A stretch of DNA of 60,867 nucleotides, counting the filler. It is 6 parts of 6 records of this genome, joined end to end, with 100 filler letters (N's around TTAATTAATTAA, not from the genome) between each part and the next. Parts side by side here need not be neighbours in the genome. Positions count along the whole stretch, not along the records: positions 14,817 to 38,578 come from SRR31156797_16523; 5 more parts are not named here. One strand, given 5' to 3'. Below, piece after piece: positions 1 through 60,867 of the stretch; position 1 is the first letter of the stretch; every line of letters starts with the position of its first letter. The notes beneath the pieces were generated by a model. It was given only the letters and a program-made list of their open reading frames with translations. It was not told the origin of the DNA and did no database searches. The position numbers and the translations under genes are program-made.

Positions 1-19
1 AATCCTCTCATCCCGACCA
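1..19 (+). tRNA. 3' end of tRNA-Pro (truncated by window start) or an att-site copy of it
   Basis: AATCCTCTCATCCCGACCA = end of T-loop, T-stem arm CCTCT, acceptor strand CATCCCG, discriminator A and CCA. This matches tRNA-Pro genes beginning CGGGATG. A terminator follows. Confidence 0.75.
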
Positions 20-27
20 GATAATTC

Positions 28-67
28 AAGCCCCTTACGAAGAAATACGTAAGGGGCTTTTATTTTT
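28..67 (+). terminator. Rho-independent terminator after the tRNA, possibly bidirectional
   Basis: AAGCCCCTTACG-loop-CGTAAGGGGCTT followed by a T-rich tract. Confidence 0.8.
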
Positions 68-126
68 GCTTGTTTTAGCCCTCGCAATTTCTTTCAGCTT
101 GGGCATGGCTGCACAAAATCTTTACA

Positions 127-504
127 CTATCCCTTTACCGCTTCCAGCTTCTGTCTATTCTCCTTGCTGAACCAACTGCCAGTCAGCCCTCTTCGGGCCA
201 GAACAACCGGCCCTACACCAAGCATCATAAGCTTTTCCCATATTGTATCCGCCAGTCCTCCTGGAGCTTCAAACATTATATCCAATGGATAAGACTGCCC
301 TGAAAGACCGTCGAGATGACCCTGTTCATGAATTTCAACCAAATCACATATAAATTTGGGCCACAACGGGTATTCGTACACCTCTGCACGAAAATAATGC
401 TTGGTACCATCAGAATATGTTTCCCAGACAGTTTTCCCAAACACAGGATCTTTTATAAATTCCTTCCAACTTCTCTTAACCCTTTGAACCTTAACTCCAC
501 TCAC
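127..504 (-). CDS. Hypothetical 125-aa protein with a zincin-like HExxH motif
   Basis: ORF with HEQGHLDGL...DIMFE. It occupies the gap between the tRNA terminator and the AI-2E gene. Confidence 0.55.
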   Translation of the reverse strand: MSGVKVQRVKRSWKEFIKDPVFGKTVWETYSDGTKHYFRAEVYEYPLWPKFICDLVEIHEQGHLDGLSGQSYPLDIMFEAPGGLADTIWEKLMMLGVGPVVLARRGLTGSWFSKENRQKLEAVKG

Positions 505-573
505 TTAGCAAACTCCCAGCTAATTTATAAGAGGCAACAATTATTTGTATATCACAACCACAATCTATCACTA

Positions 574-1689
574 TTAATCCTCCTCCACCTTAACTTCCCC
601 CTGCTCCATCACCCACTGGCGGTAAAGAGCTAGAGCCATACAAGTCAGCGGAAGAGCCATTACCAGCCCAAGGAAGCCGAGCAACTGCCCCCAGATGGAG
701 AGCGACAATAAGATCATCCATGGGGACAATCCCATGCTTTCACCCTGCAGACGTGGGACCAGTACGGCGTCCTGCAACACCTGCACAACAGCGAATACAG
801 CACCGACCCCACCAAGAGCGAGCCAGAAATTTCCGCCTGTCGCCAGAGCATCAATTGCCGCCAGCAGGAAGGCCGGGATCAGTCCGGCTATCTGGAGATA
901 TGGGACCATGTTCAGCAATCCGATAAGCATGCCCAGCAGGATTGCCAGCGGCAGCTTGATGATCAAAAATCCCAATGAAAACAAACAGCCGATGATCAGG
1001 GCTATGAGGGCCTGTGTGCGGAAATAACGATTGGTAACGTTGGTAAAGTCATCCACAAAGGATGCTACCCGTTCCCGGTATTTGCTGGGAATCTGCTCCC
1101 GCCATTTGCCGAGCTTATCGTAATCAGTAAGAAGAAAGACAAGATAGAGAATGATCACAAACAGTCCGGCAAGCGCGCCCAAAGTATGGGCCGATCCACT
1201 AACAATATTCCAGATTCCGGGCAAAGCTTTCTGAGCCGAAACCTTGAGCATATCTGTCAGCCCGGACTCTGTGAGAAATGAACGCACATCCTCCTGCTTA
1301 GCCAGATCGACTATAGTCTGCCAGAGATCTTGCGGGATATATTCTGCCGCCCTTTGCGCCACAGAAGAATCATTGACCATACTTGCCAGCAGTACCCCGG
1401 TTTGTTTCATTTCAACCCCGACTGCGCGGACCATTACCCAAAAAATCTTGGCCATAGGAATCAGCAATGCCAGCAGGGTAAGCAAAACTGCGGCAGTGCG
1501 ATTTTTAATAAACCTGCCCGCAAAATTTACCAACGGGTTAAGCAGGTATGCAAGAGTCAGTGCCACGGCAAAAGGAGCCAACACTGCGCTCAAAGTATCT
1601 AACAAGGTCACTGCCACCCAAATAAACCCCGCAGCAAACAGCAATCGTACTACGCGATCAAAAGTGTATGGGGTCTTATCGTTAATCAT
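574..1689 (-). CDS. AI-2E family transporter
   Basis: 371 aa with multiple TM segments and motifs LAYLLNPLV, GLLNMVPYL, LVPRLQGESMGLSP, WGQLLGFLGLVMALP. Confidence 0.9.
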   Translation of the reverse strand: MINDKTPYTFDRVVRLLFAAGFIWVAVTLLDTLSAVLAPFAVALTLAYLLNPLVNFAGRFIKNRTAAVLLTLLALLIPMAKIFWVMVRAVGVEMKQTGVLLASMVNDSSVAQRAAEYIPQDLWQTIVDLAKQEDVRSFLTESGLTDMLKVSAQKALPGIWNIVSGSAHTLGALAGLFVIILYLVFLLTDYDKLGKWREQIPSKYRERVASFVDDFTNVTNRYFRTQALIALIIGCLFSLGFLIIKLPLAILLGMLIGLLNMVPYLQIAGLIPAFLLAAIDALATGGNFWLALGGVGAVFAVVQVLQDAVLVPRLQGESMGLSPWMILLSLSIWGQLLGFLGLVMALPLTCMALALYRQWVMEQGEVKVEED

Positions 1690-1705
1690 ATTTATCTCCT
1701 AATTA

Positions 1706-2794
1706 CTATGACCGCCCATAGCGCAGGTCGTGCATTCGTTTTCCGGCCCTGCGAATTTCCCCGCCAAGAGCGCGAATGTTCCAGATGAATGCTGAAATAT
1801 TGTTGCGCCGCTCAAGGGGCACGTCCTCAAAGTCGCCCCGTATACGTGCATCTCCAACTGCACCCATGAAGTTATCGATAGCCTTATCAAAATCAGGCTC
1901 ATCCGGGCAATCATCTGGTGTCAGCGAATAGCATTCCAGCCATTCATAATACTCAGTTGTTGCCCCCAGAACCTCAGCCATGCCATCCGCAATGGACGGT
2001 AACGGTCCTCCGTAACCACGACGGATAATAGTCGACATAGTCATGAGCAGACTGTGCATGCGCGTGAAAGTGCGGATCAAGCGGGTCAATTCACTACGTT
2101 GCCACCCCTGTAAACCAGGTTCTGCCGCAGCCTCACGAAAAGACTCCGCACAGGTGTCGAGCATGTTGGAAGCTTCAATTCTGGTCTCAACAATCTTGGT
2201 CTCACTGATTCCACCATGAAGATATGATTCGGAAAGAATCTTGAAATGCGTGGACTGCAATTCCACCAGCGTCGCCATTTTCGCCCGCAGATTCTTGCGA
2301 GCCATATTAGGCCAGACCCCGAACGAAGCAGCGATACCTATCGCTATGCCCAGCACGGTATCCAAAATCCGCTCCAGACCGAACTGCCAGCCATCAGTGA
2401 AAAGCACGCCCAGCAAAAGAACCACTCCCACTGTCAAAGAGCAGGAAAATAGCGTGTAGCTGAAGACTCGCAAAAGGATCATCAGGAAAAATGAAAACAC
2501 AATCAATCCGGCAAGAACCGGAGTGGCAGGCTCAAGAAACAGAATACCCACCCCAACGGCGGCTCCGATAACTGTACCCCAGAGCCTTTTCCAGCCAATA
2601 CGCAAAGTACCACCCACTGAAGGGCGCATGATCACAATCACACTGATGGGCAACCAGACCGCATGCCTCAGTTCTAGAAAACGGGCAGCCACAATAGCAA
2701 AAGTAATTGCCACCGCAGCCTTGAGTGCATGGCGAAAGGGGACCGAATCCCAGCGCAATTCCTTTTTCAGGGTAGTAAGAGCATCAGCGAACAC
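1706..2794 (-). CDS. FUSC/aromatic acid exporter family membrane protein (like the C-terminal half of YccS)
   Basis: FRHALK...WLPISVIVIMRPSVGGT...RLWGTVIG...ERILDTVLG...VWP. The GTG start has a GGAGG RBS and overlaps the upstream stop. Confidence 0.85.
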   Translation of the reverse strand: MFADALTTLKKELRWDSVPFRHALKAAVAITFAIVAARFLELRHAVWLPISVIVIMRPSVGGTLRIGWKRLWGTVIGAAVGVGILFLEPATPVLAGLIVFSFFLMILLRVFSYTLFSCSLTVGVVLLLGVLFTDGWQFGLERILDTVLGIAIGIAASFGVWPNMARKNLRAKMATLVELQSTHFKILSESYLHGGISETKIVETRIEASNMLDTCAESFREAAAEPGLQGWQRSELTRLIRTFTRMHSLLMTMSTIIRRGYGGPLPSIADGMAEVLGATTEYYEWLECYSLTPDDCPDEPDFDKAIDNFMGAVGDARIRGDFEDVPLERRNNISAFIWNIRALGGEIRRAGKRMHDLRYGRS

Positions 2795-3890
2795 TGCATG
2801 CCCCTCCTTTGCAGCAGAGCTTGCTCATTTCAGCGAATTCCATACTCAGATTGCGCAACCCGTAGATTGCACCCCAAGCCTCGAGAAATTCATTACGCAA
2901 GCCGTCGTCACGTTTGTAAGCCCCCAGTCGAAGCAATTCTCTTTCAAGATCAGCGATCCCTTCGTCAATCCCATTCAGGTCGACTCCACCCTTACCTGTA
3001 GAGAGACTCGCCGCCAGCACATCGAAAGCCACGGAACTGCGTCCGGCAATATCACTGAATTTGAAACGCATATCCTTAAAAACCGGGCTATGCTCGGCAA
3101 ACTGACGGCTGTTAGCCAGTCCGACCACAGCCTCTATCATACGTACCAGCAATGCATACAAAGCCGAAGGGCCTTCATAACTCCCCAGTTCCTTAACCGG
3201 ATCCACGTTCATGGCTTCCATAAATCTACGATAACGACGCACGGATTCCACTGAACGTTCATGGATTTCAGCAATCTCTTTTAAATCGTCTTTGCTACCC
3301 GTGGAAGAAGCCACTGCGCGGAAGTAATCACCGATATCGGTTAAAGCCACTGCCCCGGCCCGGGTGAGCACCTTTTCAGGCTTCATGGGCCAAAGGTAAA
3401 AAATAAACAGATAAGAAACCGTGGCCCCGAACAAAACAGCCCCTGACCGTTCCAGCCCCACAAGCAAAGTATCCGGCGAGGTCAAAGCCAGCAGGTTAAC
3501 GATAAGTGTACCGATTGCAGCGGTTGCTGCCGCCACACCAAGCACAGGGACAAAAAAGACCACAAAGGCCAACAGAAACAGATAAATCTCGAGCAGTATT
3601 GAATGGTTCCCGACTACAGTCGAAACAGGAACAAGACACATTACCGCAAGAGCCAGCCAACGGGCAACAGCCTTACGCTTGGCAAGGGTACTACCTGCGC
3701 GGAAAACAACCACCACCATGGAGCCGTAAACCGACCATTGCAGAAACTTGGTGTTCATCCCCACCATATATGCCAACAGCAAAGCCACAAGACAGGCAAA
3801 GATGGACTTGGCCGCATACTTGGTCATGAACAGGCCCGGATCAACCGGCCTGATAAATATTCTGTAGAATTCTGATACTAATTTATGCAT
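2784..3890 (-). CDS. FUSC-like membrane protein (like the N-terminal half of YccS)
   Basis: Hydrophobic N-half ending in LWP, then a helical cytoplasmic domain. Start placed at ATG 3890 after GGAGG (ORF track gives 3929). Confidence 0.75.
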   Translation of the reverse strand: MHKLVSEFYRIFIRPVDPGLFMTKYAAKSIFACLVALLLAYMVGMNTKFLQWSVYGSMVVVVFRAGSTLAKRKAVARWLALAVMCLVPVSTVVGNHSILLEIYLFLLAFVVFFVPVLGVAAATAAIGTLIVNLLALTSPDTLLVGLERSGAVLFGATVSYLFIFYLWPMKPEKVLTRAGAVALTDIGDYFRAVASSTGSKDDLKEIAEIHERSVESVRRYRRFMEAMNVDPVKELGSYEGPSALYALLVRMIEAVVGLANSRQFAEHSPVFKDMRFKFSDIAGRSSVAFDVLAASLSTGKGGVDLNGIDEGIADLERELLRLGAYKRDDGLRNEFLEAWGAIYGLRNLSMEFAEMSKLCCKGGACSVR

Positions 3891-3965
3891 TTGCCTCCGA
3901 CGGCCCTCTCCTTTTATTATGTTTCGCATATAGCGCGGGGAGGCATCATAATAAAGTAATATTTT

Positions 3966-4490
3966 TTAGCACTTGACTGCGAGTTTGATTATTTCACGAC
4001 AAAAGGCCGGCAAATCGTCCGGCTTGCGGGATGATACCTGATTGCGATCCACGACAACTTCTTCGTCTACCCATGTAGCACCTGCGTTTTCAAGGTCGTC
4101 CTTGATGCCAGGTGTCGAGGTGCATTTGTAGCCCTGCATAATCTTCGCAGAAATAGGAACCCAGCCACCGTGGCAGATATGAGCCACAACCTTTCCGGAT
4201 TCATGGATTTCACTGGTCAATCCCAATACTTTCGAGTCGCGCCGCAATTTATCCGGAGCAAAACCACCTGCGATAACCAGCATGTCGAAGTCATCTGCAT
4301 TCATATCATCAATGGCGGCAGTGGAACGGAAAGGATAACCGTTCTTGCCCGTGTAGACCTCACCGTATTCCGGCCCTGCAACGACCACTTCCGCACCTTC
4401 TTCTATCAGGCGATAGTAAGGATAAAGAAGTTCCATATCTTCAAAGACATTATCGATAAACATCAAAACTCGCTGTCCCTTAAGTTTCAT
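3966..4490 (-). CDS. pfpI: PfpI/DJ-1 family (type 1 glutamine amidotransferase-like) protease/deglycase
   Basis: FEDMEL, IAGGFAPDKLR, HICHGG nucleophile elbow, VVVDRNQVSSRKPDDLPAF. Confidence 0.9.
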   Translation of the reverse strand: MKLKGQRVLMFIDNVFEDMELLYPYYRLIEEGAEVVVAGPEYGEVYTGKNGYPFRSTAAIDDMNADDFDMLVIAGGFAPDKLRRDSKVLGLTSEIHESGKVVAHICHGGWVPISAKIMQGYKCTSTPGIKDDLENAGATWVDEEVVVDRNQVSSRKPDDLPAFCREIIKLAVKC

Positions 4491-4553
4491 TGGATGCTCC
4501 TTATTATTAAAGTTTATTCAAATTACTGAACATCAAATACCACAAAATAGAAC

Positions 4554-4592
4554 AAAAAAAGACCGCAATATCTCGGAAGATATTGCGGTCTC
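4554..4592 (-). terminator. Rho-independent terminator of the ABC operon
   Basis: GACCGCAATATC-N6-GATATTGCGGTC with an A-run on the + strand (U-tract on -). Confidence 0.8.
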
Positions 4593-4615
4593 TGAATTCG
4601 CTATAACAGTTCTGA

Positions 4616-5380
4616 CTACAACAACTTATCCATAAATTCCTTAATCCTAGGATGCTGGGTCTCGGCGGAGAAGAATTCTGCGGGGGTGCCTTTGGCAATG
4701 AAATCCCCTGTCTCCATGAAAATTACGGTATCAGCAACTTCACGGGCAAAACCCATGTTGTGGGTAACAATAACCATGGTCATGCCATCGTCGGCAAGAG
4801 AACGGATGGTATCGAATACCTCGCCGACAAGTTCCGGGTCGAGCGCGGAAGTAGGCTCATCAAAAAGCATCATCTTCGGCTTCATGGCCAGCGCACGAGC
4901 AATTGCCACTCGCTGCTTCTGACCACCGGACAGGGTCACCGGAAAAACGGTAGAACGATCGGAAAGGCCGACCTTTTCCAGCATCTGAAGTGCAACCTCG
5001 CGGGCTTCATCCTTGGACTTGCCAAGCACAGTCACCTGTCCTTCCATGACATTCTGGAGAACAGTCATGTGCGGAAAAAGGTTGAACTGCTGGAAAACCA
5101 TACCGATCTCGGAACGCAGGGCACAGAGATTCTTCTGGGAATCCAACACCGGATTACCGTCTTTGTAAATGTAGCCGCAAGGCTTGCCTTCAAACTGAAT
5201 TTCACCGGAATCGATAGTTTCGAGAAAATTCATAGTCCGCAGCAAAGTGGATTTACCGGACCCACTGGGCCCGACGATAACCACTTTTTCACCACGGCTG
5301 ATCTTGAGGTCAATGTTATTGACCGCAGTAAGACTGCCGAACTTCTTGACTACTTTTTTTAGTTCTAAAATTGTTTTCAT
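4616..5380 (-). CDS. Polar amino acid ABC transporter ATP-binding protein
   Basis: Walker A GPSGSGKS, LSGGQKQR, FDEPTSALDPEL, GlnQ-like. Confidence 0.95.
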   Translation of the reverse strand: MKTILELKKVVKKFGSLTAVNNIDLKISRGEKVVIVGPSGSGKSTLLRTMNFLETIDSGEIQFEGKPCGYIYKDGNPVLDSQKNLCALRSEIGMVFQQFNLFPHMTVLQNVMEGQVTVLGKSKDEAREVALQMLEKVGLSDRSTVFPVTLSGGQKQRVAIARALAMKPKMMLFDEPTSALDPELVGEVFDTIRSLADDGMTMVIVTHNMGFAREVADTVIFMETGDFIAKGTPAEFFSAETQHPRIKEFMDKLL

Positions 5381-6415
5381 TTAGCGCCTCTCGTATACCC
5401 CGACCTTGTATTCGATCTTCTCGAAAATGAAGGTAAATACGGAGGTAAAAACAAGGTAGATAACCGCAGCCATTACCAGCACGGTCACGTTGAAATATGC
5501 GTTGAACATCTGGTCCGCAGCACGCATGAGTTCGACCATGGCAATGGTGGAGACCAGCGCGGTGTCCTTGATCAATGCTATGAATTCGTTGGCAATGGGC
5601 GGAATGATCCGCTTGTAGGTCTGTGGGATGATAACCCGACGCATGGTCTGGCCGTAAGTCATACCCAAAGCCTTGGCTGCCTCAGTCTGTCCATCGTCAA
5701 TGGACTCAATACCGGCCCTGATAATCTCAGCGAGATATGCAGAGTAGTTGATCCCCAAACCGATAAGTGCCGCAGCCAGCGGCGAAAGAGTAATACCAAT
5801 TGCAGGCAGACCGTAATAAATAAAGAAAAGCTGCAACAGAAGCGGTGTGCCGCGGAAAAACCAGATAATAAACCAACTAAAAGCCATAAACGGCTGCATG
5901 CGGCTGATCTTGCCAAGGGCGATAAAAAGGCCGCCGATGGGTGAAACGATCATAGTAAAGAAAACCAGCAGCAAGGTCATACTCGCGCCCTTGAGCAGAT
6001 TGGGCATGAATCGCTTACAATCCTCAAGGGTCTTCTGCCATTCAGGCTTGGTCTCGCGGTCAAGGGAGTTCAGAAAATTTTTCGCTTCCACGTTGTCCGG
6101 ATAAACGGCAACAACCTGTTCGGCGAATTCGCGGGCCTTGCCCGGATCTTTCATGGAATAGCTGATACGCGCCAACTGCATGCGGGAATAAACAAACTGC
6201 CCGTCATCTCCTTCAGCACCGGGAGCGGGAATCTGCTTGAACAAAGACTGAGCCTGATCAATCTGCCCTACGGTCAGGGCATCACGGGCCTGCTTGAGCA
6301 ATGCGTCAGCGTCGACAGCGGCTGATGATACAGCCGGAAAAATCAGAAGTGCAAACAGCAGAAAGAGCGAGGCAAATGCCCCGCTCTTTCCGAGTTTTTT
6401 ATTTGAATTAATCAT
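5381..6415 (-). CDS. Polar amino acid ABC permease with N-terminal signal peptide and TPR-like periplasmic domain
   Basis: C-half has FRGTPLLLQLF, AYLAEIIRAGIESIDDGQTEAA and KDTAL (HisM/GlnP type). N-terminal ~125 aa is a signal peptide plus TPR-like helices. Confidence 0.9.
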   Translation of the reverse strand: MINSNKKLGKSGAFASLFLLFALLIFPAVSSAAVDADALLKQARDALTVGQIDQAQSLFKQIPAPGAEGDDGQFVYSRMQLARISYSMKDPGKAREFAEQVVAVYPDNVEAKNFLNSLDRETKPEWQKTLEDCKRFMPNLLKGASMTLLLVFFTMIVSPIGGLFIALGKISRMQPFMAFSWFIIWFFRGTPLLLQLFFIYYGLPAIGITLSPLAAALIGLGINYSAYLAEIIRAGIESIDDGQTEAAKALGMTYGQTMRRVIIPQTYKRIIPPIANEFIALIKDTALVSTIAMVELMRAADQMFNAYFNVTVLVMAAVIYLVFTSVFTFIFEKIEYKVGVYERR

Positions 6416-6418
6416 TTC

Positions 6419-7210
6419 TTACCATTTAGCGGGGTTGGTGACATCTTCACCGAACCACTTGCGGGAGATTTTACCCATTGTTCCGTCTGCGATCATAGCG
6501 TCAATGGTTTTCTGTACTGCTGCGCGCAGGGAATCTTCACCCTGGCGAAAAGCAATACCGAAAGCTTCGCTGGTGATGTAACCGGGAAGCGCAACGTATT
6601 TACCGGGACGCTGAGCCATGGAGTAACGGCCTGCGATGTTATCAACAACTACACCGTTAAGGCGACCGGATTCGAGGTCAAGCAGAGCTTTAACGTTGGT
6701 GTCGTACTCGCGGATTTCTTTAGGTGCAGGCTTAAGTGATTTTGCAGCCTCAAGAGCGGGGGAACCTTTCTGTACGCCGACAACCTTGCCACCGAGGTCT
6801 TTATGAGCCTTGATGGACTTGTTGCCCATAGCGATAACAGCAATCTGGCCGTCCATGATGTAAGGCTTGGAAAAAGAAACTGCCTTTTCACGCTCGGGGG
6901 TGATTGTCATGCCGTTCCAGATGCAGTCAAATTTCTTTGCATTCAGAGAGTGGATAACGCCGGACCATGCAGTGGGCTGCCATTCAATCTTGACACCGAG
7001 ACGCTTGCCTACTTCTTCAGCGGCATCAACGTCAAAACCAACCAGAGTTCCATCGTCCTGACGGAATCCCATGGGAGCAAAAGTGTCATCAAGACCGATT
7101 ACAAGTTTACCTGCTTTCTGTACTTTCTCGAGAGAACCGTCACCAGCCATTGCGGTGGTTGCGAATGCCAGCATCATCGCAACCATGAGAATTACTAATA
7201 CCCTTTTCAT
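6419..7210 (-). CDS. Amino acid ABC transporter substrate-binding protein (family 3)
   Basis: Signal peptide, DDTFAPMGF, GFDVD, GMTITPEREK, SRKWFGED. Confidence 0.95.
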   Translation of the reverse strand: MKRVLVILMVAMMLAFATTAMAGDGSLEKVQKAGKLVIGLDDTFAPMGFRQDDGTLVGFDVDAAEEVGKRLGVKIEWQPTAWSGVIHSLNAKKFDCIWNGMTITPEREKAVSFSKPYIMDGQIAVIAMGNKSIKAHKDLGGKVVGVQKGSPALEAAKSLKPAPKEIREYDTNVKALLDLESGRLNGVVVDNIAGRYSMAQRPGKYVALPGYITSEAFGIAFRQGEDSLRAAVQKTIDAMIADGTMGKISRKWFGEDVTNPAKW

Positions 7211-7477
7211 GCGTCACTCCTAAAAGAAAATGTAAATTTCCGCTCCTGTAACATTCAAAAAGGCCGTTACGGAAAACACTTCCATTCTACCTTTTTAAAA
7301 TAAGAAGCGACGAACCGAATAGCTCATGAAGCGGGAACATGCAAGACTGTATCCCCTTAAAAACAGAACTTAGCTCCCCTTTTTTGTCAAAAATGTGAGG
7401 ATCATGTCTCAAAATGGAATTTTTAACATCCACATATCCCGGTTATTACAAATACAACCATTATTGCAATCTCAGAC

Positions 7478-7493
7478 AGCTAAGAAAGTGCCA
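7478..7493 (-). promoter_or_regulatory. Candidate sigma-54 promoter for the amino acid ABC operon
   Basis: Minus strand reads TGGCACTTTCTTAGCT (GG-N10-GC), with one mismatch to TGGCAC-N5-TTGC. Confidence 0.45.
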
Positions 7494-7620
7494 GAAACAA
7501 AACTCCAAACCTCAACTGATGCTTTAGCAACAGTATGACAAAGCGGTTGCTAATCATTTTCTCTATGTGTTAACTTGGAATTAGCTGATATTCCCACCTG
7601 TTCTAACAAGGAGACTGCAT

Positions 7621-8043
7621 ATGCCAAACCTTACTTCGTGGGGAAGCCGGGAACTTGAAAGATTGAAAACAGATATGGACAGGCTCTTCAACAGCCTCTG
7701 CCACGATTACGGCATCCCTTCAGTTTGCGGAATCATTGATTGCACACCACAAACCAGTATGCGGGAAGATGGTGAAGCACTTGAAGTTAGTACCACCATG
7801 CCCGGCTTTCAGGCCGAAGACCTTGAAGTAAAAGTGACCGAAACCTCCATGACTATTGCCGGGGAGAAAAAGGTAACCTTTGAGGGTGGACGCCAGACCA
7901 ATCATTTTAAGAAAACACTCCCCCTGCCCTGCCGGGTGGACCCTGACAATGTAAGCGCGACCTTCAAAGACGGAGTACTTAAAATAGTCCTCCACAAATG
8001 CGTAATCAAGCCTCAAAAGGTTATTTCTATAACAGCTGAATAG
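7621..8043 (+). CDS. Hsp20/alpha-crystallin small heat-shock protein
   Basis: MPGFQAEDLEVKV, LPLPCRVDPDNVSATFKDGVLKI; RBS AAGGAG. Confidence 0.92.
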   Translation: MPNLTSWGSRELERLKTDMDRLFNSLCHDYGIPSVCGIIDCTPQTSMREDGEALEVSTTMPGFQAEDLEVKVTETSMTIAGEKKVTFEGGRQTNHFKKTLPLPCRVDPDNVSATFKDGVLKIVLHKCVIKPQKVISITAE

Positions 8044-8063
8044 CCATCAGACCGGAGACCGCC

Positions 8064-10559
8064 ATGACCAGCATTCTGAAAAACAGAGAACTGCCGCTTG
8101 AAAAACTGAGGTGGACCCTTGACCCGGAAGAACTGCCCTTCAATACCACTGCTGACCTTGACCATGAAGACGTAATTGTCGGCCAGTGCCGGGGGGTTGA
8201 GGCCTTCCGATTCGGTATGGGAATGGGACTCAAGGGATACAATATTTTTGTTACCGGACCTGCCAACACTGGTAAGCAAGCCACAGTAAAAAAGATGCTC
8301 ACCGAGCTTTCCAAAACTGACAAAAGCCCGGATGACCTGCTTTACGTCAACAATTTCAAAGCTAGCGAATCGCCGATCCTGATCCGCATGCCCGCCGGCG
8401 AAGGTGCGGCATTCAAGAAACTCATCCATGACTTTCTGGAAGGCATCAAGCGCGAGGTTCCGCAACTTTTCGAAAGTCAGGAGTACATGGCCCGCAAGAA
8501 TGAAATCATTGAAATGCATGAAAAGCAGACCCGTGAATTCTTCCAAGGCATTGAAGAAAAAGTCAAGGATTCCGGTCTGGTCATCGTTAACATGCAGATG
8601 GGTCATTTCCAGCGCCCTGATGTTGTTCCACTAGTGGACGGCGAACCGCTCCGTATGATTCAGCTTGAAGAAAAGGTCGATAAAGGCCGTTTTCCCCGTG
8701 ATGAATTTGAAAGACTCAAGGAAAAACAAAAAGAGCTGAAAGACGAAATTGATACCATCCTGGCTCAGGTCCGCAAACTTCAAAAAGAAGTAAAGAAAAA
8801 GAGCGAAGACGTGGACAAGCTCATGTTCATGACCCTCGCACAGGACCTGATCGCCCCCCTGCGAGAAAAATATAGTGAAAAAAAAGTCCTCAAGTACTTT
8901 GATGCCATGCTTGAAAACATGAGCGACGAACTTGATTCTCTGCGTATGATCGGCAAAAAGCCGCAAGCCGGAGAAGGAGGTATGATGTTCATGCCTCCGC
9001 AGGCTGATGCCATCCTGCATCCGTACAAGGTCAACCTGCTGGTGGACAACACAGAACAGGACAGCCCCCCGGTTATATTTGAGTCTTACCCCACTTACCG
9101 TAACCTGTTCGGCTCCATTGAAAGGGTCATGGACAGACACGGCGGCTGGCGCACAGACTTCACTAAAATCAAAGCTGGGTCATTCATCAAGGCTAACGGC
9201 GGCTATCTGGTCATCAACCTCATGGACGCCATTGTGGAACCGGGAGTCTGGCCAACTCTCAAACGGTCACTGAAAACCGAGAAGATTGAAATCCAGACCT
9301 TTGACCCCTACTACTTCATATCCTCCACCGGACTGAAACCGGAACCTATTGATATGGACGTAAAAGTGGTCGTACTGGGTGAGCCTTATCTCTACCAGCT
9401 GTTACGCCATTACGATCCCGATGTTCCTAAAATATTCAAGGTCCGCGCCGACTTTGAGACCTCCATGGACCGAGACATGGACGCAATCAATGCCGTATCC
9501 AACTTTATCAGCCGCATGGTTGAAAAAGACGAATTGATGCCTTTTGACCGCTCCGGTGTAGCAGCCATCATCGAACATGCCGTGCGCATGTCCGGTAGGC
9601 AGGAAAAAATAACCACCGCATTCCCACTGCTGGCCGACCTGCTGGGCGAAGCCAGTTATTATGCAGGCCGCAACGGTTCCACAGCAGTGGAAGCAAAGCA
9701 TGTGGTTCAAGCTCTTGAAGCCCATCGGAAACGCTCGAACCAGACTGAAGAACGGTTACAGGAAATGATTGACCGTGGCAGCATCTACGTTGACACCGAC
9801 GGTGCGGTAACCGGGCAGGTCAACGGTCTGGCCGTCTATTCCATGGGCGATTACTCATTCGGTAAGCCTTCACGTATTACCGCTGTAACCGCCATGGGCA
9901 AAGGCGGCATCATTAATATTGAGCGTGAAGCCGACATGTCCGGTCCGACCCATAATAAAGGAATATTCATCCTTTCCGGTTTCCTGCGCCGTCAGTTCGC
10001 GCAGGATAAGCCGCTCTCCCTGACCGCAAGTATCGCCTTCGAGCAATCCTATGGCGGTATTGACGGTGACTCGGCATCATCCACCGAACTCTATGCACTG
10101 CTCTCTTCCCTTGCGGAAGTGCCAATCCGACAGGACATTGCCGTTACCGGATCGGTCAACCAGAAGGGCGAGGTGCAGCCCATCGGCGGGGTAAACCAGA
10201 AGGTGGAAGGTTTCTACCTCTGCTGCAAACACGCAGGATTGACCGGCAGTCAAGGGGTCATGATCCCTGAACCAAATGTGAAGGACCTCATGCTGCGTGC
10301 GGAAGTTGTAGAAGCTGTCCGCGAAGGCAAGTTCCACATCTGGTCAGTGGAAAACATTGAGCAGGGAATTGAAATCCTCACCGGGCTGGCTGCTGGAGAA
10401 ACAGACGATGAAGGCAAATATCCCGAAGAAACTATCTATGGAAAGGTGGACGCAAGACTCGTCGATCTGGCCGAAGGACTCAAGAACTTCGGGGCCAGTG
10501 ATGATGAGAAAGATGAAAAGAAAAAGGAAGGCGGCGCCAGTTGCGGCTGCGGTAAGTAA
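8064..10559 (+). CDS. Lon-like (LonB/LonC type, peptidase S16) protease
   Basis: Walker A-like GPANTGKQ, coiled-coil insertion, KANGGYL, GQVNGLAV, catalytic Ser in DGDSAS and Lys in GGVNQK. Confidence 0.92.
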   Translation: MTSILKNRELPLEKLRWTLDPEELPFNTTADLDHEDVIVGQCRGVEAFRFGMGMGLKGYNIFVTGPANTGKQATVKKMLTELSKTDKSPDDLLYVNNFKASESPILIRMPAGEGAAFKKLIHDFLEGIKREVPQLFESQEYMARKNEIIEMHEKQTREFFQGIEEKVKDSGLVIVNMQMGHFQRPDVVPLVDGEPLRMIQLEEKVDKGRFPRDEFERLKEKQKELKDEIDTILAQVRKLQKEVKKKSEDVDKLMFMTLAQDLIAPLREKYSEKKVLKYFDAMLENMSDELDSLRMIGKKPQAGEGGMMFMPPQADAILHPYKVNLLVDNTEQDSPPVIFESYPTYRNLFGSIERVMDRHGGWRTDFTKIKAGSFIKANGGYLVINLMDAIVEPGVWPTLKRSLKTEKIEIQTFDPYYFISSTGLKPEPIDMDVKVVVLGEPYLYQLLRHYDPDVPKIFKVRADFETSMDRDMDAINAVSNFISRMVEKDELMPFDRSGVAAIIEHAVRMSGRQEKITTAFPLLADLLGEASYYAGRNGSTAVEAKHVVQALEAHRKRSNQTEERLQEMIDRGSIYVDTDGAVTGQVNGLAVYSMGDYSFGKPSRITAVTAMGKGGIINIEREADMSGPTHNKGIFILSGFLRRQFAQDKPLSLTASIAFEQSYGGIDGDSASSTELYALLSSLAEVPIRQDIAVTGSVNQKGEVQPIGGVNQKVEGFYLCCKHAGLTGSQGVMIPEPNVKDLMLRAEVVEAVREGKFHIWSVENIEQGIEILTGLAAGETDDEGKYPEETIYGKVDARLVDLAEGLKNFGASDDEKDEKKKEGGASCGCGK

Positions 10560-10576
10560 CTCGTTTAGGCGACTTT

Positions 10577-10620
10577 AAAAAAATAGCCCGGCAATATCTT
10601 GAATGATATTGCCGGGTTTT
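10577..10620. terminator. Bidirectional terminator between the Lon-like gene and the MCP gene
   Basis: CCCGGCAATATC-N6-GATATTGCCGGG flanked by A and T runs. Confidence 0.8.
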
Positions 10621-10642
10621 AATTTAAACTAAGACTTAATGC

Positions 10643-12808
10643 TTAAGAATTGCGTAGCTCCTCAATCAATCCTGTCAGTTGCTCACCAAGACGCATCAGT
10701 TCTTCTACTGCAGCAGCAGATTCTCGCATGGCCTGAGCATTATCGTTAGCAATGAGATTTACTTCTTCAATTCCACGGTTAATCTGCTCACTTGCAGCAG
10801 ACTGCTCTTCCGATGCAGTAGCAATGCTGCGCACCTGCTCCGAAGTGGTCTCAACAATTTCAACAATTTCCTCAAGGCTTTCACCAGCCTTGCCCGCCAA
10901 TTCAGTACTGGAAACCACCATCTCTGCAGCATTACCCATCTTATCGATGTTACGACGGGTTTCCGACTGGATTGAATGAACAGCCTGTCCCACTTCCTGT
11001 GTGGCCTGCATTGTTTTTTCTGCCAACTTGCGGACTTCATCAGCTACAACCGCAAACCCACGCCCGGCCTCTCCTGCACGCGCAGCCTCAATAGCAGCAT
11101 TCAAGGCCAACAAGTTAGTTTGATCGGCAATATCAGTAATTACGGTAATTACCTGCGAAATACCGTCAGCATGCCCACCCAAAACATCAAGACCTGAAAC
11201 CATTTCTTCGGAATATTTATTTACTTCTGAAATAGCGGAAACAACATTGGCAACAATCTCCCCGCCATCTTCTGCCTTGGATTTCGCATCCAATGCACTC
11301 TCAGAAGCATCACCGGCATTACGGGCTACCTCCAGCACGCTGGCATTCATCTGCTCCATGGCTGTTGCAGACTCGGAAGTACGTTCGCGCTGCGTCTCAG
11401 AGCCACGGTTGGACTCATCAATCTGGGCAGTAAGTTCCTGAGTTGCACTGGAAACCTGCGAAACAATACCGGCAAGCCTCTCTGCAGCCTGTAACATACC
11501 TTCACGCTTGGCATTCTCAGCCTCGGAGCGAGCCTCGTCCGCTTCTTTAAGTGCAACTTGTGCTTTCTCTGTTTGCTCCTGCGCCTCTTGCGCCATTTTT
11601 TCAGATTTAGATATATTATCAACTAGCCCGCTCAACATTTCCCGCAAAGCTGCGTTCAAATCCAGCAACTCACCACCAAACAACGAATCATCAAGCCGGA
11701 CGTCCATATTTCCGCCCGCAACCTCTTTAGCGGCATCAGCCATAATTCCAATTGGTTTTGAAATTGAACGGGCAACAAAAAAGATTGCTATGAGCACAAC
11801 TACGAAGGCAAACACACCGATAAGTATCAGATCATTAGTCAGACTGTTCGAACTTTCGAGTATTTTATCCAGAGGAGCACTGACCGCAAGATACCAACGC
11901 TGATCTATCCCTGGAAATTCCACAGGAACATATTGAACCATAGAAATATGGCCAGTTGCGGCGGCTTTGCGCAATTCAAAGTATGGCTCGGCGGAATTGA
12001 TCGCCTTCCTCAAAGCTGCTTCATCCTGAAAAGAAGCAACATCATAAATATTTTTATCCAAGAAATCCGCTTTCGGATGGTAGATGATATCTCCACTGGG
12101 AGTCATGAGCCATGCGTACCCGGTTTCATAAGGACGGATTTTTGAAACAAGATCCTTAATACTGGTAATGGGCAAATCTGCGCAAAAGACACCTTTAAAC
12201 GCGCCATTCACTATAATCGGCGAACAAATACTGATCATGGACACATCTTTCCCGCCAACATTGTATACATAAGGATCAGTAATAAATGTCCGACGCAACT
12301 CCTTCGGCTTCTGATAATAATCTCCGTCACCGGGAACATCATATCCTACCAAAGGGTCCACTTTAATTGCGCCGCCATCCCTATAAACATAAGGAACAAA
12401 ACGACCGCTGGCATCGTGGTTAGCCGTACCGGCATAATATGCATCCTGCCCGTCAAAAGCATTCGGCTCCCAACCAACACAGGCACCAACATATTCAGGG
12501 TTTCCTGCAACAAAGCCCTTAAGCAGAGCGATAACACTCTCGCGACTCAAATTCTCATTCTCCGCCTTGAGTCCACCAAAGGCTTCAGCGAACCCCTCTG
12601 CCTGATTTTGCGCTTTCGCTACGTAGGCCAGAACCTTCTCACCATAAGTTCCGGCAAGGCCGTAAAGTTCCCTTTCGGCAACTTCTTCAATCGCAGCTGA
12701 ACTTTTATAAGTGGCTACAACCTCAATACTTACCAGTGAGATCAACAACAGAGCGGCCACCGGGAGTAAAATTTTGTAGAGCATTTTCAGGTTTTTGAAC
12801 CAATTCAT
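10643..12808 (-). CDS. Methyl-accepting chemotaxis protein (dCache-HAMP-MCP)
   Basis: Two TMs, periplasmic WEPNAFDG...GRFVPY...YY...TDPY, and the signalling tip [38 protein letters not shown]. Start placed after GGAGGGG. Confidence 0.95.
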
Positions 12809-12951
12809 TATCCCCTCCATTTATTAATACCCCGAAAGGCACAAACGTACTGCAGAACTAGGACTAACCATAACCATAAAAAGATGTTCACTTTTTAAAA
12901 TACATCAAAACACACAAGATGTCATAAAAAACGCATTATATTTTTAAAAAC

Positions 12952-12985
12952 AAAAAAACGCCCAGCCTTATAAAGGCTGAGCGTT
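12952..12985 (-). terminator. Terminator after the acyltransferase gene
   Basis: AACGCCCAGCCTT/AAGGCTGAGCGTT stem with an A7 run. Confidence 0.65.
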
Positions 12986-13020
12986 CCAGTGACAAACAAC
13001 ATAATTATAAACTCAAAATA

Positions 13021-14127
13021 TTAAAGAACTGAAGAAACGCCCTTCACCTTCTTCAAAGCCACCGTCAATACCCAGCAACAGATAGTCGAACCAAGCAACA
13101 GGATGGGGGCCTTGATGAACGGGGAAGCCTCCATGCCGAGAAGGTAATAGGCACCATAGTATACTGCCAGTGAATGGAAGATATAAAGCCCGTATGAACT
13201 GGCGGAAAAAGATTTCCAGAACCCGTTGGAGCTGTTCACAAAAACTTTAAATATAGCCACTCCAGCCATAAGCGTACTGTAGGCAAATAAGTTAAAACTG
13301 AGCGCATTACCAAACTGTATGGGCAATTCAGTTCCTCTGGCATGCATCATTCCTTTGAAGGTCAAATAAACCACTGCCGAGACAAGGCAAATTATTAACC
13401 ACGGCAGCAACCGTGGAGTATAGCCCTGTCTGGTAAACCAATTGCGTTTCCATGCCAGAACACCAAGCCAGAAATAAAGCAGGTAAACAAACAAGCGCAA
13501 GGGCTGGAAAACGATCAGATAATAATCGGTAATCCATGTATCAACCGGAAAAAACTGGTTCATGCCCAGAAATATTCCGCTGGCAATGACGATGAACAAG
13601 ACAGAAAGCAATGGCGAGGGGTTGCGGCTCACACGCGGAGGACGTTGCAGGCTGGGGAAAAAAGTATAGCAACCGCTGAGAATTAAATAAAACATGGCCA
13701 ACAACCCGAGAAACCAGAACACGGACTGACTGTACATGGAAGTCCAGAATGATCCGGCCCAGAAATCCATATAACTTGGAGCCTTGCCCCTTGAAAGCAG
13801 GATCATGTACATGGCCGGAGGTGAGAGAAAAAGCACTCCCAGTACCCATGGAATAACTATGCGCTTGAATTTTCCGACCCAAAACATGGGCATCCCGTGC
13901 TTCTGTAAAGAAGGAAGGGCAAAATATCCGGCAAGAAAGAACATTATCGCCATGAGGGGTACATCAATAAGCATCACAGCATAGGTAAAAAACATACTCT
14001 GTGCCGGATCAATAACAAACCACCACTGTGGCGCGAACTTCATATAACAAAGAGAAACGTGCAGTACTACAACCATAAATATGGTCACAGCACGCAGATT
14101 ATCGAGGAAGAACATTCGCTGAGTCAT
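13021..14127 (-). CDS. Acyltransferase family 3 membrane protein (OpgC/MdoC-like)
   Basis: DNLRA...VVLH, FFLAGYF, KFKRIVIP, FWFL, SYGLYIFH; about 10 TMs. Confidence 0.88.
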   Translation of the reverse strand: MTQRMFFLDNLRAVTIFMVVVLHVSLCYMKFAPQWWFVIDPAQSMFFTYAVMLIDVPLMAIMFFLAGYFALPSLQKHGMPMFWVGKFKRIVIPWVLGVLFLSPPAMYMILLSRGKAPSYMDFWAGSFWTSMYSQSVFWFLGLLAMFYLILSGCYTFFPSLQRPPRVSRNPSPLLSVLFIVIASGIFLGMNQFFPVDTWITDYYLIVFQPLRLFVYLLYFWLGVLAWKRNWFTRQGYTPRLLPWLIICLVSAVVYLTFKGMMHARGTELPIQFGNALSFNLFAYSTLMAGVAIFKVFVNSSNGFWKSFSASSYGLYIFHSLAVYYGAYYLLGMEASPFIKAPILLLGSTICCWVLTVALKKVKGVSSVL

Positions 14128-14232
14128 AACGCAGAAACCTCTTAACTAAACAATTGTATAAACTACTTCTGATTATTCCCCAGTTAATTCCGAGTCAACC
14201 ATTATAAGTAAAGGGACCGCTCACCCACTAAC

Positions 14233-14265
14233 AAAAAAGGCCGGAGGAAAATCCCCCGGCCTTTT
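14233..14265 (-). terminator. Terminator after the partial MCP gene
   Basis: AAAAAAGGCCGG...CCGGCCTTTT. Confidence 0.7.
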
Positions 14266-14287
14266 GATATACTTATAATTTATGCTG

Positions 14288-14716
14288 CTAAGCTCTGCGC
14301 AACTCTTCAATCAATTCGGAAAGCTGCTCGCCGAGATGCATGAGTTCTTCCACTGCAGTAGAGGACTCGCGCATGGCCTGCGCATTATCGTTGGCAATGA
14401 GGTTTACCTCTTCAATACCGCGATTGATCTGCTCACTGGCGGCAGACTGTTCTTCGGAAGCAGTTGCGATGCTGCGTACCTGCCCTGCAGTTTCCTCGAC
14501 AATCTCAACAATATCTTTGAGAGCGTCACCGGCCTTGTTAGCAGACTCAGTGCTGGCGGAAACCTCAGCTGCAGCCTTAGTCATACCGTCAATATTCTCA
14601 CGGGTACCGCTCTGGATTGCGGAAATAAAATCCCCTACTTCCTTGGTGGCATCCATGGTCTTCTCAGCCAGCTTACGGACTTCATCAGCAACAACAGCAA
14701 AACCGCGTCCGGCATC
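14288..14716 (-). CDS. Methyl-accepting chemotaxis protein, C-terminal fragment (cut by contig end)
   Basis: Frame is open to the spacer: [21 protein letters not shown]...[17 protein letters not shown]. Confidence 0.92.
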   Translation of the reverse strand, partial: DAGRGFAVVADEVRKLAEKTMDATKEVGDFISAIQSGTRENIDGMTKAAAEVSASTESANKAGDALKDIVEIVEETAGQVRSIATASEEQSAASEQINRGIEEVNLIANDNAQAMRESSTAVEELMHLGEQLSELIEELRRA

Positions 14717-14816
14717 NNNNNNNNNNNNNNNNNNNNNNNNNNNNNNNNNNNNNNNNNNNNTTAATTAATTAANNNNNNNNNNNNNNNNNNNNNNNNNNNN
14801 NNNNNNNNNNNNNNNN
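14717..14816. other. Artificial contig spacer
   Basis: N44-TTAATTAATTAA-N44 (stops in all six frames). Confidence 0.98.
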
Positions 14817-14817
14817 C

Positions 14818-15456
14818 ATGTCCATGGCCTGGGGATTCCGGGTGCCTGTTTATCCCAAGATTTCCGCTTCCTCCACATCGTTGGCAGTGCTTAATAATCT
14901 TGTGCGTAATCCGTATGCAGCAGGTCTTGCCATTGATGGTGAAGATGGTGGTACAGGCGCAGCATACAACGTTTCTATGAATCACATGGGGCATCCAATC
15001 GCTTCGAATTTGCGAGATTGCTACAAAACCTTGTGTTTGGCTGGTGCGCAGAATGAGATTCCGCTCATTGCTGGTGGCGGTATCGGTAAACAGGGCAATT
15101 TGGCTGCCAATGCGGCGGCACTTATCATGCTTGGTGCATCTATGGTCCAGATTGGCAAATACGTCATGCAGGCCGCAGCTGGATGTGTTGGGAGTGAAAA
15201 GGATCGCTGTAATGTCTGTAACATTGGTGTTTGTCCCAAGGGTATTACTTCACAGGACCCACGGGTCTATCGCCGTCTTGACCCGGAAAAGGTCGCTGAA
15301 AGAGTGGTGGACTTCTACCTGAGTTTTGACACGGAATTGCGCAAGGTGTTCGCACCGCTTGGTCGGTCCACATCTCTGCCTGTCGGCATGTCCGATGCTT
15401 TGGGCATCTCGGATAAGGATGCGGCTGACCGTCTCGATATTAAGTACGTGATCTAA
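14818..15456 (+). CDS. Glutamate synthase FMN-binding subunit (GltB2-like), 5' truncated
   Basis: AIDGEDGGTGAA, LIAGGGI, and the Fe-S motif CVG...CNVCNIGVCPKGITSQDP. Confidence 0.88.
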   Translation: MSMAWGFRVPVYPKISASSTSLAVLNNLVRNPYAAGLAIDGEDGGTGAAYNVSMNHMGHPIASNLRDCYKTLCLAGAQNEIPLIAGGGIGKQGNLAANAAALIMLGASMVQIGKYVMQAAAGCVGSEKDRCNVCNIGVCPKGITSQDPRVYRRLDPEKVAERVVDFYLSFDTELRKVFAPLGRSTSLPVGMSDALGISDKDAADRLDIKYVI

Positions 15457-15484
15457 TCGAAGTCTCAGGCAATTGGAGAATACT

Positions 15485-17815
15485 ATGGCAAAGAAAATAT
15501 ATCGCATACAAGGTCACGATGATGGTGGCCGCCTTGAATCGCGTATCCTTGAGGAGCGTATTCAAAGTGCTGTTCGCCAAGGTGGCCGCAAGTTTGAAAT
15601 CGAGGCCATGGGCCAGCACGGTATTGGTGGGCGGTTGTGGATTTCCAAGGAAGAGCCGATTACCCTGACCATCACCGGCTCGCCCGGGCAGCGTATTGGT
15701 TCCAAGGGGTTTCCTGGTACGACTATTGAGGTCATGGGGCCTGTCTCTGATGACCTTGGTTGGTTGAATGCCGGAGCCGAAATTATTGTGCATGGGAATG
15801 CTTCCAACGGGGCATGTAATGCCATGGCTCAGGGGAAAGTTTTTATCGGTGGCAATACTGGTTCCCGCTGTATGACCATGACCAAGACCAATCCCCGTTT
15901 TGATCCGCCAGAACTCTGGGTGCTCGGTTCGGTGGGTGATTATTTTGCTGAATTCATGGCTGGCGGTACAGCTGTTGTTTGTGGTCATGAGTCGCAAAGT
16001 CCGAATAATGTCCTTGGTTATCGGCCGTGTGTCGGCATGGTGGGTGGGCAAATCTTTGTTCGTGGGCCTATTGAGGGATTCTCTCAGGCCGATGCCATGA
16101 TGGAACCCATTGACGACGAGACATGGGGATGGCTGACAGAAAATTTGACCGTTTTTCTCAAGAAAATACGACGGAGCCGGTTGCTTCAACGACTCACTCG
16201 GCGTGAGGAATGGCAGCTTATTCGGGCAAAGACGCCGTTTGAAAAGAAAGGAAAGGTCCGTCGGTCCATGGCCGATTTCCGTTCCAATGTTTGGGATGCT
16301 GAATTAGGGCAGGGTGGTATGATTGGAGATCTGACATCACTTGATCGTTCGCCGATTCCGTTGGTGGTTCATGGTGATCTTCGTCGTCGAGTCCCTGTGT
16401 GGGAAAATCGTAAATATATGGCTCCGTGTCAGTCCAGTTGTCCTACGGGGATGCCAGTACAAAAACGGTGGCAACTGGTACGTGATGGACTGGTTGATGA
16501 AGCCGTTGATCTTGCTTTGGCTTATACGCCGTTTCCAGCCACGGTTTGTGGCTACCTTTGTCCCAATTTGTGTATGGAGGGATGTACCCGTTCCACACAA
16601 CAGGGCATGGCCGCAGTTGATATCACCAAACTTGGTCGAGAAGGATACAAATCTGCTGCTCCGAAATTGCCGGAATTGACCGGCAAGCGTGTCGCTGTCA
16701 TCGGTGGCGGACCGGCTGGTATTTCCGTGGCCTGGCAGATTCGCATGAAGGGGCACGAAGCTGTTGTTTTTGATATGGCAGAAAAACTTGGCGGAAAGAT
16801 TGCCTCGGCCATTCCTGAGAGTCGTGTGCCCAAAGAAATTGTCGAAGTTGAGGTTGAACGTGCTGCCAAAGTGTTGCCGCATGTTCATTTGCAACAGCAA
16901 TTGAAGTCAAAGGAATTTGAAGAGCTGAAAGCTGAATATGATTACGTGGTTCTGGCCATTGGCGCGCAGAAACCCAGGATGATTCCCGTACCAGGTCATG
17001 AACGGATCATTCCGGCTCTGACATTTTTACAGGAAGTGAAAAAGGGCGAGATGAAATCCGGTAAGCGCGTGGTCATTATCGGCGCGGGTAATGTCGGATG
17101 TGACGTGGCGACTGTCGCGGCGACTGTTGGTGCCGAAGACATCATGCTCATCGATATTCAGGAACCTGCTTCTTTCGGTAAGGAACGCAAGGAAGCCGAA
17201 GCTGTGGGTGCTCGGTTCAAGTGGCCCTGTTTTACCAAGGAAGTTACGGAGGAAGGTGTTTTGCTTCAAAGTGGTGAATTGCTGAAAGCTGACACGGTTA
17301 TCATGTCCATCGGAGATCAGCCGGATGTGGACTTCCTGCCGGATACCATTGCTTTGGACCGTGGCCATGTGGTGGTCAACGATGACTATCAGACCACGGA
17401 TTCTCGCGTGTTTGCCATCGGTGATATCGTGCGTCCCGGTTTGTTGACCCATGCCATTGGTCATGGGCGCCGTGCAGCCGAGGTTATCGATGACATCTTT
17501 AACAATCGTCGACCTCAGAGTGATACTCGTGAGATGATCGATTATACCCGCATGACGTTGGAATATTTTGACCCACGTGTCATTGAATTCAGTGATATGA
17601 ATCATTGCGGGGCTGAGTGTTCTTCCTGTGGTTCCTGTCGGGATTGCTACATCTGTGACACGATTTGTCCACAGGCTGCCATTAGTCGGAACGAATTACC
17701 GGACGGTGGTTTTGAACGGGTGGTTGATCCTGACAAGTGTATTGCTTGCGGATTTTGCGCTGATTCTTGTCCTTGTGGTATTTGGGATATGAAGAATCCG
17801 GCTCCGTTAGAGTAA
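15485..17815 (+). CDS. Glutamate synthase-related fusion: GXGXG (GltB3) + GltD-like FAD/NAD(P) oxidoreductase + 2x[4Fe-4S] ferredoxin
   Basis: GDYFAEFMAGG, CVGMVGG, CQSSCP, CGYLCPNLC, GGGPAG, GAGNVG, CSSCGSCRDCYICDTICP, CIACGFCADSCP. Confidence 0.88.
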   Translation: MAKKIYRIQGHDDGGRLESRILEERIQSAVRQGGRKFEIEAMGQHGIGGRLWISKEEPITLTITGSPGQRIGSKGFPGTTIEVMGPVSDDLGWLNAGAEIIVHGNASNGACNAMAQGKVFIGGNTGSRCMTMTKTNPRFDPPELWVLGSVGDYFAEFMAGGTAVVCGHESQSPNNVLGYRPCVGMVGGQIFVRGPIEGFSQADAMMEPIDDETWGWLTENLTVFLKKIRRSRLLQRLTRREEWQLIRAKTPFEKKGKVRRSMADFRSNVWDAELGQGGMIGDLTSLDRSPIPLVVHGDLRRRVPVWENRKYMAPCQSSCPTGMPVQKRWQLVRDGLVDEAVDLALAYTPFPATVCGYLCPNLCMEGCTRSTQQGMAAVDITKLGREGYKSAAPKLPELTGKRVAVIGGGPAGISVAWQIRMKGHEAVVFDMAEKLGGKIASAIPESRVPKEIVEVEVERAAKVLPHVHLQQQLKSKEFEELKAEYDYVVLAIGAQKPRMIPVPGHERIIPALTFLQEVKKGEMKSGKRVVIIGAGNVGCDVATVAATVGAEDIMLIDIQEPASFGKERKEAEAVGARFKWPCFTKEVTEEGVLLQSGELLKADTVIMSIGDQPDVDFLPDTIALDRGHVVVNDDYQTTDSRVFAIGDIVRPGLLTHAIGHGRRAAEVIDDIFNNRRPQSDTREMIDYTRMTLEYFDPRVIEFSDMNHCGAECSSCGSCRDCYICDTICPQAAISRNELPDGGFERVVDPDKCIACGFCADSCPCGIWDMKNPAPLE

Positions 17816-17829
17816 TTTTTGGAATGATT

Positions 17830-17864
17830 AAAAAAGGCGGCGAGAATCTCTCGCCGCCTTTTTT
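17830..17864. terminator. Bidirectional terminator
   Basis: AAAAAAGGCGGCGAGA-ATC-TCTCGCCGCCTTTTTT between convergent genes. Confidence 0.88.
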
Positions 17865-17880
17865 CGTCTGTATCAACGGG

Positions 17881-18450
17881 TTACGGGTATCGTCCCATAT
17901 TTCGTTTTTGCTTCAAGCCATGTTCTGTCAACCTGTCGTATTCCTTTTGATCTCTTTTCATTTTGTCCAGAATACGGGTCGCACGTTTTTTGATTTCGGC
18001 CTTGAAATTAATGCAGCTTGTCGTCGGAAAAGATTCCAAGGTGTCGTCAAGCAAATGGGCCGCTTTGGTTGATATCTCGCCATGGATGAGTTCATGTTCT
18101 TCCAGATTCCTCATGAATTCTTTCCACCACTTGCGAGTTTTGTAATCCACACTGTGAACAAGTTTTGGATATTTGTATGTAAGATGAAGGTAGATCGTTG
18201 CCTGTGTAACGGTGCACTTTCCACCCGCATTACGCCATTTAAGGTTGTATTTGATGTTTGTCAGGGTGTGGGCCTGATAGGTCTTAATCCCTTTGTTTAA
18301 TGGCGAATGGTTCTTCAGGTTGGTAAAAATAGTCTTTGGATCACGTCCTTCCACCAAATAATACTCCGTGCTGACAGTTCTGACCACGTCTGCCAGAGCG
18401 GAAGAAGTCAAAAGCAACAGAATGCAGAATGCCAAGAGCAGGCGGCGCAT
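17881..18450 (-). CDS. DUF922-like secreted Zn-dependent protease
   Basis: Signal peptide MRRLLLAF...ALA, YYLVEG, HELIH motif, Q-x-x-YD-x-x-T-x-HG. Start reassigned to ATG 18450. Confidence 0.8.
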   Translation of the reverse strand: MRRLLLAFCILLLLTSSALADVVRTVSTEYYLVEGRDPKTIFTNLKNHSPLNKGIKTYQAHTLTNIKYNLKWRNAGGKCTVTQATIYLHLTYKYPKLVHSVDYKTRKWWKEFMRNLEEHELIHGEISTKAAHLLDDTLESFPTTSCINFKAEIKKRATRILDKMKRDQKEYDRLTEHGLKQKRNMGRYP

Positions 18451-18460
18451 GGTGGTATCC

Positions 18461-20239
18461 TTATTTTTCCCCTGAATCACAAAAGTTTTCAAATTGCATC
18501 TGATACAGGCGTTTATACAGAGGGCATGATTCGAGTAAGTTGTCGTGTTTACCCTGAGCCACAATCCGGCCCTTTTCCATGACCACTATAACATCTGCGG
18601 ACATAATCGTCGATAATCTGTGTGCGATGACAATCGAAGTCCTATCCTCTATCAAATTATCCAGTGCTTTCTGGACAACTCTTTCGGATTCGGTATCCAG
18701 TGCGCTTGTGGCTTCATCCAAAATGAGAAGACTCGGGTTTTTCATTATGGCGCGAGCAATGGTCAGGCGCTGTTTTTGTCCACCAGATATTTTGACGCCG
18801 CCTTCGCCGACTACAGTGTCGTAGCCTTCGGGCATTTTCATGATGAATTCATGAGCGAACGCACCTTGTGCTGCTTGAGTGACTGTTTTTGTGTCGTATT
18901 CATCCTGCGCATAAGCGATGTTTTCTGTTACGGAAGCATTGAACAGAAATGTGTCCTGTGAGACCAGACCGAGATTGAGACGCAGGCTGTCCAAAGTGTA
19001 ATCTTGAAGTGATGTGCCATTGATTTTTATGTCGCCCTGTTGGGCCAGGTAAAATCGCGGAATCAGGTTGACCAGTGTGGTCTTGCCAGATCCGCTGGGA
19101 CCGACAATGGCCACACGCTGTCCTGCCTTGATAGAGAGAGAAAGGTCCTGGATCGCAGGTTCCGATGTATTCGGATAGGTAAAACTGACATTGTTGAAAG
19201 TAAGCTCTTTGAGTGTGCCACTAAAGGCGATGGTGCCATCCTTTTCAGCCAGAATATCTGGTGAATCAAGAATGTCGAAAACACGTTCTGCGCCTGCAAG
19301 CCCTCCTTGAATCTGATGGTTGGAGGCGTTAAGTTTTTTGATGGGGTCATACAATTGAACGAGACAGACGAGGAACGCCGTGAGGTCGCCCGGAGACATC
19401 AAACCGTTGATGACGCGGCTGCCGCCGACCCAAAGAACGGTTCCACCAGCCACGGCAGCAATAAGATCCATGATTCTTGAAGATCCTTCACTGTAGAGGA
19501 TACGGCGAATAATCATTCTTGTCAGGTTGTTGTTTTCCTTGTTGAATTTTGATTCTTCACGGAGTTCATTGGCAAAGGCCTTGATAACTTTGATGCCTGA
19601 AAAGCTTTCTTCAAGAACAACGTTGATGCCTGAAAGTTCGGCTTGCATTTTGCGGCCGTATTTGCGGATTTTCTGACCGAAAAAGACAAACGGGTAGATC
19701 GCTACAGGCATGACAATCAGGCTCCAGAAAGCCAGATATGCATCAAGATAGATGGTTGTGCCGATCAGACCTATCAGGGTGAAAACTTGTCTGACAAACA
19801 TGATTCCGCTGGGCAGACAGACGCGGACTGCAACAACATCGGCCACGATTCGGCTCATGAGCATGCCGATTTCACTTTCAGCAAAGTAGGGCATGGGAAG
19901 GCGGATTATTTTCTTGAAAAGGTCATGACGCAAGTCTCGCAATACAAGTATGCCTGTTGCGTTCATCACGTAAACCTGTCCCAATTGAAGCATTCCCTTG
20001 AGAATTATGAGACCAGCAAATCCATATATGCAGAGTTCTAAGGTGTTTATATCTTTGGCTATAAGTACTTCGTCCGTAATGAATTTGGTCAGCCAAGCCA
20101 GGGCAGGAGCGATTGGCGCGTACAAAAGCATGGCGATAATTGCAAGGACGACACGTCCTTTGTATGGACCGAAATAGCCGATGCTGCGTTTGAGCAGGTA
20201 TCGGTTACTCATTTTATGGAGTTTAACTTTTTGAGCCAA
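18461..20239 (-). CDS. msbA: MsbA-type ABC exporter (lipid A flippase)
   Basis: 6-TM domain plus NBD with GPSGSGKT, ISGGQKQR, DEATSALD. TTG start with a GAGGAG RBS. Confidence 0.8.
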   Translation of the reverse strand: MAQKVKLHKMSNRYLLKRSIGYFGPYKGRVVLAIIAMLLYAPIAPALAWLTKFITDEVLIAKDINTLELCIYGFAGLIILKGMLQLGQVYVMNATGILVLRDLRHDLFKKIIRLPMPYFAESEIGMLMSRIVADVVAVRVCLPSGIMFVRQVFTLIGLIGTTIYLDAYLAFWSLIVMPVAIYPFVFFGQKIRKYGRKMQAELSGINVVLEESFSGIKVIKAFANELREESKFNKENNNLTRMIIRRILYSEGSSRIMDLIAAVAGGTVLWVGGSRVINGLMSPGDLTAFLVCLVQLYDPIKKLNASNHQIQGGLAGAERVFDILDSPDILAEKDGTIAFSGTLKELTFNNVSFTYPNTSEPAIQDLSLSIKAGQRVAIVGPSGSGKTTLVNLIPRFYLAQQGDIKINGTSLQDYTLDSLRLNLGLVSQDTFLFNASVTENIAYAQDEYDTKTVTQAAQGAFAHEFIMKMPEGYDTVVGEGGVKISGGQKQRLTIARAIMKNPSLLILDEATSALDTESERVVQKALDNLIEDRTSIVIAHRLSTIMSADVIVVMEKGRIVAQGKHDNLLESCPLYKRLYQMQFENFCDSGEK

Positions 20240-20389
20240 AATATCTCCTCGGATATCACTATGTGGCGTAGGACCGCCGCGGATTTTTCAAATAAGGCGT
20301 TGGGGCTTCATAGTATAGGATAATAAGAAAGTGAAGGCTGACCAATGAAGTCAGTCTTTATCGTTGTAGGACGTAGAGCCGTTAAGTGA

Positions 20390-21022
20390 TTAGCTTACAT
20401 GGGCGTAATTGGTGTCGTTTAAGTGTGCGCGTGCGGCCCGTGTGAATTCGCGTTGTCGTCTTTCGAGTTCAAGATAAGCTAAATCGCGCGACGTGTCGCA
20501 GTAGAAAAAACCATCAGATGCTATTTGTGGATAGATTGTGTCATGAAGGTTTTGAGGGGCAAATTGAAAGCGTTCAACATCTGCATCAAAACCCGTCTTG
20601 GAAAAACGCCATAGTTTATCTGCATCTCTGACTAATCCTTCATTTTTTGAGATGAAGCCTTGCCGTGTGTCGTGTTCGGCTATGATCTCGACGATCTCGG
20701 TTATTAGGTCTTTTGGGTAGTTGACTTGCTGCAAAACTTGCTGGGCAATTTTGACGCCTTCTTCCTGATGTCGGAGACGGACTGTCATTTCTTCTTCTGG
20801 GGTTTTGTCAGGGCTGAAAACCACTTGCCATTCAGCGCGTGATAACTGACTCCACCCTGTGTCATGTAAAATGATGGCGGGTAATACAACGTCTTGATTG
20901 CCGTTTTCCAGATCAACCAGTTGCTTGGCAAATTCCAGAGTAATGAAGGCATGCCCTGCATCGTCTCTTTTATCTTGATAAGGAAGAGCTATGTCCCAGA
21001 TGTTAGTGTGGATTTTATTCAT
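20390..21022 (-). CDS. HD-domain metal-dependent phosphohydrolase
   Basis: H...AIILHDTG...HQEEG...EHD...RDADKL. Confidence 0.85.
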   Translation of the reverse strand: MNKIHTNIWDIALPYQDKRDDAGHAFITLEFAKQLVDLENGNQDVVLPAIILHDTGWSQLSRAEWQVVFSPDKTPEEEMTVRLRHQEEGVKIAQQVLQQVNYPKDLITEIVEIIAEHDTRQGFISKNEGLVRDADKLWRFSKTGFDADVERFQFAPQNLHDTIYPQIASDGFFYCDTSRDLAYLELERRQREFTRAARAHLNDTNYAHVS

Positions 21023-21493
21023 AACTTTAAAAAATAATCTTTTATTTAGGGTTGTTATGCCTTTTAGTTAGGCGATATGTTGTCTGTAAAAAAAGTCCTT
21101 ATGTGGGAATTGATTTCATGTCAATTCAGAGCCGTGAGTGAAGATATTTAAATAATGATTGTCGTTAATAGGTTTTTGCTTTTCTTTTTTTTTGCAAGCG
21201 TTTTTCCCCCTTGTCTTTTATGTCCTTTTTTTTGCCAGACTTGGTATGGAATGTTTTTTATTCTTTTATTCCATAATATCAGCGTATTAATGGGTTTATT
21301 TGTAGGAGCAGAGCGGTGGAAAACTGTGAATATCTAAAATAGTTATCAACAGCATGCTGTGGATAAAAATGATAAATCTGTAATAAACATAAAAAACACC
21401 GATAGTTGATTTTATCAGCGAGTTTAAGGGGTTTAAGGTGACTAATCTTACTATCCACATGACAACATCTTGGTTTATTAACCTTTTTTCGGA

Positions 21494-21522
21494 TTGACTA
21501 AAAAATGCGCGATATGTATAAA
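21494..21522 (+). promoter_or_regulatory. Sigma-70 promoter of the adhesin gene
   Basis: TTGACT-N17-TATAAA about 100 nt upstream of the ATG. Confidence 0.65.
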
Positions 21523-21620
21523 GTGTGTCGAATCTTAAAAGTTTTTTGAACTGCTCGAATTATTCGAATTGCTTGTACAACTCATATTCCATGCTCAAAT
21601 ATTCCCAACTGGAGGACCTC

Positions 21621-24600
21621 ATGGCTGACCCCAAGACTCAAATGCTTCAAGTCTCTCTCCCCGGCGCAGGACAGACAACCACCTATCAGATGACCGCTGA
21701 TGTTCCCGTCAAATTTACTTTTGATATTTCCGAAGCCGTTTTTACCGGCAACAACGGTAATCTTACGATTGCCATTGAAAATGGTGGTACGGTTGTTCTC
21801 GAAAATTATCAGGCTCTCGTAGATGCGGGGTCCATGCCTATTTTTGAAATGCTGGATGGAGAACAAGTTGCCGGTGATGTGTATCTCTTCGCTTTTGCCG
21901 ACGGCGTTGATGGCGCTGATGCCGGGTTGGAGACCGCAGGTGATGCCAACGGTGGCGGGTCCGGTGCAGGTGAGTACTCTGATGATCCCGGTCAGATCGG
22001 TGATGGGGTTGATGCTTTGGGCGGACAGAGTGATGCATATGCCAGTCGCGCTTTGACAGCTGTTTCCGGGGCGGCGGGAGATAATACAAATCCCATAGCC
22101 AATGACGATTTTAATGAGATCACTGAAATAGGTGATGCCGATTTTAACGGGAGTGAGCACGTCACTTTCGTGTCTGAGGAAGAAGAACTTTACGATAGCG
22201 ACCTTGAAGGTGATTTTTTTAGTCTTGGTGAGGAAGGCAAAGGCTTTGTCGTCAATTATCAAACTGATGGTCCACAAATTCAAGAACCGATTGAAGGCAA
22301 TGTCATTGATAATGATTTCGATCCTGACGCCTCAGACTCTAATGATACATTGCTTATGCACTCCATCGATTACGATGGCGTTGATTCCACAGGTCAGAAC
22401 CCTGGCCCGGTCGAGATTCCGTCAACCGGGCAGACTGTTGAAGGGCTGTACGGGACTTTGGTTATTCAATCTGATGGTTCTTATATATATACATTAAATG
22501 AAGACTTGGCTGATAGCCTTGAAGAAGGCGAAGATTACGACGAGGTTTTCAATTATACTATCGAAGATCCTTCCGGTTCGGTGAGCAATCAGGCCAGTTT
22601 GACCATTACGGTTCATGGTTCTAACGATGCGCCGACGGCCGTGGCTGATACAAACGTGCAGGCTGTTGAGCATGGAGATTCTGACGGACCTTTCCCATAC
22701 ATTGATACTGAACAAACAGGACTTTCCGACGGAGAAGAAGAGTATCATCCCTATTCCGAAGGACCGTATAATGCTTCCGGCAACGTTTTGGAAAACGATT
22801 CGGACGTTGATGACAACGACATGGTCAATGAGCCCGGTGAAGAATCCGGTCTTTTCGTCATGGGTGTTTATTCAGAACATCCTTCGGATAACATCGACGA
22901 TCAGCTTGATTATGATGCCTCGCTCGTGAACGGTGGTTTAGAGGGAGCGGTTGAACCTTCACAGGCTTCATTCACCGTTCAAGGTCACTACGGTTCTTTG
23001 ACCATCAATAATGATGGTTCATATACGTATACATTGGATAATGATGGTGAGAATGCTGATCTTGAGGCATTGAATTATGATAATTCCGGTACGGATTCTT
23101 TTACATACGCGATTATGGATGACTCCGGTGCCCTGAGTTATGCCAACCTCACCTTTACAGTGAACGGTGCCAACGATGCTCCCGAGGCGTTTTCTGATGC
23201 GAATTCAATTCGTGAATTCGGGCATATCTTCGAAGATGTTGAATATATCGGTACGGTAACTGGTAATGTTATCACTGATGTGAATGCCGATGGCGATGTG
23301 GATTCTGATGCAGATGATACACAGATTTTTGTTGAAACCATTAGCCATGGTGACAATACTCAGGCTGTTTATGACTATGACGGTACCAATGAATATGTCG
23401 ATATTGACGGTGATTACGGTACACTGAGGGTCTGGGAAAACGGCGAGTATGAATATACTCTTGATAATGAAAATGGCGCTGTTAATGCCCTTGATGATGG
23501 CGGAACTCTTACTGAGACTTTTTCTTACGTTACCACGAATGATTGGCAGGATGGCGTTAGCAGCGACTCGGCTGATCTGACCATTACTATTAATGGTACC
23601 AACGACGCTCCGATCGCAGTGAACGATGTTAATACTGCCTCTGAAGCCGTTGATGATGCCGCTTTGGTCCCAGCTACCGGCAATGTACTTACAGACGCAG
23701 TGACCGGTGATTCTGATGTTGACACTGGTGACGTTCTGCATATCGCCGGAATCCAATACGGTTCCGAGTTCGTTAACTCCTTTGATGCAGAAGGTAATCT
23801 TGTCATTGTCGGTACCTACGGTACTTTGAAGATTGATGCTGACGGTAATTACACCTATGAGGCGGATCAAGATGCAGCCAATGAGTTGGCCGCTGGCAGT
23901 GACCCGGTTGACGATGTCTTTACGTACAGCGTGACCGATGGCGATGTCACGAGTACCGCTACATTGACCATATCTGTCTCAGGCGTAAACGATTCCGCAA
24001 CTATCTCTGTTGCTGAAGGTGTTATGAATGACGAAGGCGTGGTTATCGCTTCTGTCAACGAGACGGATGACAATGCAAATACTCTCGAAGATCTGCCTGA
24101 TGGCGCTCAGTATCAGTCCGGTAGTGATGTCGTTGAACCTGATGGTGGGAATTTGACCATCGGGGGGGCTCTTGAAGTGAGTGATCCTGATGTTCATGAA
24201 GTCAATCCTGATCCCTCGGTTCTGGGCAACACCAATCCTGATATTGAAGATACTTTCCAACCGCTGACTGACGCACCGGGCAGCAATGGTTACGGCACGT
24301 TTACCATTAATGCAGATGGCGACTGGACGTATACGGCCAGCAATGATCAGGCCGCGATCCAGCAGCTTGGCGACGGCGAAAGCTTGACGGACTCCGTAAC
24401 GGTTACTTCTCACGACGGGACGGCAACACAGGTCATTACCGTAACGATTAACGGCACCAACGATGCTCCGGTTATCACCAATGTCTCTGCTCCGGTGGAA
24501 GATTTTGAGGACGGCGCTGATGGTTGGTTGGTCAATGGTGGAGATGTCCCTGTTACTGAGACTGATGGACCGTTGACTGATTACCTTGGCCGCCTTGGTG

Positions 24601-27600
24601 GTAACGATACCCTGACCAAGACTTTTGCAGTTGCCGACGGCACTGACACCATGACCATAGAGTTTGATCTTTATGAAATTGACTCTTGGGATAACGAAAA
24701 CTTCATTATGTCTGTCAACGGTGATTCCGCTGAAATCAATTTGGGACACAACGATGCTTTGAACGGAACCATTTTGTCTTGGCGCGGAATTGACGGTGAG
24801 ATTACAGATGGTACATTCACCGGTCCCAATGGTGTGACTTTCACGGTTACACCGATGACTGGCGATGCTGAAAATCTGGAGCCTGGCGATACTTGGCAGT
24901 GGGGTACTGATCAGATTCACCATGTGACCATCACTATCCCGAACCCGGATGGTCAGGTAGATCTTGAATTTTCCGCTGATTTGGATAGCCATCTCAACGA
25001 CGAATCCTTTGGTATTGACAACTTGGCTGTCAGCTCAGTTGATGCTGATGGCAATCCTATCTTCACGGTTGTTGAAAACGTGACAGGTTCCGTTGCTGTT
25101 GCAGAACTGGCCTCCAGCGACATGGAAGGACAGGATGTGCATTACGTCATCAACAAGATCGAGATTTCGGATACCGAATATGTCGAGCTTGGTGCTGACG
25201 GCCAATATTACGATCAAGATGGTAACCCGGTTGATAGCGCCGATCTCATGTTCGCTATCGATGGGAACCAGGTTGTGACCGCAGACGGTGCGACCTTCGA
25301 TTACGAAGCAAACAATCAGTACACCATCTCCGTATCCCCAGTGGACTCGCAGGGTGGTGTTGGGCAGTCCGTTGATATTAATGTCCAGATTGGCAATGTG
25401 AACGAAGCTCCGAGCGGCGAGGACTTCACCATGACCGTCGGTCTTGACGGTGGTTCAGTCGACTTCCTCGGTGCAGACGGATCAGAAGGTGGTATTGGTG
25501 ACAACGCCGATCATGTTTCTGATCCAGAAGACGATGCTGATGCTCTTGACGTTATGATCACCGAGCTGCCCACGGGCGGCAAGTTGATGTACAACGGTCA
25601 GGAAGTGACTGAAGACGATTTGGCAAGCGATGCTGATGGCGACGGGATTATCGACGGCAACGGCACTCAGTTTGATCTGAATGGTTTGACCTATGTTCCT
25701 GACTCCGACGGCATTGACGGTGTGCTCCTTGGTTCTCGTCTTACAGGTGATGCAACTCTTGATAACTGGGGTGAGGCCGATGGTTTGAATCGGGTTATGG
25801 ACCTTGGTGATGGTGTCTCCGTAACCACCAGCGTGACCAGTGATGGAGTAGCTGCTGAACTCCAGCAGTTCCATGGACAGGCAAATCATATAGGATTTGG
25901 TATCGCTGATGCCACTGGTAACGGTGGTAATGACAAGGGCCTCAATGCTGGGCCAGATAGACCCGGTAGTGACGAACTGACCGTGAGTTTTAATGGCGCA
26001 ACCGTTTCATACGCAGAAATCGGCTTCGACGGTTTGGGTGGGCATTTTGATCCTGACGCAAATGGTTATCAGAATGCGACTGCAGAATGGACCGCGTACC
26101 TGAACGGTGAAGAAGTGAACTCCGGCTCTGTTAGCAGCGACGGAGACTTGTTCAATTCCATCACGGTCTCTGGTTTTGAATTCGATACAATAGTTTTTAG
26201 CACCGCTTCCGATGCAGATGGTTCTAACTGGGAACTTCGCTATATTGATGCAGAGTTCACCGATACTGATTCCTTTGATTACATCCCTGTTGATTCCGGT
26301 CAGCCTGGTAACGACGGCGCATTGGTTGATCCCGATGGAGCCTCCACAGTTACCATCAACATCCAGCCTGACGGCCCTGTGAATCAGGAAGTCGAAGCGG
26401 CAGATGATTTCTTGACCATTAATGAAGACGATACAACGGCGACCGGTCTGAACGTCGGCGACAATGATATCGATCTTGATAATACGCTTGGTGAACTTGA
26501 GTTCTCCCTCGATAACCCGGCCGATGCCCCCGAAGGTTTGACCTTCAATCCGGATGGTTCCTACACCTTTGATCCGTCTTTCTATCAGTCTCTGGCAGCA
26601 GGCGAAGTCTATGGTGACGGCCCCATTAAGGTCGATTACACGGTATTTGATGGAGAGACTCACTCTAAGGCCTCTCTTTACATTACCATTACCGGTTCTA
26701 ACGATACTCCGACTTTGGACCTGTCAGCCGATGCTGATGGTTTCAACTTTGCTGATACATATGTTGAAAATGCAGCTCCGATTTCCATTACGGGTGATGC
26801 GGATATCGCTGATGTGGACCATAACGCAATGGTTTCCAAGGCGACTGTCTCCTACACTCCGCTTGAGGATGCTGACGTAACTGCTCTTGATTTGAATCTG
26901 CCTACGGGTTGGGATGCTACAAGTTCTGTTGATCCTGTTACCGGAGAAATAACTTGGACGATCACTGGTCCCAACGGTGATGATATGACCATGGGTGATT
27001 TTGAGTCCGTCCTTGATGGCATTACCTTCGGCAATGCAGCTGATGAGTCTCCGCTTGATGGGGACAGAGAATTCACCATTACAGTCTACGACGATCAGGG
27101 TGAGGCCAGTAATTCCGCAGTTTCTACCATTACGGTAGAATCCGAGAATGATGCTCCGACTCTCGACCTCTCAGCCGGTACAGTGACCTTCGAAGGTCAT
27201 ACTGCCGGCTACCATAACATGATTGGTGTTTATGAGATGGTTGACGGTAAGCCCGTGAATCCTGAAATCATTATGGAAGATGTGCAGGATGCAAATGTTG
27301 GCGATGTTCTCACCACATTTGGTGACGGTCAGGACCTCCATTACTTCCTGGTTGATGTTGGATACGGTTCCACTCCTACCGGAACCCCTGAGTTTGTGTG
27401 GGATGCAGCCAACAATGAGTGGGATATCTCTTTTGATGGTGGCACAACGACTCAGAACGTTCACTTTGACGATGCAACGTTGAATCCGAATGACTCTGAA
27501 GCTACCTTTGGCGATAGTCTTAATAATAACAATGACATTGAAGTCGATGATCAGCAGAGTTCTGTTGATGACGACGATTTTGATGACGTCCTTGCCGATG

Positions 27601-30578
27601 AGAATCCTGGCGCGGCTGGCGCGGATCATGGCGCGACCTTTACTGAAGGTGACGCTCCGCTCTCGGTTACCGGTGCCGTGGACATCTCTGATGTTGATTC
27701 TGATACCATCACCAAGGTTGAAATTACCTATACACCAGAAGAGCATGATGCTCTGGATGTTGACCTCGGTTCCTTTGTTGATGAAGGGACTGTTACCAAT
27801 TCTGATGGCAGCGTGACCTGGACAATCTCCGGCGATGCTTCCAAGGCTGATTACGAAGAATTGCTGCAAAGTCTGACCTTCGAGAATGACTCAGAGACAT
27901 TACAAGACGGTACGCGTGAAATAACCATCCGTGTGAATGACGGCGAAGACTGGAGTAATCCGGCTCAATCCACCATTACGGTGGTTGGCGTAGATGATCC
28001 GACCAGCATTACCGATCACACAGATGGAGCCGTTCATGAAGATGCTCCTGCTGATTTGGATGGAAATGGTTTCCTGATTGAGTCCGGCAGTGTCACTTTC
28101 TCTGACGCTGACGGCGACGGTGCCATGGACACCACACACATTGATGCAGTGGATGCAAACGGTAACGTATTGTCGACTGCGAATGTCGGAACATTGACCA
28201 TTAATGATGCCGGAGTATGGGAGTACAAGATTGATAACTCCCTGCCTGAAGTTCAGAATCAGGATAGTGGTGAGAGTTTCGACGAGTACTTCCGTGTCTA
28301 CACTGAGGATGGTAACGACTTCACGGATATCAAGGTCACCGTTAATGGTGAAGACGACAATAGAGCCCCTAACGCTGTAAACGATTTGGCTGGTGGAGCA
28401 GACACTTCAGCAACTGAAGGCGGAATCAGTACCTCTACCAACCCGTCTGATTACATGCTTATCGTGGATACATCTGGGTCCTTGAGCCATACAGCAATGG
28501 CTCAGACGCAGACAGCTCTTACTAATATGCTTCATACTTTGCAGGGGAGTTTGGCTGATGGTGCTACATCCAAGGTGAGCATCATCAATTTCTGGGATAG
28601 GACTGATATCGACACCTTCACCCTTACTGGTGGAGACTCAACTGCTTACGATGCTGCTGTTGGCTTTATTGGAACGTTTGCCCCTGGCGGTGGTACTGAC
28701 TATACGGCAGCATTCCGGGCCGCTACGGCTTTACTTGGTCCAGATCCTGATCCGACTCAAGTTATCTTCATGTCTGATGGCGAACCTACGGAAGGTGGAA
28801 ACGGTTGGAAGAATCTGATTACTCCCATACAGGATAATCCAGATGTCAATCTCATTGCCGTTGGTGTCAATATGCCTGCTCAGTACAAAGGGAATATGGA
28901 CCTTATCGATGAAGGAAATGACGCTTCCATGTTGGATGGCAACGGTTTAAATGGCCTGCTTCAGGACGTTTTGTCCCAGACGACCATTCCGGCCACGACC
29001 GCTGAAGGCAACGTGTTGACCAATGACTCCGATCCCGATGGCGATGTTTTGAGTGTCATTTCCATCACTAATGATACAGAGACAGTAGACCTCGTAGACA
29101 GCACTAATGACGGTGTAGACAATCCGTCTGCAACCATTGTTGGTACTTACGGTACATTGACCATTAATGGTGATGGTTCTTACGAGTACACACCGGATCA
29201 GGCTGCCGCAAATGCTTTGAATCAAGGCGATTCCGAAACCGAGTCCTTCACCTATACCATTTCCGATGGTAACGGCGGAGAGGCCTCGGCAACGGTCAGC
29301 TTCGAAGTTAACGGTGCCAATGACGCGCCTGTGGCGATTAATGACAGTTACCATGGTCTTGTTGTCGAAACGCATACGGATGTGGTCACCGATTGGAATG
29401 CCGCAGACCACAATGCGACATACTCGGCGAATGGCATGACCTTTACGGCCAAGTCTCAGGGAGATTCGTCTGTCTGGCTGGACTCGCGAGATGGTGGTGA
29501 TGACCTTGGTGTTAATAATGGGCCGTCTGACAATAGCAACAAGATTGACAGCTCTGGACAACGTGATTCGCTTTTGGTCGAATTCGCCGAAGGCAAGGAT
29601 TCAGTGACTATCGAGTTAGGGAGTTGGGGCAATAATGATGATGCTCGGATCTACATCAATGGTGTTAATTGGGGGCGTTACTCCAACAATTCCGATACGT
29701 TTACCTTGACAGCTGCAGGTGACAATGGTGGCGTGCCGATTGAATCAATTGAGATCATGGCTGTGAAGCATGGTTCTCATAGCTACTTCACCCTTGATAG
29801 CATTGAAGCATCGACTTATTCCGTTAGTGGAGAAGCGGGAGCTTCCGGTGATGTCCTGGCTAACGACTTTGATGTCGATACTGGCGACACCCTGAGCGTC
29901 ATTGATGTCAACGGTGCCGATGTGAGTGCAACTGGTCAGACCGTGATTCATGGGGACTACGGTGATTTGACTATCGAAGCCGATGGTTCTTATGACTACG
30001 CTCTTCATGATGGTTGGCAGGACCTTGACCACACGGTTACCGAGACCTTCGAGTACACGGTGTCTGACAGTCATGGTGCGGTTGATGTGGCGAATCTTGA
30101 GATTCCGATTCACGTCAACGCCAATGTTGTCACCGATGTGACGGCCGACACCGCGACGGGTGAATTCGTCATGAACGGAACGACTGGTGAAGACCTCATT
30201 TACATCGCGGACGACGCCACTATGGTGAACCTGACAGATGGCGGCGACGATACCATTATCGTTGATCCTGATTACATCGGTACAGCTGGTGGCGACATTA
30301 CGGTTTCCGGTTTCGGTGACGGCGACGAATTGGTCCTGAATGATATGGGTGACATGTTCATCTCCATCGACCACTCTGGGAATGATACAGTTTTGACCAT
30401 CAATGAAGGGGCTGGCGATGTGAATCCCGGTGATGATTATACCATCACTTTGACGGACTACTCACTCCACGGCGTCGATCAAATGGATTTGCCGACTGGT
30501 CACATGGATATCTCCAGCGACCACGAGTCCTTGAATTCCTTGATTCAGACCATCATTGATTCACCTGACAAGAACTAA
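21621..30578 (+). CDS. Giant (~2985 aa) T1SS-type surface adhesin (LapA/BapA-like) with VCBS/Ig/cadherin-like repeats and a vWA domain
   Basis: GGAGG RBS before ATG 21621. Repeated YGTLxIxxDGSYxY...TITVNGxNDAP units, MIDAS motif DTSGS near 28470, Gly/Asp RTX-like C-terminus, very acidic, no Sec signal. Confidence 0.9.
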
Positions 30579-30593
30579 TTAATCAAAATGTAC

Positions 30594-30632
30594 AACCCCG
30601 GATTCGGCATTTGCCGAGTCCGGGTTTTTTTT
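30594..30632 (+). terminator. Terminator of the adhesin gene
   Basis: CCCGGATTCGGCA-TT-TGCCGAGTCCGGG followed by T8. Confidence 0.85.
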
Positions 30633-30674
30633 GTTTCTCATATCTGGTGTATTGTTTTGCTATAAATGACAGAC

Positions 30675-30708
30675 AAAAAGGCCCGGAAGGAAAACCTTCC
30701 GGGCCTTT
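30675..30708 (-). terminator. Terminator of the RpiR operon
   Basis: AAAAAGGCCCGGAAGG-AAAA-CCTTCCGGGCCTTT. Confidence 0.85.
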
Positions 30709-30763
30709 AAGCATTGATTGATCGGGATATCCGTGTCCTAGGAAGGAAACGGTCGATTCTTTG

Positions 30764-31912
30764 TTAAACTCTGCTTTTGTAGAAAGAGCAGAAGCGATTT
30801 ATGCCTTCCCTGATTTGCTCGGTGTCAGCGCAGAAGGAGAAGCGGATGAATTTGTCGGAATCCTGGCCGAAGGTCAGGCCGGGCGCGGTGGCAACGCCTG
30901 TTTCCTTGAGCAGTTCCTTTGCGAATGTGTAGGAATCCATTCCTGCCTTGGACACGTTGGCCATGAGGTAGAAAGCCCCCTTGGGACGGGAGAACTCAAA
31001 GCCTTCTGCGGACAACTTGTCGAGGACGAGGTCCCGACGTTCGCGGTAAGCTTCGACCATTGTTCCGATGCAATCCTGAGGGCCGTTCAATGCGGCTTCT
31101 GCTGCCTTCTGAGAGACTGCGGAAGCGCAAGAAACGTAAGGCTCAAGGATTTTGTTCATCTGCGGAGCAACTTCGGACGGGGCGCTGTAGTAACCTACAC
31201 GCCAGCCTGTCATGGCATATGCCTTGGACACTCCATAGATGGAAATTACATTGCCATTGGGGTCGATATTCAGCGGGGAGTGGTGCTCTCCGTCAAACAC
31301 GATTTTGTCGTAGACTTCATCAGAAATGATGTAGATGTCGTGCTTTTTGGCAAATTCAACAAGCTTTTCAACGGTTTCCTTGGAGTACACACCGCCGGTA
31401 GGATTTGACGGAGTATTGATGAGCATGACCCGAGTGCGGGGCGTGATCAGTGGTTCCAAATCTTCGATGAGCGGCTCGAATCCGTTTTCTTCGCGCAGCG
31501 GGTAGAATACCGGGGTGCGCTCCATGGCGATGGTCTGCATGTAGTAGTTCGGCCAGCCCGGATCGGACAGCAGCACTTCGTCACCGGGATTGGTGACGGC
31601 CATCATGGCTTGAGCCAGAGCGAAAACGGAGCCGGGGGCAATGCCGATCTGGTCAATGCCAATTTCAGCACCATCTCTGGATATTTTATTGAGAGCAGCT
31701 TCGCGCAGTGAGAGAAGGCCATTGTTGGCGGTGTACTTGGTGAATCCGTCGTGGATCGCTTTGCAGGCGGCCTCTTTGATGTGATCCGGGGTCTGGAAGC
31801 CGGGCTCGCCGAGTTCCATGTGGATGACGTCTTCCATTCCCATGGCCAGATCCATGATGACACGGATTCCGGAACGGGGCATCTTGTTCAGGGATTCGCA
31901 GAGAGTCTTCAT
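30764..31912 (-). CDS. PLP-dependent class I/II aminotransferase-fold enzyme
   Basis: GEPGF, NTPSNPTG, SDEVY, SKAYAMTGWRVG. Confidence 0.93.
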   Translation of the reverse strand: MKTLCESLNKMPRSGIRVIMDLAMGMEDVIHMELGEPGFQTPDHIKEAACKAIHDGFTKYTANNGLLSLREAALNKISRDGAEIGIDQIGIAPGSVFALAQAMMAVTNPGDEVLLSDPGWPNYYMQTIAMERTPVFYPLREENGFEPLIEDLEPLITPRTRVMLINTPSNPTGGVYSKETVEKLVEFAKKHDIYIISDEVYDKIVFDGEHHSPLNIDPNGNVISIYGVSKAYAMTGWRVGYYSAPSEVAPQMNKILEPYVSCASAVSQKAAEAALNGPQDCIGTMVEAYRERRDLVLDKLSAEGFEFSRPKGAFYLMANVSKAGMDSYTFAKELLKETGVATAPGLTFGQDSDKFIRFSFCADTEQIREGINRFCSFYKSRV

Positions 31913-31936
31913 AATTTTTTCCTGTGATACTTATGG

Positions 31937-32962
31937 TTATCGTTGGTCTCGGCCAGCTGCACCATCGGCAAGGGCCTGTATTTCTTCTTTTGTTGCGCGG
32001 AGGAAGTCGCCGGGAATGGAGTGCTTTATAGCACCGGCCGCAACCGCGAAATCAATGGTTTCCTGAGAGTCGCCAGTCTTGTCGAGGGCATACAGAAAGC
32101 CTGTGGTGAAGGCATCTCCACCACCGATGCGGTCGACGATGTTTTTCATTTCAAAGACAGGGGAAGTCCACATTTCATCAGGTGTTGCAAGTATGGCGAC
32201 AGTGGACTGGTGATCAGCGGATTGTGTTCGGCGTACAGTGATGGCGATTTTTTTGATGTTAGGCCATTGTTCGAACACTTCATCGGCCATCGGGCGATAT
32301 GCAGACGGGTTGTCGTAGATATCGTTTTCGGCAACCCGAGCAGACAGGCCGAGGCAGGAATCGAAGTGGCCTTCGTTACCTACCAGCACATCCACATATT
32401 CCATCATGCGTCGGTATACGTCTACATGATTGAAGCCGTATTGCCAGAGTGCTGCACGAAGATTCAGGTCACATGAAACCGTCAGCCCCATTTCTTTGGC
32501 TGTTTTCATAGCTTCAAGGGTACAACGCATGGCTGTCTCTGAAATAGCGGGTGTGATGCCGGTGATGTGGAACCAGTCCCGATCAGCCAATAATTTACGC
32601 CAGTCGAAAGTTTTTGGTTCGGCTTTGGCAATGCAGGAGTCGGCTCGATCATAGACGACTTTGATAGGGCGCTGGTTGGCACCAGTTTCAACAAAGTACA
32701 ATCCGAGACGACCCTCGTGGTGGGCAATTTTTGAAACATCCACGCCGTGTTTCCGCAATTCGTCACGCACTGCGTTTCCGAGGTCATTTGTCGGAAGTGC
32801 GGTGATGAAGGAAACATCTTCATCCAGTCGTCCAAGACCAACTGCGACATTGGCCTCGGCTCCGGCCATGGTCACTTCAAGTGACGGCGTTTGAAAGAGT
32901 CTTTCATAGCCAGGGGCTTTGAGTCGCATCATGATTTCACCTAACATGGCATACCGTGTCAT
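31937..32962 (-). CDS. kdgK: PfkB-family sugar kinase, 2-keto-3-deoxygluconate kinase-like
   Basis: GEIMMRL, AGAEANVA, HITGITPAIS, DLNLRAALW, DRIGGGDAF, KHSIPGD. Confidence 0.85.
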   Translation of the reverse strand: MTRYAMLGEIMMRLKAPGYERLFQTPSLEVTMAGAEANVAVGLGRLDEDVSFITALPTNDLGNAVRDELRKHGVDVSKIAHHEGRLGLYFVETGANQRPIKVVYDRADSCIAKAEPKTFDWRKLLADRDWFHITGITPAISETAMRCTLEAMKTAKEMGLTVSCDLNLRAALWQYGFNHVDVYRRMMEYVDVLVGNEGHFDSCLGLSARVAENDIYDNPSAYRPMADEVFEQWPNIKKIAITVRRTQSADHQSTVAILATPDEMWTSPVFEMKNIVDRIGGGDAFTTGFLYALDKTGDSQETIDFAVAAGAIKHSIPGDFLRATKEEIQALADGAAGRDQR

Positions 32963-32971
32963 GGTTTCCTC

Positions 32972-33892
32972 CTACTGCTTTTCAATGAGTTGGATGGAAA
33001 TGCCGCCAGCGGTTTCAGCCATCCACGCAGAATTTGTTTTGGTATCGATAGCTTCGACCTTTTGGCCGTTGCTTTCAAGCCATGCGACTGCTCGTTGAAT
33101 GTTGTTGCACGCAATGCGGAGTGTGCCGGGGGCATCTCCTGTAGCAGAAAGCGGGGTGAAGCCGGGAACTGTTGACGGCGCAAATGCCATGGCAAGTGTG
33201 TCAAGCATTGTTGAGCCCGCATTGTCTGCGCCTGTGCCAATTTCTGCGCTGAGCAGTTCAAAACCATGAAGCAGAGCCATGGCTTCCTTGGCATTGCGGG
33301 TGATCTGTTCGAATTCACCAGCCTGAATGTACTTTTGTTTGGCGATCCATGTTCCACCTACAGCCAAAACGGAATTGCTTTTTGCATAGCTGGTGATGTT
33401 GTCGGGGCTGATGCCACCCAATGGTAGGAACTTAACACGTTCTTTGAACGGTGCTGCCATTGATGCCAATCCCTTCATGCCGCCTCTGGATTCAGCGGGG
33501 AAGAATTTGACGGCAGGTAAACCAGCTTCGAGTGCCAGTTCAATACCCGTGGGGCTGTCAATGCCGGGAATGATGAGGAAGTCGTTGTCAACACAATGGT
33601 ATACAACCCTGGAGTTGAAGCCTGGGGTAACTATATAACATGCACCGGCTTCTTTAACTTCTTCTACCTGCTCCGGGGTCAAAACTGTTCCAGCGCCAAC
33701 GAGCATGTCGGGATAGGCTTCCAGTACGGCTTTAATTGCATCGCAAGCGACATCTGTGCGGAGTGTGATTTCCATGGCGGCAATGCCACCATCTCTAAGG
33801 GCCTTGGCAACAGGCACAGCATCTTCAAGTCGTTCGATTTCGACGACCGGGAAGATGCCGGCGATTTGAATTGCTTTTAATATTTTTTGCAT
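32972..33892 (-). CDS. eda: KDPG/KHG aldolase with ~95-aa C-terminal extension
   Basis: EITLRT, GAGTVL, VTPG, VKFFPAE (Schiff-base Lys), PLGGI, GGTW. Confidence 0.9.
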   Translation of the reverse strand: MQKILKAIQIAGIFPVVEIERLEDAVPVAKALRDGGIAAMEITLRTDVACDAIKAVLEAYPDMLVGAGTVLTPEQVEEVKEAGACYIVTPGFNSRVVYHCVDNDFLIIPGIDSPTGIELALEAGLPAVKFFPAESRGGMKGLASMAAPFKERVKFLPLGGISPDNITSYAKSNSVLAVGGTWIAKQKYIQAGEFEQITRNAKEAMALLHGFELLSAEIGTGADNAGSTMLDTLAMAFAPSTVPGFTPLSATGDAPGTLRIACNNIQRAVAWLESNGQKVEAIDTKTNSAWMAETAGGISIQLIEKQ

Positions 33893-33915
33893 TGTATTTC
33901 CTTGTAGATGCTGGA

Positions 33916-34650
33916 TTAGTCGTGGGTAATTTGGTGCATGAACTGACGCGTGCGTTCATTCTGCGGATTATCAATGAGCTGGCTAGGTGCGCCTTCTTCG
34001 ACAATAACTCCGCCATCCATGAAGATCATTCTGTCAGCAGCTTTGCGGGCAAATCCCATTTCATGGGTGACGACGAGCATAGTCATGCCCGAGTTGCTGA
34101 GCTCATCCATGACATCAAGAATTCCACCGGTGAGTTCTGGGTCCAACGCAGATGTTGGTTCGTCGAACAGCATGACATGAGGATTCATGGCCAAGCCGCG
34201 AGCTATGGCTGCACGTTGTTGCTGGCCACCAGAGAGGTTGTCCGGGTAGACATCCACCTTGTCCACGATGCCGACTTTTTTCAGCAATGACTGTCCGATT
34301 TCACGGGCTTCATCCAATTCCTTGTTCAGGACCTTGGTCAAAGGCATAGTGATGTTTTCTATAATGGTCAGGTGCGGAAAAAGGTTGAAGCTTTGGAATA
34401 CCATGCCGACTCTGCGACGCAGGTCAAGCAGGTCTGTCTCTGGAGCGTGAACCGATGTCCCGTCGACTATAATTTCGCCTGCCTGAATTTTTTCAAGACC
34501 GTTAAGGCAACGGAGCAGGGTTGATTTGCCTGAGCCACTGGGACCGGCAAAGATGACGGTTTCTCCAGGTTCAACATCAAAGCCGACACCTCGGAGAACC
34601 TCAAGGGGACCAAAGCTTTTGTGAAGATTGTTAACTGATACTATAGGCAT
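33916..34650 (-). CDS. Polar amino acid ABC transporter ATP-binding protein
   Basis: GPSGSGKS, LSGGQQQR, DEPTSALDPEL. Start reassigned to MPIVSV after AAGGA. Confidence 0.93.
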   Translation of the reverse strand: MPIVSVNNLHKSFGPLEVLRGVGFDVEPGETVIFAGPSGSGKSTLLRCLNGLEKIQAGEIIVDGTSVHAPETDLLDLRRRVGMVFQSFNLFPHLTIIENITMPLTKVLNKELDEAREIGQSLLKKVGIVDKVDVYPDNLSGGQQQRAAIARGLAMNPHVMLFDEPTSALDPELTGGILDVMDELSNSGMTMLVVTHEMGFARKAADRMIFMDGGVIVEEGAPSQLIDNPQNERTRQFMHQITHD

Positions 34651-34666
34651 AATGTATTCCTTGAAA

Positions 34667-35326
34667 CTAAGTTGTCTTTTGTTTGAGCCGCTTTTCCAGA
34701 TTCGCTGAAAGGTGGAGAATCGGGTAGCAGAGCGCAAAGTAGAACACAGACAGAACCGCGAATGTAATCAGTGGTTCCATGTTGGACTGCATCTGAACTC
34801 GCGCTACGCGGGTCAACTCGGTTAAGGCGATGACGGAAACAACGGATGTGTCCTTGATGTGCAGGACAATTTGCCCGGAAAGAGGCGGTAGTGTCAGTTT
34901 AAAGGCCTGAGGAATGATGACATACCTCATGCGTTGGTATGTAGTCAGTGCCAGTACTTTTGCTGCTTCATGTTGAACCGTAGGGATTGACTGCAAGGCA
35001 CTGCGGATGATTTCAGAAACATATGCTCCTGAATGCATGGATAAAGCCAAGATGCCAGTTGTCAGTGCGGAAAGTCGCAGTCCAAAAAACGGTAGTACAT
35101 AGAACAGAAAGAACAAAATCATTAGGAAAGGCAGTCCCCGCATGAAGTCAACATAAATGCGAAGGATCTGTGACAGTACCGGTATTTTCAGGAATCTAAT
35201 CAGGCCAGTGATAATGCCAAAGAGTATGGCTACGACGAAGCCTGCGACGGCCAGAAGAAGGGTCGCTGGCAGCCCTCGTTCCGCAAGGAGAACGAAAAGA
35301 TTACCAGTCAATGAAAGTATATCCAT
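34667..35326 (-). CDS. Polar amino acid ABC permease
   Basis: RGLPFL, AYVSEIIRSALQSI...QHEAA, KDTS. Confidence 0.92.
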   Translation of the reverse strand: MDILSLTGNLFVLLAERGLPATLLLAVAGFVVAILFGIITGLIRFLKIPVLSQILRIYVDFMRGLPFLMILFFLFYVLPFFGLRLSALTTGILALSMHSGAYVSEIIRSALQSIPTVQHEAAKVLALTTYQRMRYVIIPQAFKLTLPPLSGQIVLHIKDTSVVSVIALTELTRVARVQMQSNMEPLITFAVLSVFYFALCYPILHLSANLEKRLKQKTT

Positions 35327-35330
35327 TATC

Positions 35331-35990
35331 TTACCATCTCCTCATGCGTTTTTCGAGGAACGAGGTCCCGTAGATAAGAGTCAGGATGATCACGAGGTAA
35401 AATGCCATTGCCGGAAGAAACGCTTCCATTGGGCGAAAGGTCACAGCTTGGGTAACGGCGGCAGCTTTGGTCAGGTCAACAACACCCATAACTGAAACAA
35501 GGGCGGAGTCTTTGACCAGATAAGATGCTTGTCCGATGAGCGGAGGAAAGATGTTTCGAAATGCCTGTGGCAAAATAACATATCGCATTTTTTGCGAATA
35601 CGACATTGCCAGACAATCAGCAGCTTCATATTGAGTTGTATGGATTGACTCGATGCCCGCTCGAATAATTTCGGCAGCATAGGCTCCAGAGTTGAGCATC
35701 AGAGCCATTACACCCACCAGAAAAGCTGGCAGTATAATACCGAATTCAGGCAGACCAAAAAAGAGAAAATACACTTGTACCAAAAGCGGTGTTGAGCGGA
35801 TGAACTCCACGTAAGCGGTTGCTGCTCGTTTCAGCCATGGCTTGTGTGAAAGGCGGGCCAATGCCACCAACACACCCCACACCACGGCGAGCACGATGCT
35901 GATAAGAGAAATGAGGATGGTATTTTGCAAGCCTGTCATAATATCAGGCATGTAATTGACCATCATCTGGTAGTTGAAATCGTAATTCAT
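35331..35990 (-). CDS. Polar amino acid ABC permease
   Basis: RSTPLLVQ, AYAAEIIRAGIESI...QYEAA, KDSAL. Confidence 0.92.
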   Translation of the reverse strand: MNYDFNYQMMVNYMPDIMTGLQNTILISLISIVLAVVWGVLVALARLSHKPWLKRAATAYVEFIRSTPLLVQVYFLFFGLPEFGIILPAFLVGVMALMLNSGAYAAEIIRAGIESIHTTQYEAADCLAMSYSQKMRYVILPQAFRNIFPPLIGQASYLVKDSALVSVMGVVDLTKAAAVTQAVTFRPMEAFLPAMAFYLVIILTLIYGTSFLEKRMRRW

Positions 35991-36013
35991 TATTTAGACC
36001 GTTTTAACAGGTG

Positions 36014-36044
36014 AAAAAACGGGGCAGGGATTTCCCCTGCCCCG
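36014..36044 (-). terminator. Intra-operonic stem-loop after the SBP gene
   Basis: CGGGGCAGGG/CCCTGCCCCG stem plus U6 on the minus strand. Such structures commonly bias expression toward the SBP. Confidence 0.65.
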
Positions 36045-36064
36045 ATGACATGTGTCATTATCGT

Positions 36065-36871
36065 CTACGGATGCATGTTCCAGTCGGCCTGCCAAGGCTT
36101 GCCGAGCCACTTCTCGTAGATTTCACCATATTCGCCAGTGCGCATGATGGTGGCGAAGAACAGGTCCAGCCAGTTCTTCATGCGGTAGGATTCGAAGTCC
36201 GGGCGAACTGCGTATGCGTAAGCATCAGGCTGGATGTTGCCTTCGAGCATAGCCAGACCCTTGACCTTTTTGGGGAAGCTCATGACGATGAGTTCATCAT
36301 TCAGAGCTGCATCGACACGGCCGTCTTTCAGTGCCTTGAGCTGGTCGCCATCCAGTTCATAGGTGACGAGTTCAGCGTTAGGAAGTTTCTTTTTAGCAAC
36401 GGTGGCACCGATAGCGCCAGCGATAGCACAGATTTTCACGCCGGGTTTGTTCAGGTCTTCCCAGGACTTGTAGCCTTTGCCGTCGCGGGCAACAGCGAAA
36501 GTTCCGGTCATGAGCCAAGGGTGAGCGAAAACGACTTTGGTAGCGCGTTCCATGGTAGCGGACATGCGAGCACCGATCAGATCGATACGCTGGGACAGCA
36601 GAGCAGGAATCAGGCCGCCCCATGCCATGTCTGCAACTTCAACTTCAACGCCCATGTACTCGCCGAGTTTGTTCATCAGATCGATTTCAAAACCTTCGGG
36701 CTCGCCTTTGTCGTTACGATAGGCAAAAGGTGGGGCAGCCAGAGTGGTGCCGATGACAATTTTGCCGTCGCTTTTGATTTTGTCCAGAAGATCGGTCTGG
36801 GCGGAAGCGACAGAACCGAGGCCGAAAGTCATGATGAGTGCCAAGGCAGACAGTAACCAGATTTTACGCAT
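36065..36871 (-). CDS. Amino acid ABC substrate-binding protein (family 3)
   Basis: Signal peptide MRKIWLL...ASA after AGGAGG; PPF, GFEIDL, MSATMER, IYEKWLG. Confidence 0.92.
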   Translation of the reverse strand: MRKIWLLSALALIMTFGLGSVASAQTDLLDKIKSDGKIVIGTTLAAPPFAYRNDKGEPEGFEIDLMNKLGEYMGVEVEVADMAWGGLIPALLSQRIDLIGARMSATMERATKVVFAHPWLMTGTFAVARDGKGYKSWEDLNKPGVKICAIAGAIGATVAKKKLPNAELVTYELDGDQLKALKDGRVDAALNDELIVMSFPKKVKGLAMLEGNIQPDAYAYAVRPDFESYRMKNWLDLFFATIMRTGEYGEIYEKWLGKPWQADWNMHP

Positions 36872-36955
36872 AGAATTCCTCCTGCTTTTGATGATTGAAC
36901 CGCAATTATTAAACCACACCTATTTTTTCATACGAGTCCGGTCGGACCGGCATGA

Positions 36956-37796
36956 TTAAATGATTTTTCCGAGAAGTGCGCGTTTTACCTTGTCCAGCCG
37001 GTCGAAGCCTTCTTCGTTCACGAGACGCATTGCAACAGCAACGAAGAGCGTGTCGAGTAGGGCAAGTTGCATGAGTCTGCCAGCTTTTGGGGCGAGACGA
37101 AGGGCTATTTCCCGAGAGGAAACGCACAGAGGGATATCACAATGATTGGCGACTTCAGAGTTCTTTTTGCCCAGAATACCGATGACCTTAGCGCCGGTTT
37201 TTTTTTGCAATTTCGGCGGATTCGATGATGTCTTTGGTGGCACCGGAGTGGGAGATGACGACCGCGACGGCTTTTTCGTCGAGCTGTGCTGCGCTCATGA
37301 CCTGCATGTGAGAGTCGTTGTAAGCGACACACGGGACGCCGAGACGGAAAAATTTATGATGTGCATCCAGCGCGATGACACCTGAGCCGCCCATGCCGTA
37401 GAATTCCCAACGGGTGGCGGCAACCATCGTGTCCACTGCATCTTCGAGCATCCGTCGGTCCATGCCTCGTTCGGTGCTACTTACAGCTTCAACCACAGAG
37501 CGCATGACATTAGTAAAGATGGAATTGACCGAGTCAGTTTCGGTGATGTCTTCAAGGACTGTCTTGTCGATAGGGTGTGCACTGGCCAGACGAAGCTTGA
37601 GCTCCATGAATCCTTTTAGACCCAGTTGTTTGCAAAAACGGACAACCGTTGGGTCACTTGTCTCGGCCAGAGTGGCTGCCTCGGAGATGGAGCCATTCAT
37701 AACGATGTCAGGTGATCTTAAAACAAGGTCTGCTACCTTTTGTTCAGATTTTCGCATTGTAGGCATTTCTGAACGAATTGTTTCAAAAATATCCAT
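36956..37796 (-). pseudogene. RpiR/MurR/HexR-family regulator (HTH + SIS), frameshifted at an A9 tract
   Basis: SDPTVVRFCKQLGLKGF and ISHSGATKD are in one frame; KKTGAKVIGI...LALLDTLFVAV continues in another. Removing one base from 37198-37206 gives a 279-aa protein. Confidence 0.85.
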
Positions 37797-37843
37797 GTAT
37801 TCCTCTTGATAAAGTCACTGTTTGACACTTTGGTCCGTCGTTC

Positions 37844-37879
37844 TTGTAAAATTACAACATTATTGCGGCATCGTGTCAA
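37844..37879 (-). promoter_or_regulatory. Sigma-70 promoter with an overlapping palindromic operator
   Basis: Minus strand TTGACA-N17-TGTAAT; the -10 lies inside TTGTAATTTTACAA. Confidence 0.6.
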
Positions 37880-38521
37880 TATGACTTTCTCTTTTTGGTT
37901 AATACGTATATAACGTTGAAATATATGCTTTATTTATATTTTAAAAAAGTTAGCAATACTACATGTCCTTCCGTGGAAGGGTGGTTTGTATTGCCTCGTA
38001 TCTTGTTTTTGATTTTTTTGTAGTTTTTCTTCATCGTGAATTTCGTGGAGTGCTTTTATTTTTCTTTACGTATTAAAACGATAGTTCGTTTTAAATGCTA
38101 GCAGATAGCTATTCTAATGATTCAACTGAGCTTAATTGGGATACCAATGTTTGGAGGGGATGCAGAAAGTGACGCTATTGGGAGAGCGGTCTGTTGGCGT
38201 ATGAAAGGTCCATTTTAAGCGGATTTTGGAGAAGTTTGAAAAGATGATCTATTCAGGGGATGTTGGGTGTGATTATCTGTTTTTTTTCTTGTAAACAGTA
38301 AATTTAAGTATGATTTCAATGAAGATAATAGCGGCAGGGATAGAAATGCCTCCACAAATAAAACCTTTCCAAAAAACAGGAAGTGTTGCCCACCAGTTCA
38401 TATCTTTATCCTGCGTAAGTTTGACTTAATTGCTTTTGTAAATTTTGAGTCACTGTTTTGTCTTTGTCAGAGCGCCTCGATAATCGCTCAAAATTATTTA
38501 TAAACTTTGCTTAAAAGTAAA

Positions 38522-38547
38522 GGGCTTATGTCACAAGACATAAGCCC
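38522..38547 (-). terminator. Hairpin downstream of the tRNA
   Basis: GGGCTTATGTC-ACAA-GACATAAGCCC. Confidence 0.7.
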
Positions 38548-38555
38548 ATAATTTC

Positions 38556-38578
38556 TGGTACCTGGGGCGGGATTTGAA
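38556..38578 (-). tRNA. 3' end of a tRNA, probably tRNA-Leu (cut by contig end)
   Basis: Minus strand TTCAAATCCCGCCCCAGGTACCA = T-loop, T-stem, acceptor strand, A, CCA. Confidence 0.75.
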
Positions 38579-38678
38579 NNNNNNNNNNNNNNNNNNNNNN
38601 NNNNNNNNNNNNNNNNNNNNNNTTAATTAATTAANNNNNNNNNNNNNNNNNNNNNNNNNNNNNNNNNNNNNNNNNNNN
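38579..38678. other. Artificial contig spacer
   Basis: N44-TTAATTAATTAA-N44. Confidence 0.98.
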
Positions 38679-39527
38679 GCCCACGATGGCCATGGCAAGA
38701 TAGGTGATGGAGTGATGCAGGGTGAAGGACTCGAACCCGACCCCACGGTACACGTATGCGTGCAGTGCCCCGGCCACACCGGCAAAAAAACCCGCCAATC
38801 CGAAGGCATACACTTTTGTTAGGCCGGGATGCATTCCCATGGCATCGGCCGCCCGATCGTTGTCCCGCACGGCACTCAAACAGCGCCCGTATCGGGTTCT
38901 AAGGAGGTTTCGCACCATAAGACCTGAAAGAATCACGACCACAAGGAGCACATAATACCAAAAGAGGTAGTGATCTTTTCTGCCCAGTTTGCCGGTGAAC
39001 CAGAAGACCCTGCTGATGGGGATGGTCTGGCCCTGGTTAAAAAATTCCAGGAAATTGATGGTCCATGAAAAGATCATCTGAAAGCTTAAGGTGGCGATGG
39101 CCAGGTAAAGGTGCTTCAAGCGCATGGCGGGCAGGCCGACGATGGCTCCGAAAATAGCTCCCATCAACCCGCTGAGAACAATCATCAGCGGCCAGGCATG
39201 GGTGATAAGAACGTGGCTGTCCCCCAGGGTTCTGGAAAAAGAGGCGAGGGTGTACGCACCGATACCCACAAACGCCGCATGACCGATGGATATCAAACCG
39301 GCAAACCCGGTTACGATATTAAGTCCGATGATCGCAACCATGGCAATGAGGATATTGTCCAATACGAGCATGTATTTATTGCTTAAGGTAAAAAGCATGG
39401 GCCAGGCAAAAAGCAGCAGCAGAAACAGGGTAAAGATGGTTCGGTCCAAATGGGTAAAAAAGATTCTCTGCTCATCCTGGTACGTCGTGAAATAGTTGCC
39501 TGTGGCTAACCAACGATTGGTTGACAT
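38679..39527 (-). CDS. Branched-chain amino acid-type ABC permease (LivM-like), 3' truncated
   Basis: GLNIVTGFAGLISIGHAAFVGIGAY, YLAIATL, AVRDNDRAADAMG. Confidence 0.92.
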
Positions 39528-39530
39528 GAT

Positions 39531-40424
39531 CTATACCCGTTCAATTTCATGAATGCCGAAGAGTCCGTGGGGCTTGAAAAGCAGTATGATTAACAAAATA
39601 ATGTAAGGCAAAACTTCAGCTGTGCCGTTTAACCCCCAGTTGCCGTCCAGGTAACCGCTGGCGAACTGCTGAATGATGCCCATAATGATTCCGGCCACAA
39701 CAGCACCTAAAATGGAGTCCAGGCCCCCTAAAATCACCACCGGAAAAACGGTAATCCCGAAGGCCTGCAACGTTTCGAAATTCAATCCGGTGATATTGCC
39801 GATAATGACCCCGGCAGCAGCGGCAGAGAGCCCTGCCGTGGCCCAGGCAAGGCCGAAAACCCGTGGTACGGAGATTCCGACGGACATGGAGGCGAACTGG
39901 TCATCGGAGACCGCTCGCATGGAGATCCCCACGGTGGACTTTTTAAAAAACCATGAGAATCCTCCGATCATGACGATTGTAACGATGACACCCACAAGTT
40001 GCGTCCAGGAGATGGACACACCGCCGAAAGAGATCAATGATTCGGGTAGGAATATGGGAAAGGAAAAATTTACCGATCCGAAAGGCGTCAGAAAAATCAA
40101 CCCGTCGATGATGGACATCAATCCAATCGTCACCATGATAACGGAGATGATGGGCTCACCGATCAAGCGACGCAAAAAAACCCTCTCCACACTCATGGAC
40201 AGGAAAAACGTGATCACCATGCTCAGTACGAAAGATATGTAAATCGGGATCCCCATCATACCGGTCAGCGCATAGGCGATGAACGCACCTGCGGCGATAA
40301 TTTGCCCGTGTGCAATATTTAGCACTTTGCTCGACTTGTAAATCAGGACAAAACCCAGTGCCGCCAGGGCATAGATAGACCCCACGACGATGCCGCTGAC
40401 GACCAATTGAAAGAAATAACTCAT
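39531..40424 (-). CDS. Branched-chain amino acid-type ABC permease (LivH-like)
   Basis: GSIYALAALGFVLIYK, MRAVSDD, VILGGLDS, KPHGLFG. Confidence 0.92.
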   Translation of the reverse strand: MSYFFQLVVSGIVVGSIYALAALGFVLIYKSSKVLNIAHGQIIAAGAFIAYALTGMMGIPIYISFVLSMVITFFLSMSVERVFLRRLIGEPIISVIMVTIGLMSIIDGLIFLTPFGSVNFSFPIFLPESLISFGGVSISWTQLVGVIVTIVMIGGFSWFFKKSTVGISMRAVSDDQFASMSVGISVPRVFGLAWATAGLSAAAAGVIIGNITGLNFETLQAFGITVFPVVILGGLDSILGAVVAGIIMGIIQQFASGYLDGNWGLNGTAEVLPYIILLIILLFKPHGLFGIHEIERV

Positions 40425-42355
40425 CAGAACCCTTCCATGGTGTAAAATGAAATCTTGGTATTAACTTTAGCGGATTGTCCATCCTGATACTGAAAAAGGG
40501 CTTCGACCTCTTTTTCGCTGATCCTCTCATCGTAGAGCGCTTCGTACAGGTTCTGGTATTTCTCCCGCACGAATTTTCTGCGAATCTTTCCCGTTTTGGT
40601 CAATTCACCGTCATCCATATCCAGGAGTTTGTATAAAATCGCGAACCGTTTGATCCTGAAGTGCTCTTTCTCCGCCCTGGAATTGATTTCGGCCACCTGC
40701 CTGTTTACCAGTTCCGCGACTTCGGGCTTGGCCGAAAGATCCATAAAGGTGGTATAGGAAATCCCCCTGTCCTCCGCCCACTTGCCTACAACGATGGGAT
40801 CGATATTGATCAAGGCGGCCACGTACTCCCGTTTGTCTCCAAAGATTACGGCTTCCTTTATGTAGGGGCTGAATTTGAGTTTGTTTTCCAGAAACATCGG
40901 GCTGAACATCTCTCCTTGAACATTGTGCATCACATCCGCCAACCGGTCGATGACCACCAGGTGGCCATGTTCGTCGATATAGCCGGCGTCGCCGGAGTGC
41001 AGCCAGCCTCCAGCCAGGAGTTCCTCCGTCTTTTCCGGTAATTTAAAATAACCGGGTGTCACCGACGGGGACCGTGAGAGGATCTCCCCCTCTTCTGAAA
41101 TTTTACACTCGGTGTTGGGAAGCGGCTTGCCCACTGTATCGGGCCGCACGTCTCCGTCCCGGTGCATGTAGGCAATGCCCACAATCTCCGTCTGGCCGTA
41201 AATCTGCTTCAGATTGACCCCGATGGCCTGATAGAATGTGAACAGCTCAGGTCCCAGGGCGGCTCCGCCGGTGTAGGCCCGGCGAAGGCGCAACAGGCCG
41301 ATCTGATTGATCAGGGGCCGAAACATCATCTGTGTGCCCAGCCAGGCTTTGAACCTCAACCCGGGCGGCATGGACTTTCCAGACATTCGGTAGCCGGCCG
41401 CTTTTTCGCCTACTTTGATAAAATAATTGTATAGTTTACGGTTTAGCCAGTAGGACTCGTCAATTTTGAGCCAGATCTGGGAGCGAATGGTTTCATAGAT
41501 TCGGGGCGCCCCGAACATGAAATGGGGGCCGATCTCCTTGAGGTCCTCCATGGCCGTTTCCACCGATTCGGGAAAATTGATGGTAATCCCGGTGGCCATG
41601 GCCACGCCAAAGGAATTCATCTGCTCGCCGATCCAGGCAAAGGGCAGAAAAGAGAGATATTCATCTGTATCCGACAGCGGGTCCGCTTCGGTGAGTTGCA
41701 ACCCCATGCTGATGAAATTCCTGTGAGTCAGCATGGTCCCCTTGGACAACCCGGTGGTTCCGGAGGTAAGGCAAAGGTGGCAGATCTGGTCGGGTTCGCC
41801 TTGATCCACCAAAGACTCGTACAGGTCAGGATTTTCGGCATGGATCTCATCCCCCAGCCGATATAGGTCCTCGATAAAGGCAAACCAGGGATCGGACCGG
41901 TAGTCACGCATCCCGCGGGGATCTTCGTAAATAACATGCTTGACACTCGGAACCCGCTCGCGAATTTCAACGATTTTGTCCACCTGTTCCTGGTTGTCGC
42001 AAAAAACCATGGAGGCGTTCATGTACTCCAGAAGTTGGGCAATTTCGTCTGGCATGGTGGTCTGGTAAACGGCCGCGGAGATGCCCCCCACCGCTTGCGC
42101 ACCGATAGCAGTGAAAAGCATTTCCGGGATATTGTCTCCGATCAAAACGATGGCATCGCCTTTTTCCAGCCCGAGCTTTTGCAGGCCCAGCCCTGTCTTG
42201 CGAACCAGACCGTAATACTCATTCCAGGTGTAGCTTTTCCAACGGCCAAATTCTTTTTCCCGCAAAGCGACTTTGTCACCGGTACTCTCGACGCGCCAGC
42301 GTAACAACTGCGGAATAGTAAGTGACTGAAGGTGCTGCGTCTCTTTCGTGTCCAA
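40424..42355 (-). CDS. Long-chain fatty acid-CoA ligase-like AMP-binding protein
   Basis: TSGTTGLSKG, YGQTE, WLHSGDAG, ELTKTGKIRR. Confidence 0.9.
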   Translation of the reverse strand: MDTKETQHLQSLTIPQLLRWRVESTGDKVALREKEFGRWKSYTWNEYYGLVRKTGLGLQKLGLEKGDAIVLIGDNIPEMLFTAIGAQAVGGISAAVYQTTMPDEIAQLLEYMNASMVFCDNQEQVDKIVEIRERVPSVKHVIYEDPRGMRDYRSDPWFAFIEDLYRLGDEIHAENPDLYESLVDQGEPDQICHLCLTSGTTGLSKGTMLTHRNFISMGLQLTEADPLSDTDEYLSFLPFAWIGEQMNSFGVAMATGITINFPESVETAMEDLKEIGPHFMFGAPRIYETIRSQIWLKIDESYWLNRKLYNYFIKVGEKAAGYRMSGKSMPPGLRFKAWLGTQMMFRPLINQIGLLRLRRAYTGGAALGPELFTFYQAIGVNLKQIYGQTEIVGIAYMHRDGDVRPDTVGKPLPNTECKISEEGEILSRSPSVTPGYFKLPEKTEELLAGGWLHSGDAGYIDEHGHLVVIDRLADVMHNVQGEMFSPMFLENKLKFSPYIKEAVIFGDKREYVAALINIDPIVVGKWAEDRGISYTTFMDLSAKPEVAELVNRQVAEINSRAEKEHFRIKRFAILYKLLDMDDGELTKTGKIRRKFVREKYQNLYEALYDERISEKEVEALFQYQDGQSAKVNTKISFYTMEGF

Positions 42356-43117
42356 TTAATCTTCTCCGATGTATGCCTCGATAACCTTCTCGTTGGCAGC
42401 CACTTCTTCCGGTGTTCCCGATCCGATGACCTCACCGAAATCCAGCACATTGATGCGATCCGAAATGTCCATGACAACACCCAGATCATGCTCAACCAGA
42501 ATGATCGTTGTCTTTTGCTCCTTTTTGATATCCATGATGAATCGTACGATATCTTCTTTCTCTTCGATATTCATACCCGCCATGGGTTCATCCAGAAGCA
42601 GCAATTGGGGGTCCAAGGTGAGCGCCCTGGCCACCTCAACACGTTTTTGGATACCGTAAGACAAATTTCCCACCGTGCTCTTGCGGTATGGTTCGAGTTC
42701 CATGAAATCAATGACATCTTCCACATGAGCCCGGTTCTCCGCCTCGATTCGCGATGCTTTGCCAACGAAAACCATGGCCTGGATAAAATTGTATTTCAGA
42801 TTGGTGTGGCGGGCCAGCATCAAGTTATCGAGAACGGACAGGCCGCTGAAGAGTTCAAGATTCTGGAACGCACGTGCGACGCCCAATTTGGTCACCTGAT
42901 GAGGGGGGGCGTGGGTAAGACGTTCATCGCCATATCTGATCTCTCCCTTGGTTGGGTGGTAAAACCCCGAGATACAATTCAGAATACTGGTTTTGCCGGC
43001 TCCGTTGGGCCCGATAATGGAGGTAATCAGTCCCGGTTCAATGGTCATGTTGACATCGGTAAGCGCATTGAGCCCGCCGAATGTCAAAGTAACGTTTTCA
43101 ATGGATAAGGTGGTCAT
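42356..43117 (-). CDS. Branched-chain amino acid-type ABC ATPase (LivG-like)
   Basis: GPNGAGKT, LSYGIQKRVE, LDEPMAG, VEHD, VIEAYIG. Confidence 0.93.
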   Translation of the reverse strand: MTTLSIENVTLTFGGLNALTDVNMTIEPGLITSIIGPNGAGKTSILNCISGFYHPTKGEIRYGDERLTHAPPHQVTKLGVARAFQNLELFSGLSVLDNLMLARHTNLKYNFIQAMVFVGKASRIEAENRAHVEDVIDFMELEPYRKSTVGNLSYGIQKRVEVARALTLDPQLLLLDEPMAGMNIEEKEDIVRFIMDIKKEQKTTIILVEHDLGVVMDISDRINVLDFGEVIGSGTPEEVAANEKVIEAYIGED

Positions 43118-43266
43118 AAGTGCTCAATTTATAATTTTGTATAACATTAAAAATATAAATTTTATTCATATTTTAATTCCACATCCTCAATCGCCTTTTT
43201 TCTTTTTAACTATTTGTAATGGAATTTTTTCAAGGAGTTGTGAAGTCGGATACCATCGTCGAGTTT

Positions 43267-43295
43267 ATTATGGTTTTATCTTGAAAAAATGTCAA
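43267..43295 (-). promoter_or_regulatory. Sigma-70 promoter of the Liv/acyl-CoA ligase operon
   Basis: Minus strand TTGACA-N17-CATAAT. Confidence 0.6.
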
Positions 43296-43335
43296 GTTGA
43301 TAAAATATCAGTATAATAGTGGGCAACAACCACTA

Positions 43336-44235
43336 TTATTCATAGGAGAGCAGATGGGTCCGAAGGTTGATCTTCTTGTTTTTCAGCCCGAGTTTTGTCC
43401 GGATGTTATGGCGGTGAAAAAGAACCGTATTTTTGGAAATCAACAGAAATTCAGCGATCTCCTTGTTCGATTTCCCCTCTTTTATCAGATTGGCCACCCG
43501 AATCTCGGCTGGTGTAAAATTAAGATATCTCGAAGAAATCTTACTGATGAATGGAGAAATGATATTATCAAGATTGGACTGAAGGATTTCAAGCAGCGTC
43601 GCCTGGTGGGGCTCCAATCGGCCGCGTTTCAAACGGGACAGATAGGGTAGAATCAGTTCTTTCACATTGGACAGTACGTTTTCCTGAACCTCTTGTTTGT
43701 CTTCCTCCCTTTTTTTCAACAACACACGAAGCGCCGTATTGACCTCTTCAAGATGGTTGGATTGGGCCCTTAGGGCAGCCTCTGCCCGTTTGCGCTCCTC
43801 TATCTGCTGTTGCAAACGGCGATTGGCTTCGGCCAGTTCGACCGTTCTTTCCTGAACCAGTTCTTCCAATTGATCGTGATATTGCTGAAGTGCATTTTCA
43901 ACCTTTTTCCTATCGCTGATGTCTCTTAACGTCACGATATTTCCAATGGGACTGCCTGAGGAATCCTGCAACAGGGTTGAACTGATCTGAACATCCAGGA
44001 CCCTGCCGTCTTTTGCAAAGCGCTGGGTCTCGAACATCGTTATTTTCCTGCCGCTGAGCATCCTGTCGATGGCAGCTTTGGTCTCCGGCCAGCACTCTGC
44101 AGGCACGAAGTCGATTTGCTTGCCCAGCAGTTCCTGACGGGAAAATCCAAACGCCTGTTCGAAAGCAGGATTGACATAGGTTGCCTCGCCAACCATGTCG
44201 TAGACAACAATGGGGTCGGGTGACGATTCCAGAAA
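43336..44235 (-). CDS. PAS-domain LuxR-type HTH regulator, 5' truncated
   Basis: Frame open to the spacer (FLESSPDPIVVYDM). PAS-PAC with RDISDRK, a coiled coil, and FTPAEIRVANLIKEGKSNKEIA...HRHNIRTKLG. Confidence 0.9.
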   Translation of the reverse strand, partial: FLESSPDPIVVYDMVGEATYVNPAFEQAFGFSRQELLGKQIDFVPAECWPETKAAIDRMLSGRKITMFETQRFAKDGRVLDVQISSTLLQDSSGSPIGNIVTLRDISDRKKVENALQQYHDQLEELVQERTVELAEANRRLQQQIEERKRAEAALRAQSNHLEEVNTALRVLLKKREEDKQEVQENVLSNVKELILPYLSRLKRGRLEPHQATLLEILQSNLDNIISPFISKISSRYLNFTPAEIRVANLIKEGKSNKEIAEFLLISKNTVLFHRHNIRTKLGLKNKKINLRTHLLSYE

Positions 44236-44335
44236 NNNNNNNNNNNNNNNNNNNNNNNNNNNNNNNNNNNNNNNNNNNNTTAATTAATTAANNNNNNNNN
44301 NNNNNNNNNNNNNNNNNNNNNNNNNNNNNNNNNNN
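44236..44335. other. Artificial contig spacer
   Basis: N44-TTAATTAATTAA-N44. Confidence 0.98.
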
Positions 44336-44602
44336 GTTGTTGGCCTTGTGGGCGCCGGTGTGGTTCAGGTCCTCCCGCTTGATGTAGATTTTTGCCCCAT
44401 TGAAATGCCGGGTGAGGTTTTCGGCATAGGTCAGGGGCGTGGGCCGGCAGGAGTAAGACCCCATGAGGTCGCGGTACTCCTGCCAAAAGCCGGGATCCGC
44501 CTTCACCTTCCGGAACTCGCGCTCCAGTTCGTCAAAGGTTGCTGTCAGGATCTCGGGCACAAAAGTCCCGCCGAACGTTCCGTAATACCCCCTCTCAATC
44601 AT
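44336..44602 (-). CDS. trpB: Tryptophan synthase beta subunit, N-terminal fragment
   Basis: GYYGTFGGTFVPE, RPTPL, KREDLNHTGAHK (PLP lysine). Confidence 0.92.
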
Positions 44603-45326
44603 TGGGATACCCTCCTATGGTCTGGGAAAATGAAAACCTGTCGGTGCGGCAAAAGATCCGGGAATAAACCCCACTCTCCACACCGGGAAAATTTAGCGAC
44701 CGCCGCACCCCAAGCACCGGCTCCCCGGCCCTGAGGCCAAGAAGTTCGGCCCGGGACTCGGACAGTGTGACGATCTTGAATGTCTGCCTGCCGTTGACGG
44801 GCGTAAGATAAAAGCGGTCCCTCACCACCTGGGCAAGGGAGACGCCGGAAAGCGCCATGGTTTCGATGCCGGCAAAAAGGGTCTTGTCCAGGAAAAAATC
44901 TTCCACAAGCACCGGCTCTTCTTTGGCAAGGGTCAGCCGGGAAAACAGGTACGCCTCTTTTCCCCCAAAGGGATTCTCGCCATCGTCAACCACCTCAACC
45001 AGGCGGACGGGATCGACGATCCTCACCTCGATTGGGATCCCCTGTTTCTGAAACGCGGACGAGGTACCTGCCAGGGAAAAGAGGTCCACCTCCTTCTTCT
45101 TTTCCAGCACAAAGGTTCCTGAACCGCGCTTTCTTTCGACCAGCCCCTTCCGAACCAGCACATCGATGCCCTGGCGTGCCGTGGGCCTGCCAATACCGTA
45201 GGTTGCGGCAAGGGTGGTCTCGGGCGGAATCTTTGTTCCCGGCGCAAACTCGCCGGACCGGATGGCTGAAGTTAAAATCTCGGCCAGCTGGTGGTAAAGG
45301 GGTACGGGGGATTGCGGGTTCAGCAT
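44595..45326 (-). CDS. GntR family regulator, HutC subfamily (UTRA domain)
   Basis: PLYHQLAE, IPPETTLA, GRPTARQG, RKRGSGTFV and a UTRA-like C-terminus. Overlaps the trpB start. Confidence 0.92.
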   Translation of the reverse strand: MLNPQSPVPLYHQLAEILTSAIRSGEFAPGTKIPPETTLAATYGIGRPTARQGIDVLVRKGLVERKRGSGTFVLEKKKEVDLFSLAGTSSAFQKQGIPIEVRIVDPVRLVEVVDDGENPFGGKEAYLFSRLTLAKEEPVLVEDFFLDKTLFAGIETMALSGVSLAQVVRDRFYLTPVNGRQTFKIVTLSESRAELLGLRAGEPVLGVRRSLNFPGVESGVYSRIFCRTDRFSFSQTIGGYPND

Positions 45327-45386
45327 GGGGCTCTCCAATCGTGTGTCAGTAATAACTCAATTCAATGACGTTATTCAACCGCACAA

Positions 45387-45405
45387 TTGTCAAGTTGTCA
45401 AGACA
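45387..45405. promoter_or_regulatory. Candidate HutC-type operator / -35 region
   Basis: TTGTCAAG tandem repeat and near-palindrome TGTCAAGACA upstream of gntR. Confidence 0.5.
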
Positions 45406-45450
45406 TTTCAACAAGCATATCTATTTCAGGCCGGTCAAACACAGGGGTAT

Positions 45451-46155
45451 CTATTGACAGATATAGCGGTAACCCACCCCGTGGACGGTCAAAATGGTCA
45501 CGGGATGGGCAGGATCGGCCTCAACCTTTTTCCTCAATTTTGCGATGTGCTGGTCCAGGGTCCGGGTGGTGCCGTAGTATTCCATGCCCCACACCCGGTT
45601 GAGGATCTCGTCCCGGCCCAGCACCTCTCCGGGATGGTCATGGAAACAACGGATCAACTGCATCTCCTTCTGGGAAAGCGCCTCCTCCTTTCCGTCCCTG
45701 ACAAGGATGTAGCGCCTGGGATAGACCTCGCAGCCGCCAAAGCTAAAGCTCTCCAGGTTTTCCGACCGTTCAGGTCTCCGGCACTGCCGGGAACGCCGCA
45801 GCACGGCAGCGATCCGCGCGAGGAGCTCATGCACCCCAAAGGGCTTGGTGACATAGTCATCGGCACCGAGCTCAAGTCCCACCACCGTGTCTATCTCCTC
45901 GGACTTGGCCGTGACCATGATGATGGGCACCTGTTTGTCAATGGCGCGGACCTCACGGCACACGTCATAGCCGCTCTTTCCCGGCATCATGATGTCCAGG
46001 AGCAACAGATCGAACCCGCCCTTTTGAAACGCCGTGACCGCCTCGTTGCCGTCACGGGCCTCGACCACCTGAAACCCTTCGCTCTCCAGGGTGTCCACAA
46101 GCCCTATCCGTATGTTGGTGTCGTCTTCCGCCACAAGAATCCGTGTCTCATTCAT
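45451..46155 (-). CDS. OmpR-family response regulator
   Basis: VAEDD, LDIMMP, GADDYVTKPF, RTLDQHI, TVHGVGYR. Confidence 0.95.
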   Translation of the reverse strand: MNETRILVAEDDTNIRIGLVDTLESEGFQVVEARDGNEAVTAFQKGGFDLLLLDIMMPGKSGYDVCREVRAIDKQVPIIMVTAKSEEIDTVVGLELGADDYVTKPFGVHELLARIAAVLRRSRQCRRPERSENLESFSFGGCEVYPRRYILVRDGKEEALSQKEMQLIRCFHDHPGEVLGRDEILNRVWGMEYYGTTRTLDQHIAKLRKKVEADPAHPVTILTVHGVGYRYICQ

Positions 46156-47965
46156 CTTTTTTTATCCTCACAATAAAAGCGCTGCCACCCTGTTTTACCG
46201 GCTCAAACCAAAGGTCCCCCCCAAGGTCACGGGCAATGCTCCGTGCGATGGAAAGCCCCAGGCCCGACCCGGGCTTGCTTGTCGTCAACGAGGTGTCGAT
46301 CCGGTGGAACTTGTCAAATATCCGCTGCCTGTGCTCCCGTGGAATGCCGGGGCCCCTGTCCGAAATTCGAAGCTCGCAAAACCCTTCCGTTCCCCCATTC
46401 AGCTCAAACGTGAGCCGCTTTCCTTCGGCCGCGTATTTCACAGCATTATCGATGATGTTCACCACCACCTGCTCCATGGCGTCCCTGTCAGTTCGAACCA
46501 TGAGGGGAGCACGGGGCAGGAGCACCTCGGGTTCCATGCCAGAGGCCCTGATCCTGATGCCGTGGAGCTCCACCATGGCGGCCACCATCGCCCCAAGATC
46601 CACACGATCTATATGGTAGGTTTTCCGGCCCTGCTCGAGCCGTGAAAAATCAAGGACGTTGTTGACAAGACGGGTCAGGCGACGGCTCTCGGCAACGATA
46701 ACCGACAGATAATGGGCCACCTTTTCAGGCCCACGGATCCTGCCGGACTGGAGCAGCTCCCCGTACATGCGGATGCTTGTCAACGGAGTCTTCAACTCAT
46801 GGGAGACGGAAGAGACAAAGGAGGTCTTCTGAAGGGCATCCTTTTTGTTGATATGGGCCTGCCAGGTCAGCAGGGCCCCTCCCGAAACAATGGCCGCCAC
46901 AAATATGGCCAAAAGGATCAAGGACACAATGAGAAATCCCCGGCCCTTGTCCCCGCCGCTGCCGTCAAGAAAAACGTGCACCTGCCAGTGGGGCAGCAGC
47001 GGGGAGACATTCATGGCAGCGGCAGGCGTTTGCCCGTTCCCAACAACCCCGGACTGGTGAACAATTTCGTTGTTTCCATCCACCAGGGCGTACCCCGTCC
47101 CGGGTTCGGTGAACCTGGGAAGATCGGTCCCAAGCCTTGAAAGCAAGGTCATCAGCTCGAGCTCAACCCCGAACACCGGCCCCTGTTCCGCGACCTTCAC
47201 CCACCCCAGAATAAAAAGCCGGTTCTCCGCGAACCAGGGAATCCAACCGGACCGGGGCTGGAACCGCGCCATGGACGGAGCGGCCCCAAGGCTTTGTGCA
47301 ACAACGGCCACACTCTTCTCAGGTCGGGCAAGGTCGAGCAGGGCCTGGCGTCCCCTTTTGGCTGTCGCTCTGCTCTTCTGTGGCGTCTTTTCCATGGTTT
47401 CGGCTGCCGCCCGGGTTTCCCGTGGTGCCTTTGGCAGGGTATCAACCGTCGCCCCATGGTACGCCTCCCCCCCTTCGGAGGACGCTCCCTGGTTGCTTTC
47501 CCAGGCGATCCGCTTTGAAAAGAGCGAATCGTAGCGGCGAATAAACCGCCGCTCCTCCATGGTCGATTCCATGCCCGGCACCGGGTACCTGAGGGGCATC
47601 CCCTCCTGCCAGACAAAGACATTCCGCACCAGGGGATTTGTCCGTTCCCACAGGACCAGCGTCTCCACAACCCGGTCCGGATCGATGGCCACAAGGGAAG
47701 CGGTCAAAGAATCCTCAACCCCCTCAATCGTAATATGGATGCTCTCGCAAACGGCCCGCCCCCGCTCCGATACAAGCTCCAGGGCCTCCCGGCTGATCCG
47801 CTCCTGCTCGTGGCGCAACAACCTGAAAGCCACAACCACCATGATCAGTGTGGGGATCAGCAACAGGGCCCAGTAAATTGCAATGGAACGCTTAAAAGTC
47901 ATTTGGAATTTTTGCCCATTCTCCATCGAAAAATACCGGCCCATCCACTCCCAGGACAGGCCCAA
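46148..47965 (-). CDS. Membrane sensor histidine kinase (start uncertain, possibly 47902)
   Basis: Two TMs around a ~300-aa periplasmic region; SHELKTPL, NAVKY, DRGPGI, GSGLGL. Confidence 0.93.
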   Translation of the reverse strand: MGLSWEWMGRYFSMENGQKFQMTFKRSIAIYWALLLIPTLIMVVVAFRLLRHEQERISREALELVSERGRAVCESIHITIEGVEDSLTASLVAIDPDRVVETLVLWERTNPLVRNVFVWQEGMPLRYPVPGMESTMEERRFIRRYDSLFSKRIAWESNQGASSEGGEAYHGATVDTLPKAPRETRAAAETMEKTPQKSRATAKRGRQALLDLARPEKSVAVVAQSLGAAPSMARFQPRSGWIPWFAENRLFILGWVKVAEQGPVFGVELELMTLLSRLGTDLPRFTEPGTGYALVDGNNEIVHQSGVVGNGQTPAAAMNVSPLLPHWQVHVFLDGSGGDKGRGFLIVSLILLAIFVAAIVSGGALLTWQAHINKKDALQKTSFVSSVSHELKTPLTSIRMYGELLQSGRIRGPEKVAHYLSVIVAESRRLTRLVNNVLDFSRLEQGRKTYHIDRVDLGAMVAAMVELHGIRIRASGMEPEVLLPRAPLMVRTDRDAMEQVVVNIIDNAVKYAAEGKRLTFELNGGTEGFCELRISDRGPGIPREHRQRIFDKFHRIDTSLTTSKPGSGLGLSIARSIARDLGGDLWFEPVKQGGSAFIVRIKKDE

Positions 47966-47972
47966 CCAAGAA

Positions 47973-49319
47973 TCATTTTGATTTTTGCTGGTTCTTCAAC
48001 TGATAGGATTCGGTCCTGAGCACCTTACGGCTCTTCTTGCTCATGCCCTCCTGACGGATGGTTTCCGCCTGGATATCAAGTTCTTTTGCCTGTTCGAGCA
48101 GAACGGAATCCCGGTACATGGTTCCCACCTTCTTCAGCTTGGCCGCCGACTGTTTCAGCTCCTCAACAGCCGCCTCTTTCCTGCCGCTGTCGGAAAGGGC
48201 GATGGCCTTTTCCTGGGAAAGGGCGTTGAGGTTGAGCTGGTATTCACGGATGACGTCCACGTTGGTGGAGCGTTCAACCGCTGCCGGGTTGTCGCTGAAG
48301 CGTGCCACGGAACGGGCCGTTGCCGTTTCCCGGCGCTTGGTAAAGGGATTGTCGTAAACCACCCGTGCCCTTGCTATCTCCATGGTGCTGCCGCTTGCGG
48401 ATGCCGGAATCCCGACCTCCACCAGGGCGTACTTTTCCTGGCCGCCGTAAAGCTGGTTCATGAACAGCTCCACCTGGCCTCCCCGGATGCGCCCCTGGCG
48501 TCCCACGATGCCAAGTGGCTTTATTCCCCTTGGCATCTCGATGATGAGCCGCACCTCCTTTGCCACCACGTTGAGGACATCCCCCAGTTCAGCCGCAAAG
48601 ATCATGGGAAGATCGTCGCTGGACTCCACAAAGTAGATGTTGCCGTCGCTCTTCTGGGAGAGCCGGGCCATGAGGTCTTCGTTGTAGTCCGTACCCACGC
48701 CGACGGTGGTCACCGAAATCTTCTCCTTGATCAGGGCCGCCCCCAGGCGTCCAAGGTCCTCAGGTGTCCTGGGTCCCACATTGGCAAGGCCGTCGGAAAG
48801 CAGCACGATGCGATGGACATAGTCCCCGCCGAGGTTCTTCCTGATCTCGGCGGCCCCCTGGCTCACCCCTCCGAACAGGGCCGTGCTGCCGCCCGGCACG
48901 ATCTGCCGGATCTTCCGGATGATCCCCTCTATGTTTTCAATGCCCTGGGCCGGCACAACGGTATCAATGGTATCGTCATACACCACAAGGGAAAAGATAT
49001 CCCCGGGTCCCAACCGTTTCAAGGCTTCAATGGCCGCCTCCCTGGCCCGCTCGATCTTGTCCCCGGCCATGGAACCGGACCGGTCAAGGACAAGGGCCAG
49101 GTTGACCCGGGGCCGCTCCATTGATGAAGGGGCCAACGGTGCATCAAGGCTCACCTTGATCACCACGTTCTGGGGACCGCCCGCCGCAAGCACTCCCCTG
49201 TCGGTCTCAACCCGGCAGACCACCTTGGATTGTCCCCCCTCTGCCGGGGTGATAACCAGGGACATACCAAGACACACAACCAATGCCATTGCGAAAAACG
49301 CTTTACCTGCTGTTTTCAT
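47973..49319 (-). CDS. Secreted vWA-domain protein (YfbK/Ca-activated channel homolog-like)
   Basis: Signal peptide, LVLDRSGSM MIDAS, GSTAL, LLSDGLANVG. Confidence 0.9.
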   Translation of the reverse strand: MKTAGKAFFAMALVVCLGMSLVITPAEGGQSKVVCRVETDRGVLAAGGPQNVVIKVSLDAPLAPSSMERPRVNLALVLDRSGSMAGDKIERAREAAIEALKRLGPGDIFSLVVYDDTIDTVVPAQGIENIEGIIRKIRQIVPGGSTALFGGVSQGAAEIRKNLGGDYVHRIVLLSDGLANVGPRTPEDLGRLGAALIKEKISVTTVGVGTDYNEDLMARLSQKSDGNIYFVESSDDLPMIFAAELGDVLNVVAKEVRLIIEMPRGIKPLGIVGRQGRIRGGQVELFMNQLYGGQEKYALVEVGIPASASGSTMEIARARVVYDNPFTKRRETATARSVARFSDNPAAVERSTNVDVIREYQLNLNALSQEKAIALSDSGRKEAAVEELKQSAAKLKKVGTMYRDSVLLEQAKELDIQAETIRQEGMSKKSRKVLRTESYQLKNQQKSK

Positions 49320-49437
49320 CGCTCTCTCCTTAATGTTATGAAGTATCTGTTTTGGAAATAATCCGCAACCCCTGAATTCAGGGCGAACGCATGTAGATTA
49401 TTGGATAATATGATTTCAGCATGTTACGCGGCACAAG

Positions 49438-49537
49438 NNNNNNNNNNNNNNNNNNNNNNNNNNNNNNNNNNNNNNNNNNNNTTAATTAATTAANNNNNNN
49501 NNNNNNNNNNNNNNNNNNNNNNNNNNNNNNNNNNNNN
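49438..49537. other. Artificial contig spacer
   Basis: N44-TTAATTAATTAA-N44. Confidence 0.98.
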
Positions 49538-49571
49538 AGTAAGGTCATTTTCACGGATTGTCTGAAATAGT

Positions 49572-49599
49572 AAAACCCTGCCTGTGGGCAGGGTTTTTT
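49572..49599. terminator. Bidirectional terminator
   Basis: AAAACCCTGCC-loop-GGCAGGGTTTTTT. Confidence 0.8.
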
Positions 49600-49684
49600 G
49601 TTGATAACGGCCTAAAATCGATCGTGGCGCATTCTCTTTTCGCGGTCAATGTCAAGAAAACCGAGAGAAGCCGGTTCAGATTAC

Positions 49685-50317
49685 TTATTTTTTTGTAACA
49701 CCGCGCTCGAAAAGCGAAAAGGCAGTAGCCAGCGTGGACTTGAGATAATCTTTGTCTGAACTGATAATTCTTTTACTGGCTTCCCATAGAATAACCCCTG
49801 AGAACATGGACCAAAAGATATCCGCCAGTGCCACCGGGTGATGATTGACAAATTTTCCATTGTTTACGCCCTCTTCGAAAATTTTGGCAATGGCACCGAT
49901 TGATTTTTTTGATAGATCTTTGATCTCCTGCATCAAGGTGTCGGATAGATTCTTGAGGGTTTCGCTGGATTGAAGATGAAACATGTTGATAATGATCAGC
50001 GGATCAAAATCATAAACATCATACATGGCGTCCATGAGCGCTTTTAATTTTTCCTCCGTGGACAGATCGGTCTCTTCATTGACATGTGTGACACGAATGT
50101 GCAGGTATTGTAAAATTCGGAGGGATAGCGAGGCGTACAGTTCTTCCTTGTTCTTAAAATAGAGATAGAGGGTACCCGGGCTCAATTCCGCCTCTTTGGC
50201 AATATCCTCCATGGTTGCCTTGTTAAATCCTTTTTCCGAAAACACCCGTTTTGCGGCAACAATAATCTGCTGCCGACGTCGTTCCTTTTCTCTTTCTTTT
50301 CTTTCTTGAATGCCCAT
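49685..50317 (-). CDS. TetR/AcrR family regulator
   Basis: [32 protein letters not shown]. Confidence 0.95.
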
Positions 50318-50411
50318 CGTCTAATTATTCCTGAATGTTATTTATTTTAAAAGAGTTTCTATAATGAAATATGGTTGGGGGGTCAAGAGGAAATCATTGC
50401 AGTTTTTCCCT

Positions 50412-52391
50412 CTACCCCATGAAAACGGAAAGGATGTTGTTCCGTGCATTGACATGCTGAATGGTTACCTGGACCAGGTCCTCGGGTTTTAGATCAATGC
50501 CGCTGGATTGGGGAAGAAAGCATTCAATCATGTAGGCGGTGAGTAAGATGGAATAGGTGTCCCGCCGCCGCTGAAGCACAATCGCCTCCTCTTTTTTGCC
50601 AACCCTTTTTTCCAGGTACTTTAATAGCCAATAGCGATTTCTACGGAATTGGATACGGCCTACATTGGCCATGGGCCGAACCAATTGTCCGATAATTTCC
50701 TCAATTTCTTTTTCCGTATAAGCCTTTTCAAGTCCGAGGATTGAACGGATCTGGCGTTGCGTAACCAGGTCGAAATATTTTCTGATCGGGGATGTAGCGG
50801 TCACATAGGCATCCAGCCCGAGTCCGCAATGCTCCTCCGGTTGGGTCCGAAGGGCAAACCTGCTCAAGTACTTACGCTGCATCCAATGTTGAAAAAGGGT
50901 TCCCGTGCCGTTTTTAAGAATACGATTTTTAGGTTTGGGCTGGGATCTGAAAATAGCCGGGGTGTCGTTCTCCGCCAAAAAACGTGCTGTTAGCCAGTTG
51001 GACATGATCATCATTTCAGCGATCAGCAATCTTCCGGGGCTTTCACGGTTCACCCGGTTGACCATGGGCTCACCGTCTTCATCCAACCATATGGTAACCT
51101 CGGGAAGGGTGATCTGGATAGCCCCCTGGCTCAGCCGGACCTCTCTGAATCGGGAAGCAATTTCGTGGAGGATTCCGATGGATTTTCCTTCTTCAGCATA
51201 AAGATTCGCTTCAAAGTAGCTAATTTGCTGTTTGACACGAATGACGGAAGGAAAAATATCGTAACTGATGATATCTCCCGTTCTGCTGATTTTCACCATG
51301 GTGCTGATGGCCGGCCGAAGACGATCTTTTTTTAAACTCAATCGCTGTTCGGCCAAAATGGGAGGGATCATGGAGATCCGATCATCCGGCAGATAGATGG
51401 AACTGCCCCGCGATCGAGCAGTTTTATCCAATGCATCATTCTTCTTGAGATACTGAGAAACATCCGAGATATGAACGCCAACGAGAAAAAAATCATCCTT
51501 GCTTTCGATACTCAGGGCATCGTCGAAATCAAGTGTTGACTGCCCATCAATGGTAATGGTGTTCAAGGAAGTGAGATCCACCCGTTTACTGTCGAAAAAG
51601 GTTTCCTCTTCAGGAACACTCCGGGCCTGAACAAGAGCGGCTTTCGGAAATTCCGTCGGAATTTCATATCGTTTGAGATCTACATTTTCATCGGATCCCC
51701 AGACCCCCACGGCAACAAGATGATGAAACAGAGCCTCCATGGAGGTCAGGCCGGCCCTTTTCATAATCGCTTTCGCCGTTTTGCAATGACGGCTTTCCTT
51801 TTCGAAAAGATAATAGGATTGAAAAATTTCTATCAGTTCACGGTGGCCTTCGGGCATTTCGCTTTTTGAACCGGATTGCACTGCGCTGATCCAATCCCCC
51901 CCTGAAAGGATCAATCTCTCCAGATGTTCCGCTTTTTTTTCTGTCGCAAGAATCTCTTCCAACTGGGATTCGGTGTGCGGTAAAAACTTGTCCGGTTTGA
52001 ACTTGAAATGACGGCGACTTTTGAAAAGAGCCCGGATAACCCCGGATTCATGATCGTCGTCCGGGGACGAAGGGAAGCAAAGGCCGGTCATGGTTTTTAA
52101 ATCAATCCACGCATGCTCTTCCTTTAAAATATCCCAGAGGTCTTCAATAACGATTGTATCTGCAATGGCGTTTCGTCGAACGGACAATTCGCGGAGGGAT
52201 TCGACCAACCGGGGTTTCTCCAAAGATGGATCCAGGTGTTTTTCACCGCGGTGGGACAACCGCTGCGCAGCCAGCCGCACCTCCTTATTATTTTCGGTCA
52301 ACAATTTGAGCCGCTGGTTTCCGCTCTCTGTAACCACGGCACAAATAATTTTCCGATCGTCAATATATTCTACAATTTCACCTGATTCCAT
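50412..52391 (-). CDS. RNB-domain exoribonuclease (RNase II/R family)
   Basis: TIDGQSTLDFDDALS, HISDV, HCGLGLDAYVTATSPIRKYFD. Start at ATG 52391 or TTG 52409. Confidence 0.92.
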   Translation of the reverse strand: MESGEIVEYIDDRKIICAVVTESGNQRLKLLTENNKEVRLAAQRLSHRGEKHLDPSLEKPRLVESLRELSVRRNAIADTIVIEDLWDILKEEHAWIDLKTMTGLCFPSSPDDDHESGVIRALFKSRRHFKFKPDKFLPHTESQLEEILATEKKAEHLERLILSGGDWISAVQSGSKSEMPEGHRELIEIFQSYYLFEKESRHCKTAKAIMKRAGLTSMEALFHHLVAVGVWGSDENVDLKRYEIPTEFPKAALVQARSVPEEETFFDSKRVDLTSLNTITIDGQSTLDFDDALSIESKDDFFLVGVHISDVSQYLKKNDALDKTARSRGSSIYLPDDRISMIPPILAEQRLSLKKDRLRPAISTMVKISRTGDIISYDIFPSVIRVKQQISYFEANLYAEEGKSIGILHEIASRFREVRLSQGAIQITLPEVTIWLDEDGEPMVNRVNRESPGRLLIAEMMIMSNWLTARFLAENDTPAIFRSQPKPKNRILKNGTGTLFQHWMQRKYLSRFALRTQPEEHCGLGLDAYVTATSPIRKYFDLVTQRQIRSILGLEKAYTEKEIEEIIGQLVRPMANVGRIQFRRNRYWLLKYLEKRVGKKEEAIVLQRRRDTYSILLTAYMIECFLPQSSGIDLKPEDLVQVTIQHVNARNNILSVFMG

Positions 52392-52461
52392 AGCCGACTG
52401 TATTAGCAATCCCCATTGTGAAAGTCAACGCGGAGCCATTTGATGTAGGTTAAGAATGCAT

Positions 52462-52489
52462 AAAAAAAGGCAGGGCCCAGGCCCTGCCT
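52462..52489 (-). terminator. Terminator after the HU gene
   Basis: AAAAAAAGGCAGGGC-loop-GCCCTGCCT. Confidence 0.8.
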
Positions 52490-52510
52490 CAAAAAAATGA
52501 AAATGCTGTA

Positions 52511-52780
52511 TTATTTTACAGCCTCTTTCAGCGCTTTCGCCGGTACAAATTTAGGAACCGTTCTGGCATCAATCTTGATTTCAGCACCGGTCTGGGGATT
52601 TCGCCCTGTTCGGGCTTCCCGTTTGGCGGTTTTAAAACTACCGAAACCGGCCAGTTGGACAGGCTCGCTTTTTTTCAAAGAGTCGATGATAGAAGAAAAA
52701 ATACAATCAACCACTTCTTGCGCCTGTTTTTTCGTTGAAACGATTTTGGCCACCTCACTGACTAAATCACCTTTGTTCAT
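52511..52780 (-). CDS. hup: DNA-binding protein HU
   Basis: MNKGDLV, GFGSF, ARTGRNPQTG, PKFVPAKALKEAV. Confidence 0.95.
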   Translation of the reverse strand: MNKGDLVSEVAKIVSTKKQAQEVVDCIFSSIIDSLKKSEPVQLAGFGSFKTAKREARTGRNPQTGAEIKIDARTVPKFVPAKALKEAVK

Positions 52781-52897
52781 GGTCCCCTTGCCTCCGTATC
52801 GAATGGTAATAGAAAAAATGGATAAAGGAAATTACAGGAAAAGCGTGCTATAACTTCAAATCATTTTTCAGTCAAGTAGATAAGTGCCCTGAAAAGA

Positions 52898-54766
52898 CTA
52901 TCGGAAAGCGCATAATTCCATGGACCATTGTTTTATTCCGTCTGAATCCGGTTTATTCGTCTCGATGATGGACAATCTGCTGAGATCTCTGTCAATTGTT
53001 AAAAAACTGTTAGGACCGGTAATTCTTGTACCCGAAAACAGATACCCGCCAATTTTTACTACTGGGGATCCACTGTTGGTTTTCCTGGCCTCGGAAATGA
53101 CTGCCAAGCGATTTTTTAATTGGACGATGGAGGAATCGATTTCTTCAATTTTTCTTTCAACATCTGCGATTTCTCTTTCAATGGCATCATCCTCTTCCAT
53201 CAGGTGGGCTACCTCCCCGTCGAATGCTTTCTGGCTGTTTTTTAAGTTAGTTATCTTTTCTTGAAGTTTTTGCGCTGCGGTTCCACTTTCGTTGAACAGT
53301 CCCGTTTCAACCTTTTCTTGTAAACGCCTGTGCTGAACCATGCACTGGTCTTGTTTTTGGGCGACCTCACCCAAGGTTGTATTCAACTGATCGGATCGAC
53401 TTTTCAGGCTTTCAATTCGTTCCGGCAGTTTTTTCTTCTCCTGTGTAATGGACTGAATCTTGTCTTTAACGGTATTGTACTCTTTTTCCAGTTTTTGATC
53501 GACGCCAACAATCAGGTCACTGGGATTGGACGCCTGGGTACCGATATCCATGGCAGCAATGCCCATTTTACCGGAAATTTTTGAAGAGAGGATGATACCA
53601 CTCGTGACCATGCATCGACCATTCGCATATATCTTTGAGTCGATGATCTCTTTTTCTACGACGACACTTCCGGCAACGGTGATTTCAGCATCGTGGATAT
53701 GACCTGCTTTGAGGTTCCCTTCCGAGTGAATGACAGCACCAAAAATGCCGTTGGTCGCCGTGATATCTCCATCAATATCAATCTCGGCCTCCATAATCTC
53801 TTTCGCCTTCAAGCTGGCACCTTTTACCCGGTACCCCTTTTCGATGGTGCCGTCGACTTCAATATGCCCTTCGAAATCAATATGACCGGTGTCCAAGGAA
53901 ACATCACCTTTTATATGAAGCGTTGGAATAACTGAAATCTCGCCAAATAGTGAAAGCTTGGGCATACCGGAAACCATAGCGTGAGCCAGCTCCCCATCCA
54001 ATGATTTTTTAACGCCCTTTCCGCACGAAAACCGCTGGAATTTTTGTATGGGAACAGGAACTGTGTTCCCATACACATCGATTCCCTCTTTTCCTTCAGA
54101 ACCGGGAATAAATTCGGCGAGGAGATCCCCTTTCTTCACCTGAGGTAACTTTCCTCGATCCTTCCAATCCATCAACCCCTCATCGGTTAATGTACCTATT
54201 TTGCATGGATCCGTATCAAAGTGGTAGCGGATTTCTGGAGGAGAAGCCGGAATCGGAGGAGCACCGGATGCGATTACCCAAGGTTCCCCGACACTGAATT
54301 CTCCATTCAAATAGGCATTGATCTGATTGTCCTTTGCAATACCGACGAATATATCTTCCGCCTGCAGCATCAGCTTGACATCATCGATACTAAACTCGGA
54401 TGTAGAATTGTTGCCGTACAATTGAAGAAAAGCGGTCATCTTATCCCTGGATACCGATATATCCAGCAATGTTTCCTCCGTTTTTGGCGCCCTGTTCCTT
54501 TTACTCGTTTTTCTGGAGGGATTTGAGATGCAAACGGAAGAAGAAAGCCTGTTCATCTTGTTTTTGATATGAAGAATCTCTTTTTTTTCCGCATCCGAAA
54601 GTGCGTTCATTTCTATCAGTATTTCGCCGATAGGCATATGTACCTGTTTTTTAGCAATAATCCTCTCTTGGACCTCCAGGGCTCTACTTAATTGTTCTTC
54701 GCTGATATAGTTCAACGAAACGGCAATTTCTCCGAATTTTTTAACATTATTCTTTTTGTCGATCAT
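52898..54766 (-). CDS. FapA (DUF342) family protein with an N-terminal MshEN-like module
   Basis: VKKGDLLA...GIDVYG, GDVSLDTGHIDFEG beta-helix and a coiled-coil insert. N-terminus KFGEIAV...EEQLSRALEVQ...IGEILI. Confidence 0.85.
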   Translation of the reverse strand: MIDKKNNVKKFGEIAVSLNYISEEQLSRALEVQERIIAKKQVHMPIGEILIEMNALSDAEKKEILHIKNKMNRLSSSVCISNPSRKTSKRNRAPKTEETLLDISVSRDKMTAFLQLYGNNSTSEFSIDDVKLMLQAEDIFVGIAKDNQINAYLNGEFSVGEPWVIASGAPPIPASPPEIRYHFDTDPCKIGTLTDEGLMDWKDRGKLPQVKKGDLLAEFIPGSEGKEGIDVYGNTVPVPIQKFQRFSCGKGVKKSLDGELAHAMVSGMPKLSLFGEISVIPTLHIKGDVSLDTGHIDFEGHIEVDGTIEKGYRVKGASLKAKEIMEAEIDIDGDITATNGIFGAVIHSEGNLKAGHIHDAEITVAGSVVVEKEIIDSKIYANGRCMVTSGIILSSKISGKMGIAAMDIGTQASNPSDLIVGVDQKLEKEYNTVKDKIQSITQEKKKLPERIESLKSRSDQLNTTLGEVAQKQDQCMVQHRRLQEKVETGLFNESGTAAQKLQEKITNLKNSQKAFDGEVAHLMEEDDAIEREIADVERKIEEIDSSIVQLKNRLAVISEARKTNSGSPVVKIGGYLFSGTRITGPNSFLTIDRDLSRLSIIETNKPDSDGIKQWSMELCAFR

Positions 54767-54845
54767 ACAACCACTTCCAAAATATCGAAGGACTTTATCA
54801 ATGTTTCAGCTTGTCAGTCCTCCTATTGAGGTCTGTTGGAAATCC

Positions 54846-54870
54846 CAATCGGACATTTTGCCGAAAACTT
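54846..54870 (-). promoter_or_regulatory. Candidate sigma-28 (FliA) promoter of the fapA-like gene
   Basis: Minus strand AAGTTT-N11-TCCGATTG versus consensus TAAAGTTT-N11-GCCGATAA; the -35 is cut by the contig end. Confidence 0.5.
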
Positions 54871-54970
54871 NNNNNNNNNNNNNNNNNNNNNNNNNNNNNN
54901 NNNNNNNNNNNNNNTTAATTAATTAANNNNNNNNNNNNNNNNNNNNNNNNNNNNNNNNNNNNNNNNNNNN
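54871..54970. other. Artificial contig spacer
   Basis: N44-TTAATTAATTAA-N44. Confidence 0.98.
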
Positions 54971-55283
54971 CTTTCAGTGGAAACCCTTCCTCTAAAATGA
55001 GCCCCAGGGTCAGATATAACGGTTTTGCCCCCTGCATGGAGAGATCGTTGACGGTTCCGTGAATGGAGAGGCTGCCGATATCCCCGCCGGGGAAGAAAAT
55101 GGGATCCACCACATAAGAGTCGGTGGTCATGGCCAGGTTGTGGTCAAACAGGTCGACAACGGCGCTGTCGTCCATCTGATCCAGGATATGGTTGTGAAGT
55201 CGACGCCGAAATACACTTTCCACCAGTTCCCGGGAGGCTTCCCCGCCGCTGCCGTGATCCAAGGTGATTTGTTCCGTTTTCAT
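54971..55283 (-). CDS. hypE: Hydrogenase maturation protein HypE, N-terminal fragment
   Basis: ITLDHGSGG, TTDSYVVDPIFFPGGDIG, GTVNDLSMQGAKP, ILEEG. Confidence 0.92.
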
Positions 55284-55339
55284 GGTTGAAGTTTCTCCAA
55301 AATTCAGGCTGACGACCGGTTGTGATTTGTGACGCTTTG

Positions 55340-56389
55340 CTATTTCATATGGGGTTCGACGATGATTTTGATACAGTCGTGCTCGGTGGGGGCACAAACA
55401 TTTTGGAATCCTGAAGGTCCTTCTGCCAGGCTTAACCGGTGTGTGACCGTTTCAAGGACCGGGACGGCCTTTTCCTTAATCAATGAAAGGGCCGTTTTGC
55501 AGTCAACGGGGCCACCGGCATAGGTGCTGGTGAGGGTAATTTCCGTGCGCCAGAACAGGTCATTGATGGTTGCCGGAAGGGTGGCCCCTTCGGGGGCACC
55601 GGCGAAAAACAGTACCGTCCCCCCCCTCTCCACGGCTTTCAGGGCCAGGGGGATGAATCCATCAAAGCAGATGATCACCAGATCCGCCAGGCGGCCTTCA
55701 TTGGCCCGGCGAAGGGATGTTATGACATCCTCTTCCCCATGTATGGCAAGATCGGCACCCATTTCCCCGGCCTTTTTAAGCCGGTACGGAATGGTATCAA
55801 CGGCCGCAACCAAACCCGCTCCGAGGGCCCGGGCGAGGCCCACGTGGAGCAGTCCCGATATGCCGCTTCCCAGGACCAGAACCGTCTGTCCCGGTTTCAA
55901 CCGGGCGGTTTTCTGCCCGCGCAACACACAGGCCAACGGTTCCATGAAGGAGGCTTCATTATGGGTTACACCCTTCGGGATCAGAAAGACCCCACGGTCC
56001 ACATTGATGCCCGGGACCCTCAGGTATTCCGCAAATCCTCCCGGGTCGAAATGGGTGCCCCTGAGCAAGGTGTCGCAGACCGTATGGTGCCCCGAAAGGC
56101 AGTAATGACAGGTGTTGCAGGGAACATGGTGGGTGACGGCCACCCGGTCGCCGGGCTTGAATTTTTCCACACGGTCACCGGTTGATACCACTTCGCCCGC
56201 CACCTCATGGCCCAACACAAGGGGGACCTTGTCCCGCCGGTACCATTCCATCACGTCACTGCCGCAGATGCCGCTGGCGAAAACTTTCAGGAGGAGTTCA
56301 TCCGGTCCGATTTCAGGTATGGGCATGGTTTCAAGGCGGACATCATGGTTTGCATAATACATCAAAACGCGCATGGTTTTTCGGGTCAT
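55340..56389 (-). CDS. Zn-dependent medium-chain dehydrogenase (polyol/threonine dehydrogenase-like)
   Basis: GICGSD, GHE, CNTCHYC...C, EPLAC, GSGISG. Start at 56389 or 56374. Confidence 0.9.
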   Translation of the reverse strand: MTRKTMRVLMYYANHDVRLETMPIPEIGPDELLLKVFASGICGSDVMEWYRRDKVPLVLGHEVAGEVVSTGDRVEKFKPGDRVAVTHHVPCNTCHYCLSGHHTVCDTLLRGTHFDPGGFAEYLRVPGINVDRGVFLIPKGVTHNEASFMEPLACVLRGQKTARLKPGQTVLVLGSGISGLLHVGLARALGAGLVAAVDTIPYRLKKAGEMGADLAIHGEEDVITSLRRANEGRLADLVIICFDGFIPLALKAVERGGTVLFFAGAPEGATLPATINDLFWRTEITLTSTYAGGPVDCKTALSLIKEKAVPVLETVTHRLSLAEGPSGFQNVCAPTEHDCIKIIVEPHMK

Positions 56390-56399
56390 GGCTCTATTA

Positions 56400-57308
56400 T
56401 TATATGGTGTCTTCAGGGTTTTCGGCCCGGGTGCTTTCAAAAAGATCCAGGGCCTGTTTCGGTGTGGCGCCTTGGTGGATTACGGCATTCAGCGCTTTCA
56501 TGACGGCCAGGGGATGGGGATGTTGCCACACGTTTCTTCCCAGGTTGACCCCGATGGCCCCTTTTTGCAGTCCGTCATATACAAATTCAAACACCTCCAG
56601 GGCCGTTTCGCATTTGGGGCCACCGGCAATGACAACCGGGACCGGGCACCCAAGGGTGACCTTTTCAAAACCGTCATCACAATAATAGGTTTTGACGATC
56701 TTGGCGCCCAACTCCGCTGCAATCCGGCAGGATAGGGCCAGGTAGCGGGCGGTCCTTTTTTCCATCTCTTTGCCCACGGCGGTGACCGCCATTACGGGTA
56801 TTCCGTAGTTCTCGCATTCATTGACAAGTTGCGCCAGATTGTCCAGGGTTTCCTGTTCATAGTCACTTCCCACAAAGATGGATACGCCCACTGCCGAGAC
56901 GTTCAGCCGAAGCATGTCCTCAATGGAGGTGGTAATCACCTCGTTGGCAAGGTCTTCTCCGACCACACTGGTGCCGCCGGAGACCCGCAGGATAATGGGT
57001 GTATTGATGCGGAAATCGATGGCGGATCTCAATACCCCGCGCGTAACAAAGAGACCGTCCGCATAGGGGACGAGATTTTGAATGGTTTCAGCCGGTCTTT
57101 CCAAACATCGGGTGGGTCCCTGAAAATAGCCGTGGTCAATGGGAAGAAACTGGCAGTGTCCATCCTTGCCCATCAGACGGGAGAGCCTGTTTTTCATTCC
57201 CCAATCCAGATTGTCGGCCCCTTTGATCCAATCCCCGGTCCCTTCTTTTTTTTCCGGCGGCATGTCCTCAATTTCTCTGGCTTCCAAAATTCCTTCCGCA
57301 TCCGGCAT
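56400..57308 (-). CDS. lsrF: LsrF-like class I aldolase/thiolase
   Basis: LDWGMKNRLSR, DHGYFQGPT, AELGAKIVKTYY, VIAGGPK, GRNVWQ. Confidence 0.85.
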   Translation of the reverse strand: MPDAEGILEAREIEDMPPEKKEGTGDWIKGADNLDWGMKNRLSRLMGKDGHCQFLPIDHGYFQGPTRCLERPAETIQNLVPYADGLFVTRGVLRSAIDFRINTPIILRVSGGTSVVGEDLANEVITTSIEDMLRLNVSAVGVSIFVGSDYEQETLDNLAQLVNECENYGIPVMAVTAVGKEMEKRTARYLALSCRIAAELGAKIVKTYYCDDGFEKVTLGCPVPVVIAGGPKCETALEVFEFVYDGLQKGAIGVNLGRNVWQHPHPLAVMKALNAVIHQGATPKQALDLFESTRAENPEDTI

Positions 57309-57537
57309 ATCCATCTCCTCCTGAAAAAAGTCAGGTTTAAATTATGGTTTCATTTCAGGAACGGATTCTACATTGTTAAGCCATGGGATGCAATCAGATA
57401 TTGTCTTGACGTGATCGCCACAGGCGATGTATAGGCTCATAAAGGTCGGTTATGGTATATTGTTATCGGTAGTTCACGGCCGAAAAAAGTGTAAGCCGTG
57501 AATGGACAACCGTGAAACCTTAAAGAAAGGATGTTGA

Positions 57538-58032
57538 ATGTCCCCCGTTAAAGATGGCATGGCGCCATGTCTGATTCATATTGATAAAGAAGGAAGATGG
57601 TTCCACAAGGGCGTCGAGATGATTCGGCGTGAGTTCGTCAGGTCGTTTTATGAGCAAATGGAGTTGGACGATGCTGGGCGATACATCATTGACTGGGGGG
57701 GGGAGCGTTGCTATGTGGATGTGGCAGACACGGCCTTCGTGGTGAGACGTGTATCCCGTTTAAATGGAGAAACCGGTAAGCGTTCCGGGTTTGTACTAAA
57801 CCTGAGTGATGATACCGAAGAAGAACTGAGGCCGGACACCCTCCATATGGGGGATGAGAATGTTCTCTACTGCAGGGTTAAGGATGGGACCTTCCCCGCA
57901 CGCTTCAACCGCGCGGCCTATTATCAGCTGGCAGCGCATGTTGAAACAGAGGGAGGCGACTACGTTTTACCCGTCAACCACAGAAAATTCAAAATTGCCG
58001 TGGGAAAACCGAAAAATGCTTGGGGCCATTGA
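57538..58032 (+). CDS. DUF1285-like protein
   Basis: IHIDKEGRWFHKG, VDVADTAF, ARFNRAAYYQLA. Confidence 0.75.
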   Translation: MSPVKDGMAPCLIHIDKEGRWFHKGVEMIRREFVRSFYEQMELDDAGRYIIDWGGERCYVDVADTAFVVRRVSRLNGETGKRSGFVLNLSDDTEEELRPDTLHMGDENVLYCRVKDGTFPARFNRAAYYQLAAHVETEGGDYVLPVNHRKFKIAVGKPKNAWGH

Positions 58033-58044
58033 ATGACTGATCCG

Positions 58045-59949
58045 TCAGGAATTTCCATCCACGGGGGTAACGATTTCTATCCTGGCCTTCTTTTTCAGGT
58101 TCTTTATCCAGCTTTCAAAAATACGTTGATGTTTTGTCTGGGTCAGTGACGATTTATAAACATCTTTTTCTTCCTGGAATTTCTTTTCGTCAATCCCTTC
58201 CTTCCCTTCCCACCGAATGATAAAAACGCCATTATTGTTCACAAAAGGCTTTTGGGTATACCGGTTGTCCTTGCTCAATTTAAAGGCCATTTCGTTTAAG
58301 GCCGGCGCATTGCCGATGTCGGGTATGGGGTCCCGTCGGGTGAAAAAACCGGGTTTCTGAATCTTGAGGTTGTTTTCCGCCGCCATTGTTTCCCAGGATT
58401 TACCTTCTTTGAGCGCTTTCAGGTATTTTTCCGCTGCCGATTCGGCTGCCGCCCGGGCCTCATGGGCAATGAAACTTTCCTCTACAGCCTCTCTAACCTC
58501 TTTCAGTTCGGGAAGATAGCTCTCTTTACTCTCAGCTGTTTGAAAGATGAAAAATTTCCCTCCCAATTCGATGAGGCCGCTGGCTTCGTTTTTCTCCAGA
58601 GCAAAGAGGGTTGGCCCTATTTTTTCACTCCCCTTAATGTCTGGTATCGGCGCATTCTTTGAAAAATGGGCGGAATTTTTTGCGGTGATGCCGTGGTGAT
58701 TTCCGTAAGCAACCAGATCCACGTCATAGGGCATCTGATCCAGAAGGGTTAACCCCTTTTCGTGCGCCAGTTCCGTTGTGAGATTTTTGATCAATGTGGC
58801 TGAAATATCTTCTTTGACTTCATCCAATGGGGTTAATCCGGCTTCTTTGACGTCCTCCACCAGAATGATGTGATAGCCAAAACGGGTTTGGACCAGATCG
58901 CTGATCTCTCCCTTTTTCATGGCGAAAGCCGCCTCTTCAAAAGGAGGTTCCATTTGTCCGGCTTTAAAATAGCCCAGATCTCCACCCTGGGATTTTGAGG
59001 GTCCTTCGGAATGTTCCTTTGCAAGAGTGGCAAAATCCGCTCCTTTGCGTGCTTCCTCCAACACCCTTTCGGCCCGTTCTTTAACATTGTTTTTTATTTC
59101 GTCAGAGTCGTCCTGATCCAATTTGAGCAAGATATGCCTTGCTTTCACCTGTTTGGGTTGACTGTATATGTTGGCATTGTATTCGTAATGGGATTCAATT
59201 TCTTTTTCGGTTATGTTAACTTCTCCCTCGAAATTTTTCGGATCGATCTCAAGGTAGACCACGCTGATCTTTTCAGGCACCCGATACTGCTCTTTGTTTT
59301 TCTCAAAGTACTTTTTCAGTTGGGCCTCGTCGATCTTTACCGACTTTTTGAGATTTTCAGGGTTGAACGTAACAAAGGCAATTTTTACTTTTTCGTTGGC
59401 AAATGTGTAATATTCCTGGATTTCCCGGTCCGTGATGTTCAAGAAGGCAAAAAGGAACTGCTTGAGTTTTTTATCCAGCAATTCAGATGTGATGCCGGCC
59501 TCAAAATCTTCCGGGTTCATGTGGTTGACGCTGAGCAGCGTTTGGTATCGTCTCATGTCGAACCGCCCGTTTATCTGGAATGCGGGGTAGTTCATGATCG
59601 CTTTCTGGATTTCTTCTTCCGTCACATCAAGGCCCAGTTCCCTGGCGGCCTGGCTCATGAGCCGTTGCGTGATCAGTGAGTCAAGTGCCCTTTTTTTCAG
59701 GTTGAAAATTTTGATCATGTTGTCGTTCCACATCCCTTTATATCTTGTTTGAAACGATGTGAGCATGTCACGATAAACTTTTTCGTATTCAGGACCGTTG
59801 ATGAGTTCACCGTTCACATAAGCGATTTTCATGGCTTGATCGGATGTGAATGAATATCCAAAATAGAAAACGAAAACGACAGCGATGATCGCAATCAAAG
59901 CTTTGATGAGCCAGCTCTTGGCATGTTTCCTCATGAGGCTTAATAACAT
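58045..59949 (-). CDS. ppiD: PpiD/SurA N-terminal domain peptidyl-prolyl isomerase
   Basis: N-terminal TM anchor, SurA_N region, parvulin motifs ARHILL...GGDLGYF...TRFGYHII. Confidence 0.88.
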   Translation of the reverse strand: MLLSLMRKHAKSWLIKALIAIIAVVFVFYFGYSFTSDQAMKIAYVNGELINGPEYEKVYRDMLTSFQTRYKGMWNDNMIKIFNLKKRALDSLITQRLMSQAARELGLDVTEEEIQKAIMNYPAFQINGRFDMRRYQTLLSVNHMNPEDFEAGITSELLDKKLKQFLFAFLNITDREIQEYYTFANEKVKIAFVTFNPENLKKSVKIDEAQLKKYFEKNKEQYRVPEKISVVYLEIDPKNFEGEVNITEKEIESHYEYNANIYSQPKQVKARHILLKLDQDDSDEIKNNVKERAERVLEEARKGADFATLAKEHSEGPSKSQGGDLGYFKAGQMEPPFEEAAFAMKKGEISDLVQTRFGYHIILVEDVKEAGLTPLDEVKEDISATLIKNLTTELAHEKGLTLLDQMPYDVDLVAYGNHHGITAKNSAHFSKNAPIPDIKGSEKIGPTLFALEKNEASGLIELGGKFFIFQTAESKESYLPELKEVREAVEESFIAHEARAAAESAAEKYLKALKEGKSWETMAAENNLKIQKPGFFTRRDPIPDIGNAPALNEMAFKLSKDNRYTQKPFVNNNGVFIIRWEGKEGIDEKKFQEEKDVYKSSLTQTKHQRIFESWIKNLKKKARIEIVTPVDGNS

Positions 59950-60231
59950 TCAGTACTTCCTCCCGTTTTCATTAACCGCATTGGTGCTCACAGGCACAAT
60001 GCCTATTTTCACAGAATTTCGAGAAATATCATGATTCCTGAAGGAAGTCCACGACAATTTTGAAGGGGAAGGAATCGGGATTATTTGGATAGACTTATCA
60101 TGGGAATTGTTGAAATCAGCTTGTCAATGGTCTTTTGCTGTGATAATAATTAAACTTAGTCTATGGGCATGTAAACATTCGAATTTCGGTTGTTTTGGTT
60201 GATTATAATTCAGATGGCAGGGTGTGCTGGT

Positions 60232-60549
60232 ATGACAAAAAAATACTGGAGTGTCACGGAGGTGGTTGAATTTTTTCAGGTTAGCGAGACTTTCCTAAAT
60301 GATCTGGAAAAGGAAGATATCGTGTGCCCTTCTTGCCGTGAGAGCTCGTCGGGCAAGTCGTTTTCCGCCGGTGAAATGGAAAAGGTACGGCTTGCAAAAA
60401 TTCTGATGGGGGAAATGGACGTCAATCTGGCCGGTGTTGAGGTGATTCTGCAGATGCGGAAAAGCATGATTGCCATGCGAAAACAGTTTGACGCCATTTT
60501 GGAAGACGTGGCCCGGGAAATGGAGAAGAACCTAAAACAATCTTTCTGA
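60232..60549 (+). CDS. MerR-HTH protein, CbpM/HspR-like chaperone modulator
   Basis: EKVRLAKILMGEMDVNLAGVEVILQMR. Start reassigned to MTKKYW. Confidence 0.75.
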   Translation: MTKKYWSVTEVVEFFQVSETFLNDLEKEDIVCPSCRESSSGKSFSAGEMEKVRLAKILMGEMDVNLAGVEVILQMRKSMIAMRKQFDAILEDVAREMEKNLKQSF

Positions 60550-60558
60550 TGATTGCCG

Positions 60559-60867
60559 TCATATTCTGATGGCGCTTCTCACGTCTTCCTTGTACATCCC
60601 ATCCATTTTTCGTATTGCCGCAAGAATCTCCGGGTCTTCTGTGCGGGGTACCTTGACCACCAGCTTGACCATGAGATTGCCCCTTGTTTTTGTTTTGAGA
60701 TTGGTGGCCCCTTTTCCCTTTAACCGAAGCACTTTTCCGTTCTGGCTACCGGAAGGCACCTTCAGTTTAACCGGTCCATCCACCGTCGGGATGTCGATAC
60801 TTCCCCCTGCCATGGCCTCCCTTACGGTTACGGGAACATCCATGAAAAGGTCATCGTCGGTTCTTTT
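60559..60867 (-). CDS. DnaJ/CbpA C-terminal domain (cut by window end)
   Basis: DDLFMDVPVTVREAMAGG...PTVDG...GKVLRLKGKG...GNLMV; frame open to the window end. Confidence 0.88.
   Translation of the reverse strand, partial: KRTDDDLFMDVPVTVREAMAGGSIDIPTVDGPVKLKVPSGSQNGKVLRLKGKGATNLKTKTRGNLMVKLVVKVPRTEDPEILAAIRKMDGMYKEDVRSAIRI

Follow-up and report, generated by a model that had tools for sequence, protein, structure and literature searches.

The window analysed here is a stretch of 60,867 nucleotides, filler included, in which Pseudodesulfovibrio draft contigs are concatenated via N/TTAATTAATTAA linkers. On its minus strand, from 37796 to 30764, lie eight co-directional, head-to-tail open reading frames separated by gaps of 4 to 84 nt, whose products were assigned to families through Pfam and NCBIfam searches. 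The first encodes an RpiR/MurR-family regulator (HTH_6 and SIS domains; 36956-37796), here split by a frameshift. It is followed by a PAAT-type polar amino-acid importer, consisting of a periplasmic family-3 solute-binding protein (SBP) with a signal peptide (36065-36871; PF00497, 108 bits), two permeases of the HEQRo three-TM type (35331-35990 and 34667-35326; both PF00528, with 115 and 98 bits on TIGR01726 against a cut-off of 42), and a GlnQ/HisP-like ATPase (33916-34650; PF00005), whose top NCBIfam match, GlnQ, stayed under the cut-off (308 bits against 379). The three distal genes encode a KDPG/KHG aldolase with a C-terminal extension (32972-33892; PF01081, 213 bits), a PfkB-family kinase resembling 2-keto-3-deoxygluconate (KDG) kinase (31937-32962; PF00294), and a class I/II PLP enzyme of the aminotransferase fold that belongs to a distinct subfamily (30764-31912; PF00155, 228 bits). 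ORF calls, Pfam and NCBIfam agree in this with the preliminary description of the locus, which had named the same families in eight tightly packed genes. The contig bearing the operon stops at about 38580, inside the 3' end of a tRNA gene.

A promoter and an overlapping candidate operator, read from the sequence, occupy positions 37844-37879. The -35 box TTGACA (37879-37874), whose first base is where the preliminary description had placed the end of the locus, is followed after a 17-nt spacer by the -10 box TGTAAT (37856-37851), and the palindrome TTGTAATTTTACAA (37857-37844) overlaps the latter. Promoter and palindrome are identical across all six orthologous loci, among them G035's transferred copy, and in the complete genome G001 the palindrome occurs without mismatch at the operon alone. 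Some 55 nt past the aminotransferase stop codon begins an intrinsic terminator (30708-30677) with a 14-bp stem, nine GC pairs and a T-run. The proposed single promoter and single terminator are borne out by a conserved promoter and a strong terminator, but a second, terminator-like hairpin (36044-36020; 11-bp stem, T-run) sits between the SBP gene and the first permease gene, where it may act as an attenuator or mRNA stabiliser.

In this assembly only, rpiR is broken by a +1 frameshift at a run of nine A (37198-37206). The G001 ortholog is intact (279 aa), which implies eight A in that run, and contigs of a near-identical strain from four runs of one sample have one base fewer at 37198; Pfam found HTH_6 and SIS on both pieces of the broken gene. 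Membership in the RpiR/SIS family would point to a sugar-phosphate effector. The palindrome resembles the TTGT..ACAA half-sites of HexR. Identity of the regulator with HexR was rejected, as the intact G001 ortholog reaches 207 bits on the HexR model NF008451, below the cut-off of 296.

The eight-gene block is whole in 5 of 41 relatives. Between G001 and G035, a genome from a different family, DNA similarity extends over positions 6254-13284 of locus L091, which begin at the rpiR start and end with the aminotransferase stop codon; an upstream alignment stretches the shared DNA to the -35 box, and the G035 flanks are unrelated. Identity between the two genomes is 93% for the operon aminotransferase and 62% for a housekeeping paralog, and tRNA genes lie 580-760 bp upstream of the block in both. 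By these sequence comparisons the block behaves as one accessory unit that was passed on horizontally with the -35 box at one end and the last stop codon at the other. Co-inherited intact and transferred as a unit to another family, the eight-gene arrangement exceeds chance.

The operon aldolase is the sole PF01081 match in each of the five carrier genomes. Searches found UxuA, the altronate-dehydratase family and KduI in none of the five, nor did Edd or enolase-type dehydratases exceed their cut-offs in any of them, which agrees with the earlier statement that no uronate or gluconate dehydratase supplies KDG by another way. The accompanying claim that a sugar-acid route is unexpected in this group was overstated: four further relatives among the 41 have PF01081 matches elsewhere, in G007, G021 and G025 beside IclR- and KdgK-like genes, and in G011 as a partial match with an IclR-like neighbour only.

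Within the importer, the SBP has AncCDT-1 (5t0w) as its nearest solved structure. Aligned with Escherichia coli GlnH, HisJ and ArgT, it has Arg109 and Asp192 at the places of their conserved Arg and Asp; in such proteins the Arg holds the alpha-carboxylate and the Asp the alpha-ammonium group, and retention of the pair favours the amino-acid-type importer suggested before. At positions aligned with ArgT D11, Y14, F52 and S70 the protein deviates and, judged from this alignment, it is without the side-chain contacts of Lys/Arg/His/Gln binders. In an alignment of 22 family sequences, that of the window counted in, at least 90% share a further residue, Arg102. The orthologous group is narrow (46-91% identity, with the next matches falling to 36%). 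By NCBIfam, the ABC components are nearest to Gln, cystine, ectoine and Lys/Arg/Orn systems. Assignment to a named Gln, cystine, ectoine, His, Arg or Lys/Arg/Orn system was rejected because the SBP reaches no NCBIfam equivalog cut-off, its top scores being 124 bits for LAO (cut-off 256), 115 for cystine (312) and 82 for EhuB (191).

The aldolase scores 223 bits on the eda model TIGR01182, above the cut-off of 156, and its naming as Eda stands. This domain comprises residues 1-209; the C-terminal extension of about 100 aa lies outside the Eda family and had no match in a Pfam search. For the extension, VOC was the Atlas lead (0.92), the predicted model follows a beta-alpha-beta-beta-alpha-beta-beta order, every Foldseek match was weak, many of them being VOC proteins, and six homologs were found. 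Its fold is uncertain and possibly VOC-like. The kinase is KdgK-like: its nearest solved chain, Thermotoga maritima 2afb (E 1.3e-77), was deposited as a KDG kinase, but no NCBIfam KDG-kinase cut-off was reached, the best KDG/KDGal kinase model giving 212 bits against 440. With its kinase half, the aldolase/kinase fusion model NF041633 gave 364 bits, and the fructoselysine-6-kinase model gave 44 against a cut-off of 247.

The PLP enzyme matches PF00155, PF01053 and PF00266 only. Its nearest solved structures are Pyrococcus horikoshii 1gd9 and 1dju (E about 1e-71), it is about 40% identical to structures of aspartate and aromatic aminotransferases (AspAT/ArAT), and the catalytic Lys230, Arg357, Asn170, Asp198 and Tyr201 are all kept, so that by sequence it resembles a canonical L-type class I aminotransferase. 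It reaches none of the NCBIfam equivalog cut-offs; the best match is to AspAT, at 342 bits vs 550, with further aspartate aminotransferase scores of 269 vs 617 and 262 vs 624. The housekeeping paralog scores 402 on the AspAT model, above the 342 of the operon enzyme and likewise below the cut-off. A GntC-type PLP cyclodehydratase (NF041364) was also rejected, at 290 bits against a cut-off of 415; the match is generic, because the housekeeping paralog scores 289. In G001, which has 13 class I/II matches, the operon enzyme is an extra paralog.

A branch with 99% support separates the subfamily of this enzyme from generic aminotransferases. In metagenomes, KdgK-like genes accompany 8 of 80 subfamily loci and Eda-like genes 4 of 80, whereas neither occurs in 80 control loci around generic aminotransferases, which covered more DNA (1.27 Mb vs 0.72 Mb). 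The linked members occupy at least six separate tree branches, and distant lineages whose loci have other transporters again show the subfamily beside KdgK/Eda genes. The gene orders include MFS-Eda-KdgK-KdgK-AT (G394), DHDPS-AT-HpcH-Eda-PfkB (L138) and KdgK-Eda-amidohydrolase_2-AT-Zn dehydrogenase (L148), the last with no dehydratase; family-5 SBPs of the peptide/opine type serve some other subfamily loci. The wider subfamily is functionally mixed, since neither a KdgK- nor an Eda-like gene occurs in 29 of the 35 loci flanked by at least 8 kb, nor in G441 beside its 64% identical aminotransferase ortholog.

It is plausible, at a probability of about 0.5, that Pseudodesulfovibrio has here a self-contained and horizontally mobile operon for the catabolism of sugar acids fed in as amino acids. 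The importer would take in an alpha-amino acid whose side chain is hydroxylated and sugar-like, for instance an amino-aldonic acid of the glucosaminate or mannosaminate kind or a 3-deoxy analogue. The PLP enzyme would strip the 2-amino group to give a 2-keto-3-deoxy sugar acid (KDG or KDGal), with either a 2-amino-2,3-dideoxy acid undergoing transamination or a 2-amino-2-deoxy acid undergoing alpha,beta-elimination. For an enzyme with the look of a canonical L-specific aminotransferase, elimination would be unusual on D-glucosaminate, whose centre has the D configuration. Our literature search returned no paper on a 'KDG aminotransferase' or on 2-amino-2,3-dideoxy-hexonate as a naturally occurring pool. 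The KdgK-like kinase would phosphorylate C6, a step that could equally precede the PLP reaction, as in the Salmonella dga route, and Eda would split the product into pyruvate and glyceraldehyde-3-phosphate (GAP). Presumably, the operator TTGTAATTTTACAA, which lies across the -10 box, is where the RpiR regulator binds and represses transcription until a phosphorylated intermediate, its probable effector, releases it. Substrate class, chemistry and step order are proposed here from the gene families and their arrangement.

The likeness of the PLP enzyme to AspAT/ArAT structures, with every canonical residue kept, the proximity of the ABC parts to known amino-acid systems and the many subfamily loci without KdgK or Eda nearby would also suit two unrelated functions under one regulator, namely one that takes up and transaminates an ordinary polar amino acid such as Asp, Glu or Ala, and one that independently salvages KDG entering otherwise. 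We regard this as rather unlikely. The eight genes are inherited and moved as a unit with one conserved promoter/operator, the operon encodes no KDG transporter, and searches of the carrier genomes turned up no enzyme that forms KDG. The enrichment of KdgK/Eda-like genes beside the subfamily, the divergent contact positions of the SBP and the better-scoring AspAT-like paralog already present in the genome likewise speak against it.

Enzymes of the Eda family carry the annotation of bifunctional KHG/KDPG aldolases, AspAT-type enzymes transaminate 4-hydroxyglutamate, and Arg102, in the pocket region of the SBP, could hold a second carboxylate. The operon might on these grounds serve catabolism of 4-hydroxyglutamate or a related hydroxy-dicarboxylic amino acid, with the aminotransferase forming 4-hydroxy-2-oxoglutarate, Eda cleaving it as a KHG aldolase to pyruvate and glyoxylate, and the kinase attending to a side reaction. 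What makes this very unlikely is that it leaves a conserved KdgK-like kinase without a role, one that is nearest to KDG kinase and to the kinase half of aldolase/kinase fusions and that accompanies the aldolase in G394, L138 and L148; the operon also has no glyoxylate-handling gene, and the regulator family would suggest a sugar-phosphate effector. Breakdown of a glycated amino acid or opine-like sugar/amino-acid conjugate, with SocA/NocT-like binding by the SBP and the PfkB kinase acting as fructosamine kinase, draws on deoxyfructosyl-amino-acid and nopaline binders among family-3 SBPs (weak matches to 5l9o, 4.5e-11, and 4p0i, 5.5e-15), on the family-5 SBPs at other subfamily loci and on fructoselysine kinases being PfkB kinases, but is highly improbable given the far lower kinase score on the fructoselysine-6-kinase model than on the KDG-type models, the lack of a deglycase, amadoriase or opine oxidase gene in the operon and an Eda left without a role.

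An amino-acid-fed sugar-acid operon has partial precedents. DgaE of the Salmonella dga system is SelA-like, and the dga regulator is a sigma-54 activator, whereas the operon has RpiR. The dga system uses a mannose-family PTS, in place of which the operon has an ABC importer and a PfkB kinase, and the PF00155 class I/II enzyme is unlike the DgaE-type lyase; with neither this PTS nor this lyase encoded, membership in dga was rejected, the family of the dga aldolase DgaF being all that is shared. In that system, a fold-type I PLP enzyme of the aminotransferase superfamily deaminates D-glucosaminate-6-phosphate to KDPG, which an Eda-type aldolase cleaves to pyruvate and GAP (PMC9529869). The preliminary description had taken dga as its amino-sugar acid precedent but missed the published ong route for oxidised chitin in the marine Pseudoalteromonas prydzensis, which comprises the deacetylase OngB, the 2-amino-2-deoxy-gluconate (GlcN1A) deaminase OngC, the RidA protein OngD and KdgK, and leads from GlcN1A via KDG and KDG-6-phosphate, formed by KdgK, to pyruvate and GAP (PMC9537276). 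There, the PLP enzyme OngC is of fold type III and akin to D-serine deaminases; transport relies on an SSS carrier and TonB receptors (PMC9537276). The operon has no RidA or deacetylase gene among its eight, its kinase alone matches an ong family (OngB, OngC and OngD being absent), and its host, unlike that of ong, is a strict anaerobe; membership in ong was rejected as well.

The published glucosaminate routes, dga and ong, rely on enzyme families other than those of the operon. We tentatively suggest, as a possibility still open to considerable doubt, that its class I/II aminotransferase-fold enzyme represents a further, independently evolved route from an amino-sugar acid to KDG/KDPG, fed by an amino-acid-type ABC importer, with either a glucosaminate-like substrate that oxidised chitin or chitosan might supply or a 3-deoxy analogue. 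If so, products of oxidative chitin breakdown could support respiration in strictly anaerobic sulfate reducers, and this capacity would sit on a mobile unit of 7 kb that passes from family to family beside tRNA genes.

Two more familiar systems frame the operon. With class Ib AspAT/ArAT (P. horikoshii 1gd9/1dju, Thermus thermophilus 1bjw) its PLP enzyme shares the fold and all catalytic residues but, unlike them, it stands in a clade of its own, is an accessory paralog embedded in an operon and stays below every AspAT equivalog cut-off. The classical KdgR/IclR-KdgK-Eda module of hexuronate catabolism has the same kinase and aldolase at the end of the pathway and a different entry. Searches of the carriers found no gene for UxuA, an altronate-dehydratase-type enzyme or KduI; in the operon, an amino-acid importer and an aminotransferase replace the hexuronate entry, and an RpiR regulator takes the place of IclR.

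The eight genes that run head to tail from 37796 to 30764 on the minus strand of the window are most economically read as a single catabolic pathway of the type that funnels its substrate into 2-keto-3-deoxygluconate (KDG). Overall, our analysis partly supports the preliminary description of this block as a catabolic operon for an amino-sugar acid, and we class the block as a novel form of the KDG-funnel catabolic operons. According to Pfam and NCBIfam, the eight open reading frames, separated by 4–84 nt, encode an RpiR/MurR regulator (HTH_6 and SIS domains), a family-3 solute-binding protein (SBP), two HEQRo-type permeases, a GlnQ/HisP-like ATPase, a KDPG/KHG-type aldolase (Eda; 223 bits on TIGR01182, cut-off 156), a PfkB kinase and a class I/II aminotransferase (AT). 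The source names of the closest protein relatives of the operon contig, which spans about 14.8 kb to 38.58 kb, indicate Pseudodesulfovibrio. The window strings together draft contigs, with N runs and TTAATTAATTAA linkers between them at 14761, 38623, 44280, 49482, and 54915; genes flanking a linker need not be adjacent in the genome, and the reading frame at 38631..39527 extends into masked bases.

The co-directional arrangement, tight spacing, promoter and terminator that were described previously stand, with two corrections, a frameshift in rpiR and an internal hairpin. A TTGACA box, with which the preliminary description had the block end, starts at 37879 and is followed by a 17-nt spacer and TGTAAT; the perfect palindrome TTGTAATTTTACAA at 37857-37844 overlaps the -10 box. 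All of the six loci compared share this promoter and palindrome without change, despite the unrelated flanks in G035, a genome of another family, and the complete genome of the relative G001 holds one perfect copy of TTGTAATTTTACAA, at the operon promoter. Behind the last gene lies a strong terminator (30708-30677, minus strand), and the additional terminator-like hairpin separates the SBP gene from the first permease gene (36044-36020, minus strand). The rpiR gene is split by a +1 frameshift in a run of nine A (37198-37206), where eight would be expected because the G001 ortholog is intact (279 aa). As, in addition, contigs from four runs of one sample contain a 99.2%-identical strain in which one base is missing at 37198, the shift is either an error of the assembly or a lesion particular to this strain; if real, it may lead to constitutive expression of the operon in this strain.

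Co-occurrence of the gene set beyond the window was borne out. Orthologs of the AT at 93–100% identity are present in five of 41 related genomes, i.e., four of 25 in the genus plus G035, and all five carry the eight genes in the same order. DNA similarity between G001 and G035 covers positions 6254-13284 of locus L091, from the start of rpiR through the stop codon of the AT gene, and in the upstream alignment the stretch shared by the two genomes starts at the -35 box. The operon is thus one inherited, transferred unit. Its AT shows 93% identity between the G001 and G035 copies, against only 62% for a housekeeping AT paralog, which, with this single housekeeping gene as baseline, points to recent horizontal transfer. 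A tRNA gene is located 580–760 bp upstream of the operon, tRNA-Leu(taa) in G001 and tRNA-Lys(ctt) in G035 (tRNA-linked regions at 38522-38580 of the window, 5407-5493 of locus L091 and 5463-5538 of locus L094); in the window, the tRNA 3' end is interrupted by the end of the operon contig. The spacer between tRNA and operon is AT-rich (38% GC), and no integrase was seen. The operon is rare among the sampled genomes: the AT was found in three and the SBP in one of 401 genomes of the phylum, and two of 95 genomes were positive in the class of G394, a member of the Desulfobacterota.

Four runs of one sample contain a near-identical copy of window positions 30678-38578 on a separate contig of 7902 bases. 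The terminator end of this contig (30699-30707) has several differing loose continuations, as if several strains or flanking contexts were present in the sample. Convergent to the operon lies a reading frame of 3017 aa (21525-30578, plus strand) with bacterial cadherin-like, Big_9 and VWA domains, probably a giant adhesin; its C-terminal part recurs at 70–84% identity in the four operon carriers of the genus and is absent beside the G035 copy. An ABC exporter gene is located at 18461..20239.

The SBP is nearest to lysine/arginine-type binders (AncCDT-1, 5t0w). Its R109 and D192 align with the conserved Arg and Asp of Escherichia coli GlnH, HisJ, and ArgT, which in these proteins hold the alpha-carboxylate and the alpha-ammonium group. 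Relative to ArgT, D11 is replaced by Thr, Y14 by Ala, F52 by Trp and S70 by Arg102, the last being kept in at least 90% of 22 aligned family sequences, including that of the window. Roughly 35 SBP orthologs form a sharply bounded group at 46–91% identity, after which identity falls to 36%. This pattern fits, as a putative ligand, an alpha-amino acid whose side chain is out of the ordinary. Amino-acid-type ABC systems have reportedly been reannotated for glucosamine uptake in Pseudomonas.

The AT retains all canonical class I residues and is ~40% identical to the AspAT/ArAT structures of Pyrococcus horikoshii, and it reaches none of the NCBIfam equivalog cut-offs (best 342 vs. 550). Its resemblance to GntC is generic, because the housekeeping paralog scores alike (290 for the AT, 289 for the paralog). 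In a collection of 5.8 billion proteins, relatives of the AT are graded from 96% to about 50% identity, with Desulfospira at 71% and Anaerolineae, Brevibacillus and Cytobacillus at about 50%; the orthologs there include proteins P0005–P0013. A tree of 79 of 80 metagenome loci (L174 was dropped owing to a short match), 27 of 80 controls (every third), six genome loci and 16 database proteins separates the AT subfamily from generic aminotransferases by a branch with 99% support. The controls were generic relatives at 35–42% (about 40%) identity from the AT scan of genome contigs. Among the 80 metagenome loci, with ATs at 42–62% identity, a KdgK-like (KDG kinase) gene occurs in eight and an Eda-like gene in four, as compared to none of either in the 80 control loci, even though the controls covered more DNA (1.27 Mb vs. 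0.72 Mb).

The ATs linked to KdgK or Eda fall on at least six separate tree branches. In G394, with an AT of 62% identity, the order is MFS-Eda-KdgK-KdgK-AT, adjoining IclR, a family-5 ABC system, flavin reductase, DUF917 and aldehyde:ferredoxin oxidoreductase. Locus L148 has the order KdgK-Eda-amidohydrolase_2-AT-Zn dehydrogenase, in which stop and start codons overlap and a dehydratase is missing, locus L138 has DHDPS-AT-HpcH-Eda-PfkB-DUF917, and a PfkB kinase adjoins the AT in L100, L101, and L110. Conversely, neither a KdgK- nor an Eda-like gene was found in 29 of the 35 subfamily loci whose flanks reach 8 kb or more, and genome G441 (AT 64%) has amidohydrolase and PrpD-type genes in their place. 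The association of the AT with KdgK and Eda is real and limited to part of the subfamily. Richer neighbourhoods around subfamily ATs recur in L098 (the G394 locus), L100, L110, and L138, with DUF917 (S-Me-THD-like), flavin reductase, FMN reductase, SDR, family-5 ABC, hydantoinase and aldehyde:ferredoxin oxidoreductase genes, and may represent an undescribed anaerobic pathway of their own.

The aldolase carries an extra C-terminal domain of ~100 aa (residues about 205-306, window 32972-33277) with a predicted strand and helix order of beta-alpha-beta-beta-alpha-beta-beta. As it has no Pfam match, no meaningful PDB sequence match and no Foldseek match at E ≤ 0.001, only weak ones that include many VOC proteins, a VOC/glyoxalase-like fold is a lead. 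The 5.8 billion proteins contain six homologs of this extension, all on operon-type aldolases, including that of Desulfospira joergensenii, whose genome encodes the 71% AT (P0006) as well as a likewise extended aldolase (P0127). The database assigns P0124, a copy of the extension at 72% identity, to the gregarine Porospora cf. gigantea; it most likely stems from bacterial DNA within a eukaryote assembly.

Aldolase genes (PF01081) occur in nine of the 41 relatives, and in the five carriers the operon copy is the only one. Since the other four genomes also have aldolase matches, three beside IclR-like and KdgK-like genes and one, a partial match in G011, beside an IclR-like gene only, sugar-acid catabolism is not foreign to the genus, and the earlier view that such a route is unexpected in these sulfate reducers goes too far. 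The reported absence of a uronate or gluconate dehydratase extends to all five carriers: in none did we find UxuA, a member of the altronate/galactarate dehydratase family or KduI, and in none Edd (one IlvD-like match apiece) or an enolase-superfamily dehydratase above cut-off.

We propose that the operon would import an alpha-amino acid whose side chain is a polyol, and that this amino acid is what the PLP enzyme would turn into a 2-keto-3-deoxy acid; the kinase would phosphorylate this acid, Eda would split the product into pyruvate and GAP, and RpiR would occupy the operator over the -10 box until a phosphorylated intermediate appears. Two chemistries could serve the PLP step. Alpha,beta-elimination agrees with known, ecologically plausible substrates such as glucosaminate, and would be unusual for the family of the AT and for a D-configured centre. 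Transamination fits the canonical look of the AT and requires a 2-amino-2,3-dideoxy acid, for which the literature yielded no instance as a natural substrate. The literature searched likewise held nothing relevant on a KDG aminotransferase or 3-deoxy-glucosaminate route, on Pseudodesulfovibrio with a KDPG aldolase, or on GapMind or fitness data for a glucosaminate ABC transporter. Transamination of 2-amino-2-deoxy-gluconate to 2-ketogluconate was rejected, as it requires a reductase and Edd, neither of which is in the operon, and Edd is below cut-off in the carriers.

Among solved structures, the kinase comes closest to 2afb (E 1.3e-77), a protein chain from Thermotoga maritima that was deposited as a KDG kinase; the operon kinase also matches the kinase half of aldolase/kinase fusion proteins at 364 bits and reaches only 44 bits on the fructoselysine-kinase model. 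We also considered three rival readings: a mixed operon of unrelated functions, a route by way of 4-hydroxyglutamate/KHG, and a substrate from among the opines or glycated amino acids. Each of them leaves at least one conserved gene unexplained.

If the single-pathway reading is correct, the operon would add a new enzyme family and transporter type for conversion of amino-sugar acids to KDG/KDPG, an Entner-Doudoroff intermediate, and would tie sulfate reduction in marine sediments to these acids. A further gain would be a testable function for a distinct AT subfamily that recurs beside KdgK and Eda in Desulfobacterota (G394) and unclassified metagenome contigs. With importer, three enzymes, repressor and operator, the operon would be a compact, self-regulated module that is easily expressed and assayed. 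If the substrate is an ordinary amino acid, the finding shrinks to an unusual operon fusion. Few routes from amino-sugar acids to KDG/KDPG are known. As precedent, a PLP enzyme of the aminotransferase superfamily forms KDPG from D-glucosaminate-6-P by deamination (PMC9529869), and OngC converts free GlcN1A to KDG (PMC9537276). The operon differs from these two routes in both its PLP enzyme and its transporter, as neither the PLP-enzyme families nor the transporters of the two are among its proteins.
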